From an uncultured archaeon (lineage in GTDB: Archaea; Altiarchaeota; Altiarchaeia; IMC4; SCGC-AAA252-I15): a stretch of DNA of 57,674 bases. Made by a program: the position numbers and the translations under genes. Shown piece by piece: positions 1-57,674 of this stretch. How positions within the stretch are numbered: position 1 is the stretch's first letter; every line of letters starts with the position of its first letter. The stretch covers positions 1-57,674 of the forward strand of contig CABMCB010000010.1 in NCBI GenBank assembly GCA_902384455.1, given 5' to 3'. Under the pieces are notes generated by a model. That model saw nothing but the letters and a program-made list of their open reading frames with translations, ran no database searches and was not told the DNA's origin.

Positions 1-2
1 AC

Positions 3-308
3 CTCGTAGGAGCCAACCTCGGAGGAGCCATATTGCCGTCGCCTACTCTCATCCTCCTAGCATACTGGGGCAGTGTCTCTGAGCAACTGCGTGCTGATTT
101 AATGGAGTACGATTGCTGGGTACACGGCAGCCGCGCAGCGTTTAACTACTGGGCTGAATCTGGCCGCTGCCCGTATTCTGGTCACGGCGAACAACGCGCC
201 GCAAATTTTTGCGAGAGCAGGTATATGTGGTCAAAGGGAGTTGGAAAACTTTGCAGTCCGAAGGAGTTAATGCTCCGCTTGTTTGAAGAGAAAGGCATTA
301 AGCGATAA
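3..308 (+). CDS. Pentapeptide-repeat protein, C-terminal part (5' truncated by window edge)
   Basis: The frame is open from base 3 and reads LVGANLGGAILPSP..., the A-N-L-x-G pentapeptide pattern, continuing into ORF 33..308. Confidence 0.65.
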   Translation, partial: LVGANLGGAILPSPTLILLAYWGSVSEQLRADLMEYDCWVHGSRAAFNYWAESGRCPYSGHGEQRAANFCESRYMWSKGVGKLCSPKELMLRLFEEKGIKR

Positions 309-311
309 CAG

Positions 312-344
312 CGAGCGAGAGGGCACGAGGTGCTCTCTCACTCG
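312..344 (+). other. Intergenic stem-loop (possible processing site or terminator)
   Basis: CGAG-C-GAGAGGGCAC / GAG loop / GTGCTCTCTC-A-CTCG; no U-tract follows. Confidence 0.5.
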
Positions 345-370
345 ACGTTAGTCGAAGAAAAGAGAATAAA

Positions 371-835
371 ATGCTTAAAATAGGAGACATCGTTTTAGTA
401 GAACGAAAAGCGGAAAGTCACGAGCGCGGATGGCGAAATACGTGGGAAAAAGGAATGGACTCCGTTGTTGGAAAAACCGGCGTCGTTATCCGCTACAATA
501 AACTTCATCGCAATGTACACATCAAGGTAGACGGAAACATCGACGGCTACGGCTACCCAGATTTTGTTCTTCGCAAATTTAAGCATGCGGCGGGTATGCG
601 AATCACAAAAATTAAGCGGGCCGGGGGAAGGAGCGGACTTAAAATTTATGCCGAGGTGTCCGGGGCACACGGGAAGAATTATTTAGTCGGATACTTTCGC
701 CGCAACAATTTCCGAGGCTGGCAATGCACTTGCAAAAATTTCTTCTTTGACGCATTCAAAAAGAACCGGAACTGCAAGCATATCAAGCTGGTTCGCGCTG
801 AAACTGGACGCTACGGCGGCGGAGTACCAGAGTAA
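371..835 (+). CDS. Hypothetical protein with SH3/KOW-like N-terminus and C-terminal SWIM-type zinc finger
   Basis: WQCTCKNF...NCKHI (CxC-xn-CxH) near the C-terminus. Confidence 0.7.
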   Translation: MLKIGDIVLVERKAESHERGWRNTWEKGMDSVVGKTGVVIRYNKLHRNVHIKVDGNIDGYGYPDFVLRKFKHAAGMRITKIKRAGGRSGLKIYAEVSGAHGKNYLVGYFRRNNFRGWQCTCKNFFFDAFKKNRNCKHIKLVRAETGRYGGGVPE

Positions 836-854
836 AATTGGTACTAAAGTACTA

Positions 855-883
855 TTGACGAAAAACAGAGACAGGCTCATACT
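855..883 (+). promoter_or_regulatory. Sigma70-like promoter upstream of the large structured RNA
   Basis: TTGACG (855-860), 17-nt spacer, CATACT (878-883). Confidence 0.7.
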
Positions 884-889
884 GGTTAC

Positions 890-1503
890 AGATTAGGGAG
901 TGAGAAGCAGCCCCTGATGTGGCCCGACACTCCCACGATGTTTCTAGCAGTGACGTTATGACGTAGGCGGCAAGGCACCGCCCTCGCAAAGAGCAGGCCA
1001 GCTACTAAACTGGACGCCCCTGCACCTCTAACGTTACTGCTAGGCGCATCGAGAGCTGAACCGCTGAGGCTTCACCGAGATAGAAGCCGATTTGAGAAGC
1101 GAGTGGTGCGCCAACAATTTTCGGCGGCATCGGGAGCAAGTACCCGAGCGGGAGCGACCCCGAGCCAAGCGAGCACCGCCGAGTCGCTTTAGTATTAAAG
1201 TTTCTCGGGCAGTGAAGTGCGGCTCTTCCGTGACGGCTGCGAGGTACACCACGGCATTGGGTACGTTTGGCGGACCACTTCCGGGCAACCGGGGCGTTGA
1301 CAGCCAGCGGACGCTAATCAATGCGAAGGGTGACGAGAAACGGGCGGTTTGTACTACCTTGAAATGTCCGACGATGGGTGCGGCGAAATACCTGCTTTGG
1401 CCGAAAGCTAAAGCGTAAAGGGAAAGCGCATCGCGAACAGCGACACCCACAGGCGTTGTTAGCCTCGGCGGTAGGACGCCCGTACCAAGGTACCGGAGGC
1501 TAA
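890..1503 (+). ncRNA. Candidate large, highly structured non-coding RNA (~610 nt), family unassigned
   Basis: No convincing ORF. Many nested helices with G-U pairs: 896-902/928-934, 944-958/1029-1043, 1051-1058/1220-1227, 1068-1073/1083-1088, 1120-1127/1176-1183, a GCAA-tetraloop hairpin at 1279-1294, 1375-1380/1444-1449, 1394-1401/1407-1414 and 1459-1466/1496-1503. Confidence 0.75.
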
Positions 1504-1505
1504 TA

Positions 1506-1700
1506 ATGCCGGATTTTCTCATCACCGTACACACAGACCCTCCCCGTTCCTACGTGGTGGAGGGCGTGCCAAGTGCCGAGACCGCGTGCGCCAAACTTTT
1601 GGCTTTGCTGGGCAGCGACCCCGGTGTCGAGGTTGATGTTATCAGAACACCGCTCAACGTCAATCCAATGGAGAAGTTCCCATGCTTGTCGTCGTCATAG
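1506..1700 (+). CDS. Small hypothetical protein
   Basis: GGAGG RBS at 1495-1499 and ATG at 1506; 64 aa. Confidence 0.55.
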   Translation: MPDFLITVHTDPPRSYVVEGVPSAETACAKLLALLGSDPGVEVDVIRTPLNVNPMEKFPCLSSS

Positions 1701-1764
1701 TTTATTTAATAATCGTCGTCTGTATCATCGACATGGGCGCGGCGTCCCACAAGAAAGGGAAAAG

Positions 1765-1974
1765 ATGAACGAACATCACGCGGGGCCTTACGACGCGGAT
1801 AAATGCTATTTCTGCGGTAAATCAGGAGAGAAGAACGGCGGGAAGCACACCGCCGGATACCAGCGGCGGGAGGAGTATGCGCAACTAGGACCTTGGCGCG
1901 ACTCATGTCAGTCGTGCGCTGAGAAGCCGTATAAGCAGCCAGAGCAGTTTAAAGAGGGGGTGGCCGTTGCTTGA
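1765..1974 (+). CDS. Small zinc-binding hypothetical protein
   Basis: ATG at 1765 after AAGGGA; CYFC...CQSC motifs. Confidence 0.6.
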   Translation: MNEHHAGPYDADKCYFCGKSGEKNGGKHTAGYQRREEYAQLGPWRDSCQSCAEKPYKQPEQFKEGVAVA

Positions 1975-2134
1975 GCCATACAAAGCAAACCAGCCTGTGA
2001 CCGTGGCAGGACCCCGAGGCACCCGAGAGCCTGCTACGGTGAAGGGAATTACCCGCGCCGGTCTCATTGTTGTGCAGTGCGAAGACCGCGAGTTTCGAGT
2101 AGTGAACAAGGAAGAGTTGGAGGCGACCCAATGA
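1967..2134 (+). CDS. Small hypothetical protein (55 aa, not in ORF track)
   Basis: TTG start after GAGGGGG; MLEPYKANQPVTV...EATQ; fills the gap and overlaps the next ATG (ATGA). Confidence 0.55.
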   Translation: MLEPYKANQPVTVAGPRGTREPATVKGITRAGLIVVQCEDREFRVVNKEELEATQ

Positions 2135-2277
2135 GCAAGACATGGAAGGAACAACCGAGAAGCGGTCGGATTGATGAGACGCCACAAAAGGCTATTGACC
2201 GCTTGCAAGCGAAAGAGGCGGAGTACGACATCCGCGAAGCACTGATAATGCCAAAGGAGGCATACCGTGAACAGTAG
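2131..2277 (+). CDS. Small hypothetical protein
   Basis: GGAGG RBS; ATGA coupling to the upstream ORF. Confidence 0.5.
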   Translation: MSKTWKEQPRSGRIDETPQKAIDRLQAKEAEYDIREALIMPKEAYREQ

Positions 2278-2536
2278 ACAGCGACAGGACCTCGACAACT
2301 ACATCACCGGACATGATGGAGAAGACCAGTTTTTCAAATGCCCGGTCGAGGCATTATCAGCCCATGAACTTTTCTCTTTTAACCGTGCCCTGCCCGGTGT
2401 CTATGATTATGACCCGACAGACGATGGGCCGGAAGTGGAGACAATTCTCGCCGTCCTTATCGGCGCACAACGGGAATTGGCTAAGGAGCGTAAGGATGTC
2501 CGCGAACAAGCGGTATCCCGTGCCTTATACCAATAA
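2267..2536 (+). CDS. Hypothetical protein
   Basis: AGGAGG RBS and GTG start; 89 aa. Confidence 0.6.
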   Translation: MNSRQRQDLDNYITGHDGEDQFFKCPVEALSAHELFSFNRALPGVYDYDPTDDGPEVETILAVLIGAQRELAKERKDVREQAVSRALYQ

Positions 2537-2601
2537 TACGCGACGCCACTGTTCGCGTGGAATCTCCCCTCCCCGGTAGCCCCGGAGAAAGGAATCGAGC
2601 C

Positions 2602-2880
2602 GTGAAGCTAAAATTAGTTGAAGGCAAGGCGCGGCATTTTCGATGCCTTGGTTGTAGCAAGGAAGGTGTCGGAGGTACAGAACCGTACGAACAAGCATCG
2701 AGCGGGTTGTTGCTTGCGCCAGACCAGCGGTGGTACACTGCCGAGGACGGCATGTCTGGGCTCATAACATATTGCAGCGAGTGTGCAGCAAAAATGGTGT
2801 ACGAAGACCCAACACGAAGCGTGAGCATATTCTACGCCGATGTGTCGGGCACTCAGATTGAGCCGGAGCACTTAGAATAG
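2602..2880 (+). CDS. Hypothetical zinc-binding protein
   Basis: AAAGGA RBS and GTG at 2602; CLGC...CSEC. Confidence 0.6.
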   Translation: MKLKLVEGKARHFRCLGCSKEGVGGTEPYEQASSGLLLAPDQRWYTAEDGMSGLITYCSECAAKMVYEDPTRSVSIFYADVSGTQIEPEHLE

Positions 2881-2900
2881 CGTTGCGGACCACGAGATTT

Positions 2901-3314
2901 ATGAACAAAAACGAGAAGGCTCGCGCAAAGCGACTCATGGACAACTACAAGTTGACCGTGGAGCAGTACGAGGCTATATTGGAACATCAGGGCGGCGTGT
3001 GTTACGGTTGCGGTGAAGCCGAGCCGGTTAAGGGGAGACGCCTCTCTGTAGACCATGACCACGAGACCGGTTTGGTGCGCGGATTATTGTGCAGTCGCTG
3101 TAACCCAATTCTCGGGAAAATTGAGAACGCATACAAGCGTTTCGGACTGGGCAAGGTGCTGACATTGACAGTGGCGAAATTGCTGCTTCGATTAGCAAAA
3201 TATTTAAATGACCCACCAGCTAGTATCGCCCTTGGTTTCAGACATATAGGATATGCAGGGAGAACCGGCACTAAGAAGCACAGAAAGCTGCTCAAAAAGA
3301 TTAAGAAAGGGTGA
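2901..3314 (+). CDS. Endonuclease VII-like (His-Me finger) nuclease
   Basis: YEAILEHQGGVCYGC...LSVDHDHETGLVRGLLCSRCN, the signature of the T4 endonuclease VII family. Confidence 0.9.
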   Translation: MNKNEKARAKRLMDNYKLTVEQYEAILEHQGGVCYGCGEAEPVKGRRLSVDHDHETGLVRGLLCSRCNPILGKIENAYKRFGLGKVLTLTVAKLLLRLAKYLNDPPASIALGFRHIGYAGRTGTKKHRKLLKKIKKG

Positions 3315-3337
3315 GGTAGTTGGAACCTCTTTGGGAG
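3308..3337 (+). repeat. Conserved 30-bp element, copy 1 (putative phage regulatory site)
   Basis: AGGGTGAGGTAGTTGGAACCTCTTTGGGAG; 29/30 identical to 20024-20053. Confidence 0.85.
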
Positions 3338-3342
3338 ACGAT

Positions 3343-4080
3343 ATGACGATAAACGCCACACCACCAACCGTAGCGGCCACGGACCCACTTTCGGTGGTCG
3401 AAAACTTCGTCGGGCACTGGGTAACATTGGTGAAGGCACATGAAAAGTTACTGCTATTCGTCATCGTTTCCGCCACCCTCGTGCATCTCGGCTCCAAGGG
3501 GCTTAATATCTACGACAAGCACCTACATAACGTGGACGCACAAAACCAATCCCAAATCACCGCACTAGAAACTAAAATTGCACAAAGTGCCAAGGACCTC
3601 GCTGCGCTACAACTCACAGTAGATGCCAACGCCAAAATTTCGGAAGCCAAGATTGCCGCATCGAAGCAAAAGCTAATCGTGGCCCAGAGTAACGACGCCG
3701 CGCTGCCGTTGCCGGAACTCTCCGCGCACTGGCAGGACTTGCTCGTGCTCCCTCCGGGCAGCGTAACGCCGCAGCCTAACGGCACCGTAGCGGTCACCAC
3801 CGATGCGGCCCACACCACTGTAAACGAGCTCGAAAAGGTTTCCGCATTGGTGGAACAGAATCTTGAAACGCAGAACGAGTTGAAGGGCTGCACCAATGTA
3901 CGTGCCGCACAGTCGGGACAGATTGCCCAGCTCACCTCCGACCTCGAATTACAAAAGAAAGGCCGTGCGGAAGATGCTAAGGCTGCTGCGGTGGACCGCA
4001 AGAAATCGTGGTGGAACGGGTTCAAGTGGGGCGCAGTGGCTGGTTTCGTCGGCGGTATCATCACATTACACAAAATTTAA
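3343..4080 (+). CDS. Membrane-anchored coiled-coil protein, possibly spanin-like
   Basis: Hydrophobic N-terminal segment LLLFVIVSATLVHLG, a long Ala/Gln/Leu/Lys heptad region, and hydrophobic C-terminal WWNGFKWGAVAGFVGGII. The function is inferred. Confidence 0.45.
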   Translation: MTINATPPTVAATDPLSVVENFVGHWVTLVKAHEKLLLFVIVSATLVHLGSKGLNIYDKHLHNVDAQNQSQITALETKIAQSAKDLAALQLTVDANAKISEAKIAASKQKLIVAQSNDAALPLPELSAHWQDLLVLPPGSVTPQPNGTVAVTTDAAHTTVNELEKVSALVEQNLETQNELKGCTNVRAAQSGQIAQLTSDLELQKKGRAEDAKAAAVDRKKSWWNGFKWGAVAGFVGGIITLHKI

Positions 4081-4092
4081 GAAAGAGGTCTC

Positions 4093-5703
4093 ATGAACGT
4101 AGCGAAGATTGACAGAACGTCAACCGAAGAGGTGTCCGCTGTATTCGCGAAGCACGGTGGCAATATCCGCGCAACTGCGAAGGAGCTAGGAATCGCCCGT
4201 AGCACAGTCCGCGCAAAGTTGAAGCCGCTAGGTCATTTGAAGAAGCCCTTGGCAGCGGGAACCGTCGAAGGAACAAAGGTCATCAAAATTAAACCGCACA
4301 CATCCGGTGTGAAGCGCTACATTCTTACCTCGGCGCAGAATAACACGTTTGTGCATGAGAGCGCGTGGGCCAACCTGCTTGCGCTGGCAAGTCACTACAA
4401 CGCAGATGTTTTTGTCGGCACATATACGTATAATCAGAACGCTTTCGGTAAGCTGAGCGTGAAGCGCGGCAAGGAAAAAGAGGAGCAAAAAGACCTTTGG
4501 TATGACCCAAAGGTTGTCCCATTTATCCGGGACGAGCGCGTCGAACTAGGGAAGGGTCTCGTGTGGTGCGGGGAGATGAATACACTTCCTACTGCCGTAA
4601 ACCCCTTGGCCGGGTTTGAGTCGTACACTGGACGCTCATCCGCAATTTTTCCCCACGCCAAGCTGGCGATGCGCTCTATCGCGACGATGCAGGGTGAGGG
4701 TGTGAAGTTGAATTACACCACAGGAACTGTGACCCAGCGTAACTACATTCAGAAGCGGGAAGGATTGAAGGCCGAGTTTCACCATATCTACGGCGGGCTA
4801 CTCGTGGAGGTTAATGCTGCCGGAAATTGGTGGGTTCGTCAGTTGAACGAAGACGAAAAAGGAGTGATGCAGGACCTTGATGTCAAGGCCGATAACGGCT
4901 TCGTAACGACTGATAACCAAATTGAGTCGGTAACACACGGTGACCTGCACGGCACATTCGCTGACCCGGAGATTGTAAAGACCTCGCTCGATATGGTTGA
5001 CACATTGCGACCGAAGTTTCAGTTCCTCCACGACGTGATGGAGGGCGCATCTATAAATCCGCACCAGCGCAAGCACCCCAGTAACTTTGATAAGTTTCAC
5101 ACTTGGCTGCGCGGATACCATCGTCTAGATGCGGAGTTGAAGGAAACCGCGACCTTGCTCAATGCTTATCACCGCGATTTTGCAAAGACCGTCATCGTCG
5201 ATTCAAATCACGACGACCCGTGGTTGAAGCGTTGGTTGCAAGAGTACGACTACCGAAAGGACCCGGCGAACGCTGAGTTGCATCTCGCGTTGCAAACGTT
5301 TGTGTACCAGCAAGTTCGCAAAGGTAAGATGGTTCGAGACATTAGCGTGATAGAGCATGCGCTTCGCAAGGAAGGCTACGAGGCCCCGGCAAAGTTCTTG
5401 CTCACAGACGAATCATTCCTGACGTGCGACCGTAAGATTGAAAACGGTATGCACGGCCATCTCGGCCCTGCTGGCCGCTGGGGCTCGCCGGAGAATCTTA
5501 GCAAGATGGGGCGCAAGGCTAACACCGCTCATACCCACACATGCGGAATTTACGACGGTCTTTACGTCGCGGGAACATCATCGAAATTACGCTGGGATTA
5601 TACGAAAGGCCCCAGTTCTTGGACGAACTCACACGTCGTAACATACCCTAACGGAAAAAGAACTATAATCACCATTTTCGGTGGTAAGTGGAGGGCAGAA
5701 TGA
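4093..5703 (+). CDS. HTH-containing calcineurin-like metallophosphoesterase-fold phage protein
   Basis: N-terminal HTH GNIRATAKELGIARSTV; GDLH, HDV, SNHD, HGH and AHTHT motifs. Confidence 0.8.
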   Translation: MNVAKIDRTSTEEVSAVFAKHGGNIRATAKELGIARSTVRAKLKPLGHLKKPLAAGTVEGTKVIKIKPHTSGVKRYILTSAQNNTFVHESAWANLLALASHYNADVFVGTYTYNQNAFGKLSVKRGKEKEEQKDLWYDPKVVPFIRDERVELGKGLVWCGEMNTLPTAVNPLAGFESYTGRSSAIFPHAKLAMRSIATMQGEGVKLNYTTGTVTQRNYIQKREGLKAEFHHIYGGLLVEVNAAGNWWVRQLNEDEKGVMQDLDVKADNGFVTTDNQIESVTHGDLHGTFADPEIVKTSLDMVDTLRPKFQFLHDVMEGASINPHQRKHPSNFDKFHTWLRGYHRLDAELKETATLLNAYHRDFAKTVIVDSNHDDPWLKRWLQEYDYRKDPANAELHLALQTFVYQQVRKGKMVRDISVIEHALRKEGYEAPAKFLLTDESFLTCDRKIENGMHGHLGPAGRWGSPENLSKMGRKANTAHTHTCGIYDGLYVAGTSSKLRWDYTKGPSSWTNSHVVTYPNGKRTIITIFGGKWRAE

Positions 5704-5918
5704 GGACACCGATGGACGGCGGTAAATCGGACGGCGTACGAAAACCGAAGAGTGACCGAAAACCGAAGAACGTCATTCACATCACGTCGAAGCTAGCATG
5801 CCAGCGTTGCACGAACGAATGGGGCGTGGTAGACTTGAATCCAGAGCGCAAAATCGCGCCGTGTCCGGTATGCGGGGAACAGAACGACATCCGAGAGGCA
5901 ATTAAGAGGGCGGAATGA
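5700..5918 (+). CDS. Small zinc-ribbon protein
   Basis: CQRC...CPVC; ATGA overlap with the upstream gene. Confidence 0.65.
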   Translation: MRTPMDGGKSDGVRKPKSDRKPKNVIHITSKLACQRCTNEWGVVDLNPERKIAPCPVCGEQNDIREAIKRAE

Positions 5919-6682
5919 ATCAGCTAATTCTAGGACTCGGACACAAAGCCCGCCACGGGAAAGACTCGTTTGCTAAGGCGGTTGACCAACACTACGCTAT
6001 TCAATCCGCCGCCGCAGCGAGGCACGGTCTGGTGAACTACAAACACGTTATTATTCAGAAGCTGTCGTTCTCGGACCCACTGTATAAGGAAGTTAACAAA
6101 TGGCTCGCGACACCGGAAGGTTGTCGCTTTCGCGGTCTCGGCGGCAGTTTATTGAACGGATATACCGTAGACGAAGGCGAGGGATACGAAGAGAAAATTA
6201 CTCCGGCAGGACTTTATCTCGGGAGTAGTTGGACACGGAAGCCGGTGGTTTTGCCGTCGTGGGTAAAGGCGGATGATGTGTCCACGGACCCGAGAGCGCC
6301 TCTCGGCAAATACCCGAGCTTGTTACAATGGTGGGGCACCGAGTATCGTCGCAATAACTTCGGCCAAGACTATTGGGCGAAGCAGTGGAAAGCGAGCATC
6401 AATCCAAAGGCAAATATCGTGATTAGCCCCGACATGCGCTTCGCTAACGAACTTGAGGTCATCAAATCCGTCGGCGGATTTACTGTGGACGTGAGCCGAT
6501 TGAACGTGGACGGTACGTTGTATGTAGACCCGTCTCGCGACCCAAAGCATATTAGTGAAACGGAGTTGGACGGAGTGAATCATGACTTCCACATTAAGGT
6601 TAAAACCGGCGACCTAGTGTTGTTAGAAGAGTATGCTATCACGCTCGTACACTATTTGAGAGCGTTGAAAGGAAATAAGTAA
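5915..6682 (+). CDS. Deoxynucleoside monophosphate kinase
   Basis: GLGHKARHGKDS P-loop, FSDPLY, LQWWGTEYRR, PDMRFANE and HISE motifs. Confidence 0.85.
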   Translation: MNQLILGLGHKARHGKDSFAKAVDQHYAIQSAAAARHGLVNYKHVIIQKLSFSDPLYKEVNKWLATPEGCRFRGLGGSLLNGYTVDEGEGYEEKITPAGLYLGSSWTRKPVVLPSWVKADDVSTDPRAPLGKYPSLLQWWGTEYRRNNFGQDYWAKQWKASINPKANIVISPDMRFANELEVIKSVGGFTVDVSRLNVDGTLYVDPSRDPKHISETELDGVNHDFHIKVKTGDLVLLEEYAITLVHYLRALKGNK

Positions 6683-7227
6683 TGAGCGAGGCGTGGATTG
6701 AGACGTTTACGGGTAAGGCGTTCAATATACTGGACCCGCAGCCGGACATGGTGTGCTTGGAAGACATAGCACACTCTCTCTCCATGCTTCCTCGTTATAC
6801 CGGCCACACGAAGTTTCCATACCCGGTGGCGCAGCATCTTCGTGTCGGAAGTTATTTCATCCCCGACCCGTATAAGTATGACTATTTCTGCCATGATTTT
6901 TCGGAGGCATATCTGAATGACATGAGCCGTCCGCTGAAACACTTCACCAAATGCGGTAAGGAGTACAGGAAGATTGAAAGGCGGGTGCAGCTTTTACTCT
7001 CGGATGTCTTTGGCTTTTCTAAATCGGAGCCGAAGGCCGTGAAGCTGTATGATAATCGGATGCTTTACACGGAAAAGTTTCAGCTTAAGTCAGGCGTCAA
7101 ATTTCGTCGCGAGTGGGCCGCTGCCGAAGGCCGAGAGCCGCTGGCGGTGACACTAGTCTACAATGATTTTTGGACACAGAAGCAAATGTTTCTCGATAGA
7201 TTCGAGGAGTTAAAGGGGAAAAGGTAA
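6682..7227 (+). CDS. HD-domain phosphohydrolase (YfbR/YfdR-like 5'-deoxynucleotidase)
   Basis: IETFTG...DIAHSLS..PRYTGH...VAQH...HDFSEAYLND..RPLK. Confidence 0.85.
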   Translation: MSEAWIETFTGKAFNILDPQPDMVCLEDIAHSLSMLPRYTGHTKFPYPVAQHLRVGSYFIPDPYKYDYFCHDFSEAYLNDMSRPLKHFTKCGKEYRKIERRVQLLLSDVFGFSKSEPKAVKLYDNRMLYTEKFQLKSGVKFRREWAAAEGREPLAVTLVYNDFWTQKQMFLDRFEELKGKR

Positions 7228-7614
7228 ATGATTACTAATATCATCACGCAGGTAGCGGGACAGCAACAGCCGTCGTCGGTTATTCAAATCATCAAGTGCG
7301 ATGAATCTGGGTGCTCAAACGCGGCACAGTTCGATATACAAAACGAGAAGGACAAGGCGTTAGCGGAAAATCCGTGGTTAAGAACTTATCGCACCGTCCA
7401 AACCGGCGACGGTCGTACCTTCGGTTATTGCGGCGACGCGTGCGAAGTGAGGGCTACCGCAACTGGGAAACATAACATCCCAGAACCGTCGAAGATTATC
7501 TCTCAAGCTAGTCCCGTAGCAATCGCGGCAGCCGCGCAAGCTGTAGCTGTACAGAAGCAGTCAGAAGAAGCCCTCCGCACAGGCTCCGGCGGAAAGATTC
7601 AAATCACCGAGTAA
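7228..7614 (+). CDS. Hypothetical protein, probable zinc-binding
   Basis: CDESGC...YCGDAC. Confidence 0.6.
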   Translation: MITNIITQVAGQQQPSSVIQIIKCDESGCSNAAQFDIQNEKDKALAENPWLRTYRTVQTGDGRTFGYCGDACEVRATATGKHNIPEPSKIISQASPVAIAAAAQAVAVQKQSEEALRTGSGGKIQITE

Positions 7615-7616
7615 TT

Positions 7617-7967
7617 ATGGATTATATTATCAAGTTTACCGGCGAAGTTTCTTGGGAGGGCCAAGCCAACGGCCTTCCCGACAAGATTCACGCATTTTTG
7701 GTCTTCAAGGAATACAACCGGGAGGTGTTTGACGCAGCTATTGAAACTCAAACCGGCGCGTTTCTGCGGATGGGTGCAATGTTTGTGCAAAAGGACCAAG
7801 GCCAGATTATCGAGTTGAACAAGATGCCTCAAGACCGCATCATGGTCCCGATGCGGTGGATTGTGAGTATGGGCGTAGAAGTTGTCAACATGGTCGGTGA
7901 ACTTTCGATGCCCGATGAAGCAGGTATTGAGAGATTATCGAGCGGAGAGGAGCCGGTAAAACAGTGA
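7617..7967 (+). CDS. Hypothetical protein
   Basis: 116-aa ORF tightly packed in the operon. Confidence 0.6.
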   Translation: MDYIIKFTGEVSWEGQANGLPDKIHAFLVFKEYNREVFDAAIETQTGAFLRMGAMFVQKDQGQIIELNKMPQDRIMVPMRWIVSMGVEVVNMVGELSMPDEAGIERLSSGEEPVKQ

Positions 7968-8629
7968 TTGTAGCCGGGATGGACTTGGAATCGACTGGGC
8001 TCGATAAAGTAAAAGACAGACCCATCGAGCTAGGAGTTACGTTATGGACTACAAAATACAGCCGGGGTCTGGATTCTCAATCCATTCTGATTAAATCTGA
8101 CGGCGTCCCTGTCGTTTCAGAGATTACTGAGATAACCGGCATTACTCAAGACATGGTAGACAACTTTGGCTACGAGCCGGACGAGGCATTTGAAGTCGCG
8201 ACATCGTACGCAGACCGGGCGCAAGCGATTGTGGCATTCAACGGCAGGCGTTTTGACATTCCGATGTTTCAAGCTATGGCCAAACGTTTAAAGAGGCAGT
8301 GGCCTGACAAACTCATAATCGACCCTTTTGTGGATTTGCCTATGAGGGGACAGGAACTTATTACGATGTGCGCGAAGATGGGCATTTATTACGACCCGCA
8401 CGAGGCCGGTGCCGACGTAAATGCCATGCTTCGGCTGACGGCGAAATTTCCGTTTGACATCGTACTTGAGCGAGCGAAGTCGCCGGTAGTGGTGGTGCAA
8501 TCGAAGCAGAGTTACGGTGAAAACGAAAAGGCAAAGAAGCATAAATTTCGTTGGAATCCCGGAGAGAAAATTTGGTGGAAGGCCGTCAAAGAAATCGACA
8601 TGAGCGACTTAAACGGGGCAGTTAACTGA
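7964..8629 (+). CDS. DEDDh 3'-5' exonuclease (DnaQ-like)
   Basis: DLESTG, AFNGRRFD and HEAGADV motifs. Confidence 0.9.
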   Translation: MIVAGMDLESTGLDKVKDRPIELGVTLWTTKYSRGLDSQSILIKSDGVPVVSEITEITGITQDMVDNFGYEPDEAFEVATSYADRAQAIVAFNGRRFDIPMFQAMAKRLKRQWPDKLIIDPFVDLPMRGQELITMCAKMGIYYDPHEAGADVNAMLRLTAKFPFDIVLERAKSPVVVVQSKQSYGENEKAKKHKFRWNPGEKIWWKAVKEIDMSDLNGAVN

Positions 8630-8672
8630 GAGTTCGCTATGGTCGTTAGAGAGGACCTCTCACCAGAGGACC

Positions 8673-8701
8673 TTGACACGGAGTAAGTAGTACGGTAGAA
8701 T
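8673..8701 (+). promoter_or_regulatory. Sigma70-like promoter
   Basis: TTGACA, 17-nt spacer, TAGAAT. Confidence 0.8.
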
Positions 8702-8751
8702 AGAAGGCTGTAAATTTAAAAGGGGCTTGAACCCCGCAAAGGAAAACAAAC

Positions 8752-18158: not shown

Positions 18159-19355
18159 ATGGCATTCTTATATATTAACGCCAAAGGACTTCCGTGGAAG
18201 CGGCACTCATATTCCGCAGGAAATACTTTTGACCAGTGCCCTCTCAAGTACAAACTTCAAAAAATTCACGGCTGGAAAGAGAAGAATAACAAGGCTCGCT
18301 TCGAACTTGGAAAAGCATTCGAGTCTGCGGTTCAGTTCTATCACGAGCATCAAGGGGACCTCAATGAGGCCAAGCGACATTTCGAGGGACAGTGGCAGCC
18401 TTATGCTACCGTTGACCTACAGTACACCAAGGTTGAACGAGACTGGGCCAGATGTCGTATTATCGGGCTGGACTGGTTATCACTTTATGCACTCCGACAG
18501 CCATCCCTCCCCATACCTCTTGGCGGACAAACACTTTTTCAGAGAGAGTATGAGAAAGAAGTCTTCCCCGGAGACCCCAATTACGGAGAAATCGTTGATG
18601 CCGGAAAGCTTGATATTGTTTCATGGGTTGAGCCTAACCATCCCCTCTTGCCTCGCCTTGAATGGAAACCAGAGTACGGCGCTCTTCGGCCCATCATCGT
18701 TGACATTAAGACCGCCGGTAACGACTTCCCAGACCACTATGGAATCGCCGCTCATGACCCGCAGCTTCGTCGCTACTCTTGGCTTAGCAGTATCCGCGAT
18801 GTCGCGCTTCTTTGGTTCGTTAAAAAGAGTCCTGCGCTTGCGAAAGGTTACTCGGTAACATTGTTGGAAGACGCGGGATACATGGCAGCCGGAGCGGAGG
18901 CGGTAATCGCGGCCATTGACAAAGAGAGCATTTGGCTCGTCGCCAATGATTTTATTACGGAGGAGATGGAGCGCGTGCAAGGCCAGAAAAACGGAAAGAC
19001 CGACCAGACAGCGGAAGCAAGGGCGCGTCGCGACCAATGGCTGGAAACTAACGCCGTTCGGGTAAGCGAACATCAAATTACAAAACAACGCCTACAATTT
19101 AATGCCGGATATGTCACGATTGAGTCCGCTAACGACGCTGGATTAATTGCTGCACGCCAGATTACTAACATCGTACAATCGTGGCATTCCGGTAATTGGG
19201 AGAATAAGTTTGGAGTGAGATACCCTCACGACGACAGGTCGGACCCATACTTCCGTGCCTTCGTTTTAGGTGACGAGGCGTATAAGGTGGAGAACTTTAC
19301 TAGGTCCGACGAAGAGATTGACCTCTTCGCGGAAGAGGATACGGAGACCGAATAA
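18159..19355 (+). CDS. PD-(D/E)XK RecB/Cas4-like exonuclease
   Basis: HSYS...QCP, GKLDIV, IVDIKT and QLRRY motifs. Confidence 0.85.
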   Translation: MAFLYINAKGLPWKRHSYSAGNTFDQCPLKYKLQKIHGWKEKNNKARFELGKAFESAVQFYHEHQGDLNEAKRHFEGQWQPYATVDLQYTKVERDWARCRIIGLDWLSLYALRQPSLPIPLGGQTLFQREYEKEVFPGDPNYGEIVDAGKLDIVSWVEPNHPLLPRLEWKPEYGALRPIIVDIKTAGNDFPDHYGIAAHDPQLRRYSWLSSIRDVALLWFVKKSPALAKGYSVTLLEDAGYMAAGAEAVIAAIDKESIWLVANDFITEEMERVQGQKNGKTDQTAEARARRDQWLETNAVRVSEHQITKQRLQFNAGYVTIESANDAGLIAARQITNIVQSWHSGNWENKFGVRYPHDDRSDPYFRAFVLGDEAYKVENFTRSDEEIDLFAEEDTETE

Positions 19356-19639
19356 TGAACAAATTAAAGTGCAGTAATGCCGAGTGCTCTGCTTTCATAG
19401 AGACCAGCGAATCCGTCAGTGCCGATGCTACGTACAGTTGCCGAGCCCACACGAAGAAGTATGCGCCGCCGATAGCCTTTCAACATGCCCAATTCGACTC
19501 TGATTTTAGGCGTGCAGCAAACCCCGTCGGCACCACGCACATCCACAATCAAGGCTCCGATACTCAAACATCCGAGGACCTCGTGTGCGGGCCCTTGATG
19601 ACGCCGTCTTATGCACGTAAGAAGGATGCCGATGAATAA
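19355..19639 (+). CDS. Hypothetical protein (Cys/His-rich)
   Basis: CSNAEC...CRAH; coupled to the upstream stop. Confidence 0.6.
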   Translation: MNKLKCSNAECSAFIETSESVSADATYSCRAHTKKYAPPIAFQHAQFDSDFRRAANPVGTTHIHNQGSDTQTSEDLVCGPLMTPSYARKKDADE

Positions 19640-20030
19640 TCCCGCCGATACATTTCGAGAACTGCGCCAGCGTTACTTCGACGGCAGCGAGTCGTTCATG
19701 GCAGGCGGTCATCAGATTTTAAAGATTCGCCGTATCAAGAGAAAGACTCCCGACTGGGTTAACGACGAAAAGAAAATACGCGTCGTGTTGCTACGTTCGT
19801 TCTCAAGCCTGAAAACCAATCAAACACACAGAAGTCATGCTGCTCGTTGGGCTAGGGTGATTCATCTTTATTATCGGGTGGGCATGACGCAGGGACAAGT
19901 AGCCGCTGAGATGGGTATCACCTCCAAGGCAGTCAACAACGTTCTTCGCTCCATTTCTAACGCGATGAAAGGAAAAAAGGCAAACGGTACAGGTTTTCTA
20001 TCTGTTAGAAAAAACGACCAAAGAGGGTGA
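19632..20030 (+). CDS. Sigma-70 region 4-like HTH transcriptional regulator (candidate late activator)
   Basis: RVIHLYYRVGMTQGQVAAEMGITSKAVNNVL. Confidence 0.75.
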   Translation: MNNPADTFRELRQRYFDGSESFMAGGHQILKIRRIKRKTPDWVNDEKKIRVVLLRSFSSLKTNQTHRSHAARWARVIHLYYRVGMTQGQVAAEMGITSKAVNNVLRSISNAMKGKKANGTGFLSVRKNDQRG

Positions 20031-20053
20031 GGTAGTTGGGACCTCTTTGGGAG
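20024..20053 (+). repeat. Conserved 30-bp element, copy 2
   Basis: AGGGTGAGGTAGTTGGGACCTCTTTGGGAG. Confidence 0.85.
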
Positions 20054-20059
20054 TAACCC

Positions 20060-20632
20060 ATGAAACGAGTTAAGGTCCACCACTGTATATCACAGGAAAT
20101 GGTGGCGCAACAAATAGAAGAGCCGCCAGCAAGGAAGTGTCGTTGCAGAGAGATGATTGAGTACAAGGAGGCGGACCAAAAGGTTAAAAAGGGTGAGGCC
20201 CGCTGGACCGTGGTCGGCAGAGAACGGGGAGAACACAAGGTCGTTTGTCCGATGTGCGGCAACAAGCCGGAGATTCGTAACTGCGCTAATTGCAGCGGGA
20301 CCGGAACGGTGGTTGAGCCTGTGATTTGGGAGACATTCGGGGCCGACATTGTGCTTGTTTCTCAAGCGGCAGCGGACCCCAAGGAAAAGAAATACAGACC
20401 CGCGCTAGCAATGAAGACGCCGCGCGTGGCGACTATCGAAAGCGAGCACATCGAATTGGCCTATGTTGACGGTAATAAGGAAGCACAAGAGCGCATCGAA
20501 GAGTACGGGCGTCTTATTTTGGATGCCAGAGCGTTCGTGGGACCAAATAGACTCCCGGCTATCAAGTCGGAACCGAAAGACAACGCGTCACGAAGCGAAG
20601 GCAGAACCTTCGATTATGGGAGGGCGATATGA
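20060..20632 (+). CDS. Zinc-finger hypothetical protein
   Basis: HHC...CRC, CPMC and CANCSGTG (DnaJ-type CxxCxGxG). Confidence 0.7.
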   Translation: MKRVKVHHCISQEMVAQQIEEPPARKCRCREMIEYKEADQKVKKGEARWTVVGRERGEHKVVCPMCGNKPEIRNCANCSGTGTVVEPVIWETFGADIVLVSQAAADPKEKKYRPALAMKTPRVATIESEHIELAYVDGNKEAQERIEEYGRLILDARAFVGPNRLPAIKSEPKDNASRSEGRTFDYGRAI

Positions 20633-20793
20633 GTGACAACAAGGGGCTTACAGTAGGAGAGGCGGTCGGAGCAGCGCTGGCCGGATACCTGTCGTGGGTT
20701 CGCTGGCATAGTGTTACGTGGGCCGTAATTCACGCGATATGTGGGTGGGTTTATGTGATTTATTCTCTGGTTCGCTTCGGGGTGCCCCATTGA
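20629..20793 (+). CDS. Small membrane protein (54 aa, not in ORF track; holin candidate)
   Basis: MSDNKGLTVGEAVGAALAGYLSWVRWHSVTWAVIHAICGWVYVIYSLVRFGVPH; GGAGG RBS and ATGA overlap. Confidence 0.65.
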   Translation: MSDNKGLTVGEAVGAALAGYLSWVRWHSVTWAVIHAICGWVYVIYSLVRFGVPH

Positions 20794-21002
20794 GTAAGAA
20801 AAATAAGAAGACGGTAGTAAAGACGCTTCGTTCCAAGCAGCGCCGAATCTTGGCGAGAGCGGAGAGAGCTTTGGAAGTAGTGGCTTATACCATCCCAACC
20901 AAATTTTTGCTGATGATAGCCAATGCCAGTGAACCCGCCGACCAACGTAATAATCTTTTCAGGATTGCAGCCCAAATCAGGGCGGAGCGTAATTCTATAT
21001 GA
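20790..21002 (+). CDS. Small basic hypothetical protein
   Basis: TTG start overlapping the upstream TGA. Confidence 0.5.
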   Translation: MSKKNKKTVVKTLRSKQRRILARAERALEVVAYTIPTKFLLMIANASEPADQRNNLFRIAAQIRAERNSI

Positions 21003-21610
21003 TTGATAATCATGAGCACTCGGTACACGAGTTAGAACCGGAAGCATTCGTTCCCTCCTCGGAGTTAGAACAGGCAACAAAACTCGCACTAGGACAGATT
21101 ACGGGTCGCTCGTTTTCTGACCGAAACCCGGGATTAGGAAAAATGGTGAATTGTCCATATCACGGTTTTCGTCATCGCGCTCTTGAGTTCGGCGGGCCTT
21201 GTAAACAAACATTCACGTACACAGTGAACGGCCACGAAATTTTCCGAGAAGAAAAAGATACCGACGGCGGCGTTACTTTGGTACCAGATTATCGAACCGC
21301 GCTGAACTCAGACACGCGACAGACACTGAGGCAGGTTATAGGTGCTGCTCAATTCTCGAAGAAACGCCGTCACCCACACCGCTCACGTGCAAAACTAATG
21401 CTTATCGAGCGTACTCGCAAAGTGTTCGATGAACTTGAATTTGATTTGGACGCGCCGAAGGAGCAGTTCGAGAAGGATTTACAACGCGCCCGCGTATTAG
21501 CCGCTCGCCGGATTCGGAAGGAGCGTCGCCTAAAAAGTCGTGCCGCCCGCCGTATGCAGGACCACGCTAACAGGGTCAACCGTGGGCTCATCAGCCCCGG
21601 GCAGGGCTGA
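20999..21610 (+). CDS. Hypothetical protein with Arg-rich C-terminus
   Basis: 203-aa ORF; CPYH motif. Confidence 0.65.
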   Translation: MIDNHEHSVHELEPEAFVPSSELEQATKLALGQITGRSFSDRNPGLGKMVNCPYHGFRHRALEFGGPCKQTFTYTVNGHEIFREEKDTDGGVTLVPDYRTALNSDTRQTLRQVIGAAQFSKKRRHPHRSRAKLMLIERTRKVFDELEFDLDAPKEQFEKDLQRARVLAARRIRKERRLKSRAARRMQDHANRVNRGLISPGQG

Positions 21611-21700
21611 GCACCACCGTGGCACCTATCATCGCTGTCGCGGGACTTATCTTTTTTATTTGTGTACGAATCCGGGAGATTATGATGCACCGGGGACAAC

Positions 21701-22459
21701 GTGATTGATAAAGTCACCATTCTAATTACTACCTTTCTTCGTAGGGGGTTGTTGCGTCGCTGCCTTCAAGGCGTCGCGACCAACCTCCCGGAGTGTGCGG
21801 TTGTAGTAACGTCGGACGACGACATTGACCCGGAGTTTCAAGGCAATGAACGGTGGAGAGAACTCCCATTTGATTCAGGGTTGACCGCAAAAAGAAACGT
21901 AGGGGTGCAATTGGTGAGTACCGAGTACACTCTGCTGGGTTGCGATGATTTTGATTTCTCTACGCCGGACTCCCGCAACGGTGTTTGTTTATTGGCTGAG
22001 GTATTAAATAATAATCCAGCGGTGGACGTGGTATGCGGTCGTCTCTTAGGCCGAGGTAATCATGCTGGTTTTCTTGAGTACATACCGGGTGAATATATTC
22101 GGGAGACCAGACTGAATATCGGGTTAACTCCTCCGTATAGTCGTGCTCCTGTGTCGGTTTGGAAAATCGACCTCGGAATAAATTTTTTCCTTGCCCGCAC
22201 ATCGGTTCTTCGGGAAGTTCCGTGGGACGAAAATATTAAACCTATCGGCGGAGAGCACGGGGACTTTTTCCTATCATTGAAAGAGGCCGGTAAGACGGTA
22301 GTATTTTTGCCGTCTGCGAACATCGAAGAGATGACCCCGTTGCCGGGAGATGTCGATGAGCGGTACGCAGCACTTCGACGGAGGGCGCAGGAAGGACATG
22401 AAATCTTTTTAAAGAAGCGCGGAATCAAGAGATACATTTCTTTCGGAGAAAAACCATGA
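21701..22459 (+). CDS. Glycosyltransferase family 2-like (GT-A fold)
   Basis: ILITTFLR, VTSDD, GLTAKRN, GCDDF, NFFLAR and EHGDFF; resembles B4GALNT-type GT-A domains. Confidence 0.85.
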   Translation: MIDKVTILITTFLRRGLLRRCLQGVATNLPECAVVVTSDDDIDPEFQGNERWRELPFDSGLTAKRNVGVQLVSTEYTLLGCDDFDFSTPDSRNGVCLLAEVLNNNPAVDVVCGRLLGRGNHAGFLEYIPGEYIRETRLNIGLTPPYSRAPVSVWKIDLGINFFLARTSVLREVPWDENIKPIGGEHGDFFLSLKEAGKTVVFLPSANIEEMTPLPGDVDERYAALRRRAQEGHEIFLKKRGIKRYISFGEKP

Positions 22460-23355
22460 TAGATTTAGTTGTGTATCATAACGCATGTCCCGACGGCTGG
22501 GCCGCTGCATACATCGCCAAGAAGAGATGGCCGGGTGCTGAACTTCTGCCGATGAATTACGGGCAAGACTTGTCTGAGCTATTCTTAAAGTCGGCTGGTA
22601 AGCACATTTTCATGGTGGACTATTCTCTTCGTACTCGGGAACTAAATGACCAACTAAATTCAGAAGCTAAGCGGTTGTGGATTTTAGACCACCACAAAAC
22701 AGCAAAGGCTGTGTTGGAGGGAGCGAACTACGCGACCTTTGATATGGAGCGCTCCGGCGCAGGCTTAGCGTGGGATTATCTTTTCGGGATAGATAGCGAT
22801 GCCCTTTGTAGAGAGGCTAACGCTCGACCTTGGTTCGTTAATTATACAGAAGACCGAGACCTCTGGCGTAATAAGCTGCCGCGCAGCGAAGAGGTGAATG
22901 CATACCTGATTAGCGCAGAACGTACAACGGAAAAGTGGGACGAGATTGCAAAGATGTCTCTGGATGATGCCGTTCATGCGGGTAGCGCAGCAAGGCAGTA
23001 TATCGAATATTACGTTCGCGGCGTGGGTGTAGAGACTCAAGCGGGAGTGTATGTGTTTTCTGGCCGCAACTACCACACGGGCGTCGTGAATATGCCGTAT
23101 GTGGGGGTTAGTGATGCGCTGCACGCGGTCGTGAAGGCTGGCTTCGACATCGGTATGGCGTGGTTTGAGCGCGGTGACGGAGTGGTTCAGTTCTCTCTTC
23201 GCTCGGAGGGCGACACGGATGTGTCGGAGATTGCGAAATCTCAAGGCGGCGGAGGGCATAAGCATGCCGCAGGATACCAGCTACCACTAACAGCGGCAAG
23301 AGCCCACATTGACTGGATACTAGGGAGAACAAACCATGTTACTCGTTGCTGTTAA
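22456..23355 (+). CDS. DHH/DHHA1 phosphoesterase
   Basis: YHNACPDG, MVDYS, LDHHKT, EDRDLW, SLRS and GGGHKHAAG motifs. Confidence 0.9.
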   Translation: MIDLVVYHNACPDGWAAAYIAKKRWPGAELLPMNYGQDLSELFLKSAGKHIFMVDYSLRTRELNDQLNSEAKRLWILDHHKTAKAVLEGANYATFDMERSGAGLAWDYLFGIDSDALCREANARPWFVNYTEDRDLWRNKLPRSEEVNAYLISAERTTEKWDEIAKMSLDDAVHAGSAARQYIEYYVRGVGVETQAGVYVFSGRNYHTGVVNMPYVGVSDALHAVVKAGFDIGMAWFERGDGVVQFSLRSEGDTDVSEIAKSQGGGGHKHAAGYQLPLTAARAHIDWILGRTNHVTRCC

Positions 23356-24016
23356 ATCTTGCCTTCGAGATTTAGACCGAGGTTGTCACGATGTAATTCG
23401 TGCAACATGGGGTAAAGACTTGCCAAGGAGTGAATCAATGGTCCGCTTCTTCGTAGGGATGGAGGTGGATGGAAAAACCTCCCGAAACTTTAAAAGCGAC
23501 GAGGTCGTTCTCAGCGCACCGGATGACTACGCAGGTCTCCCATTTAAAACTCGCGAGATTACGCGCTGGGCCACTACAAAGGCGGTTTCTCACGCTTTTC
23601 TTTGTGATACCGATACCTTCGTGAAGCCCAAGAAACTTTTAGAGTGTGGTTTTGAGCAAGCCGACTACATGGGCAAGATAAGTAAGCCGATTGGAGAGAG
23701 ATTTTCTTACGAGGACGTAGACCGCGCCGGACAAAAACATGTATATGACCGCGCTTTTCCTTGGGCTAGCGGCGGTTTCGGCTACTTTCTATCTAAAGGT
23801 GCTTGCTTCGAGGTCTCCGACCAATATCCGGCGGGGATGTGGGCGGAAGATTTTTGGGTTGGCCAAGTAATGGGAGAGCAAGCAGCGCAGGGCTATGCTG
23901 TAATCGAGGATGTGCCCGCCGGTACTTACTCGTTTCACTTTCCTCAAGGGAAATACGGCTCGCAGTATGACCCGAAGTTCAAGTGGATGGAGCAAATGTA
24001 CGAGGAGAATAAGTGA
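23336..24016 (+). CDS. GT31-like (Fringe/beta-1,3-galactosyltransferase-like) glycosyltransferase
   Basis: IRATWG, DDYAGLPFKT, CDTDTFV, ASGGFGYFLS and AEDFWVG motifs. Confidence 0.8.
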   Translation: MLLVAVKSCLRDLDRGCHDVIRATWGKDLPRSESMVRFFVGMEVDGKTSRNFKSDEVVLSAPDDYAGLPFKTREITRWATTKAVSHAFLCDTDTFVKPKKLLECGFEQADYMGKISKPIGERFSYEDVDRAGQKHVYDRAFPWASGGFGYFLSKGACFEVSDQYPAGMWAEDFWVGQVMGEQAAQGYAVIEDVPAGTYSFHFPQGKYGSQYDPKFKWMEQMYEENK

Positions 24017-24816
24017 TTACGACAATTTTAAGAGGCGGAATGGGTAATCAAATGTTTCAATACGCTATGGGTTTAGATACCGCCCGTCGTCTCGGAACCA
24101 AACTGGCATTGGACACCACGCATCTTCGCTCTAACTGGAAGCGCCAGTACAGCCTCGGATTATTCAATATCAATGACCCCCAAGTAGAAGGAAGTGAGCC
24201 CACCGTGTCGGAGGCATGCCTGCCCTACGACTCCTCGCTCGTGAAGCGTATCAAGGACGGCGACGTGCTTCTCGGGTACTGGCAAAGTGAGAAGTATTTT
24301 AAAGACTTAGACACCCGCATCATGCTTCGCCACAGATTTTTTCCGAAGGGCAAGATACCGGCAGCAGCAGAGGATTTTTCTAATGAAATTCTTGCGACAG
24401 GCGAGCGCGGCGTTATGATTGGTGTTCGTCGAGGAGATTATCTCGTGAGTTCGTATCACGGCGTAATGACCTCAGAATATTATTTAAGAGGGCTCTCGGC
24501 TCTCGGCGTACAAAAGCCGATTCTCTTCGTATTCTCAGATGACCCGGTATGGTGTCGTCGGGTACTGGCAATGGAGTTGCCGCATCCGATACATATCTTT
24601 CAAGGAGATGTATCGGTCCCAAATCACTTAGGGCGAGAAGACGTTGACCTCTGGTTGATGAGCCAGTGCTCAAATTTCGTAATCGGAAACAGCACATTTC
24701 ACTGGTGGGGCGCGTGGCTTTCTACTCGTTTTAATGTGGTTGCACCGAAGAACTGGTTTGCATCGAGCAAGGAAGACCCGAGAGATATTTGCCCCGAACA
24801 CTGGCTGAGAGTATGA
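24013..24816 (+). CDS. GT11 alpha-1,2-fucosyltransferase
   Basis: GGMGNQMFQYA, GYWQSEKYF, VRRGDY, FSDD and NSTFHWWGAWL motifs. Confidence 0.92.
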   Translation: MITTILRGGMGNQMFQYAMGLDTARRLGTKLALDTTHLRSNWKRQYSLGLFNINDPQVEGSEPTVSEACLPYDSSLVKRIKDGDVLLGYWQSEKYFKDLDTRIMLRHRFFPKGKIPAAAEDFSNEILATGERGVMIGVRRGDYLVSSYHGVMTSEYYLRGLSALGVQKPILFVFSDDPVWCRRVLAMELPHPIHIFQGDVSVPNHLGREDVDLWLMSQCSNFVIGNSTFHWWGAWLSTRFNVVAPKNWFASSKEDPRDICPEHWLRV

Positions 24817-25511
24817 AGATTGTACTAATCACTATTGCTGACGGCGCTGCATATTGGGATTACGCCCGCAACATGTTTGCGTCTGCGAAGGAGTATTTCC
24901 CTCGACACGACCAGATTACATTCACTGAGCGCCCATTTAAAGCAACCAGCACATTTCTTCGCGGGAACGAATACCATCTACAAATTGCTTCAAGAGGATA
25001 CCCGGGCGCAACGCTTTACCGCTACCACGCATTTTTACAATACGAGCACTGGCTCAATAAATACGACTACGTTTTCTACTGCGATGCCGACATGGAGTTC
25101 GTTGCTCCAGTAGGCGACATCTTCGCGCCGCTTGTTGCTGTGCTGCATCCGGGTTATCTCGGAACACGCGGTACGCCGGAGGACCGCCCACAATCGGCGG
25201 CATACTGTACTAATAACGGTGCATACTACGCCGGTGGCTTTCAAGGCGGGGAGTCAGTGGCATACTTAAGTGCGGCAAAAGATATGGCTGGCAAAATCAC
25301 AGAAGATGCGCTTCGCCAAATCACGGCGGTGTGGCATGATGAGTCGCACTGGAATCATTACCTTGCTAACCTTCCCACTAATGACCGTCTGTTAGCGCTC
25401 GGTCCTAGCTATTGCTTTCCAGAAGGCTCCAAACAAGCATACCCGCCTATTTTGATTGCATTGGATAAACGTAAGCGCGGTAATCATCCGAGGTTTCCCA
25501 GTGCGTGTTAG
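24813..25511 (+). CDS. GT6 alpha-1,3-Gal/GalNAc transferase (ABO-type)
   Basis: TLYRY, YDYVFYCDADM, LHPG, YYAGGFQGG and AVWHDESHWNHY motifs. Confidence 0.92.
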   Translation: MKIVLITIADGAAYWDYARNMFASAKEYFPRHDQITFTERPFKATSTFLRGNEYHLQIASRGYPGATLYRYHAFLQYEHWLNKYDYVFYCDADMEFVAPVGDIFAPLVAVLHPGYLGTRGTPEDRPQSAAYCTNNGAYYAGGFQGGESVAYLSAAKDMAGKITEDALRQITAVWHDESHWNHYLANLPTNDRLLALGPSYCFPEGSKQAYPPILIALDKRKRGNHPRFPSAC

Positions 25512-26109
25512 CATCATCATTCTGTATGTAGCGTCGGGACCGCTGCTGGACGAGGCTGTTAAAAGCGCGGAAAACCAGACGCTGCCGCCGTACGAGGTTA
25601 TCGCGGAGCACGACCCCGGCAGAACGGGGATAGCTGCGACCCGTAATCGGGCACTGGCGAAAGCCACGGGGGACGCGTTTGTGCCGCTCGATTCAGATGA
25701 TTGGGTCGAGCCGACATTTTTGGAAAAGACTGTGCCGCTCCTTGTCGGAGCCGTGGGCATAGTTTCTACTGCGTTTGAATACCACGGGATTCACGACGGA
25801 TTAATCATGGCCGCATATTCTAGAACATTGAGAGAACAGTTATGCTCAAACAATATTTGCGGCTGTTCGTTGGTTGACCGTCGTGCTTATGATGCGGCGG
25901 GGCCGTACGACGGCTTCATCCCGGGCTGGGAGGATTGGGATATGTGGATTCGAATTTTGAAGGCAGGTTGGACCCACGAGGTAGTGAACGAGCCGCTGTT
26001 CCATTACCGTCTCACGAACACAGGAATGAATGCGTACGCATCTGCTCGGAAAGCAGAGAATCGTGCCAAGATGAGGGAGAAGCATGGAGAGGGAGAGTAT
26101 TACGCATGA
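25501..26109 (+). CDS. Glycosyltransferase family 2
   Basis: VSIII, GIAATRN, LDSDD, WEDWDMWIR and LFHYR motifs. Confidence 0.9.
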   Translation: MRVSIIILYVASGPLLDEAVKSAENQTLPPYEVIAEHDPGRTGIAATRNRALAKATGDAFVPLDSDDWVEPTFLEKTVPLLVGAVGIVSTAFEYHGIHDGLIMAAYSRTLREQLCSNNICGCSLVDRRAYDAAGPYDGFIPGWEDWDMWIRILKAGWTHEVVNEPLFHYRLTNTGMNAYASARKAENRAKMREKHGEGEYYA

Positions 26110-26576
26110 GAGCCGTAGAGCGCGAGAAATATCCAAAACTCTACAAGAAACACCTTGCTTTCGGGCGTAGCAAGAGAGGTCGTAGACTGAATAAACGGGC
26201 CGTTAAAAAGTACGTGAACAGTGAAAAAGGAAAAGAAGTCCGAAGCAAATATCAGACCGGGGCGGGAGCAGAAATTCACAAAATTTCAGTGAAGAAATAC
26301 AATAGTTCGAATCACGGCCAAATCAACCGCCGTTTGTGGAATAAGGGTTTATCTAAAACAGAGAAAGAGAAGGCTAGAAAAGCATGGGACCAATTTGATG
26401 GGCGCTGTCAGTGCTGTGGGCGACGTAGAATAACTAAACGCGGATGGCATCTGGACCACAAGGGAAAGAAATTTCGAGGAATACTTTGTCACCATTGTAA
26501 CATTGCCCTCGGGTTCCTCAATGATAGTGTTGAGAGATGCAACCAAGTAATCTCGTATCTGGAGAAAACAAAATGA
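26106..26576 (+). CDS. Endonuclease VII-like HNH nuclease (second copy)
   Basis: CQCCG...WHLDH...RGILCHHCNIALG with a basic N-terminus. Confidence 0.85.
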   Translation: MRAVEREKYPKLYKKHLAFGRSKRGRRLNKRAVKKYVNSEKGKEVRSKYQTGAGAEIHKISVKKYNSSNHGQINRRLWNKGLSKTEKEKARKAWDQFDGRCQCCGRRRITKRGWHLDHKGKKFRGILCHHCNIALGFLNDSVERCNQVISYLEKTK

Positions 26577-27310
26577 AAATTGTGTTCGTGGGAGATGTCC
26601 ACGGGAAGACCGACCAATATCAAAAGAAGCTGCGTCAGAAATATAAGGGGCAGCGTACTTTTCAACTAGGCGATATGGGTTTTGGTTTCCCGGGCACGCC
26701 GGGTCTACACAAAGATATTATGGAGAGCGGCGACCACAAGTGGATTCGCGGGAACCACGACGACCCAGACGCGTGCCGCTCCAAGATTGGGTACGCTGGC
26801 GACTACGGCTACTGGCCGGATGACCGGCTATTTTTCCTCGGCGGCGCATACTCTATCGACAAGATGTGGCGCGTGCCGGGAAGGTCGTGGTGGGCGGGAG
26901 AAGAGTTGAGCTACACCGAACTTCAAGCCGCCATCGACCTTTACAAAGAGGTTAAGCCGAAGTATGTGGCGACGCACGAGGCACCCAGCGACGCCGGGAA
27001 GTATATGCTGATGCAACTGATGGTCGGCTTTCGCGCAGATAAATTGGAGTGTAGCATGAGTCGTACCGCTGAGGCGTTACAAGTCATGTTTGACTTCTAC
27101 CGGCCCCAAGAATGGGTTTTCGGCCATTATCACGCTGACAAGTCATTCGACTGGAACGGCACAAAATTTACTTGCGTTAATGAGCTTTCGTGCTACACTA
27201 TATCCGATGAGCCGTTTTTGGCACCACTAAGTAACGCGGGAAAAACCGTGGACGGAATCACTTATGTAATACCCGAGGGCACAAGCATCAGAATCATCGA
27301 CAACGAATGA
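26573..27310 (+). CDS. Calcineurin-like metallophosphoesterase
   Basis: GDVHG, GDMG, GNHD, THE and GHYH motifs. Confidence 0.9.
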   Translation: MKIVFVGDVHGKTDQYQKKLRQKYKGQRTFQLGDMGFGFPGTPGLHKDIMESGDHKWIRGNHDDPDACRSKIGYAGDYGYWPDDRLFFLGGAYSIDKMWRVPGRSWWAGEELSYTELQAAIDLYKEVKPKYVATHEAPSDAGKYMLMQLMVGFRADKLECSMSRTAEALQVMFDFYRPQEWVFGHYHADKSFDWNGTKFTCVNELSCYTISDEPFLAPLSNAGKTVDGITYVIPEGTSIRIIDNE

Positions 27311-27957
27311 GCGAGGAGAATAAGATGAAGCTGTGGGTTGTGAGCGACACACACTGGAATGAAAAGGATGGAAGTCCTATGCGGACCCACTGTCTTCGTC
27401 CACCTGATTATACCCGCATCAGCTTGAAACGCTGGAACGAGACAGTTCGCCCAGAAGACACCGTAATACACTTGGGCGACGTAATCAACGGAACGAAGCG
27501 CGAGGTGAAGGCAATCCTTGATTCGCTTCACGGCAAAAAGATACACGTTCGAGGCAACCATGACAGAGACAAGGCGTGCTCTTGGTGGATGGATAACGGC
27601 TTCGCATTTTCGTGCGACTGGTTCGTTCTTCGAAATGTTCTTTTCACGCATGAGCCTGCCAACGCAATAACGAAGTCGAATGGAAATCGTCCATACGATA
27701 TGCTGGAAGAGGGCCTTCCATACGGCTGTGAGCTAAACGTTCACGGACACCTTCATAATGTGTGGAACGGCTTCATGGATGAAGAGCGCTATGAGCGCGA
27801 CAAGGCGCTGCTCGGGATAGACTTCAAGAAGCAGTTGCGTTACCCGTGGCAGCGTTTGTTCGCGATAGAATACACGGACTATCGACCGGTTGAACTGGGC
27901 AAATTTCTTGCTCATCCGCAAAAGTATCAATCTACTGAGCCGAAGAAGGCCGAATGA
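27307..27957 (+). CDS. Calcineurin-like metallophosphoesterase
   Basis: SDTH, HLGD, GNHD, THEP and HGHLH motifs. Confidence 0.9.
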   Translation: MSEENKMKLWVVSDTHWNEKDGSPMRTHCLRPPDYTRISLKRWNETVRPEDTVIHLGDVINGTKREVKAILDSLHGKKIHVRGNHDRDKACSWWMDNGFAFSCDWFVLRNVLFTHEPANAITKSNGNRPYDMLEEGLPYGCELNVHGHLHNVWNGFMDEERYERDKALLGIDFKKQLRYPWQRLFAIEYTDYRPVELGKFLAHPQKYQSTEPKKAE

Positions 27958-27976
27958 GGAGCGAGGAGCATAGCTT

Positions 27977-28453
27977 ATGACAAACTTTCAAATTGCTGTT
28001 CAAAAGACGTTGGCCCACGAAGGCGGTTATGTCAACAACCCGAATGACCGGGGCGGACCAACAAAATATGGCATTACCCAATCCGACATGCCGGGAGTGG
28101 ACATTGCATCCATTACTCCGGCGCAGGCCGTTTCTTATTACAGCGAGAAGTATTGGAAGCCGCTGTATTCAGAAATCAATGACCAGCTACTCGGGGAGAA
28201 GTTATTCGATATGGGCGTTCTCTTCGGCGTCGGAACTGCGGTGAAACTGCTTCAAATTAGTTTGACAGAGGGCGGCAAAATCTCTTTAGTTTCGGATGGT
28301 GTGTTCGGCCCGATTACTTTAGCGGACACAAATCAGCGGGGAAGCTTAGAGGAGTATCGCACCGTCTTAGTTCGACATGCTGTTGATGTCGTTAATCGTA
28401 ACCCGCAAGATGGCGTCTTTCTACAAGGCTGGCTCAATAGGATTGCCGCGTGA
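27977..28453 (+). CDS. Endolysin, glycoside hydrolase family 108
   Basis: HEGGYVNNPNDRGGPTKYGIT, DGVFGPIT and FLQGWLNR motifs. Confidence 0.92.
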   Translation: MTNFQIAVQKTLAHEGGYVNNPNDRGGPTKYGITQSDMPGVDIASITPAQAVSYYSEKYWKPLYSEINDQLLGEKLFDMGVLFGVGTAVKLLQISLTEGGKISLVSDGVFGPITLADTNQRGSLEEYRTVLVRHAVDVVNRNPQDGVFLQGWLNRIAA

Positions 28454-28851
28454 TAACAATGGGCCGAGAGTGGATGAATAAGTTGAAGGTGTGGCTTCGT
28501 TCTTCGAAACACTCGGACACGCCGCGAGATGTTTTTATTAACGTTACCGGATACGACCGAGTTCGTACCGTGTTGATAGGCCGCTGTCGAGTTTGTGACT
28601 ACGTCATATCATCCGACCCTGAAAAGGTGCGTGAAATTGTCTATGATTGCGGCAACGTGAGGTGCTGCGTACCGACCGGGTATCGTAGCCCAGCGAACGC
28701 GCATGCGGTCTGCAACCTGTGCTATGATATGTTTCACGCGCTGTATGTCAATTACAAGATGACAAACATGAATTACTTCAAAGAGCTTGACGAGCGGGAA
28801 AAAAGAGACAAAGGCGATGACCCGAAGCGTCGCGATAGGATGGGATTATGA
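28450..28851 (+). CDS. Cys-rich hypothetical protein
   Basis: CRVC and CNLC motifs. Confidence 0.55.
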   Translation: MITMGREWMNKLKVWLRSSKHSDTPRDVFINVTGYDRVRTVLIGRCRVCDYVISSDPEKVREIVYDCGNVRCCVPTGYRSPANAHAVCNLCYDMFHALYVNYKMTNMNYFKELDEREKRDKGDDPKRRDRMGL

Positions 28852-29063
28852 AACATAGAATTGAGACGATTGCATTCAGCCAAGGGTGGTTGGGCAATCA
28901 GTTGGAGCAGGCCGCGAAAGAAGAGATGAGCGAAGGCGCTACCGCCGTCGGTCAACAAGTATTAGACCAGTGGCGCGTCATTGACGAAGGCTTGGACGAC
29001 CTTATTCAAGAGAACCAAGAGTTACGGCGTCGTCTTGCCGCCGTGCAAGACGCGCTTAAGTGA
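28848..29063 (+). CDS. Small coiled-coil hypothetical protein
   Basis: ATGA-coupled 71-aa ORF. Confidence 0.6.
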   Translation: MKHRIETIAFSQGWLGNQLEQAAKEEMSEGATAVGQQVLDQWRVIDEGLDDLIQENQELRRRLAAVQDALK

Positions 29064-29584
29064 ATATACGTTATGTAAACGGACGATTCGAGGCGGAGTT
29101 CTCCGATTTTAGCGGGGACATGGCCGCTGTCAAGGCTGCCGGGTGGAAGTGTGACGGCCCTCCCGGCTGGACATGGCATTCCCGTACTGCCGCCGGTGTT
29201 GTTCGACTTCGTGAGAAGCATCGTCCTGCTAGCGGACTTACTATCACGCCCGAGGCTAAAGCAGCGTTTGCTTCTCTTCTCAAATGCGAGGAGCAAAATG
29301 CGGAGGTAAAAAAGCAGCTACAAAAAGCCCGCAAAGAAACTGAGAAGAAGCGCATATCAGAAGACCCCGCCAACGAAATCCCCATCCCTGAGAAAGGCTA
29401 CATCGGCAAGGAAGACCTCAGCCCATCAAAGGTCAGCTACACCCCGTACGCTCCCCCTCCCAAACCTGCCACGTTGTGCGTTTACTGCGGGGACCCTGTT
29501 TATGCCCTGTTTGACCGGACGGAGCCTTACCCATATTGCTTGTGGTGCGAAAAAACAGTACTTGACAAATGCGACGGTTTTTGA
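29060..29584 (+). CDS. Hypothetical protein with C-terminal zinc finger
   Basis: CVYC...CLWC. Confidence 0.65.
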   Translation: MNIRYVNGRFEAEFSDFSGDMAAVKAAGWKCDGPPGWTWHSRTAAGVVRLREKHRPASGLTITPEAKAAFASLLKCEEQNAEVKKQLQKARKETEKKRISEDPANEIPIPEKGYIGKEDLSPSKVSYTPYAPPPKPATLCVYCGDPVYALFDRTEPYPYCLWCEKTVLDKCDGF

Positions 29585-29590
29585 TACTAC
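29562..29590 (+). promoter_or_regulatory. Possible sigma70-like promoter for the Ig-like cassette
   Basis: TTGACA, 17-nt spacer ending TGA, then TACTAC (weak -10). Confidence 0.5.
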
Positions 29591-29606
29591 TTTAATAGGG
29601 GGATTT

Positions 29607-29930
29607 ATGAGGCTGCTATTTGTTCTTTTCTTAACGCTCGCGTTGTGCGGCTGTGCATCGTCTCCGCCGCCGCCCTCCGTGTTGCAAATAACTACTCAGA
29701 CCCTCTCGCCCGCCTTCACTGGAAAGACTTATACCCAGCAACTGACCGCCTCCGGCGGGACAGCCCCGTATATTTGGAGCGCTACGAACCTCCCGAAAGG
29801 CTTAGCGCTTTCTTCGTCCGGTGTTCTGTCCGGTGTTCCCGAGGTTCCGGGTCAATATCAGTTAACGATTCAGGTCGTGGATTCAAAACTCGCGGCAGTA
29901 AACTTGAAAATTGATTGGAGAAAATCATGA
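29607..29930 (+). CDS. Lipoprotein with one putative Ig (He_PIG-like) domain
   Basis: Lipobox LALCG-C; LTASGGTAPY, LPKGLALSSSGVLSGVP. Confidence 0.8.
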   Translation: MRLLFVLFLTLALCGCASSPPPPSVLQITTQTLSPAFTGKTYTQQLTASGGTAPYIWSATNLPKGLALSSSGVLSGVPEVPGQYQLTIQVVDSKLAAVNLKIDWRKS

Positions 29931-30592
29931 AATTGAAAAACGTTTTAGGGGTTCTCTTGTTTTTGTTTTCTGCGTTTTCCGCCTTCGGGCAGGACAAAGC
30001 GGTGAAACAATTGACGCTCGTGGTTAATCCGGGTGTTGTCTCAATTACGCCCGCCGTCGTTCCGGGGGGAATGGTCGGCTTAGCGTACACGACCACACTC
30101 ACCGCCTCCGGCGGACTGGGGCCGTACACGTTTAGCTTGACCACCGGCACGCTTCCTTCCGGTCTAGCATTAACCGCCGCTGGTGTTATCTCCGGTACCC
30201 CAACGGTTGCCGGTGCGAGCACATTTGCGGTGCAGGTAGCGGACTCCGAAGTTCCAGCTATTACGGCGTCGCAGTCTTATACAATCACTGTCGTCCCTAC
30301 GCTCGCTATTACGACTACCGGCTTGCCAGCGGCTAACATCGGCGTGGCTTATACAACCTCGATTGCCGCTACCGGGGGCGTTGCTCCATACACATTTGCC
30401 GTGACCGCCGGTTCTCTACCGGCTGGTTTGACACTCACCCCGTCCGGTACCCTCGCTGGAACCCCAACCACCGCTGGGTCTTTCACATTCACCGTCACCG
30501 TCACCGACTCCGCAACGAATATCGTGCTTTTGGAGATTCGAGGCAAGGTAATCGTGGCCGGGTTGACGAAGGGAGAAGTCGGGAAGTCATGA
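29927..30592 (+). CDS. Secreted protein with two putative Ig (He_PIG-like) domains
   Basis: Signal peptide ending AFG/Q; two repeats of (A/T)xGGxxPYTF...GxLPxGLxL...GxxxGTPTxAG. Confidence 0.85.
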   Translation: MKLKNVLGVLLFLFSAFSAFGQDKAVKQLTLVVNPGVVSITPAVVPGGMVGLAYTTTLTASGGLGPYTFSLTTGTLPSGLALTAAGVISGTPTVAGASTFAVQVADSEVPAITASQSYTITVVPTLAITTTGLPAANIGVAYTTSIAATGGVAPYTFAVTAGSLPAGLTLTPSGTLAGTPTTAGSFTFTVTVTDSATNIVLLEIRGKVIVAGLTKGEVGKS

Positions 30593-30996
30593 AGAGACTG
30601 ATTTTTGCACTCCTGCTGGCGGCACTCTCCGCCAGCGGGGGTGCCTCCCAAGACAAAACGTCCAGACCGCTGGTTGTTCTGGTCGGACACACGGTCACCA
30701 TGAGTTGGACGTATACAAACCCGGCTCTTTACGACGTTGACCATTACAACTTATATTCTTCTTCTATCAGCGGTGGCCCATATACGATTGTTGGAACTTC
30801 AACTACCATGCAGTATGCTGACTTAACTACGATAGCTGGTCATACCTACTACTACGTGGTAACCGCCGTCGCCGGTCCCAGAACAGACTGTTCCTTTCTT
30901 GTGGTTCCTACTCCGTGCCCCCCGACTCAGCAATGTTATTGCGGGGAGAGCGCGTACTCACCCCAGTCTGTTCCGGTAACAATACCCACACCGTAA
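30589..30996 (+). CDS. Secreted fibronectin type III-like protein
   Basis: Signal peptide; HTVTMSW, YNLY, GGPY, TYYYVVTAV and GESAYS motifs. Confidence 0.8.
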   Translation: MKRLIFALLLAALSASGGASQDKTSRPLVVLVGHTVTMSWTYTNPALYDVDHYNLYSSSISGGPYTIVGTSTTMQYADLTTIAGHTYYYVVTAVAGPRTDCSFLVVPTPCPPTQQCYCGESAYSPQSVPVTIPTP

Positions 30997-31003
30997 AATT
31001 GCC

Positions 31004-31032
31004 TTGACAACATCCGTAGAATCTGATAGTAT
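31004..31032 (+). promoter_or_regulatory. Sigma70-like promoter (extended -10)
   Basis: TTGACA, 17-nt spacer ending TGA, then TAGTAT. Confidence 0.8.
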
Positions 31033-31055
31033 TTAGTCTCAATAGGAGGTGACTC

Positions 31056-31442
31056 TTGTCACAGTTTACAGAACACGTAAAGGAACTCGCTAAACAAGAA
31101 GTCGCTGCGAAGAAGTTGGAATTACGCGCCGCCGCGCAGGATATTGTTGACATTGTACGACCGGGAGAAGCCGTTTCGGAGGTTGTAATCAACACCAACA
31201 CCGGCACCAGTGTGAAGGAAATCCTTGAGACGGCGGAGAGGTCCGCGTCTGAGTCGCTTATCCCCGAGGCCACAAAGATTAAGTACTTTTTGTACTACAC
31301 AGACCGCGAATTTGTGAAACGTTTTTACGACTACTACGACGCATTCGACACGCGCTTGGAGGCTTTGGATGCCCGTAAACAAGCAGAATGCCACGGTTTT
31401 TATAAATATTACATCTTTGCGACAGAAGTTCCGGCGGAGTAA
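31056..31442 (+). CDS. Hypothetical protein
   Basis: AGGAGGT RBS and TTG start. Confidence 0.7.
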   Translation: MSQFTEHVKELAKQEVAAKKLELRAAAQDIVDIVRPGEAVSEVVINTNTGTSVKEILETAERSASESLIPEATKIKYFLYYTDREFVKRFYDYYDAFDTRLEALDARKQAECHGFYKYYIFATEVPAE

Positions 31443-31645
31443 TGCACGAGTGCAAACAAACAGCCCCCAAATATAATTCAGACGGGACGGAGTCAGGTCA
31501 GTTTTATAACTATCTCTGCTCCCGCTGCGGAAGATGTTATGTTTGCAAGCACAAGGCGGTCCTTTTCGGTGACGGAACGTGGCACTGGAAGTGTCCGAAC
31601 GGAAAGTTTCAAGAACTGATATTCGATTGGAGGATTCGAGCATGA
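31442..31645 (+). CDS. Small Cys-rich protein
   Basis: CSRC, CYVC. Confidence 0.55.
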   Translation: MHECKQTAPKYNSDGTESGQFYNYLCSRCGRCYVCKHKAVLFGDGTWHWKCPNGKFQELIFDWRIRA

Positions 31646-32064
31646 GCGAACAAATAAAGTCAAACCAGAAGCGGCACCAGAAGCCCCACAAGTCCACGTC
31701 TTCGGTACCCACTGCGGAGGAGAAAGCGGCTGCTCTTGCTGCGACTGAAAAGCAGGCGGCTGAATTGAAAGCAGAGCAGGAGCGGGTGGCGTTGTACGGC
31801 GAGGCGGTCAAGCACATGTCTCATCGCCAACTTTGCGCTGAGTTGCAGAAGACACTCAACCGAGAGCGTGTCAAGGTCGGCAAGGGCATTTACGACCCCA
31901 TCCCCGGACTGACGGGGCTATATGCCACGGTCTTGCTCAATGTGTTGAACAACACAAAGACTCCTACCCGGGTATTCGAGGCCGACTCGGATGGAAAACC
32001 GACACGGGTAGGCAGGTTAGACCAGATTAACCAACTCGGGGCCTTGCCTCACTTTCTGAGATAG
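31642..32064 (+). CDS. Hypothetical protein
   Basis: GGAGG RBS and ATG at 31642. Confidence 0.65.
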   Translation: MSEQIKSNQKRHQKPHKSTSSVPTAEEKAAALAATEKQAAELKAEQERVALYGEAVKHMSHRQLCAELQKTLNRERVKVGKGIYDPIPGLTGLYATVLLNVLNNTKTPTRVFEADSDGKPTRVGRLDQINQLGALPHFLR

Positions 32065-32072
32065 GAGGACGT

Positions 32073-32441
32073 ATGGATTTTTCTGAATTAATAGGCAAAA
32101 CACTAACTGCCGTAATCTATGACGAGGACAGGGTTATTTTCCAAGTCTCAGAAAACGAGGCATACGTACTTTATCATGACCAAGACTGTTGTGAGATGGT
32201 GCGGCTGGAAGACGTAAATGGGGAGTGGGACGATTTAATCGGCTCACCTATCGTGAGAGCGGAAGAAAACTCCAAAAAAGACGTAGATTCTTTCAAGGAG
32301 CCTCCCAAAAACGAGGATGCGGAGGAGGAGGAATGGACCTTTTATCGTATCGGAACCAAGAAAGGCACAGTAGTGCTCCGCTGGTACGGCACATCTAATG
32401 GCTACTACAGCACAGCGGTTAACTTTGAGAGAGTGAACTGA
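32073..32441 (+). CDS. Conserved phage hypothetical protein
   Basis: HDQDCCE...WTFY...SNGYYS motif, recognisable from many phages. Confidence 0.75.
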   Translation: MDFSELIGKTLTAVIYDEDRVIFQVSENEAYVLYHDQDCCEMVRLEDVNGEWDDLIGSPIVRAEENSKKDVDSFKEPPKNEDAEEEEWTFYRIGTKKGTVVLRWYGTSNGYYSTAVNFERVN

Positions 32442-32596
32442 TGTGGAAACTTTTCTGCCCCCAGCACGGTATTCCTGCCTTTATATCTTGGATGTTTCTT
32501 GGCACAGATTCGCAAATTTTCTTCTCGACAATCCAAATGTTTTTCAGTAAAATAGTTGAGTTAGTAAATTTCATTAAGAGAAGACGGCAAGATTGA
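32441..32596 (+). CDS. Small hydrophobic protein (51 aa)
   Basis: TGATG overlap; MWKLFCPQHGIPAFISWMFLG... Confidence 0.4.
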   Translation: MWKLFCPQHGIPAFISWMFLGTDSQIFFSTIQMFFSKIVELVNFIKRRRQD

Positions 32597-32718
32597 GAGG
32601 ATAAAGTGAGCCTGCCAAACGAGAAGTTTATCCGAAAGAACTACAACACCCGCGTGGTGGGAGATGCACCGAACGGCGGGTCAAACAAATTGTCTGCGTC
32701 AAGGGACTAAGGGGGAGC

Positions 32719-32889
32719 ATGAGCGAATCGAAGAAATATCTAATCTCCGGGATTGTTGTGGATGCCGTTAAGTCGGAGGGCGGCGGATTCTATGATATTG
32801 TTATCGAGGCTACTGGAGAAAAATATCGTTTTCTTTCCGATGTCTTTGAGTCGGTAGCAAAGCCGTATAGCGAACAAGGGGATAACTAG
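32719..32889 (+). CDS. Small hypothetical protein (56 aa)
   Basis: GGGGGAG RBS; MSESKKYLISG... Confidence 0.55.
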   Translation: MSESKKYLISGIVVDAVKSEGGGFYDIVIEATGEKYRFLSDVFESVAKPYSEQGDN

Positions 32890-33236
32890 TGGTCGTCGGC
32901 TACCAACCGGGCGGCACAATCAAGGATGCTAGAATCATTCTCGCAGAAGGTGAGACGCTGCCTAACAGCTTCAACACCGCGCTCACCGTTGTCTGGCGTC
33001 GAAGCCAATCAACGGACTGGCAGCTACTTTTGTTGAAGGATGTCGGCGAGATTTTACCGGGAGATGACCCTCTGCTATCTGAGCTGCCCGGTTATTTACC
33101 CTTGACAACCACGGAGAAAGAGAGTAGTATGTATGAGCATGCAGACATTATTGCGATTGATGAAGACAGCTTTAGCGATAACGGCGATACTAGCAATGGG
33201 GGCAGTGATTTGGTTCCTGATGGGCGCGACGTTTAG
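32889..33236 (+). CDS. Hypothetical protein
   Basis: GTG start overlapping the upstream TAG; the 3' part overlaps a promoter and a small ORF. Confidence 0.45.
   Translation: MVVGYQPGGTIKDARIILAEGETLPNSFNTALTVVWRRSQSTDWQLLLLKDVGEILPGDDPLLSELPGYLPLTTTEKESSMYEHADIIAIDEDSFSDNGDTSNGGSDLVPDGRDV
33102..33130 (+). promoter_or_regulatory. Sigma70-like promoter
   Basis: TTGACA, 17-nt spacer, TAGTAT. Confidence 0.75.
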
Positions 33237-33258
33237 CGGAAATTGGAGGCCACATTGA
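33139..33258 (+). CDS. Small single-pass membrane protein (39 aa)
   Basis: MQTLLRLMKTALAITAILAMGAVIWFLMGATFSGNWRPH, directly after the promoter. Confidence 0.5.
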   Translation: MQTLLRLMKTALAITAILAMGAVIWFLMGATFSGNWRPH

Positions 33259-33410
33259 ATCATGTCATGCCGTACCCGTTCCGAAAGGACGGCACCCTGA
33301 CCGTGACCAGCGAGCAAATTTTGGCTCGGCTTGCGACTATCGCGAATAAGAAGGCCGAGATAGAAACAGCTTTTGAGCAGTTCAAGAAGCAATTTGAGGG
33401 AAAGGCGTGA
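33255..33410 (+). CDS. Small hypothetical protein
   Basis: GGAGG RBS, TTG start, GTGA overlap with the next gene. Confidence 0.5.
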   Translation: MNHVMPYPFRKDGTLTVTSEQILARLATIANKKAEIETAFEQFKKQFEGKA

Positions 33411-33883
33411 GTATAAAAACAAAGATTCTGCTCACGATTGCCTCAGTAGTTCTGTGCTCGTGGTTGTTTGGATGTGGGGCGCAGAAAGTAAGTACGCGGC
33501 AGCCGGAACTCTCTGACGGTTCCGATACCAACCTTACTTTTCTCTCGGTTGCACACAGCGCTTACAACGAGGAATATTTTGGCGGCAAGTTAAGAGCGCA
33601 CATCGGTTTAGACGAGACGCAGTACATGGCGTCCACGATATGTGAAGACGACGGCTCCGACTGTCGCATTAACTTTAATCTTAGATACACCGTTGCCCCT
33701 CGGGTTGCGCTCATCACAATGCTACACGAAATGTGCCACGAAAAAACTTGGATGCAGGACAAAGACATGCTAGGTAAGCAAATCGGGCACGGGTATCACT
33801 GGCGTTCTTGTATGGTTCTCTTGGATGCGGAAGGCGCGTTTCGAAAAATTATCATTGACAACTACTCAGAGCAAGTGAGATAA
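33407..33883 (+). CDS. SprT-like zinc metalloprotease with lipoprotein signal
   Basis: YNEEYFGGKL, TMLHEMCHE and HGYHWR motifs; N-terminal hydrophobic segment ending LFG-C. Confidence 0.75.
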   Translation: MSIKTKILLTIASVVLCSWLFGCGAQKVSTRQPELSDGSDTNLTFLSVAHSAYNEEYFGGKLRAHIGLDETQYMASTICEDDGSDCRINFNLRYTVAPRVALITMLHEMCHEKTWMQDKDMLGKQIGHGYHWRSCMVLLDAEGAFRKIIIDNYSEQVR

Positions 33884-33913
33884 TTGTGTGAAATTGAGTT
33901 TAAGGAGACCACC

Positions 33914-34447
33914 GTGAGTGAAACAAGGAAGAAGACATTGCTTTACAAACTGACGGACGCTAACGGCCAGACGTACAACCACACCCAATGGGATGAAGGC
34001 GTCACACATGAGACCTCCGGCGAGGGCGAGCTATGCGGTCCCGGCTGGATACACGCCTACACCAGTCCGCTGCTTGCCGTGTTCCTCAACCCGATACACG
34101 GTCGTTTCAAAAACCCGCAACTCTGGGAGTGCATCGGCGAGGGGCTGGAAAAATCGGACTACGGGCTGAAAGTAGGCCGTACGCGAATCACAACAGTGAA
34201 GCGTATTCCGTTGCCCGTCGTGACGACAAACCAGCGAATTGCATTCAGTATCTTGGCTGTTCTGGAAGTGTACAAAGAACCCAGCTTCGTATTGTGGACA
34301 AACAACTGGCTCTCCGGCAAAGACCGCACTGCGGCTGATGCGGAGGCTGTTGTGAGGTCTGCGTGGTCTGTTGCGGCTGATGCGGCTGTTGCGGGGTCTG
34401 TCTTGGACCTGCAATCGCTTGCCGAAAAAGCGCTCACGTATAGCTGA
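33914..34447 (+). CDS. Conserved phage hypothetical protein
   Basis: AAGGAG RBS and GTG start; LYKLTD...LCGPGWIHAY, Ala-rich C-terminus. Confidence 0.7.
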   Translation: MSETRKKTLLYKLTDANGQTYNHTQWDEGVTHETSGEGELCGPGWIHAYTSPLLAVFLNPIHGRFKNPQLWECIGEGLEKSDYGLKVGRTRITTVKRIPLPVVTTNQRIAFSILAVLEVYKEPSFVLWTNNWLSGKDRTAADAEAVVRSAWSVAADAAVAGSVLDLQSLAEKALTYS

Positions 34448-34483
34448 AAGCTCTAGAGGTGCGCAAGGTGGAAGGGATTGAGT

Positions 34484-34639
34484 TTCACGCGATGGCAGGA
34501 GGCGCGTAGCGCCGAGCGTTTCGCGTGAGTGTGGTGGGCGCTGTGACACTGTTAGGCACGGAAACACGAACGGATAGCGTATCACTTTGGTTTATACCGT
34601 GCTTGGGTGAATACGTGCCGGGGCCAGCGCCCCATCACA
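34484..34639 (+). ncRNA. Candidate structured RNA element upstream of the ASCH gene
   Basis: Helices 34484-34492/34521-34529, 34501-34505/34509-34513, 34530-34543/34625-34639 and 34553-34561/34597-34605. Confidence 0.55.
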
Positions 34640-34673
34640 AAAATTGAGTTTTGATTGCGTACAGGAGGAAAGG

Positions 34674-35099
34674 ATGAAGGCCTTAACTCTTACAGAACCC
34701 TGGGCAACTCTAATGGCTCTCCAAGAAAAAAGAGTGGAGACACGTTCTTGGAAATTACCTGACTGCATGGTCGGCCAGAACGCGGTGATTCACTCAGCGA
34801 AGGGGTATCCCCGTTGGGCGAAGGAGACTTGCCTGCAAGAGCCGTTCTACTCGGCATTGAGGCCCGGTGGAAAGTACGTAGAACCAGAATTGCACACGGG
34901 TAGTGGACTGTGCGTGGTCAAGTTTATTGGCTGCCGATACACACAAGATGTCCGTGCTCAGTTAAGCGAAAAGGAGGTTTTGTTCGGGGATTATTCGGAC
35001 GGAAGATTTGCATGGTTCACAGAGTTTGTGGAGCGATGGGAAACGCCCGTGCCAAAGACTGGTCATTTAGGTTTTTGGGAGTGGCAGCAGGAGGGATGA
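34674..35099 (+). CDS. ASCH-domain protein
   Basis: MKALTLTEPWATL...KRVETRSW, IHSAK and GHLGFWE motifs; AGGAGG RBS. Confidence 0.88.
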   Translation: MKALTLTEPWATLMALQEKRVETRSWKLPDCMVGQNAVIHSAKGYPRWAKETCLQEPFYSALRPGGKYVEPELHTGSGLCVVKFIGCRYTQDVRAQLSEKEVLFGDYSDGRFAWFTEFVERWETPVPKTGHLGFWEWQQEG

Positions 35100-35100
35100 G

Positions 35101-35439
35101 ATGGAAGGGAAATGGACGAAGGGACCGTGGAAGGTTGTGGATGAGCTAGACGTTATTACGTCTGGCAGAGAGCCAATCGAAATAGCCACGTGTGGAACTT
35201 CTATTCAGGAGTTCTACGAAACAGCTAAAGCCAACACCACTCTCATCGCGCAAGCGCCAACACTCTACGAGGCGCTAGAGGCCGCCCTTCCAAAACTGGC
35301 ACACGGTATAGAGTGTGCGGAGATGCGTCCAGCAGGAAAATGGGAAGAGGCTGGTGGCAGCATATCTTTTGACAGGTGTTGTTGCTTAATCAAAAGAATA
35401 GAATCTGTGCTAGCAGCAGCGAGAGGGGAGAAGCCATGA
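35101..35439 (+). CDS. Phage hypothetical protein
   Basis: TKGPW...ANTTLIAQAPTLYEALE motif common in phage accessory genes. Confidence 0.7.
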   Translation: MEGKWTKGPWKVVDELDVITSGREPIEIATCGTSIQEFYETAKANTTLIAQAPTLYEALEAALPKLAHGIECAEMRPAGKWEEAGGSISFDRCCCLIKRIESVLAAARGEKP

Positions 35440-35485
35440 TTGGTAATCCGTTTGAGAAGAAAGTGAAAAAGAGAAAGGTGCGGCT

Positions 35486-35614
35486 GTGAACGCTATTGAC
35501 ATTGCACTTATCACAATTTCTGCGTCTTTTGGTCTGTTTGTTTGTATTTGCGCGGTGTCTGCTTTTTCTGATGAGCTTATCCAGATAATTCGCGCATGGA
35601 GGGAGCGGCCATGA
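35486..35614 (+). CDS. Small membrane protein (42 aa)
   Basis: GTG start after AAAGGTG; hydrophobic stretch; ATGA overlap downstream. Confidence 0.45.
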   Translation: MNAIDIALITISASFGLFVCICAVSAFSDELIQIIRAWRERP

Positions 35615-35844
35615 AGCGCAAGGTGGATAAGTACGACCGAATGGCCATGACCCTCGACAGCATGATTGATAGTTGGGGGAGGCTGAATTTGAAAAAGGCG
35701 GCTACTCTCTTGCGTCAAGTGGCGAAACGGGCAGAAGCGAAGGGGTATGCAGACGGGGAGGCCGGACGTGTCCCTGCGGGTGGATGGGTCACTAGTGCAA
35801 AGTACGAAGTCGATTTGAAGAGAGCGCGAAGAGGTGCCAAGTGA
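35611..35844 (+). CDS. Hypothetical protein
   Basis: GGAG RBS; coupled ORFs on both sides. Confidence 0.55.
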   Translation: MKRKVDKYDRMAMTLDSMIDSWGRLNLKKAATLLRQVAKRAEAKGYADGEAGRVPAGGWVTSAKYEVDLKRARRGAK

Positions 35845-36452
35845 AAGGAGAGCAGAAGTTGAGGGATGAAATTTGCAAATTGCCACGATATGAGCATCCG
35901 TGCGGGGATGATGGTATTTGCGATTGCGTTGTGCTGTCTGACGTGCTCGCCATTCTCTCCACCCCGGAGCCGGAAAGAGGATTTGATGTGCGACAACTCC
36001 AACTGGCGAACCAATTAGTTCAACCACTTCGTCCCGATGGTTTTTTGGAAGCTCAACTTATCTGTACGAGTACCGAGGATGAAGAAGATGCGGAGACTAT
36101 GTTTTATGCCGTTGGGAAGCACAAGGCATCCGATGCAGAAGAACTGGTTCGTAGGTGGAACACCGCAGGAGCGGCCAGTCAGTCCGCGCCCGAAGAATCT
36201 CGAAGTGTTCAGCGTCGAACTGCACTGCAAAAGGGTGAAGCCATGCCTACATTTGTTTCTCCAGTTGAAAGTCAGCATCCTTCTACGTCTGTGCAGCCTC
36301 CCGTAGAACGTGAGGCGCTGGAAAAGTTGGTGCAAAACTGGTGCGATGAAGGGTGTCTGCACGATGATGCGGATGTACTTCTCTGCTCTACGTGTGCAGA
36401 GAGGCGTTATTGCGCCCATCAGTTAGAGCGCATCTTGAAGGGAGAGAAGTGA
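35841..36452 (+). CDS. Hypothetical protein
   Basis: 203-aa ORF; GAGGTG RBS. Confidence 0.6.
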   Translation: MKGEQKLRDEICKLPRYEHPCGDDGICDCVVLSDVLAILSTPEPERGFDVRQLQLANQLVQPLRPDGFLEAQLICTSTEDEEDAETMFYAVGKHKASDAEELVRRWNTAGAASQSAPEESRSVQRRTALQKGEAMPTFVSPVESQHPSTSVQPPVEREALEKLVQNWCDEGCLHDDADVLLCSTCAERRYCAHQLERILKGEK

Positions 36453-36492
36453 TGAGTGTGGGAGTCATCTATATGATTCCCAAATAAAGTGC

Positions 36493-36521
36493 TTGACTTT
36501 TCTTTCTCGTTTATGTAGAGT
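36493..36521 (+). promoter_or_regulatory. Sigma70-like promoter of the integrase
   Basis: TTGACT, 17-nt spacer, TAGAGT; ATG begins 7 nt downstream. Confidence 0.7.
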
Positions 36522-36527
36522 TAGCAC

Positions 36528-37412
36528 ATGGAGACACGCATGAACTTTCGAGGCCAAGCGGAGAAGTATCTGCTTGAAATTGCCAACCGCAAACGTAACC
36601 CGGCGCGAGCCGGTACGCTGCACGTTTATCGTTCTCTTCTCGATGCCCGAATCCTGCCCTTCATCGGAGGGATGGAATTGGGGGGCATCGGCAATAAGAC
36701 CGCCAAGATGCTCGCGGGTCGTCTTGCAGAGGCCCGTCTGAGCCCCGCCACAATCAACTTGGCGGTCACTGTTGTCAAGCAGGTTCTCGCTTCTGTAGTG
36801 GACGAGAATGGAAACCAGCTATATCCTCGTACTTGGAACTCGGAGTTTATCGACGCGCCCCGGGTTGATAAAAAGGCTCAAAGGACCCCTGTAATGGGTC
36901 AGGAAGGGCTCTCCCGGTCAATTTCCGAGGCTTTCGGAGAGATTAAGGTCCTCGTAGCCCTTTTAGCGGGAACAGGGCTCAGAATCGGCGAGGTGCTCGC
37001 AATCGGGGTTCCGGGGGGTAACGTTTGGGACCCAGCCACGAGTACCATCCAAATAACCTCCACGATGGTCCGTGGAAGGCTACAGCAGGCCCCTAAGACC
37101 GCCGCCGGAGTCCGTACGGTTGACCTTCACCCCGACATCAATAATGCGCTGGCGAGCTTGCCGGACGGCAAATTTGCCCGCTCCGAGGATACATACCGCC
37201 GCCAAATCGAGAAACTCGGCATCCCCGGCTTTCACTCTCTTCGTCGTGCCCGTATTACCCATTTACAGAACGAGAACGTCCCGGCCATGCTCATCAAGTT
37301 TTGGGCTGGCCATGCGGCTGGCGACATCACCGAGCGTTATACAAAAATCGGCAGTGAAATTTCAGCGAGAAAGGACTGGTCTGAAAAGGCTGGATTAGGT
37401 TTCGCATTATGA
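36528..37412 (+). CDS. int: Tyrosine recombinase/integrase
   Basis: GTGLRIGE (R), APKT (K), HSLRR (HxxR), WAGH (H) and TERY (Y). Confidence 0.92.
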   Translation: METRMNFRGQAEKYLLEIANRKRNPARAGTLHVYRSLLDARILPFIGGMELGGIGNKTAKMLAGRLAEARLSPATINLAVTVVKQVLASVVDENGNQLYPRTWNSEFIDAPRVDKKAQRTPVMGQEGLSRSISEAFGEIKVLVALLAGTGLRIGEVLAIGVPGGNVWDPATSTIQITSTMVRGRLQQAPKTAAGVRTVDLHPDINNALASLPDGKFARSEDTYRRQIEKLGIPGFHSLRRARITHLQNENVPAMLIKFWAGHAAGDITERYTKIGSEISARKDWSEKAGLGFAL

Positions 37413-37594
37413 TAACGACTGAAAACCTGATAAATATACTCACCCGGTACGAGGGCGCAGTTCAAGCTGCTATTGATGAATCGGGCGACGAAGCTGTTGA
37501 GAAAGAATTGGAAGAGGCCCGTAACGAACTTTTGGTAGTTCTTCGTGAAGCCAAAGAATATTGCAAACAAACCGACCACTCGGGGGACCTATGA
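37409..37594 (+). CDS. Small hypothetical protein
   Basis: ATGA-coupled ORF. Confidence 0.55.
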   Translation: MITTENLINILTRYEGAVQAAIDESGDEAVEKELEEARNELLVVLREAKEYCKQTDHSGDL

Positions 37595-37971
37595 TTCGGT
37601 GGTTTAATCAACTTCGCGCCCGATTACTTTGCTCTTTCGCGTATGAGTGGGGCGGCATGCTATGGGAATTTGATTTACGGAGTCGCGACCTCCACAAAAT
37701 TTGTCAGTGGGTAGACCAAGAATGGCAGAGGGAAGCGAAGGCGTACTCTGAAAATGTCTTTACCGGCTCTCACGACGCAATACATGTCGTAGTATTGAAA
37801 CAAGGTGAGAGGCGCGGATACTTCTGTGTGTATAGCTCGGAACGGAAAATCTACAACCGAGCCTTTTGGACGACGATTTACAAGCCGGAAGAGGCCTTCC
37901 GCGACGTAATAGATAAGTGCAACGAGTGGGCGGAAGAGATGGGGTATCGGAGAAAAGATGAAGAGTCTTAA
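37591..37971 (+). CDS. Hypothetical protein
   Basis: ATG at 37591 after GGGGG. Confidence 0.6.
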   Translation: MIRWFNQLRARLLCSFAYEWGGMLWEFDLRSRDLHKICQWVDQEWQREAKAYSENVFTGSHDAIHVVVLKQGERRGYFCVYSSERKIYNRAFWTTIYKPEEAFRDVIDKCNEWAEEMGYRRKDEES

Positions 37972-38329
37972 ACGAATCTATGTGGTTATCCCGGCAGTGG
38001 TTGAGGTCACTGACAAGCAAATGGTAACTCAGCCAGTCGGACGCCAAATTGCCCAAGCATGCCATGTCGTCACCAAGCTTCGCCACAAAACTCTTCGGTC
38101 AGAGAAAGACTTCATTCCGGTCACAACAATTATTCTTCACGCCAGAGACCAGAACGAGATGTTTCATGTTTCTCAGCTACTACAAAAAAGGAAGATGAGT
38201 CCGATATTCTTCTCCGATGAGAACGCGGCGGTGTACGGGGCGGTGAGGCCGATTACGGCGATGGCCGTGTACGCAAGCAAAAAGCAGGTCGAGGACATCC
38301 TCGGCTACCTCCCGCTTTGGGAGGCATGA
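37958..38329 (+). CDS. Peptidyl-tRNA hydrolase 2 (PTH2)-like protein
   Basis: IYVVI...GRQIAQACHV, TIIL, FSDE, TAMA and LPL, resembling the PTH2 GKxxAQxxHA family. Confidence 0.7.
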   Translation: MKSLKRIYVVIPAVVEVTDKQMVTQPVGRQIAQACHVVTKLRHKTLRSEKDFIPVTTIILHARDQNEMFHVSQLLQKRKMSPIFFSDENAAVYGAVRPITAMAVYASKKQVEDILGYLPLWEA

Positions 38330-38517
38330 TGGCCAACAAGCCTATGCCACAAATTCAGTGGGGAACGTTCTACGACAATGTGGGGCGCTCACACGTTGCT
38401 CCGTGTATCGAAGGATATTTAATGTCGGGGCACGCGCTCAGGCTTGAGTGTGCTTGCTGGCCGGATAGAGACCAAACAGAGAACTACGACATCGTCGTCC
38501 ACTACGTTATTCAGTAG
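38326..38517 (+). CDS. Small hypothetical protein
   Basis: HVAP...H...CACWP...VVH; last gene of the + arm. Confidence 0.6.
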   Translation: MMANKPMPQIQWGTFYDNVGRSHVAPCIEGYLMSGHALRLECACWPDRDQTENYDIVVHYVIQ

Positions 38518-38526
38518 CGAGTAAAA

Positions 38527-39288
38527 TCATGGAAGGAACGGCTCAAAGTCTTGTGCATACCGGTCGGATGAGCGAACCGAAGACAGAATCTCTTTAGCAC
38601 GAGCGACGCGCTGATGAATATTACCCCCCTTGTTAGCATAAATGTCCAATATTCCGTACCAAGAAAAGCCTTGGTGAGCGCACACCGGTGTTTCTGGGAA
38701 TGACCACCTCCCGTCCATCTCTTGAATAACTCGACGAATCAGGCCGTCGTCCAACGTCGAGGTCCAATCTGCCGGTGGGAACCGTTTACAGTATTCTATT
38801 GTGTTCGAAAAGTACTCGTCGTTGATATGCGGAGCCAACGCGTCCAGCAACGGGCGTCGCAAACATGACCCGGGATTGGTATACCACGGGAACGACTCAA
38901 ATCGGCGCATTTTCCTTCCGCACGAGGCGGCCACTCCCTCCTGAGATTGATGCCACTCAAAAAATTGCGGGTACACCATCACATCCTCCTCCACCAGAAA
39001 CACCTCGTCCGCAAACTGAGCGGCATGTTTGATTGAGTTGAGGATGTTCCAGCAACCGGACGGCGCTTGGATGTGCGGCGGGGCCAAAAACAAAAAAGCC
39101 TCCGGGAAATATAAGTCGCGAACGACCTCTACTTCGCGGAGGCGTGACTCCGATACGGTGTCCACGTAAATGTGGACTTCGAGATTACTTGGTTTTCTTG
39201 CGGCGCTTAACTTTTCCAACGCTAGGGCTAGGAGTTCCGGCCTGTGCGCTGTCGGAATCGCTACCACCGATGTTCGGCTTCGGTCCAC
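38527..39288 (-). CDS. GT-A fold glycosyltransferase at the end of the virion arm
   Basis: VVAIPTAHRPELL, HIYVD, FLVEEDV and LDDGLI motifs; likely GTG start at 39288 after GGAG. Confidence 0.7.
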   Translation of the reverse strand: MDRSRTSVVAIPTAHRPELLALALEKLSAARKPSNLEVHIYVDTVSESRLREVEVVRDLYFPEAFLFLAPPHIQAPSGCWNILNSIKHAAQFADEVFLVEEDVMVYPQFFEWHQSQEGVAASCGRKMRRFESFPWYTNPGSCLRRPLLDALAPHINDEYFSNTIEYCKRFPPADWTSTLDDGLIRRVIQEMDGRWSFPETPVCAHQGFSWYGILDIYANKGGNIHQRVARAKEILSSVRSSDRYAQDFEPFLP

Positions 39289-39403
39289 TGTCGTCTCCAA
39301 AAATCTGGTTCCACCGCTCCTGCGACACGTTCGGGCTACGAAAGGTAGCTCGTACAGCCCCACGAGCAAGCTGGTCCCCGCCTCCGTTTACTGTTGCTGG
39401 CAT
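39185..39403 (-). CDS. Small hypothetical protein (72 aa)
   Basis: AAAGGA RBS and ATG at 39403; SQERWNQIFG motif; overlaps the GT start. Confidence 0.5.
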   Translation of the reverse strand: MPATVNGGGDQLARGAVRATFRSPNVSQERWNQIFGDDSGPKPNIGGSDSDSAQAGTPSPSVGKVKRRKKTK

Positions 39404-39404
39404 G

Positions 39405-39611
39405 TCAGTCCTTTCCCGCGAGCCCTTGCAAAATACCCGCAGTTCTTGGTTTATGTTCCTGCTTAATTTGAAGATGTTCCGGGAGTTCGGCCTCGTTCTC
39501 GCCGTCCAATACCTCGCGCCCACCCTCGTCGCCCATCGTTGCAGCCTTCACATACTGTTGACGGTCTGGGCTGATGCCGTGCTTTTTAAGATAGCTGAGT
39601 AGCAGGTCCAT
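39405..39611 (-). CDS. Small hypothetical protein
   Basis: Starts directly after the stop of the 2329-aa gene; GGGAG RBS. Confidence 0.6.
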   Translation of the reverse strand: MDLLLSYLKKHGISPDRQQYVKAATMGDEGGREVLDGENEAELPEHLQIKQEHKPRTAGILQGLAGKD

Positions 39612-42600
39612 TTACTCCCCCTTCAAGAAGTCGAGAAATTGCTGCGCCTTTACCTTCCGTCCCGCTGCCATCGCTGGCTTGGTTCGGTCGAGGCTATTTC
39701 TGACATCTTGGGCATATTGTGACACAAGCTGGTGCGTTTTGTCAAGAGTCTGTTTTCCGGCAGCATAATCACGCCAGATTTGGTCTATTGCCTTGACATG
39801 GACACCGGCGGCGTTAACCTCGGCAGCCTTGTCAATCTTAGCGTTCCCTGTCTTCTTAATCGAAGCCGAGGCCAGCTTCAACGTGACCGGGAACATGTTA
39901 CGAACCTCTTCCCACACGATGGATTGAAGCTGGCGAGGCTGTATCCCGAGTTGAGCCGCAGCCTTTCGATAAGCCTCGGCATAAAGCGGATACATGCCCT
40001 TAACTCCGGTTTCTGCGCTACCGATGCGTCCGAAGTTGTTAAGTACCTCGTCGGATTTACCTCCGAGAGCACGCACCAAGCCTGCGGCGACTGCATGGGT
40101 GTCGACGGTGACGTGGCCCGCCGGATTATTTGGGTCCAGTATGTTGTTGTAGAAATTGCGAACCTTATGGCTACCGCCCAAATGATTCGAGATATTTTCT
40201 CTTGAGCCGTTTTCCAGAACGGATACCGCGTTTCCGATTTCGTTTAAACTACCCCACGCAATACCGGCGGGGCCTTTTGCGGCCATGACGGTTTCTTTTT
40301 CATCGCCGGTTGCCGGGTCGATGTGCTGATACGAGCGCGGGTTATGCGCTTCATCATAAATACGAATCCACGCAGCCTTCTCAATCGGGTCGTGAAGTTC
40401 ATTCAACGATTTTCCGCGAATATTGTCAAGGATGGCGGTGAGACCGGGGTTCAAGGTCTTGCCTTCCTCGTCCACGTCCGTGAGAGACTTTGCCTTGGCC
40501 TCCATCTCTGGCGTCATAACAATGTCAGCCTTCGTGTGGTAAATGTTGGCGACACGCTTTGCGAGCCCGACATTCATATCCCAATCCTTTTGGGGCGACA
40601 TCGCGGCGATTACCGCGCTCATTTGTTCGGGAGTGCGGCCATACTTATCCGCTAAGTCTTGCGCCAGTTTGTTGGCAGACTCGTACCACTTTGCATTAGC
40701 ATCCCGACGTTCTTGCGGTACTTGGTTGTATAGCTTCTTAAGGTTTACGGAGACGTGGTCAACAAACTTGTCCATGACCTTTTGTGGGTCCTTCAAGTTC
40801 GCCACACCTTTGACTCCCGGGATTTCCTTAATCTTATCGGCCATACGCTGGGCTAATGTCTTATTGTCGCGCAGCGCTGTTGCGGAGTTAATGGCCTCCC
40901 GGTTGATTACAAGCGGTTCTCCTTCCAGATGATTCTCTGTCGCGTCCTTAGAAGTCGGGACACGTGTCGAGATAAGCTGCTGCTTCTCCGGGTTGAACTC
41001 CTCGTTAGAGCGGCCCGATAAGTCGGCCAAGCGTGCTTCCGTCGTGTAGTCCGGGAACGAAGTCTGCTCACCCTTCCCGCCGGTCATAATCTCTTTCTGG
41101 TTTTTAACATCCCAGATGGACTTCTGGTCGAGGTTCTTTGCAGCGGTTTCCGCGTCCTCTTGATTTGAGAAGCGACTGCTGATGTTCAACTCGTTGCCGT
41201 ATCCGCCTACGTGAAGTTCCGGGTGCTGGGCCAACAACGCCTTGTTATCCTTCGCGAAGGATGCGATGTCCTCAGCCGTAGCCGGGTGGTCTAACACGCG
41301 GCGCTTCTCCGGGAACATCTCGTTCATGTAGCCCTCGGTCGGGACTTCTCCCGTCTCAGGGTTAACCGTGAATCCGCCTTCTTTATTGGACTCCTCTGCT
41401 TGCTGTGCCCACCTCGGGGCCTTCACGGCGTTTGCTTTCTCCGCCGTATATAGATGCTTCAACGCGGGAGCCGCTTTTATGAGGTCAAATTTGTGTTCTC
41501 GAAGAGACGTTACCGGAATCTCGACATCGCCTTTAGGAGTTCCTATTATAACGTCCGTTAAAGGAACCCCATACACGTTACCCGCAGCAAAATCTCTTTG
41601 GTCTTTTCGCAAATCCGATTCTATCGCTTGAAGAGTTGATGAGTTTAAGGAACCTACGTCGTAAGCGCCTTGACCGGCTTTTCGTATCCAGCCTTTATTT
41701 ATCAGGTCCTCAAGAGCATTGTCAGCTTTAGAGTACATTTGAGCATCAGCTTCGTGATAGCCGTGCTCTAGGTCCTTAAACTCGCCTTCCGAGGTAATCC
41801 ACCCCGCAGGCGCGTTTTTATTTGCATTAGCTTGCTCCATCTGGCTTGGGTGCGCCTTAATGTCTCGCAGCATTTGGTCAACGTCACCGCCGCGAGGAAA
41901 CGACTTTTGCTTCGAAAGCTGGTCCTTGGTATCGGCTTTTACGTCCGCACGCTCAATATTAAGATTTCCGTTTCGGCTTAATCCCTCCGCTGTTGCGCGG
42001 CGTATTGAGTCAAGCTGTTCGAGGCTTACACCACCAGCGGGTACGGAGAACGACAGATTTTCTCCCGAGCGATTATTGTAGCCGTGAACGCGAACAGCGC
42101 CGGACTTGTTCACAAACTCCGGGCGATTATCCCAACCATTTTTCTCGTTCGAGTTTCCCCCTCCGCTTTCTGCAATCGCGTCGCCGTGCTGTGTTCCTTC
42201 CAAGTGGACGAACTGGCCTTCCGGGGTAATAAACGAGTGCTGGTTTTTTACCGCTGCGGCGTTGTCTGTCACGCCGTATCTTTCCTTGATTTTATCAAGA
42301 ACATCCTTGGCTTTGGTCTTTGAAAGATTGGATTGCTCAAATTGGGAAGCACGCGCAGCATTGGCCTCATCGCCCTTGCGGTATGCCTCCCGACTCGCGT
42401 CCAACTTAGCCTTCACTGTATCAGGTGTAATTGTTTCGTTCGGCCCGAATGCCAGCGTGGTGCCGGATGTTGGGTCATGAAACATGCGGACTGCCCAAGC
42501 CTCGTTGCCGCCGAGTCGTCCACCGGGGATGCCGCCAGCCTTACGGATGATGTCATCCTCGCCTTCGTGGCCGGTGGTGTGTTCCGGCGGGGTCCTTACT

Positions 42601-45600
42601 TGGTTGGAAACGCTTTCTCCAATTCCGCCCTCACCTCGGCCTTGTGTTCCTCCGGTGCCGACTGCGCCCCCTTGGTCGCCTCCTCCACCAACTTGTCCGT
42701 TGTTAGGTTCTCCGGTACCTGATACTGGCTCATTTTGTGCTCCTAGTCTTCTTTTAACTTCCGCCGCCATCGCATTCAAACGTTCCGGCGAATAGTGATA
42801 CTGGCGGGACAACCCCTTTTCACGGGTACCCGCATTCTGATTTAGTATATCCGAAATCTCCGGCCTTGTCAAGTGGGTCTTGGCGTCGTCAATGGCCTCA
42901 TTGAACATCCTACTAGCTTCCGGGAAGGAAACACCGTGCGCCATGATAAGACCGATGGCTTGGTGTGCATCCGAGCCCGAGAGCCTCGAATTGTTGTTTC
43001 GGTTCGCTTCTCTCGGAGTGTCAGAAAATGCCTCATCGGCAGCGATACCTCCTGCCAGAGCGCGAAGAATCGTCGGCATGTGTTCCGATTTAATAACCAA
43101 AGCACCCCGCATCGCAGACCGCCACAGGTCTGCTAAGTTTGCTGTGCTCCATCTCACCGCAGCATTCACCGTATTCGGCACATCGGGATGAGTGTGACGA
43201 AGAATGCCCGTTTGAACCAGTCCCTCGTTCATGCCGACTAAGGCGTGTCCTAACTCGTGCCTCATGGTCCCGAGAAGAAGATTCTCCGGTTCTAGACCGC
43301 GTGTTCTTGCAACGCGAGAATCAGGCGTACTTAGGTGGCTGCCGGTCGGCACAGAATATGGAATCGGTCCCGGCTCGGCTCCTTGATTAACAGAGAAGCC
43401 CTTCGCGTCCGGCTGCTCCTTCTTAGCAATCTCAATCGCTTCTTGCATTGAGTGCGCTGAGACTTTATCCTGTCTCGGTCCCTCCGCTGTATCGTATTCG
43501 ACGTTGAACTCACGGGGCAATGCATGCTCTTCTACTTTCTTTTTCAGGTTTGACTGCTCTATATTTTTACGCTCTTTGTCAACCACGTCGTGAAGATAGT
43601 TCGGGGCTTCCGCAGCCGGAGTTTTCTCCTCGTGGGTGGGCTCACTCGCGGTCTCCTTACGAGACTCAGCGAGACCTTGCATTACTCCGTGACTGAGATT
43701 TGACTGCTCTTTTCCTTCATCAGTCTTTCGTGACGCTTCGGATTGAACTCCTTGTCCGCTTGCAGACTTATCTTTTCCAGTTCTTCCGGCTTCTTCGACT
43801 CCGGCTTGTGAGGTACCATTCGCCCCTTCTCCTTCACCATCTCCATCGGGTATTGATGTTTCATTTCGGTATGCTCCCTTCAATTTTTTAACGTACTCGG
43901 CCATTCGACCGGCACTGATGTGGTAGTTCTTGTGGAGACCGACTTCTCTCAGGCCCTTGTTCGCTTCCACGAGCGCTAACGCCTCTGGGTTCGAAACATG
44001 CTCCTTGGCACGCTCATACAGCGCATCTATCACGTTATCGAGCGTGGTGCCGGACGTGATGCCGCCCTCGTCGCGAAGAATCTCGCGTGCGCGACGGAAA
44101 TCATCCCGGGCTGCAACATTGTCTCCCTTCTTAATGCCGTTGTGAACTTCATCGAAAGCCGGACCCGACAGTATTGCTGTTACGCGTTGCTTCAAGCCAT
44201 CGAAGCCTTCCTTCGCACCGGTAATGTCGGCCTGTACCGCTGCCGCAGCACCGGCTCTTTGAGCGTCCGGGTGGTGTTCCGAAATCATCTGGAACGGGTC
44301 CAATCCTTCCGCGACGTAGCCCATAATATGGCCGTGTTCGTGGCCGTGGATTTGGTCGGTGGTGTGAGATGAGACACCGGTGATGTCTGCCGCCGGGTCC
44401 AATGCTCGTAATACAGGACCGTGCGCAACGCGCTCATCCGCGCCTGCGGCGTTTGCTTGCTCTGCGGCCTTAGCTGCTCGTGCAGCCTCTTCCTTCGCGA
44501 TTGCGGCCTTATACTTCTCCTGATATTTCAAGAGGTCCTTCTGATACTTATCGTTCGCAGCCTTGTTGGCCTTCTCGACTTGCTCATTCTCAATCGAGTG
44601 CTGCTCGTTAATCTTGGACTGTAAGTCCATCGCCTTGTCGATTTGAGCCTGCGAGTACTTGCCGCCCTTGTTCGCGATGTCCTGCTTCATATCCGCAACT
44701 TCGTTGCTAAACTTTTGCAAATTGTCTTTGTATGGAGTGTCGCCGAGGAACTCCCCGTAGTACGACGCGAGTGCGCCGTTTAAACGGTGGTTCACTTCCG
44801 GCGCAGTTACCGGCGTCGGTGGTTGCGGTACCGGCGGAAGACCCTTCGGAGCCGGTGGTTGCGGAGGCGGCGGAACAGCGCCTTGTTGTGGGGGAACGTC
44901 GGTTGGAGTAGTTGCTTGGGCTCCCGGCTCGCGTCCCGCCAGATTCTGGGCACGCTCCAAATTGCCTTGGGTATCCTTCGCGTTATCTTCGTATACGCGA
45001 CGCCATAGCTCCGCGCCGCCAGCGATTGCACCGATTGGCCCGGTCAAGAAGTGGCCGAGTAATCCACCTACGATGCCAGCGGTCTTGCCGTATTCGAATA
45101 GCTTGCCGAGAACGGTGCTCTTAGCCTTCAAATCCATCTTATCCAGCGCGGCTTGTGCATTACGCAAGCCGTCACGGATGTCGATTAGGTCAGCTTCCTT
45201 CTGACGTGCTTCCTTGACGCCACCGATGCCTTTGGCATCATACGATTCATCAATGGTCTCGCGCATGAAGTTGTTGGCTTCATTTGCCGCAGCGCGGTAC
45301 GCATTCGCTGGAAGATTTGTTTTGTCGTCGGTGAAGCTGGCCTTACCCTCTTCGTTCAATCCTTGGCGGGCGTTCTCAGCTTCATAAAGATTTGGAGCGC
45401 GGCGGACAGTCAAGCCGTCACCGTGGTCCTCTGTCTGCATAACGCGCTCGACAACCTTGTCCGCAGCTTCTCTCGCAACTTCACTGCCGTAACGGCCTCG
45501 GTTGTCGTCGAAAAACTTATCGAGACGCTCACGAAGACGGTCCTCGAAATTCGGGACCACCGGCTCCGTGGAGTCACGGGTTGCGCCTGCCTTTTCTAAT

Positions 45601-46601
45601 AGTGGGCGCTCAATCTCGGTCTTCAAATGCGTGTCAATCGCGTCTGCCGCCGTTCCCGGGGAAGTAATCTTATTGTCCGTGTCGTTGTTCAAAATCGACT
45701 TCAAATCATCGCTGACGCGCCCGATTTTGTCGCCGATTACTCGACCGCCTTTACCGGAAACCTTCGTAGCGCGTTGTACAGCGGTATTGAAGTTATCTGT
45801 TTTTCCGATAGCCGCCCCAACTTTATCAAATGTAGCCTGCCGCATTGCCTTGAATCGCGCTACATCCGAACGAACACCCTCTGGTAATTCATTCACTGGA
45901 CGAGAAAGTGCGTCAGATATTTTTCCTTCGTGAGCGCCCGCCAGCATCGTCCAGCCCGCCGCATTCAAACGACGTTCCAACGCATCCGCTGGTGATTCTC
46001 CCGGCTGTTGACCCTTAATAATTTCTGGTATTTGGGTTGCCGCAATAGCCCCACCGGCTGCTCTTCCGCCGCCGACAAGAACCTTGGCCGCAGTCAGGCC
46101 AGCGGGGCCTGCTTTGCTCAATGTGTTAGCCGCCGCTCCTGTACCGAACAACATAATCGACAACGGAGATGAAAGACTAGACAGAACCCCCGCAGTGCTA
46201 TCCATCACCCCTTGTTGCAACGTATCTAAATCAATGTTGCCGAAACCGGGAATATGAGCGACCGGGTGAACGTGTTGTGTGAGTACATCTCCGTACTTCC
46301 CGGTTGCAGAAGCACGCTGCATCACATCCTTTACGGTGTCTTTAGAAATCAGTCCTTGGTTCACCCAATTCCACAGCTTATGGATGCCGCCGGTTTCTTC
46401 GGGTTGAACGACAGTCTTTTCAGTTTGAGGTGGTGTTCCGGTGCCGGTGACAGGACTGCTGTCAACAGAGATACCCGCAGGAACAGATAAAGACTGTTGG
46501 TGCGGTTGGTCTACCGAGATACCCGCAGGCGCTGAGGACTGATTCTGTATCTCTGAATCGAGTGTAATCCCAGCGGGTGCTGTAATCTGGTTGTCAGTCA
46601 T
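39612..46601 (-). CDS. Large polyvalent internal virion/ejection protein (2329 aa)
   Basis: Last large gene of the podoviral ejection series; two HExGH metallopeptidase motifs, several small domains, and a C-terminal domain with SPQ...KVRNFY...VTVDTH...QLQSIVW. Confidence 0.75.
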   Translation of the reverse strand: MTDNQITAPAGITLDSEIQNQSSAPAGISVDQPHQQSLSVPAGISVDSSPVTGTGTPPQTEKTVVQPEETGGIHKLWNWVNQGLISKDTVKDVMQRASATGKYGDVLTQHVHPVAHIPGFGNIDLDTLQQGVMDSTAGVLSSLSSPLSIMLFGTGAAANTLSKAGPAGLTAAKVLVGGGRAAGGAIAATQIPEIIKGQQPGESPADALERRLNAAGWTMLAGAHEGKISDALSRPVNELPEGVRSDVARFKAMRQATFDKVGAAIGKTDNFNTAVQRATKVSGKGGRVIGDKIGRVSDDLKSILNNDTDNKITSPGTAADAIDTHLKTEIERPLLEKAGATRDSTEPVVPNFEDRLRERLDKFFDDNRGRYGSEVAREAADKVVERVMQTEDHGDGLTVRRAPNLYEAENARQGLNEEGKASFTDDKTNLPANAYRAAANEANNFMRETIDESYDAKGIGGVKEARQKEADLIDIRDGLRNAQAALDKMDLKAKSTVLGKLFEYGKTAGIVGGLLGHFLTGPIGAIAGGAELWRRVYEDNAKDTQGNLERAQNLAGREPGAQATTPTDVPPQQGAVPPPPQPPAPKGLPPVPQPPTPVTAPEVNHRLNGALASYYGEFLGDTPYKDNLQKFSNEVADMKQDIANKGGKYSQAQIDKAMDLQSKINEQHSIENEQVEKANKAANDKYQKDLLKYQEKYKAAIAKEEAARAAKAAEQANAAGADERVAHGPVLRALDPAADITGVSSHTTDQIHGHEHGHIMGYVAEGLDPFQMISEHHPDAQRAGAAAAVQADITGAKEGFDGLKQRVTAILSGPAFDEVHNGIKKGDNVAARDDFRRAREILRDEGGITSGTTLDNVIDALYERAKEHVSNPEALALVEANKGLREVGLHKNYHISAGRMAEYVKKLKGAYRNETSIPDGDGEGEGANGTSQAGVEEAGRTGKDKSASGQGVQSEASRKTDEGKEQSNLSHGVMQGLAESRKETASEPTHEEKTPAAEAPNYLHDVVDKERKNIEQSNLKKKVEEHALPREFNVEYDTAEGPRQDKVSAHSMQEAIEIAKKEQPDAKGFSVNQGAEPGPIPYSVPTGSHLSTPDSRVARTRGLEPENLLLGTMRHELGHALVGMNEGLVQTGILRHTHPDVPNTVNAAVRWSTANLADLWRSAMRGALVIKSEHMPTILRALAGGIAADEAFSDTPREANRNNNSRLSGSDAHQAIGLIMAHGVSFPEASRMFNEAIDDAKTHLTRPEISDILNQNAGTREKGLSRQYHYSPERLNAMAAEVKRRLGAQNEPVSGTGEPNNGQVGGGGDQGGAVGTGGTQGRGEGGIGESVSNQVRTPPEHTTGHEGEDDIIRKAGGIPGGRLGGNEAWAVRMFHDPTSGTTLAFGPNETITPDTVKAKLDASREAYRKGDEANAARASQFEQSNLSKTKAKDVLDKIKERYGVTDNAAAVKNQHSFITPEGQFVHLEGTQHGDAIAESGGGNSNEKNGWDNRPEFVNKSGAVRVHGYNNRSGENLSFSVPAGGVSLEQLDSIRRATAEGLSRNGNLNIERADVKADTKDQLSKQKSFPRGGDVDQMLRDIKAHPSQMEQANANKNAPAGWITSEGEFKDLEHGYHEADAQMYSKADNALEDLINKGWIRKAGQGAYDVGSLNSSTLQAIESDLRKDQRDFAAGNVYGVPLTDVIIGTPKGDVEIPVTSLREHKFDLIKAAPALKHLYTAEKANAVKAPRWAQQAEESNKEGGFTVNPETGEVPTEGYMNEMFPEKRRVLDHPATAEDIASFAKDNKALLAQHPELHVGGYGNELNISSRFSNQEDAETAAKNLDQKSIWDVKNQKEIMTGGKGEQTSFPDYTTEARLADLSGRSNEEFNPEKQQLISTRVPTSKDATENHLEGEPLVINREAINSATALRDNKTLAQRMADKIKEIPGVKGVANLKDPQKVMDKFVDHVSVNLKKLYNQVPQERRDANAKWYESANKLAQDLADKYGRTPEQMSAVIAAMSPQKDWDMNVGLAKRVANIYHTKADIVMTPEMEAKAKSLTDVDEEGKTLNPGLTAILDNIRGKSLNELHDPIEKAAWIRIYDEAHNPRSYQHIDPATGDEKETVMAAKGPAGIAWGSLNEIGNAVSVLENGSRENISNHLGGSHKVRNFYNNILDPNNPAGHVTVDTHAVAAGLVRALGGKSDEVLNNFGRIGSAETGVKGMYPLYAEAYRKAAAQLGIQPRQLQSIVWEEVRNMFPVTLKLASASIKKTGNAKIDKAAEVNAAGVHVKAIDQIWRDYAAGKQTLDKTHQLVSQYAQDVRNSLDRTKPAMAAGRKVKAQQFLDFLKGE

Positions 46602-46607
46602 GATATT

Positions 46608-48506
46608 TTACTGTGCTCCCTGTGTTTTCGGTTGCGCTGGCTGAACGAACGGCGAACCGTCTTTTGAATTGAACCAATCCCTTCCGTTCATTGAATAAAC
46701 TGCGCCTTTGTTTCCGGTCTTCACGGCGGATGGGGGAATCTTACCGGCTTCCGCATACTCCGTGCGGTAATCCACTTCATGCTGCTTACGGGCGTCGCCG
46801 ATTGAGATGAAGTCATGTCCATTCTTATCATACATCATTTTATCATCCGACAAGTGGTTATTATTTGCATTCAACAAAACGTCGTTGCGATACTTGATGT
46901 ACGCCGCGCCTTGTAAACGCTGCGCCAAGTCCGATGCTTCTTGCAACGACTCTGGCGGCAGCGTGCCGCTTGATGCCTTGTCCATCAAAACGTTCCAACG
47001 ACGGTACAGCGAACCAACGCGAGGACCGGCTGCCTCGACTTCCGTCTGGTTGATACGGTGAACGCCTGCGGATGTAGTTACGCCCAACGCGCTGAACAAC
47101 GGGGCCATTGATGTTGCGAGTTGGTCGCCGTTCTTTGCAGCAGAAACGTTTGCCAAAATTGTATCGCGCTCTCTAGAGACATCCGAGAACTTGTCTGAGT
47201 CCTTCAATAACTTCTGCGTGCCGACTTGCTCGGTGCGGTCCAATGCCTTATCCTTACGGTTATTTGCTTCTTCCAAACGCTTTTGGGCGAGTTCCGCAGC
47301 CTTAGCGCGCTCCGCCGCGATTACAGTCGGCGTGTAGTAGGTCGTCACGTCTGACGCGAATTGAGCCGCTTGCTGCTTTTGTTCCGGCGTCTTCGCAGTA
47401 GCGGTCATGCGCTCCGCATAATCTAGCATGTCGAGCGGTTTTCCACCGGATGCCGCGATTGCAAGAGACAAACGCAGGCCTGCCGCGTTACGCTCCTGTT
47501 TTTCTTTCGTGTCTTCTGCCGCCTTATCGGCCTCGCTCATATTCTTGCGATTTTCTTGAATGACCTTTTGGGTCACGAGGTCCGCAGCTTGGGCAGCCTT
47601 GGCTTCCTTCACTGCTCGTACGTAAGTACTGCCCGGAAAAGTACTGCCAGCTTCGTAGACCTTGCCGTCTGTGCCGTGGTTCGTGAGAAGCTCAGCGGTA
47701 GATTTGTTTAACTTCACGGCTTGAGGGACAGCCCCATAAAGAGTGTAAGTTGGGCGCAAGAACTCGTTGCCGTGCTGGTCAAAAGTCGGCGTAAGTCCGT
47801 CTTTGACGGCAGTGACCTGACCCTTAACATCGCTGTTTTGCGAGTCCGCATACCATGCCTGCAACTGGTCTGAGGTCATTCCAGAGTGTAGCTTCGGGGT
47901 ACCAACTGTGTCCAAATCACCGGCAATCGCTTTATCGTACTCCAACGCCTTACGCTTGTCATCTGAGTCTGCATGACGCAGTGTTTGCTCCCCGATTAAC
48001 GTCTGCATTTGCGCGTGGGCATAATTGATTTGGTCGTTCTTCAAACGTTCTTGATTCTCAAACTGTTGCTGTTTTTCCTTGTCAAGACGCTCATTACGGG
48101 CGTTTAAGGTTCTTGCTACGCCGCCAAGCCAGCCTCCGCGCCCTCCATTGTTAGCCGCTGCCGCATCACCCAGTCCGGCTGCCGCCGCGCTCAATGCGCC
48201 GCCTAACTTATCCCTGAATGAGCCCGTCCCACCGGCGGGGGCCGCTGGTTGGTCCTTCGACACGAGGTGGTCAATGAACGCGGATGCCATTTTATCAACC
48301 GGGTGGATGTCTGGGGCTTCTCCCACGTCTTCGTCGCCAGCGGGCCTGTTTGGGACCTGTGCCGCAGGAACGCGGCCTACACCTGAGTCGTAGGTGTTAC
48401 CTTGTGGGCCGTTAAAACCCGTCGGCTGGGGTCCCGTCGCAGCTTGCTTACCGAGAGCCTCATCAATCGTTTTTTGCACATCTGGTGGCAGGGGAAAATC
48501 AGTCAT
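46608..48506 (-). CDS. Internal virion/DNA ejection protein (632 aa)
   Basis: Ala/Gln/Gly-rich and helical; positional equivalent of T7 gp15/P22 gp20. Confidence 0.6.
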   Translation of the reverse strand: MTDFPLPPDVQKTIDEALGKQAATGPQPTGFNGPQGNTYDSGVGRVPAAQVPNRPAGDEDVGEAPDIHPVDKMASAFIDHLVSKDQPAAPAGGTGSFRDKLGGALSAAAAGLGDAAAANNGGRGGWLGGVARTLNARNERLDKEKQQQFENQERLKNDQINYAHAQMQTLIGEQTLRHADSDDKRKALEYDKAIAGDLDTVGTPKLHSGMTSDQLQAWYADSQNSDVKGQVTAVKDGLTPTFDQHGNEFLRPTYTLYGAVPQAVKLNKSTAELLTNHGTDGKVYEAGSTFPGSTYVRAVKEAKAAQAADLVTQKVIQENRKNMSEADKAAEDTKEKQERNAAGLRLSLAIAASGGKPLDMLDYAERMTATAKTPEQKQQAAQFASDVTTYYTPTVIAAERAKAAELAQKRLEEANNRKDKALDRTEQVGTQKLLKDSDKFSDVSRERDTILANVSAAKNGDQLATSMAPLFSALGVTTSAGVHRINQTEVEAAGPRVGSLYRRWNVLMDKASSGTLPPESLQEASDLAQRLQGAAYIKYRNDVLLNANNNHLSDDKMMYDKNGHDFISIGDARKQHEVDYRTEYAEAGKIPPSAVKTGNKGAVYSMNGRDWFNSKDGSPFVQPAQPKTQGAQ

Positions 48507-48521
48507 TTCATCCTCTATACT

Positions 48522-48550
48522 ACTATATCACAAGATTGGGCTATTGTCAA
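48522..48550 (-). promoter_or_regulatory. Sigma70-like promoter inside the virion arm
   Basis: Minus strand reads TTGACA, 17-nt spacer ending TGA, then TATAGT. Confidence 0.8.
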
Positions 48551-48556
48551 GAAAAA

Positions 48557-48766
48557 CTATTCTGCCGCACGGGCAGCCTGCGCCAGCTTATACGAGGACC
48601 TTTGACGAGCCTCGTTGGCGTTGCCGATACCGCGCTGGACAGCATTAGAGAGCGCCGTACCTAGTGTGCTAACCTTGTCGAGCGTTGAAGACTTGTCGTC
48701 TGTCTTCTTCGTCGCTGGTTCCGGGGCATCCTGTAAGTGCCCGTCTTCGTTAATCATTACACTCAT
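48557..48766 (-). CDS. Small putative virion protein
   Basis: ATG at 48766 after AGGGGA; 69 aa. Confidence 0.55.
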   Translation of the reverse strand: MSVMINEDGHLQDAPEPATKKTDDKSSTLDKVSTLGTALSNAVQRGIGNANEARQRSSYKLAQAARAAE

Positions 48767-48767
48767 G

Positions 48768-49388
48768 TTATCCCCTGACTGACTTCGCAATATTTCCCGC
48801 GCTGCCCGCTAATGCGGTTGCGAAGCCCGCGATGTCTTGACCGACGGCGTTGTTCTGCTGGTTGATGTCCGACGCCTGTTGATACGATTGTGCATTCTCA
48901 CTAATCGCGCCCGACTGTACCGCGCTCGGATTATATTGTTCCGCCAGATTTTCCATTCCGCCGACACTGCGCCAGTAATTCTGCTGGCCTAAATTGAAAT
49001 CGGCTTGAGCAATCTGATTCTGAGAAGTCGCCAGTTGATTTGCTGACTGAGAACCGATAGCAGACTCGATTTGCTTCGTGATGCCGGAAGTGACGCCGGA
49101 GGTTCCTCCACCCCCCTGTCCTGCGCCGTATGTACGAGCTGCTTGCTGTGCCGAAATGTTAGCTGCCCCCGCAGCATTAATGGCTTGAGTATCCAGCGCG
49201 GCTTTATCCGCCGCCGTGAAGCCGTGTTGCCCCGGCCCACCCCCGAAAACTGATGAGAGCCCTGCGCTCAGTTTAGATAAAACGCCCTGTCGGTCGCCGA
49301 ATAGCTGGCTAAACTTATCCTGTAACAAATTGGAAAAAGACTGCGAAGATGCTTGAATCGCGTTCATCGCGCTGCTGGGTCCGCACAT
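48768..49388 (-). CDS. Small DNA ejection (pilot) protein
   Basis: MCGP N-terminus; Gly/Ala/Gln/Ser-rich; position equivalent to T7 gp14/P22 gp7. Confidence 0.65.
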   Translation of the reverse strand: MCGPSSAMNAIQASSQSFSNLLQDKFSQLFGDRQGVLSKLSAGLSSVFGGGPGQHGFTAADKAALDTQAINAAGAANISAQQAARTYGAGQGGGGTSGVTSGITKQIESAIGSQSANQLATSQNQIAQADFNLGQQNYWRSVGGMENLAEQYNPSAVQSGAISENAQSYQQASDINQQNNAVGQDIAGFATALAGSAGNIAKSVRG

Positions 49389-49822
49389 TATTGTTGTTCC
49401 TCGAAATCCAGCCGGTAGTCATCGCTTCCGACCGACTTAAATCCATGATGTTTTTGCATGAATGCAATCAACGACGGGCTGACGGAGTTAAAGACGATGC
49501 CTTTAAAGCAGCGGTCTGCTCGATACAAGGCAATCAATCTCCTCATGCACTCAAGCATCCCCACCACCAATCTATGCCGAGACACGACCGAGCGGGGCGC
49601 AAACTGCGTGTGGAGACGAATATACTCACCTTCCACGTCCAAACGAACGTAGCTCAAGGGGCCGCGAGCATCCATCAAACAGAAAGCGAGCAAGCTGCTA
49701 TTTTCGGTCAGCCACCACTCCGGCTGATTTTGATGAGAATGATACGGGTCGTGTTGAGTCCACTCCTCAATTTGCGGAATGTCGCCGAATACGGACGGAG
49801 AAAAACTGATAACCGCCCCCAT
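49388..49822 (-). CDS. GNAT-fold-like virion assembly protein
   Basis: 144 aa; LIAFMQKHHGF resembles the GNAT C-terminal motif; position equivalent to T7 gp13. Confidence 0.5.
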   Translation of the reverse strand: MGAVISFSPSVFGDIPQIEEWTQHDPYHSHQNQPEWWLTENSSLLAFCLMDARGPLSYVRLDVEGEYIRLHTQFAPRSVVSRHRLVVGMLECMRRLIALYRADRCFKGIVFNSVSPSLIAFMQKHHGFKSVGSDDYRLDFEEQQ

Positions 49823-51576
49823 TATAGCATCTCCGCTCTTACGTGAACGTTGTAGGTCATGGCCGTTGCTCCTGTAGATGCGTACGCCGTTAAGTTTCCC
49901 GTTTGAAGTTGTACAGCGACGCTTGCCTTAGCGTAAATGATTAAGCTTCCTGTAACCATTGTTTGAAGCGTGTTCGCCGAGGGCGTCGCCGAAACAAAGC
50001 TAGCGGTTTGTGCCGCACTATTATTTCCGTCCGTCCATTGAATCTGGATGTTGGGGAGCGTCGAAGATGTGGTTGCTGCCACTCCCACGGTAACGGTGAA
50101 GTTGATTCGGTATATCCCCGCGACTGTCGGCGTAAAGATTGTAGACGCCGCGATGTTTGCTGTTGCATTTCCGAAATTGTATGTCCCCGGAATGGTTGTC
50201 AGGCCGTTGGAAACGAGCGGGACGCTGTTATATTGAGAAGCTAATCCGACGCCAGCCAAGTCAGAGTAATCTGGTTGTACAACCGTGATTGCAGACCCGG
50301 TGCTGGCTTGATGAAGAAATAACCCGCCGCCGCCTGTTGATGAGAGATTGGCTCCGGTTCCACCGGAGTCTACTCTTAATGTACCTCCAACGCCGCCGTT
50401 TCCTGTTTGTCCTAACTGAATAGGCGGAATCATCGCAGAATCGAGGTTTCTGAATAGCGGCTTATTGCTACCGGAAGGAAAAGACCCGAACTCAAGGATA
50501 ACCAAATTTCGAGAGAACGCAGGAACTGCCGTCCCTGAGAAATTGGCCGTTACAGTGTTTGCTCCACCTTTACAATTTGGGGCAATAAAAATTGTCTGTT
50601 CTGCTCCGGTTGCAACCGGCGACGCTGTGTAAGGGGCAGAGCCACTAGAAAGAATTTGATACGAATTGCCGTTGCTATCGGAACAAGAGAGACTCTCTAA
50701 TGGATTCCCAGAACTTGTTTCTTGGAGAATAACAACGAGAGTGTTCCCTGCTATATTTCCGGCGGGGAAGGCAAGAGTAAAAGTATGCAGGGCACTACTG
50801 CTGTTCGCTTGCTGAACTAGAGAAGGTTGAGGCCCGTTAAAAATAGCCAAACAAGCGGCGTAATTTGACGCGGCTGCAATGGTCTGACTTGCTGTAACAG
50901 GAGCCGTTCCAGAAATGGCTCTCCAAAATATGTTTTGTCCGTTACTGGTGATGATGGTGGTCCAACCAGCAGGAGCACCTAATGAGTTCGTACCGGATAT
51001 GCTAGAATACAACCCGAATGTGCTTGCTGTCTTTGGAGTAGCGGTTACAGTAAGATTGGTGGTATTTAACTGAACATTCTCACCTACCGCCTGCAATCCC
51101 GTTAAACCGGGACCGGGCGCAGCGAATACGGTGTTTGTGGGCTCAGAACTCCAATCTAACCCGATGACGCCGTTGCTGGTAAGGGGAGAGTTAGTAACAA
51201 TGACTTCCGAGGGAGCGGAAATACCAACGGATGTTAAGCCACTCGATGTTCCACCGCCGCCTCCTCCACCGCCGATAATCTGCTTCACAATGGTGGTTGC
51301 GCCGGTGTTAACCGTGCTCTGAACCGCCGCATTGGTAACCGGATTGCCTTGCAGACCGAAGGGCATCAACGAAAACTTAGGAATGGCCGGGGTCCCAACC
51401 TCCGTTCCTACGAAGGTCTTATCATGCTGCAAAGCTGGCGGCATGCTGCCAGAAAACAACGACGGCATCGCGTTCGGGAGCGGAGGCGCAGACGGGCTTT
51501 GTGCTTGAGAAACAGACGCGGCGGGCGTCCAGTTTTCTGGTACTTCGTTCTCTGAGATGAGGTTTTTGTTAGGCAT
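49822..51576 (-). CDS. Tail fibre/spike-like structural protein
   Basis: Ser/Thr/Gly-rich beta composition, poly-Gly hinge, LTSVGISAP and GTLRVDSGGTGA fibre-type motifs. Confidence 0.65.
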   Translation of the reverse strand: MPNKNLISENEVPENWTPAASVSQAQSPSAPPLPNAMPSLFSGSMPPALQHDKTFVGTEVGTPAIPKFSLMPFGLQGNPVTNAAVQSTVNTGATTIVKQIIGGGGGGGGTSSGLTSVGISAPSEVIVTNSPLTSNGVIGLDWSSEPTNTVFAAPGPGLTGLQAVGENVQLNTTNLTVTATPKTASTFGLYSSISGTNSLGAPAGWTTIITSNGQNIFWRAISGTAPVTASQTIAAASNYAACLAIFNGPQPSLVQQANSSSALHTFTLAFPAGNIAGNTLVVILQETSSGNPLESLSCSDSNGNSYQILSSGSAPYTASPVATGAEQTIFIAPNCKGGANTVTANFSGTAVPAFSRNLVILEFGSFPSGSNKPLFRNLDSAMIPPIQLGQTGNGGVGGTLRVDSGGTGANLSSTGGGGLFLHQASTGSAITVVQPDYSDLAGVGLASQYNSVPLVSNGLTTIPGTYNFGNATANIAASTIFTPTVAGIYRINFTVTVGVAATTSSTLPNIQIQWTDGNNSAAQTASFVSATPSANTLQTMVTGSLIIYAKASVAVQLQTGNLTAYASTGATAMTYNVHVRAEML

Positions 51577-54500
51577 TAGGTCTCAACTATCAGACGGCCA
51601 AACACCGTCACGCTGTATAACTCATCCGCATTACTGGTTGTCCCAAAATCCACCTTGATTTGAAGGTGACGACAGCGTGCCAGATATGCATTAGCGTCAA
51701 AATAGTAGCGGTTCGGACTATATGTCGAGGGAGACAAAGTATCTCCGTACAGCGACGGCGGGTCAAATTGCGGAACTCCCGCAGCCCCGTTTACGAACGA
51801 CGTGAAAGTACCGCTAATCTCGTTCAACAAATAACTGATTGTCGGCTGGTACAAAACGCCGGAGAAATCGAACTCCAAGAATTTGAGAAGCGCCAACTGG
51901 CCCGGGTGAGCCAGCGTGATGCTGCCCATAACGAAGTTCGCGTCATACGCCACGCCGTCGTCCGTGAAAATAGACAAGCTTCGACGCAATATTTTCTTAC
52001 CCGGCAGCTTTCCACCCACAAGCAACTGCTTTATACCCGGGGAGGTTTCAACAGATTGAACCATCTGGCATCCGTTAGTTATGTTCGCGTAAGGAGACCA
52101 AATCGGCTCCGGTCCTTGAGCAGCACCCGGAACTTGGTGCGGATTCAAGCGATACCACCCGGTACTGCCGTCACCGACGAAGATGCAGTTGTCGATTCCG
52201 TTTTGATGTACAGCAACATAAACTTGTTTAGGGTTCCATGTAGTATCGGATACACCGCTGGACGGGAGATTAGCAAATTGGTCTCCGAGAGGGAAACCAA
52301 AGTTAGACAAATTCAATGACGGAGTAATCACCCGAAACGCGTTGTCGCTTGAGAAGAAATATATCTCCCCTGCAAAAACGTCCAAGGCGTTATAACTTAA
52401 AAGTCCGACGCCGGGAGCCATCGTTACCGAGAAGAAGGTTGCGGTCGCAGGTCCGCCGCCAATCATCTCGATGCTGTCCGTCAAAAATGTTACGATGCCT
52501 TGAGGCGTCTTAACGAGGCGGACCACCGGCGCAAGAAACGGAAGCTCGTCGGCAGGATTGAATGCCTCATTGGGATTGCCTGTGGAAACATCCGGCCCTC
52601 CCGAAAACTGAACGCTCTCTCCGTTCGCTCCCCAGATTCGCTGATAGTTATAAACCATCGGCAAGAAAGTGGAAGGAGGCGGATTGTTAGCGCTATTTAT
52701 CGGCGCAGGAATAAGCACGTTCAAACCCGGGAAACCGCCGGACGCGACGCTCGGCAAATAATCGTTGAATGACCACTGGGATACGCCCGCAAGAGCCGGA
52801 ACGTTGGGAATTTCCGTCAGTTCAAACATGGTGCCGGAACCAGACGCGGTATCAGCAGAGCGCCAAATTATAATCGTGTCCACTTGGGGGTCCGGCGAAT
52901 AAATGCCCTTGATTGTATTCACTGCTCCCGGGTTCGCACCAACAATTTGATTAACGGGAGATGCCGTAGATATTGCGTTAGTTCCACTCCCCAGCGGTGC
53001 GCCGAGGGACACGCTTCCCGGAGGCGTCTGTCCCCCGCCTAAAGGCGCAGGAGAGTAAAAGTCGATCACAGACCGAGACTTGTAGCTGTATGCGTAAGCC
53101 AAGCCGAAGGACCACGCAAGAGAGTTTGCAGAAACAGCGGCGACGGTCTGCCATGTGGCTTGGGGGCTGGTTCCGTCTGTGACCGTCGAGCCGATAGTAA
53201 CCGGCCAAGCTGGTGCGGAGCCGCCCGATTTACCCGACTGAATAATAGCTTGCACGAATCCGCTGGCATCCACGAAAGAGCCGCCGAACGCCTCGCTCGG
53301 CCCCGGCGGTTGAAAGCCGACGGTCGGCAGGTTCCAAATCTGAGTTGCGGCCCACGGCACGTTTTGTCCCACGCAAGTCCAAGTGATGCCGGTATCGACT
53401 GTTGTTGAGCCGTAGCCGGTCGCCCAAGGATTAAACGTAGCGGTTGCTGAGTGTGTCTCCACCACTCCGCCGGGGTTGTTTACAACGATTGCTGTAGATG
53501 TTGCGCTGATAACCGAAAACGTTCCGTTGTTACCAGCATTCGTAAATCCGCTAAAAGCAACTTGGTCGCCCGGATTCGGTGTGAACGCATACCCGGTGCC
53601 GTAAGTGTAGGTTGTCTGAGTGCCCGAAACAGAGGTGGTGATGCTGACAGTGGTTGCAAGTGCAGTTCCCGGCTGGTGGGCCGAGGTAAGACCGCTTCCG
53701 GTACTCTTCACGCAGACTTGGAAGTTGGTGCCGTCAAAGACGCACCCGAACGGTAATCCTTGTGCAGACCAAGGCACGTAGCCGGTGGTAGCCGCCCAAG
53801 CCGCCGTACCGAGACACAACCACTTTACTTGGCCGTCGTCCTTGGTCGCTCCGAAACCAGCGTTTGCTGGGAACGGCGAGTAGCCGGATGACGACAATCC
53901 GCCGGTGGTCGGGACCATCAAATAAACGATGGTGCCGGTTGCAGCAGGAAGATTTCCAGTTAAAACAAAGCCCGGTGTTCCGTTCAAAATGGACGCCGAC
54001 GAACCGCCAGCGGACCATCCCGTGTACGTATGCGACGGCTTCCAGCGCATTGCAGCCGTTTGTGCCGGGGTGTTATAACTACCGATTGCAAACCAGTGGG
54101 TGTTGTTGTTGAAGTAGCCCCCCGACGGGCCGGGGTATGCACCGCTGAAAGCCGGGAGAGAAGACCCGGTATTTCCTAGACCACCGGAATTTTTGTAGTT
54201 ACCGTAAATAACATTGACCGCAGTTCCAGCGCCGGGTTTGGAATAGTTTTCTCCCCCGACTCCCGCAGACCCCAAGTCCGTGTAATACGTGCTCGGTAAA
54301 ATAGGAGACACAGGACCTAAGTTTGTCCACGTCACAGCGCCGTCAACAATTGTTGCGCCTTCTGCTGTCGGCCAGTTTGGTTCCCCGTTCCCGGTGGTTC
54401 CGAATTGCGCGGTCGCGGTATTAGTGCCGTCCGCGTTAACGCCGATAACCTGCCAAATCTGAGGAGTTGCGTTCGTGTCCTTCGTCAAACCCATCGTCGA

Positions 54501-57674: not shown

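Follow-up and report, generated by a model that had tools for sequence, protein, structure and literature searches.

What is encoded in the 670 nt that separate two genes of this phage immediately behind a promoter? In the window (the whole 57,674-nt stretch of DNA analysed here), the upstream ORF stops at 835 and the next SD-bearing ORF begins at 1506, leaving an intergenic gap at 836-1505. A sequence-only reading had described this gap and a TTGACG-17-CATACT promoter at its start, both of which we confirmed (promoter at 855-883), and had proposed that the gap specifies a single, densely paired RNA of ~610 nt resembling ROOL, GOLLD or OLE. Our analysis revealed not one giant ornate RNA but a mixture in which a few small, conserved RNA structures are combined with ~340 nt where structure could not be detected. 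With modest confidence, we lean towards regarding it as the long non-coding leader of an early operon of a soil phage, which consists of separate cassettes and for which we propose RNase III-type processing. The features of the locus are listed in Table 1.

Table 1. Features of the leader region and its flanking genes
Feature	Position	Strand	Description
Upstream gene, 154 aa	371..835	+	ORF; syntenic anchor of the element in relatives
Early promoter	841..883	+	GTAC-N4-GTAC upstream motif, -35 TTGACG (855-860), 17-nt spacer, -10 CATACT (878-883)
5' hairpin GGGAGUG...CACUCCC	895..934	+	Predicted by folding; window copy has no sequence homologue
Module A	935..1052	+	Clamp helix closing a three-way junction, with hairpins 966-982 and 993-1023
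Module F	1043..1113	+	Closing helix, 3-bp helix and hairpin
Central non-coding stretch, 337 nt	1114..1450	+	No homologue, coding signal or excess stability; 58.8% G+C
3' domain	1452..1510	+	15-bp stem (1452-1466/1496-1510) with two G-U pairs, closing a three-way junction
First ORF after the leader, 64 aa, orphan	1506..1700	+	SD and start codon predicted to be buried in the 3' domain

A non-coding region behind an early promoter

The region 836-1505 is non-coding, as had been claimed. Codon scores in all six frames of 1051-1503 range from -0.15 to -0.39 per codon, corresponding to out-of-frame windows (-0.36+-0.16) and not to real genes (+0.27+-0.08; 66 windows, minimum 0.065), and GC is flat across the codon positions. 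The 108-aa plus-strand ORF at 1092-1418, whose conservation as a reading frame would have contradicted the RNA interpretation, had no homologues among 1.84 billion representative proteins. A 164-aa ORF on the minus strand likewise had none among 5.8 billion proteins, and neither ORF could be assigned to a Pfam or PHROG family. In a six-frame tblastn search against all fetched loci, matches were obtained only in several frames simultaneously, which indicates conservation of nucleotides. Thus, neither coding codon usage nor a conserved frame nor homologues, as expected of a protein-coding gene, were found in the gap region. A gene caller based on the codon score was dropped for other gaps as unreliable because it missed real genes at 2537-3252.

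The promoter matches the consensus at 9 of 12 positions and belongs to a conserved motif (GTAC-N4-GTACYATTGAC) that is carried by 23 sources and is multi-copy in the relatives; transcription would be expected to start near 890. Because an ORF lies within 20 nt of the motif in 10 of 25 copies (according to a crude SD-ORF finder), the promoter itself is an ordinary early promoter, and among the several copies per genome, a single one carries the element. No terminator-like site was detected on the + strand between 883 and 2633, which argues that the region is an mRNA leader and not a free-standing RNA gene. In three relatives (L003, L010 and L007), module A ends a few nucleotides ahead of the SD and start of the next gene. 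The G+C content of 886-1512 is 58.4%, compared with 52.2% for the window. The sequencing runs listed for 700-2200 include none from RNA; contigs covering this segment from four DNA runs of one study are short and do not differ from the window.

Two conserved RNA modules

Modules A and F are conserved RNA structures of the + strand with compensatory changes. The long helix that had been drawn around a multibranch loop exists, as RNA, as a clamp of ~21 bp with a 1x1 mismatch (936-958/1029-1051); as DNA, the same strands form an inverted repeat of 23 nt with 83% complementarity. The clamp is composed of an outer CGAUG/CAUCG, a 1x1 U-C mismatch with U-G flanks, the conserved UCUAGCAG/CUGCUAGG and a covarying 8-bp extension. 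Module A was found in 10 distinct loci, in all of which the clamp measures 20-22 bp and retains the mismatch. The 16 clamp pairs analysed are paired in 91.9% of cases, compared with 83.5+-1.4 in shuffles (0/500) and 22-50% in slid controls, and six of them are altered on both sides (1/500 shuffles). In addition, segment 935-1052 is unusually stable (z = -6.1), with none of 200 shuffles reaching its stability. Across the 10 loci, the clamp contains 179 Watson-Crick, 16 G-U, 3 A-C and 5 other combinations, and the excess of G-U over A-C points to RNA of the + strand; the earlier claim to this effect is thus borne out for the long helix. Model R1 scored 71 bits on the + strand of the window and 15 bits on the - strand. 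L085 is 90.5% identical to the window over 937-1052, and the differences within helices preserve pairing, as judged by eye from the alignment.

The distribution of conservation within module A is peculiar. In either strand of the clamp, the sequence of approximately 15 nt has been conserved, whereas the enclosed 'cargo' has been replaced: three unrelated interiors occur, each of which covaries, and in the two subtypes other than that of the window, 12 of 37 and 13 of 41 predicted cargo pairs change on both sides. A riboswitch would be expected to have a conserved junction or core, a variable closing helix and an expression platform. Module A shows the reverse pattern, its closing helix being conserved and its junction and hairpins being replaced between subtypes, and therefore does not fit this description. 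The clamp 15-mer was found in 31 stretches of viral contigs, only six of which have the word CTNGCAG upstream. Three of these six are the contigs of L003, L006 and L009, and two others (L054 and L056) gave no match to model R1; the stretch in L043 was treated as a chance match, without proof. Searching the genome itself for the clamp word yielded only matches with two mismatches.

The closing helix of module F (GGCGCAUCG/UGGUGCGCC; 1043-1051 with 1104-1112) recruits the same 3' strand that pairs in the outer clamp of module A, so that the A and F pairings are mutually exclusive. It encloses the 3-bp helix 1055-1057/1098-1100 and the hairpin 1068-1073/1083-1088. The alternative A/F pairing is the MFE structure in the window and L062 and lies within 0.2-1.6 kcal/mol of the MFE in L064, L085 and L009. 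Segment 1036-1114 is common to the window, L062 (84.8%) and L064 (80%). Over these sequences, only three in number, the 17 pairs of the module are paired in 96.1% of cases (7/500 shuffles), and three changes affect both sides (12/500); the folding of 1043-1113 gives z = -3.9 on the + strand and -1.1 on the - strand. The pattern of module F had no matches in the viral contigs. The loci containing modules A and F (10 and 3, respectively) all belong to a single phage clade, and their counts are therefore not independent. A second multibranch domain had been placed at 1051-1227; relatives support it up to 1113 but not beyond.

Mosaic composition of the leader

Taken as a whole, 886-1512 folds better than its shuffles (z = -3.96 on the + strand, 0/60; -2.1 on the - strand), and this stability, its strand asymmetry and the high G+C content of the region would suit one large ornate RNA of ~610 nt, either of a new class or a divergent ROOL, GOLLD or OLE, as originally proposed. 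However, the signal derives from four local elements (886-934, 935-1052, 1043-1113 and 1451-1512), between which the central 337 nt fold like shuffles. Only 937-1052 and 1036-1114 have homologues, which reside in different phages, and in the relatives the parts occur one at a time and in different orders. Comparative support is entirely lacking for the long-range closure of the MFE structure predicted for the whole region, which was rejected for this reason, and a terminator is likewise missing. The Rfam search suggested in the sequence-only reading gave no match at the gathering score in the window (Rfam 15) and none for 4227 families even at E<=10 on either strand of 780-1600. That reading had seen no tmRNA ends, RNase P motifs or group II domain V, and we found no tmRNA, RNase P or group I/II intron: ARAGORN predicted neither tmRNA nor tRNA genes in the window, and Rfam gave no match. 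We consider a single large RNA very improbable, and since approximately half of the 'ornate' region is without evidence of structure, it should not be added to the list of giant RNAs. What stands of the original interpretation is a non-coding, promoter-driven region with + strand RNA structure that belongs to no known Rfam family.

Similar to the large ornate RNAs ROOL, GOLLD and OLE (10.1101/2024.12.08.627333), the leader is phage-associated, non-coding, several hundred nucleotides long and G+C-rich relative to its surroundings, and the tRNA-like modules of its relatives recall the tRNA genes that those RNAs sometimes adjoin. In contrast to them, it matches no covariance model at the thresholds tried and has no conserved global architecture; its conserved parts are separate units of 70-120 nt, and genes follow it with no intervening terminator. 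The ROOL/GOLLD-like reading is not supported, but the motif family itself is new.

The statement that nearly every segment is paired does not hold for 1114-1450, where pairing is at chance level: z is -0.58, the stability of the stretch is matched by 52 of 200 dinucleotide shuffles, and z ranges from -1.4 to +0.4 in 150-nt windows slid across 1201-1450. Two of the structures described earlier, a GCAA hairpin (1279-1294) and the pairing of 1375-1380 with 1444-1449, do occur in this stretch and in MFE folds, and a second copy of the word GCGCATCG is located at 1426-1433. No homologue of 1114-1505 was found by blastn of 840-1510 against 50,697 phage records, by DNA searches of 101 relatives and all 61 genomes of the phylum or of five near-complete relatives (best E 0.127), or by blastn, nhmmer and six-frame tblastn against all fetched loci. 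When 10 other modules were aligned locally to it, the best z was 2.5 (7/200), in one of 10 tests. The central 337 nt are probably an unstructured spacer or sequence that arrived with the orphan ORF, lying outside any ornate fold.

Alternatively, the same stretch, alone or together with ORF 1506-1700, might be a 'moron' that was inserted behind module F and whose capacity to encode a protein has decayed or escaped recognition. Consistent with such an insertion, 1115-1700 is missing from every relative, L062 and L064 proceed from module F to the gene of a small membrane protein in ~50-115 nt, long ORFs exist on both strands, and 1114-1450 lacks excess structure. Nevertheless, codon scores and codon-position GC fall in the out-of-frame range in every frame, the ORFs have no homologues or families and are absent from the source annotation, and the search of 5.8 billion proteins returned the protein of ORF 1506 itself but not that of the 164-aa ORF. 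We regard this explanation as improbable. ORF 1506-1700 has a score of 0.033 per codon and gene-like codon-position GC (0.57/0.45/0.66); the only sequence recorded for it among the 5.8 billion proteins is identical and occurs on three contigs, and its use as an anchor in viral and metagenome contigs yielded no relatives.

The ends of the leader are occupied by local structures. The folding of 886-934 gives z = -2.2, with 7 of 200 shuffles equally stable. L004 and L006 contain in place of the 5' hairpin a different, covarying hairpin; the two copies are 82% alike and show compensatory stem changes by eye. The stem of the 3' domain, which was also detected as an inverted repeat, holds the SD (GGAGG, 1494-1498) and the AUG (1506-1508) of the next ORF. 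This domain has a predicted energy of -35.5 kcal/mol, and 1451-1512 gives z = -5.15 on the + strand (0/200) and -2.3 on the - strand. No homologue was found of the 3' domain or of the window's 5' hairpin, and both are predicted from thermodynamics. A stem that buries the SD is specific to the window: at this position, the relatives' first genes are only weakly structured (-9 to -24 kcal/mol), and a general theme of SD gating was dropped for this reason.

The relatives are ~100-kb soil phages with a T5 A1-like gene ('DNA transfer protein'). With the A1-like protein as an anchor, genome contigs yielded one distant locus only (41% identity), and viral and metagenome contigs yielded 23 and 65 loci, respectively, none of which exceeds ~72% identity over the full protein. 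Of the blocks shared across 14 leaders, the window has only A, in common with L085, and F, in common with L062 and L064, and 1115-1505 has nothing in common with the locus of any relative. In L003, module A stands alone, and the next gene begins directly behind it with its SD and AUG. The cassettes have been exchanged as units between phages. In L002, the genes that flank the element are joined directly, and model R1 at E<=0.1 found nothing in four further virus records that are 99-100% complete. The element is accessory, as its absence from four complete relatives demonstrates.

This accessory nature also bears on the idea of a palindromic element acting at the DNA level, such as an injection stop signal of the T5 type, an origin or a recombination site. 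The phage carries an A1-like gene, and T5 and its relatives are described as having a 1662-bp non-coding region of inverted repeats and palindromes near A1/A2 (10.1101/866236), a resemblance that extends to the large non-coding inverted-repeat stretch seen here. As described there, the T5 site acts at the level of DNA, is core to its clade and contains paired DnaA boxes together with numerous direct repeats (10.1101/866236). In contrast, the DnaA-box pattern TTWTNCACA does not occur in the region (two occurrences in the window, at 7784 and 48472, versus 3.8 expected), and arrays of direct repeats are absent. The element is also missing from L002 and the four virus records, although an injection stop or origin should be core. 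Furthermore, it is situated directly 3' of a promoter on the coding strand, and it shows two marks of + strand RNA, namely, strand-asymmetric stability and a clamp that favours G-U over A-C. A DNA-level element is thus highly improbable.

Possible roles of the leader

Under the processed-leader reading that we prefer, transcription by the host RNA polymerase would begin at the sigma-70-type promoter and yield a string of separate RNA cassettes on a transcript that continues into small early genes. We tentatively suggest, while rating it as less than probable, that the long irregular helices are recognised by an RNA-processing enzyme or other protein that is specific for double strands. RNase III requires a double-stranded helix of at least ~20 bp, and an internal loop is frequently present. 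The 20-22-bp clamp reaches this length in 10 of 10 loci, and the stem of the 3' domain has 15 bp plus a junction. Host RNase III would be the obvious candidate enzyme. The candidate sites would be the clamp, with its 1x1 mismatch and G-U flanks, and the 3'-domain stem. Cleavage of the clamp may set the variable three-way-junction cargo free or make it more stable, the SD and AUG of ORF 1506-1700 may become accessible once the 3' stem is cut or melted, and competition of the 3' strand of A with the F pairing may provide timing. However, an RNase III gene was found in none of five relatives, and RNase III alone does not account for ~15 conserved nucleotides per clamp strand beside a replaced cargo, and a sequence-specific protein explains this conservation better.

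RNase III processing stems are known from the early mRNA of phage T7, the lambda N leader and bacterial rRNA operons. As in our proposal for the present leader, these are irregular helices of about two turns located behind early promoters or around cargo, they are part of the transcript of the genes, they include cases in which a ribosome-binding site stays masked until cleavage, and they combine a conserved stem with an enclosed part that is free to differ. Unlike those stems, the clamp is conserved in sequence far beyond the known needs of RNase III, is capped by a three-way junction instead of a simple loop and is accessory in its clade, and its cleavage is a prediction.

The replaceable cargo suggests another possibility, namely, that the cassettes are trans-acting small RNAs and the leader is a precursor cut very early into stable cargo RNAs. 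The cargo, comprising clamp-held three-way junctions and, in relatives, tRNA-like elements, would act on putative host factors, sequestering defence or RNA-metabolism proteins in the manner of decoys or sponges, and regulation of the downstream genes would be secondary. In favour of this explanation, a conserved clamp carries cargo swapped among three unrelated but individually covarying interiors, the accessory and mosaic nature of the element is typical of anti-defence loci, the early promoter looks strong, and tRNA-shaped modules occur in the same leader of relatives (for example, L064 2269-2381 scores 25.0 bits against the Rfam tRNA model, below the gathering score of 29). However, the window lacks a tRNA-like module, neither a Ro/TROVE protein (0/5) nor a reverse transcriptase (0/5) was found alongside in the near-complete relatives, and there is no terminator or other defined 3' end. 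In addition, the clamp adjoins the SD in three relatives, which has a cis-acting look. We consider trans-acting RNAs rather unlikely. An elaborated form, which is more speculative still, holds that 'clamp-and-cargo' cassettes combine a universal ~21-bp handle for an enzyme or phage protein with fast-evolving cargo and are shuffled with tRNA-shaped modules as trans-acting decoys. Their expression would fall in the opening minutes of infection and be directed against host defence or RNA-surveillance factors; if real, such cassettes would parallel, at the RNA level, the mosaic islands of anti-defence genes in phages.

The position of the element on the same transcript as the genes and close to their promoter is also reminiscent of the put antiterminator RNAs of phage HK022, which are two simple stem-loops downstream of each early promoter that act in cis; both are small structured RNAs just 3' of early promoters. 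Against a cis-acting antiterminator of this type, the element is present at only one of several promoter copies per genome, 10 of the 25 copies run into an ORF within 20 nt according to the crude finder, and no downstream terminators to be overcome were detected. The alternative of a reverse-transcriptase template array draws on the gain and loss of ~120-150-nt modules between relatives, which resembles the UG27 phage ncRNA arrays, described as structured, sequence-diverse units of ~135-167 nt that are gained and lost singly (10.64898/2026.09.22.753630). Those arrays are, in that description, repeats of one fold beside a reverse transcriptase and two accessory genes and derive mostly from gut Bacteroidota and Bacillota phages (10.64898/2026.09.22.753630). 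The present units, by contrast, come from soil phages, have different folds and are accompanied by no reverse transcriptase, either in the five near-complete relatives or on this contig, the only RVT_1 match of the assembly being on contig C67. We judge that the leader has hardly any chance of being either type of RNA.

If the processed-leader reading holds, the locus represents a structured RNA family new to Rfam 15, which an uncultured clade of ~100-kb soil phages carries in its early region. Its unusual conservation, with a constant closing helix around an exchangeable interior, would point to a handle for a specific protein or nuclease, and whole RNA modules would be traded between phages. 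Two questions would thereby become directly testable: by what means the earliest transcripts of such phages are timed or protected, and whether RNA cassettes are traded in the manner of anti-defence genes.

The gene upstream of the element served to find relatives L002-L004 and is also present in L006, L007, L009 and L014. Its product belongs to no family in Pfam or PHROG and contains a C-x-C...C-x-H motif that, read by eye, is SWIM-like.

Leader region of the phage contig

The window is a complete 57.7-kb contig (C10) within a 2.4-Mb metagenome-assembled genome, and its gene content is that of a phage, with genes for prim-pol/helicase, DNA polymerase, UvrD helicase, endonuclease VII, a lysozyme-type hydrolase and glycosyltransferases. 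It also encodes a 536-aa 'DNA transfer protein' (PHROG 1745), relatives of which were found in 1134 phage records, every one at <60% identity and some annotated as 'A1-like'. The closest relatives in viral and metagenome collections are uncultured virus contigs of ~92-112 kb (at most ~72% identity in this protein). Because most of these have a CheckV completeness of 97-100%, the window looks like roughly one half of such a phage genome. The 2329-aa ORF at 39612-46601 (minus strand) has DUF7178 (residues 1947-2042) as its sole Pfam match. The sole reverse transcriptase (RVT_1) match of the assembly lies on another contig (C67, 1230-1853), unlinked to the phage contig.

The leader region separates a 154-aa gene (371-835) from an ORF that is preceded by a Shine-Dalgarno (SD) sequence and begins at 1506; this gap and its promoter, TTGACG-17-CATACT, are present as the sequence-only reading had described. 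The promoter is embedded in a more extended conserved word, GTAC-N4-GTACYATTGAC with TAnnnT 17 nt further on, which is present in 23 of the sources compared, often in several copies per phage. Since a crude SD-ORF finder placed an ORF within 20 nt of the word in 10 of 25 copies, the promoter itself is an ordinary early promoter. The long leader is carried solely by the copy behind the 154-aa gene, and no plus-strand terminator-like site was found between this promoter and position 2633. A stable hairpin lies at 310-345 between the first two ORFs, with no T-run after it; folding stability relative to dinucleotide shuffles (z) is -4.3 on the plus and -4.2 on the minus strand of 301-450.

The leader region is not coding. 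Codon log-odds were -0.15 to -0.39 per codon in the six frames of 1051-1503, as compared with +0.27±0.08 (minimum 0.065) in 66 windows taken in frame from the phage's own genes and -0.36±0.16 across 330 out-of-frame windows, and the codon-position GC pattern typical of real genes (0.57/0.44/0.57) is absent from this stretch. The plus-strand ORF at 1092-1418 had no match among 1.84 billion representative proteins, the 164-aa minus-strand ORF at 1040-1534 had none among 5.8 billion proteins, and neither belongs to a Pfam or PHROG family. By codon scores, homologue searches and family searches, therefore, no conserved reading frame that would speak against an RNA was found. The region is also not a known RNA: no Rfam 15 family reached its gathering score in the window or in eleven related loci, 780-1600 had no match even at E≤10, and ARAGORN detected no tRNA or tmRNA in the window.

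Coordinates of leader features and repeats (L numbers, loci from relative phage contigs)
Feature	Locus	Position	Description
Leader region	Window	836-1505	
Promoter	Window	855-883	
5' hairpin	Window	895-934	
Module A	Window	935-1052	Clamp arms 936-958 and 1029-1051
Clamp outer part			4-5 bp, GAUGY/GCAUC
Clamp mismatch			1x1, between outer and 8-bp parts
Clamp 8-bp part			YCUAGCAG/CUGCUAGG
Clamp extension			6-8 bp; sequence wholly different between loci, pairing always kept
Cargo version	Window, L085		
Cargo version	L004, L007, L064		
Cargo version	L003, L006, L009, L010, L062		
Tandem unit in cargo	L009	~3068-3102	12-13 nt (AAAGTCTAACCC), three times; module A cargo lengthened to ~175 nt
Module F	Window	1043-1113	Closing helix uses GGCGCAUCG (1043-1051)
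Central stretch	Window	1114-1450	337 nt
3' domain	Window	1452-1510	
Promoter-like site	Window	1663-1636 (minus)	TTGACG-16-TAACAT, TG before -10
Terminator-like hairpin	Window	1446-1428 (minus)	
tRNA-shaped module	L064	2269-2381	
tRNA-shaped module	L085	1887-2056	
tRNA-shaped module	L009	2333-2556	
tRNA-shaped module	L010	3548-3712	
tRNA-shaped module	L016	~4455-4560	
69-nt module	L009	2730-2798	
69-nt module	L062	2281-2349	
69-nt module	L085	2210-2278	
Recurrent block	L009/L085	2312-2795/1866-2275	
Recurrent block	L009/L085	3104-3248/2376-2520	
TTGTAC element	L004	4660-4706	
TTGTAC element	L064	2659-2704	
TTGTAC element	L085	2473-2520	
TTGTAC element	L009	3199-3248	
30-nt direct repeat	Window	3308-3337	ATG at 3344
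30-nt direct repeat	Window	20024-20053	ATG at 20060

Mosaic structure, clamp and alternative pairing

The same interval was compared between phages using the flanking genes as anchors. In L002 the two flanking genes are directly joined, with neither promoter nor RNA; L003 carries the promoter and one ~150-nt element, which ends 4 nt upstream of the next gene's GAGGAG and ATG; and the remaining relatives have leaders of 250 to ~1000 nt assembled from differing pieces. When 14 leaders were compared all against all, shared blocks appeared in changing combinations. From the window, 937-1052 is common to L085 (90.5% identity, though the A1-like proteins are only ~69% identical) and 1036-1114 to L062 (84.8%) and L064 (80%), and no other window block was shared in this comparison. 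As blocks are shared singly and in changing combinations, the leader region is, on this comparative evidence, a mosaic of cassettes rather than a single RNA. Given this mosaic and the lack of any Rfam match, there is no support for the proposal of a single ornate RNA of ~610 nt akin to ROOL or GOLLD. The element is accessory, being missing from L002 and from four more virus records rated 99-100% complete.

The long helix noted in the sequence-only reading is real. Module A was found at ten distinct loci of a single phage clade, all with this long closing helix, the clamp. In 16 alignable pairs, 91.9% of 160 cells were paired, as compared with 83.5±1.4% in shuffled data (0/500), and pairing fell to 22-50% when the partner was slid by 1-3 columns; six pairs are altered on both sides (1/500 shuffles reach six). 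The whole helix comprises 179 Watson-Crick, 16 G-U, 3 A-C and 5 other pairs. Together with the score of its covariance model on the window (71 bits on the plus versus 15 bits on the minus strand) and the folding of the segment (z = -6.1), the excess of G-U over A-C pairs bears out the earlier suggestion that module A is a plus-strand RNA, as judged from these sequence patterns.

The clamp holds a cargo in which several helices meet at a junction (three-way in the window) and which exists in three mutually unrelated versions. Within helices, most positions at which the window and L085 differ still pair, and four of these differences are double, compensatory changes (alignment read by eye); the other two versions covary as well, with 12/37 and 13/41 predicted pairs altered on both sides. 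A divergent copy in L016 has kept the type-2 inner hairpin and has a different clamp sequence. A fixed clamp with a replaceable cargo inverts the conservation seen in riboswitches and hints at the clamp as the recognised part.

Module F is common to the window, L062 and L064, again a single phage clade. Across these three sequences only, a three-helix model pairs 96.1% of 51 cells (7/500 shuffles), with three pairs altered on both sides (12/500 shuffles); z is -3.9 on the plus and -1.1 on the minus strand. Its closing helix and module A's outer clamp draw on the same bases. In joint folds of A and F, the F pairing was preferred in the window and L062 and lay 0.2-1.6 kcal/mol from the minimum in L064, L085 and L009; L085 and L009 have a different insert in the module F slot between the same closing words. 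The shared bases, near-equal energies and recurring closing words indicate, in these folding models, that the outer clamp could pair with alternative partners.

The 5' hairpin is of modest stability (z -2.2, thermodynamics only), and its place is taken in L004 and L006 by another hairpin, which covaries. Also by thermodynamics only, the 3' domain is very stable (-35.5 kcal/mol; z -5.15 on the plus strand, 0/200 shuffles, and -2.3 on the minus strand), and its predicted 15-bp stem includes GGAGG (1494-1498) and the AUG at 1506. No comparable structures were found at the first genes of the relatives. The central stretch folds like its dinucleotide shuffles (z -0.58, 52/200 equally stable; sliding windows agree) and had no homologue in any search run. 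ORF 1506-1700 is an orphan, the identical sequence alone being on record. Because in L062 and L064 a small membrane-protein gene begins ~50-115 nt after module F, 1115-1700 looks like an insertion particular to this phage. Consensus matches only place a minus-strand promoter-like site inside this ORF and a terminator-like hairpin ~200 nt downstream of it, which could yield an antisense RNA over the ORF start.

Possible roles of the leader

Comparative analysis thus shows a non-coding leader behind a conserved promoter, at least two elements of which are predicted, conserved plus-strand RNA structures. This set of phage RNA motifs in an early leader is real, and neither Rfam 15 nor literature searches yielded an earlier description of it. 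Processing stems surround rRNAs and hold them as a cargo, the early leaders of T7 and lambda contain RNase III sites, and a stem in the lambda N leader conceals a ribosome-binding site. The clamp spans about two helical turns and contains a conserved mismatch with G-U pairs on either side; it resembles the first as a long helix holding a cargo and the second in its location, and the 3' stem of the window resembles the third in covering a ribosome-binding site. By these likenesses, the likeliest mechanism would be that the leader is processed or recognised by a factor specific for double strands, in the simplest case host RNase III; the cargo would thereby be set free or stabilised, and ORF 1506, whose ribosome-binding site would be hidden in the 3' stem, would become accessible. 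We regard even this reading as tentative and rather doubtful. That the clamp is so strongly conserved in sequence would agree better with recognition by a specific binding protein. We also keep open a trans-acting decoy, with which the accessory and mosaic nature of the element and the tRNA-like companions in the relatives' leaders would agree.

A site acting at the DNA level, as in the T5 injection stop region, does not fit: the leader region has no DnaA boxes and no repeat arrays, its pairing and stability are strand-asymmetric, and the element is not core. A UG27-like template array was rejected as no reverse transcriptase was found on this contig or in five near-complete relatives. A put-like antiterminator is expected after each early promoter, and the element does not follow each copy. 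A Ro/Y-RNA-like system was set aside for lack of TROVE (0/5 relatives).

Further modules and repeats

The same leader of several relatives, but not of the window, contains a tRNA-shaped module with a 7-bp acceptor-like stem, a canonical GGUUCGAAUC T-arm, discriminator A and long arms replacing the D and anticodon arms. ARAGORN made no call on it, and the L064 copy reached only 25.0 bits with Rfam tRNA, whose gathering score is 29. Another module, 69 nt long, is 85-99% identical in three phages, with compensatory differences in two helices (CCGGGUGC/GCACCCGG versus CCGAGUGC/GCACUCGG, read by eye). Just upstream of the SD of the small membrane-protein gene lies a conserved element of two TTGTAC words and one complementary GTACAA, predicted to permit two alternative hairpins; the window lacks it because ORF 1506-1700 occupies that place. 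The window also contains a 30-nt direct repeat (97% identical), which ends 6 nt upstream of an ATG at both sites and contains a small hairpin (GAGGT...ACCTC) with GGGAG after it; two genes may share this repeat as an element for translation initiation or regulation.

Follow-up and report, generated by a model that had tools for sequence, protein, structure and literature searches.

The island described here occupies positions 21701-26109 of the window, the 57,674-nt stretch of DNA that was analysed, and carries on the plus strand five glycosyltransferase (GT) genes of GT12-like GT-A, GT31, GT11, GT6 and GT2 type together with a gene for a DHH phosphoesterase. A sixth GT gene closes the structural block on the minus strand. 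The features are as follows:

21701..22459, plus strand: gtX, GT-A glycosyltransferase, GT12-like (phmmer, Foldseek, motifs)
22456..23355, plus strand: DHH/DHHA1 phosphoesterase, 299 aa (PF02272, E 5e-8; phrog_4771, E 5e-69)
23336..24016, plus strand: GT31, beta-1,3-Gal/GlcNAc/GalNAc-transferase type (PF01762, motifs, structural matches)
24013..24816, plus strand: GT11-family fucosyltransferase (PF01531, phrog_2644)
24813..25511, plus strand: GT6 alpha-1,3-GalNAc/Gal-transferase family, minimal DXD clade (PF03414; alternative TTG start 24789)
25501..26109, plus strand: GT2-family glycosyltransferase (PF00535; alternative TTG start 25456)
38527..39288, minus strand: sixth GT-A-like gene, GNT-I/MGAT2/GT2-like (ESM Atlas clusters, co-variation)

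The five GT genes named in the original prediction are real and all lie on the plus strand. Translational coupling extends throughout the operon of six genes (five GTs and the phosphoesterase). The predicted overlap of the central three GT genes was found, and overlaps run further, from gtX/DHH (ATGA, 4 nt) through DHH/GT31 (20 nt), GT31/GT11 (GTGA, 4 nt), GT11/GT6 (ATGA, given a GT6 start at ATG 24813) and GT6/GT2 (11 nt, given a GT2 start at GTG 25501) to GT2/endonuclease VII (ATGA). The DHH gene, which the prediction had missed, sits between the first and second GT genes; it is retained in GT-less genomes of the lineage (L118, L119 and L121) and missing from the GT-bearing C59 and G011, and its product probably acts outside the glycan pathway. 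As predicted, no transmembrane segments were seen; 19-residue Kyte-Doolittle means, a crude scan only, reached at most 1.47 apart from a value of 1.92 in the N-terminal extension of GT2, which is itself doubtful. Flippase and nucleotide-sugar genes are likewise absent, a Pfam scan of 61 window ORFs and 31 ORFs of C38, the second contig of this phage, having found none, nor any polymerase or priming phosphoglycosyltransferase. The locus does not hold the priming transferase, flippase and polymerase that together mark a Wzx-Wzy/O-antigen cluster.

Assignment of the glycosyltransferases

The nearest solved relative of gtX is the human beta-1,4-GalNAc-transferase B4GALNT1, which we take to be a CAZy GT12 enzyme (PDB 9h6j; phmmer E 5e-10, residues 5-191). 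The gtX model (pLDDT 86.7) matched 9h6l in Foldseek with a TMq of 0.75, an E of 1.6e-16 and 27% identity, and all five aligned homologues share the motifs DDF (DXD) and GGEH. gtX itself matched no Pfam or PHROG profile, and two of its four homologues (L004 and C25) barely attain the Pfam GT2 cut-off. The earlier label GT2 is only roughly right for this gene; the labels GT31, GT11 and GT6 held, with Pfam matches above cut-off. Among 50,697 deposited phage records, homologues of gtX occur in Salinibacter phages only.

The GT31 protein matched PF01762 (E 2.1e-8, 34.6 bits, cut-off 23). Its motifs IRATWG, CDTDT (DXD) and AEDFWVG agree with all three motifs of the family, RxxWG, DxD and EDxxxG, and all six sequences compared share residues R22, T24, D93-T94, D172 and G176. 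In the structural comparison, made with a poor model (pLDDT 58), the top five matches are all GT31 enzymes: B3GalT6 (Z 11.2), B3GalT5 (11.0), CHSY3 (10.1), B3GNT2 (9.2) and Manic Fringe (9.0). GT31 members may transfer GlcNAc or GalNAc instead of Gal. There are 118 metagenomic relatives, most with PF01762, and no homologue among the 50,697 deposited phage records.

The GT11 protein matched PF01531 over residues 117-264 (E 1.4e-19, 70.9 bits, cut-off 23.9) and phrog_2644 over its full length (residues 8-266, E 4e-47); no solved relative was found. Its motif reads GVRRGDY, whereas three aligned relatives have HVRRGDY, so that G replaces the H of HxRRxD and both Arg and the Asp are retained. The first Arg was reported as critical, and the family includes at least one alpha-1,3-fucosyltransferase (PMC4202792). 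The GT2 protein matched PF00535 (E 1.7e-12, 48 bits, cut-off 23.3) within profile positions 61-129 only, carries a DXD-type motif (DSDD) and matched PDB 6p61 and 9jma at about 5e-6; every NCBIfam match was under its cut-off.

The GT6 protein matched PF03414 (E 2.6e-19, 69.6 bits, cut-off 25), BoGT6a of Bacteroides ovatus (4ayj, E 4e-26) and human GTA (E 1.3e-17), and scored 124.9 bits against NCBIfam NF041524, under its cut-off of 250. All four lineage sequences share the motifs DAD, HPG, YYAGGFQGG and WHDESHW; DAD, the metal-binding DXD, aligns to NAN of BoGT6a, and WHDESHW to WHDESLI bearing the catalytic Glu192. According to part of PMC3516806, the UDP-GalNAc preference of BoGT6a is set by the residues AGGL. 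The window enzyme has AGGF, and because of this AGG donor site its predicted donor is more likely A-type (GalNAc) than B-type (Gal). Parachlamydia acanthamoebae PaGT6, which belongs to the same DXD clade as the GT6 of cyanophage P-SSM2, was described as transferring GalNAc onto H trisaccharide or 2'-fucosyllactose, not LacNAc, a fucosylated acceptor being required (part of PMC3516806). The window GT6 resembles this clade 1 as characterised in part of Thiyagarajan et al. 2012 (PMC3516806), with about 230 aa, DXD, an HDESH region and no membrane-binding C-terminal domain, and its nearest cellular relatives are likewise from Chlamydiota and other PVC bacteria. It differs in being only 35-43% identical, in having a predicted activity, and in having GT31, GT11, GT2 and GT12-like genes as partners in a coupled operon.

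Among cellular homologues of GT6, the closest (39-43% identical) come from Chlamydiota, Planctomycetota and Verrucomicrobiota; they have GT2, GT11, Gmd and Fcl as neighbours, and their loci appear to be surface-polysaccharide loci. Within the flanking sequence available, a GT11 gene accompanies GT6 at 11 of 19 viral loci and at 50 of 80 cellular ones; because of this proximity and the fucosylated acceptor needed by PaGT6, coupling of GT11 to GT6 is plausible. The original interpretation thereby gains partial support, the A-type being the likelier form of the A/B-like product that it proposed. It had been said that phage GT6 and GT11 genes were already known, and cyanomyoviruses (P-SSM2, ACG-2014f, S-SCSM2R) do carry GT11 near GT6, with sugar-nucleotide enzymes alongside and a putative function, although these phages are T4-like with genomes of 170-250 kb.

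The sixth GT had no Pfam, PHROG or NCBIfam match. Its nearest ESM Atlas clusters are mostly viral, with GNT-I, MGAT2 or GT2 domains in some members. Its relatives among the 50,697 deposited phages are six Streptomyces phage GTs and no others; in Satis, the one Streptomyces phage inspected, the homologue and a second GT directly precede the genes for the tail chaperone and the tape measure.

The island in its phage lineage

The window and contig C38 join into a phage genome of about 94 kb, relatives of which measure 75-119 kb; the small genome originally proposed was one of two contigs. The locus is a variable accessory glycosylation island in an uncultured phage lineage of about 100 kb, within a plus-strand block shared with replication and nucleotide-metabolism genes. 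The phage had also been called temperate, which gained no support: there is only a tyrosine recombinase, which is a core gene of the lineage (12 of 13 genomes), and no prophage of the lineage was found at 80 cellular GT6 loci or in 401 Planctomycetota genomes. Direct terminal repeats occur in three records of the lineage. Other products of the phage include lipoproteins and exported Ig-domain proteins. The major capsid proteins of GT-bearing and GT-less genomes are 70-89% identical, and their comparison revealed no extension that goes with the GTs, as it does in mycobacteriophages.

An order of genes following ABO(H) synthesis had been proposed, and it does not hold for the lineage. GT31-GT6-GT11 is the order in 6 of the 7 genomes with all three genes, and the window is the sole case of GT31-GT11-GT6. 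In the complete sister phage C59, GT31-GT6-GT11 is followed in the same island by an RmlD-like reductase, a Polysacc_synt_2 dehydratase and the GDP-fucose genes Gmd and Fcl; Gmd is also present in G010. GT6 is missing from the islands of G010 and G002, and GT2 from that of C59. The sixth GT is present in 8 of 9 gtX-bearing genomes and 0 of 4 without gtX. Island genes aside, it is alone in occurring in at least 6 of the 9 and none of the 4, in a base of 13 related genomes that may represent just two or three independent events; a 116-aa ORF also passed this filter and dropped out with looser clustering. The sixth GT and the tyrosine recombinase region are some 1.1 kb apart, and a position next to a recombinase is the classic site of serotype-conversion genes in temperate phages, which makes the location of this GT ambiguous.

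Probable product and acceptor

In the best explanation, to which a probability of roughly 0.4 is assigned, a fucosylated glycan resembling the A antigen would be made in the cytoplasm and attached, most likely, to proteins of the virion. The host of this tailed phage would be a bacterium, whose nucleotide sugars (GDP-Fuc, UDP-Gal/GalNAc/GlcNAc) would feed six soluble cytoplasmic GTs, relatives supplying their own GDP-Fuc. The six enzymes would jointly assemble an oligosaccharide stepwise: GT31 would lay down a beta-linked Gal, GT11 would add alpha-1,2-fucose to give an H-like structure, and the DXD-type GT6 would add alpha-1,3-GalNAc to give an A-like structure, with priming or core sugars perhaps coming from the GT12-like, GT2 and late GNT-I-like enzymes. 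The acceptor, which we infer together with linkages, donors and step sequence, would most likely be structural proteins that the phage assembles in the cytoplasm, as in the virion glycosylation of chloroviruses and mycobacteriophages.

A virion acceptor is favoured because the lack of transmembrane segments, flippase, polymerase and priming phosphoglycosyltransferase fits cytoplasmic protein glycosylation and not surface-glycan export, because the sixth GT-A gene ends the structural block and co-varies with the island, and because the only deposited-phage relatives of that gene are Streptomyces phage GTs, beside tail genes in Satis. In chlorovirus PBCV-1, as described in part of PMC5408694, soluble, early-expressed viral GTs glycosylate the capsid protein in the cytoplasm and viral GMD/GMER make GDP-fucose; some chloroviruses without GMD/GMER still fucosylate. 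PBCV-1 is, however, a eukaryotic giant virus with other GT families, and its acceptor Vp54 is proven, whereas the acceptor here is putative. Mycobacteriophage GTs decorate capsid and tail-tube subunits (Freeman et al. 2023, as cited in parts of PMC12619734 and PMC12801897). The window phage is alike in having one GT gene in the structural block, with deposited-phage relatives that are all actinophage GTs, and unlike in having no GT-linked C-terminal capsid extension and most of its GT genes outside the structural module. The unextended capsid and the ambiguous position of the sixth GT count against a virion acceptor, as does the fact that the prokaryotic GT6 and GT11 enzymes tested biochemically, as far as PMC4202792 and part of PMC3516806 report, all act on LPS-type glycans. 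The G for H in GT11, the alpha-1,3 member of that family, the donor range of GT31, its low-confidence model and the co-variation drawn from 13 related genomes also weigh against the explanation.

Remodelling of the host envelope is a close rival to the virion acceptor, possible but somewhat doubtful. Here the substrate of the soluble GTs would be a lipid-linked glycan of the host, lengthened on the cytoplasmic side of the inner membrane; it could be an LOS-type lipid A-core, an O-unit on Und-PP or the precursor of an EPS or S-layer glycan, and host exporters would display the product. The consequence would be superinfection exclusion, progeny kept off debris, or serotype conversion upon lysogeny. 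Bacterial GT6 and GT11 genes of the O86 and BoGT6a kind are part of O-antigen clusters that also encode export and polymerisation; no genes for these two functions were found in the window or C38. Characterised prokaryotic GT6/GT11 pairs do make blood-group structures on O-antigens (PMC4202792 and PMC3516806, in part), as in the blood-group-B pathway of E. coli O86 (WbwK, GT11; WbnI, GT6) and with BoGT6a, where a beta-Gal acceptor is modified first by a GT11 alpha-2-fucosyltransferase and then by a GT6 alpha-3-transferase (PMC4202792). These systems differ from the window in that the beta-3-Gal-transferases listed for bacteria are GT2, not GT31 (PMC4202792), and the bacterial GT6 has NXN, not DXD. 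The neighbours of the nearest cellular GT6 homologues, the exported Ig-domain proteins and lipoproteins, the recombinase near the sixth GT and an island variation among close relatives that resembles O-antigen loci all speak for the envelope. Against it stand the absence of flippase, polymerase, ligase and priming transferase from Pfam matches of the window and C38 ORFs, the need for host exporters to accept a whole new oligosaccharide from five to ten enzymes, the lack of lineage prophages in the cellular genomes searched and the direct terminal repeats. The C-terminal domain with which bacterial GT6 enzymes of the LPS type bind membranes is also missing from the minimal DXD clade (part of PMC3516806).

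It is rather unlikely that the family names mislead, with other donors or linkages, or separate acceptors, and no H-to-A pathway or A/B/H-like epitope. GT31, GT2 and GT12-like folds fix neither donor nor linkage, GT11 includes an alpha-1,3-fucosyltransferase (PMC4202792) and has the non-canonical GVRRGD in the window, island content differs between relatives, and identity to characterised enzymes is low (GT6 to BoGT6a at E 4e-26; GT11 with no solved relative). These points are opposed by the intact GT6 donor and catalytic motifs of GalNAc type, the strong GT11-GT6 adjacency across many unrelated genomes, the GDP-fucose genes in the sister island and the translational coupling.

DNA, also proposed originally as an acceptor, is very improbable: phage GT-A and GT-B enzymes do place diverse glycans on 5hmC from multi-GT loci, and glycosylation of 5hmC or 5hmU could evade restriction from an island beside replication and nucleotide-metabolism genes, but the known DNA GTs cluster with C5-methyltransferase plus 5mYOX or with a ThyS-type hydroxymethylase (Pyle et al., bioRxiv 10.1101/2023.12.21.572611, in part), and no such partner appeared in the Pfam scans of window and C38 ORFs. 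PF00303 and PF00145 matched no contig of the bin, window, C38 and C59 included, and their positive controls matched; PF12851 gave no match in the bin contigs, its control being equally silent and the result therefore uninformative. We know of no GT6, GT11 or GT31 enzyme acting on DNA.

For the favoured virion glycan, a bolder form is improbable, if conceivable: a glycan made wholly in the cytoplasm by 'animal-type' families (GT12-like, GT31, GT11, GT6 and GNT-I-like), from an island diversifying among near relatives as an antigenic or adhesion coat. If true, this reading would make it the first phage-virion glycan of blood-group type.

The phage genome and its probable host

The window is the entire contig C10 of a 2.41-Mb bin. 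Its replication genes encode a Prim-Pol primase, a split family-A polymerase and a UvrD-type helicase; a T5 A1-like protein, an N-acetylmuramidase-type endolysin and a tyrosine recombinase are also encoded, and the large structural genes lie on the minus strand. Capsid, portal and terminase genes are absent from the window. Contig C38 of the same bin (36.7 kb) encodes a terminase and an SU10-type portal as well as a capsid protein whose gene is broken up by a LAGLIDADG ORF, and is collinear with positions 32.6-55 kb of a further contig, C59. The first 30 bases of the window repeat a 15-nt tandem unit, and C38 ends with the same unit. Given the shared repeat and the presence of the missing module on C38, the two contigs are therefore one phage genome of ~94 kb, its assembly broken at the tandem repeat, and not the small genome originally supposed. 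C59 (99.9 kb) has a 127-bp terminal overlap, is collinear with the window and is a complete sister phage; for this reason its reading as host DNA with a host copy of the cluster was rejected. Among deposited phages, only Tunturiibacter phage Tunturi_3 (97.6 kb) is structurally related, and no DNA-level match to the island or the polymerase region was found in 50,697 phage records.

Relatives were anchored on a conserved PD-(D/E)XK gene upstream of the island, which gave 12 IMG/VR loci on contigs of 61-119 kb; 11 whole IMG/VR records (G001-G011) were taken into the comparison, making 13 lineage genomes in all. A temperate lifestyle, also part of the original prediction, could not be upheld: the tyrosine recombinase (36528-37412) is a core gene present in 12 of the 13 genomes, and no prophage copy was found in the genomes searched. 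Its role may lie in lysogeny or in replication and resolution. Several lineage records end in direct terminal repeats.

Other features of these contigs were recorded. The repeat region at 1-308 looks, by eye, like a pentapeptide-repeat protein. The family-A DNA polymerase consists of two overlapping ORFs (11509-12714 and 12711-13838) and is in two pieces in most lineage genomes too. The major capsid gene (C38, ~4.3-6.4 kb) lies in three matching pieces around the LAGLIDADG endonuclease ORF, an arrangement suggestive of an intron or intein; the capsid genes of G003, G006 and G010 diverge abruptly towards the 3' end. An endonuclease VII / HNH-type family has at least nine members in the window's phage and 1-8 per relative, with copies at 2883-3314, at 26106-26576 (directly abutting the GT operon) and in several C38 ORFs. 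The 2,329-aa protein at 39612-46601 (-) has two HExxH motifs and a DUF7178 region, and only its C-terminal ~450 residues are conserved in C59. A third phage-like contig of the bin, C25, carries at ~17.4-21 kb three GT31-like genes, a gtX homologue and a sugar O-methyltransferase-like gene, adjoining a DNA polymerase III beta clamp and an SNF2 helicase.

Relatives of the T5 A1-like protein occur in 1,134 phage records, those listed being from bacterial hosts. The muramidase, the A1-like protein and the relatives of the glycosyltransferases (GTs) all point to a bacterial host. Two or more related phages, complete or nearly so and bearing bacterial hallmarks (muramidase endolysin, T5 A1-like protein), are present in the bin, and the phage contigs were probably mis-binned by composition. 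In the search for the host, no tRNA was found, nor any spacer-like short match to other contigs of the bin. Lineage genes were absent from 80 cellular GT6 loci, a search of 5 PVC MAGs gave 0 matches, and 401 Planctomycetota genomes gave only weak partial nuclease-domain matches (6 of 401).

The glycosylation island and its enzymes

Six closely packed genes on the plus strand at 21701-26109 encode five GTs and a DHH/DHHA1 phosphoesterase, and form a real, well-delimited phage glycosylation island. The predicted gene set thus exists, although one of the six genes is the phosphoesterase and not a GT. The family calls, GT2, GT31, GT11, GT6 and GT2, were largely right by profile matches, but the first GT (gtX) is GT12-like and not a plain GT2.

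Genes of the island
21701-22459, +, gtX, 252 aa, without Pfam or PHROG match
22456-23355, +, DHH/DHHA1 phosphoesterase, 299 aa, phrog_4771 (E 5e-69)
23336-24016, +, GT31, 226 aa, PF01762 (34.6 bits, cut-off 23)
24013-24816, +, GT11, 267 aa, PF01531 (E 1.4e-19), phrog_2644 (E 4e-47)
24813-25511 (alternative TTG 24789), +, GT6, 232 aa, PF03414 (E 2.6e-19)
25501-26109 (alternative TTG 25456), +, GT2, 202 aa, PF00535 (E 1.7e-12)

All junctions overlap (in order ATGA, 20 nt, GTGA, ATGA and 11 nt), and an endonuclease VII gene follows GT2 directly, beginning at 26106 in an ATGA overlap. No GT scores above the cut-offs of NCBIfam. A crude hydropathy scan gave no membrane segments in the island proteins, and Pfam scans of the 61 window ORFs gave no flippase, polymerase, priming transferase or sugar-nucleotide enzyme. 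Between 19 and 30 kb, 11 promoters (9.5 in shuffled sequence) and 15 terminators (10.8 in shuffled sequence) were predicted; these counts are no richer than in shuffled sequence, so no transcription unit can be drawn from the scan. The phosphoesterase was rejected as a member of the glycan pathway because it is retained in relatives that lack the GTs.

The gtX protein matches human B4GALNT1, a CAZy GT12 enzyme, with an E value of 5e-10 (phmmer). Its confident structure model (pLDDT 86.7) also has B4GALNT1 as best match (TM 0.75, E 1.6e-16), with polypeptide GalNAc-transferases next (TM ~0.65), and identifies gtX, as modelled, as a GT-A enzyme despite the lack of a Pfam or PHROG match. GT31 carries the motifs IRATWG, CDTDT and AEDFWVG. 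Its model is poor (pLDDT 58) and the fold ranking serves as support only; the top five matches among structure representatives are all GT31 (B3GalT6, Z 11.2; B3GalT5, 11.0; CHSY3, 10.1; B3GNT2, 9.2; Manic Fringe, 9.0). No solved structure related by sequence was found for GT31 or GT11. GT11 has an N-terminal GGxGNQxFQ block, GYWQSEKYF and NSxFxWWGAWL. Its HxRRxD motif reads GVRRGD in the window and HVRRGD in three aligned relatives, and the first Arg, the residue reported as critical (PMC4202792), is retained in the window.

GT6 can be aligned over its whole length with Bacteroides ovatus BoGT6a (E 4e-26) and with the human enzymes GTA and GTB. It has DAD at the NAN position of BoGT6a, WHDESHW over the catalytic Glu, and YYAGGFQGG, all invariant across four aligned lineage sequences. 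The available text of PMC3516806 divides the GT6 family into three clades, one of them a "minimal" DXD clade typified by cyanophage P-SSM2 and Parachlamydia PaGT6; PaGT6 is metal-dependent, transfers GalNAc onto H trisaccharide or 2'-fucosyllactose and refuses LacNAc, and the UDP-GalNAc preference of BoGT6a is fixed by the residues AGGL. The window GT6, which carries AGGF at that place, fits the minimal DXD clade, and these two features together suggest an A-type (GalNAc) activity.

Variation of the island and a linked sixth glycosyltransferase

The variable slot lies between the ORF at 20999 and the phosphoesterase/endolysin genes.

Content of the variable slot (x, other gene)
Window: gtX-DHH-GT31-GT11-GT6-GT2
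G006 and G007: gtX-DHH-x-GT31-GT6-GT11-cytidylyltransferase-x-x-GT2
G011 and G008: gtX-(DHH)-GT31-GT6-GT2-GT11-x-RmlD-like-Polysacc_synt_2
G009: gtX-GT31-GT6-GT11-GT2
C59: GT31-GT6-GT11-x-RmlD-like-Polysacc_synt_2-x-GT31b-Gmd-Fcl-gtX
G010: gtX-GT31-GT11 ... Gmd
G002: gtX-DHH-GT31
G001: DHH and a GT31-like gene only
G003, G004 and G005: without GT

GT6 precedes GT11 in six of the seven genomes that have GT31, GT6 and GT11. The order of ABO(H) antigen synthesis claimed for the cassette is thus no property of the lineage, and the "biosynthetic order" of the window is a one-off. Gmd and Fcl of C59 independently support a GDP-fucose-using step. A 304-aa protein family without Pfam match (C59, 13743-14657), missing from the window, occurs in the neighbourhood of GT6 at 18 of 80 cellular and 3 of 19 viral loci, and may represent a hitherto unnoticed enzyme of these glycan pathways.

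GT6 relatives occur in 71 deposited phage records (64 of them cyanophages) and GT11 relatives in 103, mostly cyanophages and often 1-2 kb from GT6. Relatives of GT31 were found in none of the deposited phage records and in 118 metagenomic protein clusters, many of which come from 63-117-kb contigs; those of gtX occur in 182 deposited records, all Salinibacter phages. In the available GT6 flanks, GT11 is present at 11 of 19 viral and 50 of 80 cellular loci, and GT31 at only 4 of the 19 viral and 3 of the 80 cellular loci, the latter three all on Planctomycetota contigs. The nearest cellular GT6 genes (39-43% identity) belong to Chlamydiota, Planctomycetota and Verrucomicrobiota. Literature searches turned up no paper dealing with a GT31 of phages or with an A/B/H glycan made by one. 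Phage GT6 and GT11 figure among the auxiliary genes of a 2025 soil-virome paper, which in its available part gives no biochemistry for them (PMC12016548).

A further GT-like gene lies outside the island.

38527-39288, -, sixth GT, last gene after the 2,329-aa structural protein

It has no match in Pfam, PHROG or NCBIfam, and no solved structure is related by sequence (best E 0.14). In the ESM Atlas it falls among mostly viral clusters, in which some members have GNT-I, MGAT2 or GT2 domains, and its structural neighbours are GT-A enzymes; its assignment as a putative GT-A-type GT is a lead, not proof. The gene is present in the window, C59, G002, G006, G007, G009, G010 and G011, was not found in G008 (77% complete) and is absent from G001, G003, G004 and G005 (95-100% complete). 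When 1,037 protein clusters of the 13 genomes were screened for presence in at least 6 of 9 gtX-positive and 0 of 4 gtX-negative genomes, the island genes, the sixth GT and a 116-aa ORF (7617-7967) passed; the ORF was lost under looser clustering. By presence or absence over the 13 genomes under looser clustering, no structural protein co-varies with the island. G001, a close relative, lacks both gtX and the sixth GT, and G010, a distant one, has both; the co-occurrence is therefore not purely clade-wise, with few independent events. Among the 50,697 deposited phages, the only relatives of the sixth GT are GTs of six Streptomyces phages (25-27% identity). In Satis, the only one of the six inspected, the relative and a second GT lie immediately upstream of the genes for tail chaperone and tape measure.

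The glycan acceptor and its significance

The acceptor is tentatively placed on virion proteins (probability about 0.4), because the GT set is self-sufficient, soluble and without export genes, and because the sixth GT co-varies with the island, is located within the structural block and is related to actinophage GTs that adjoin tail genes. As described in the accessible part of PMC5408694, soluble, early-expressed GTs of chloroviruses glycosylate the capsid protein in the cytoplasm, and some strains encode viral GMD and GMER while others without them still fucosylate. The two kinds of strain are mirrored by C59, with Gmd and Fcl, and the window, with neither. Two observations count against a virion acceptor. 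The capsid protein is 70-89% identical between GT-bearing and GT-less genomes, with no GT-linked extension or extra tail on comparison, and the sixth GT lies close to the tyrosine recombinase gene, the usual site of serotype-conversion genes in temperate phages.

The host envelope is a close rival as acceptor, only somewhat less likely than the virion. In its favour, every characterised prokaryotic GT6/GT11 pair covered by the available text of PMC3516806 and PMC4202792 works on LPS-type glycans, the cellular homologues adjoin other sugar genes read as surface-glycan loci, and a number of Ig-domain proteins and lipoproteins are predicted to be exported by the phage. A series of such exported proteins, judged by eye from their signal peptides and lipoboxes, is encoded at 29502-30996 and 33407-33883: two have He_PIG Ig domains, one being a lipoprotein and the other secreted, and these are joined by a third secreted protein and a metalloprotease lipoprotein of SprT-like type. 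Occurrence of the He_PIG proteins, in the window and one GT-less relative, shows no correlation with the GT island. It is unlikely that the enzymes form no single H-to-A pathway. Glycosylation of DNA is very improbable: phage GTs proven on DNA cluster with a C5-methyltransferase and 5mYOX, or with a ThyS-type enzyme (bioRxiv 10.1101/2023.12.21.572611, available part), whereas PF00303 and PF00145 are without match in the whole bin, with positive controls. PF12851 also had no match in the bin, but its control gave no signal either, which makes this negative uninformative.

Phage GT clusters are common, and those with GT6 and GT11 have been described before; to our knowledge, the product and the acceptor of a phage GT cluster have hardly ever been established. 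New here are the GT31 and GT12-like members, the linked late GT, the natural GT-less relatives and a specific predicted product. The lineage has a compact, soluble six-enzyme set predicted to make an A/H-like fucosylated glycan, and is a useful test case, with natural "knock-out" relatives lacking the island and a sister genome with its own GDP-fucose pathway. GT31 and GT12-like enzymes, of families known mainly from animals, are here found in phages, and whichever acceptor is used, glycan synthesis could draw on these small soluble enzymes as tools. Should virions carry the product, glycosylation of phage particles would no longer be confined to actinophages, and a phage source of blood-group-like antigens would be added; if it is on the host, the island would represent a new, flippase-independent route of surface conversion.
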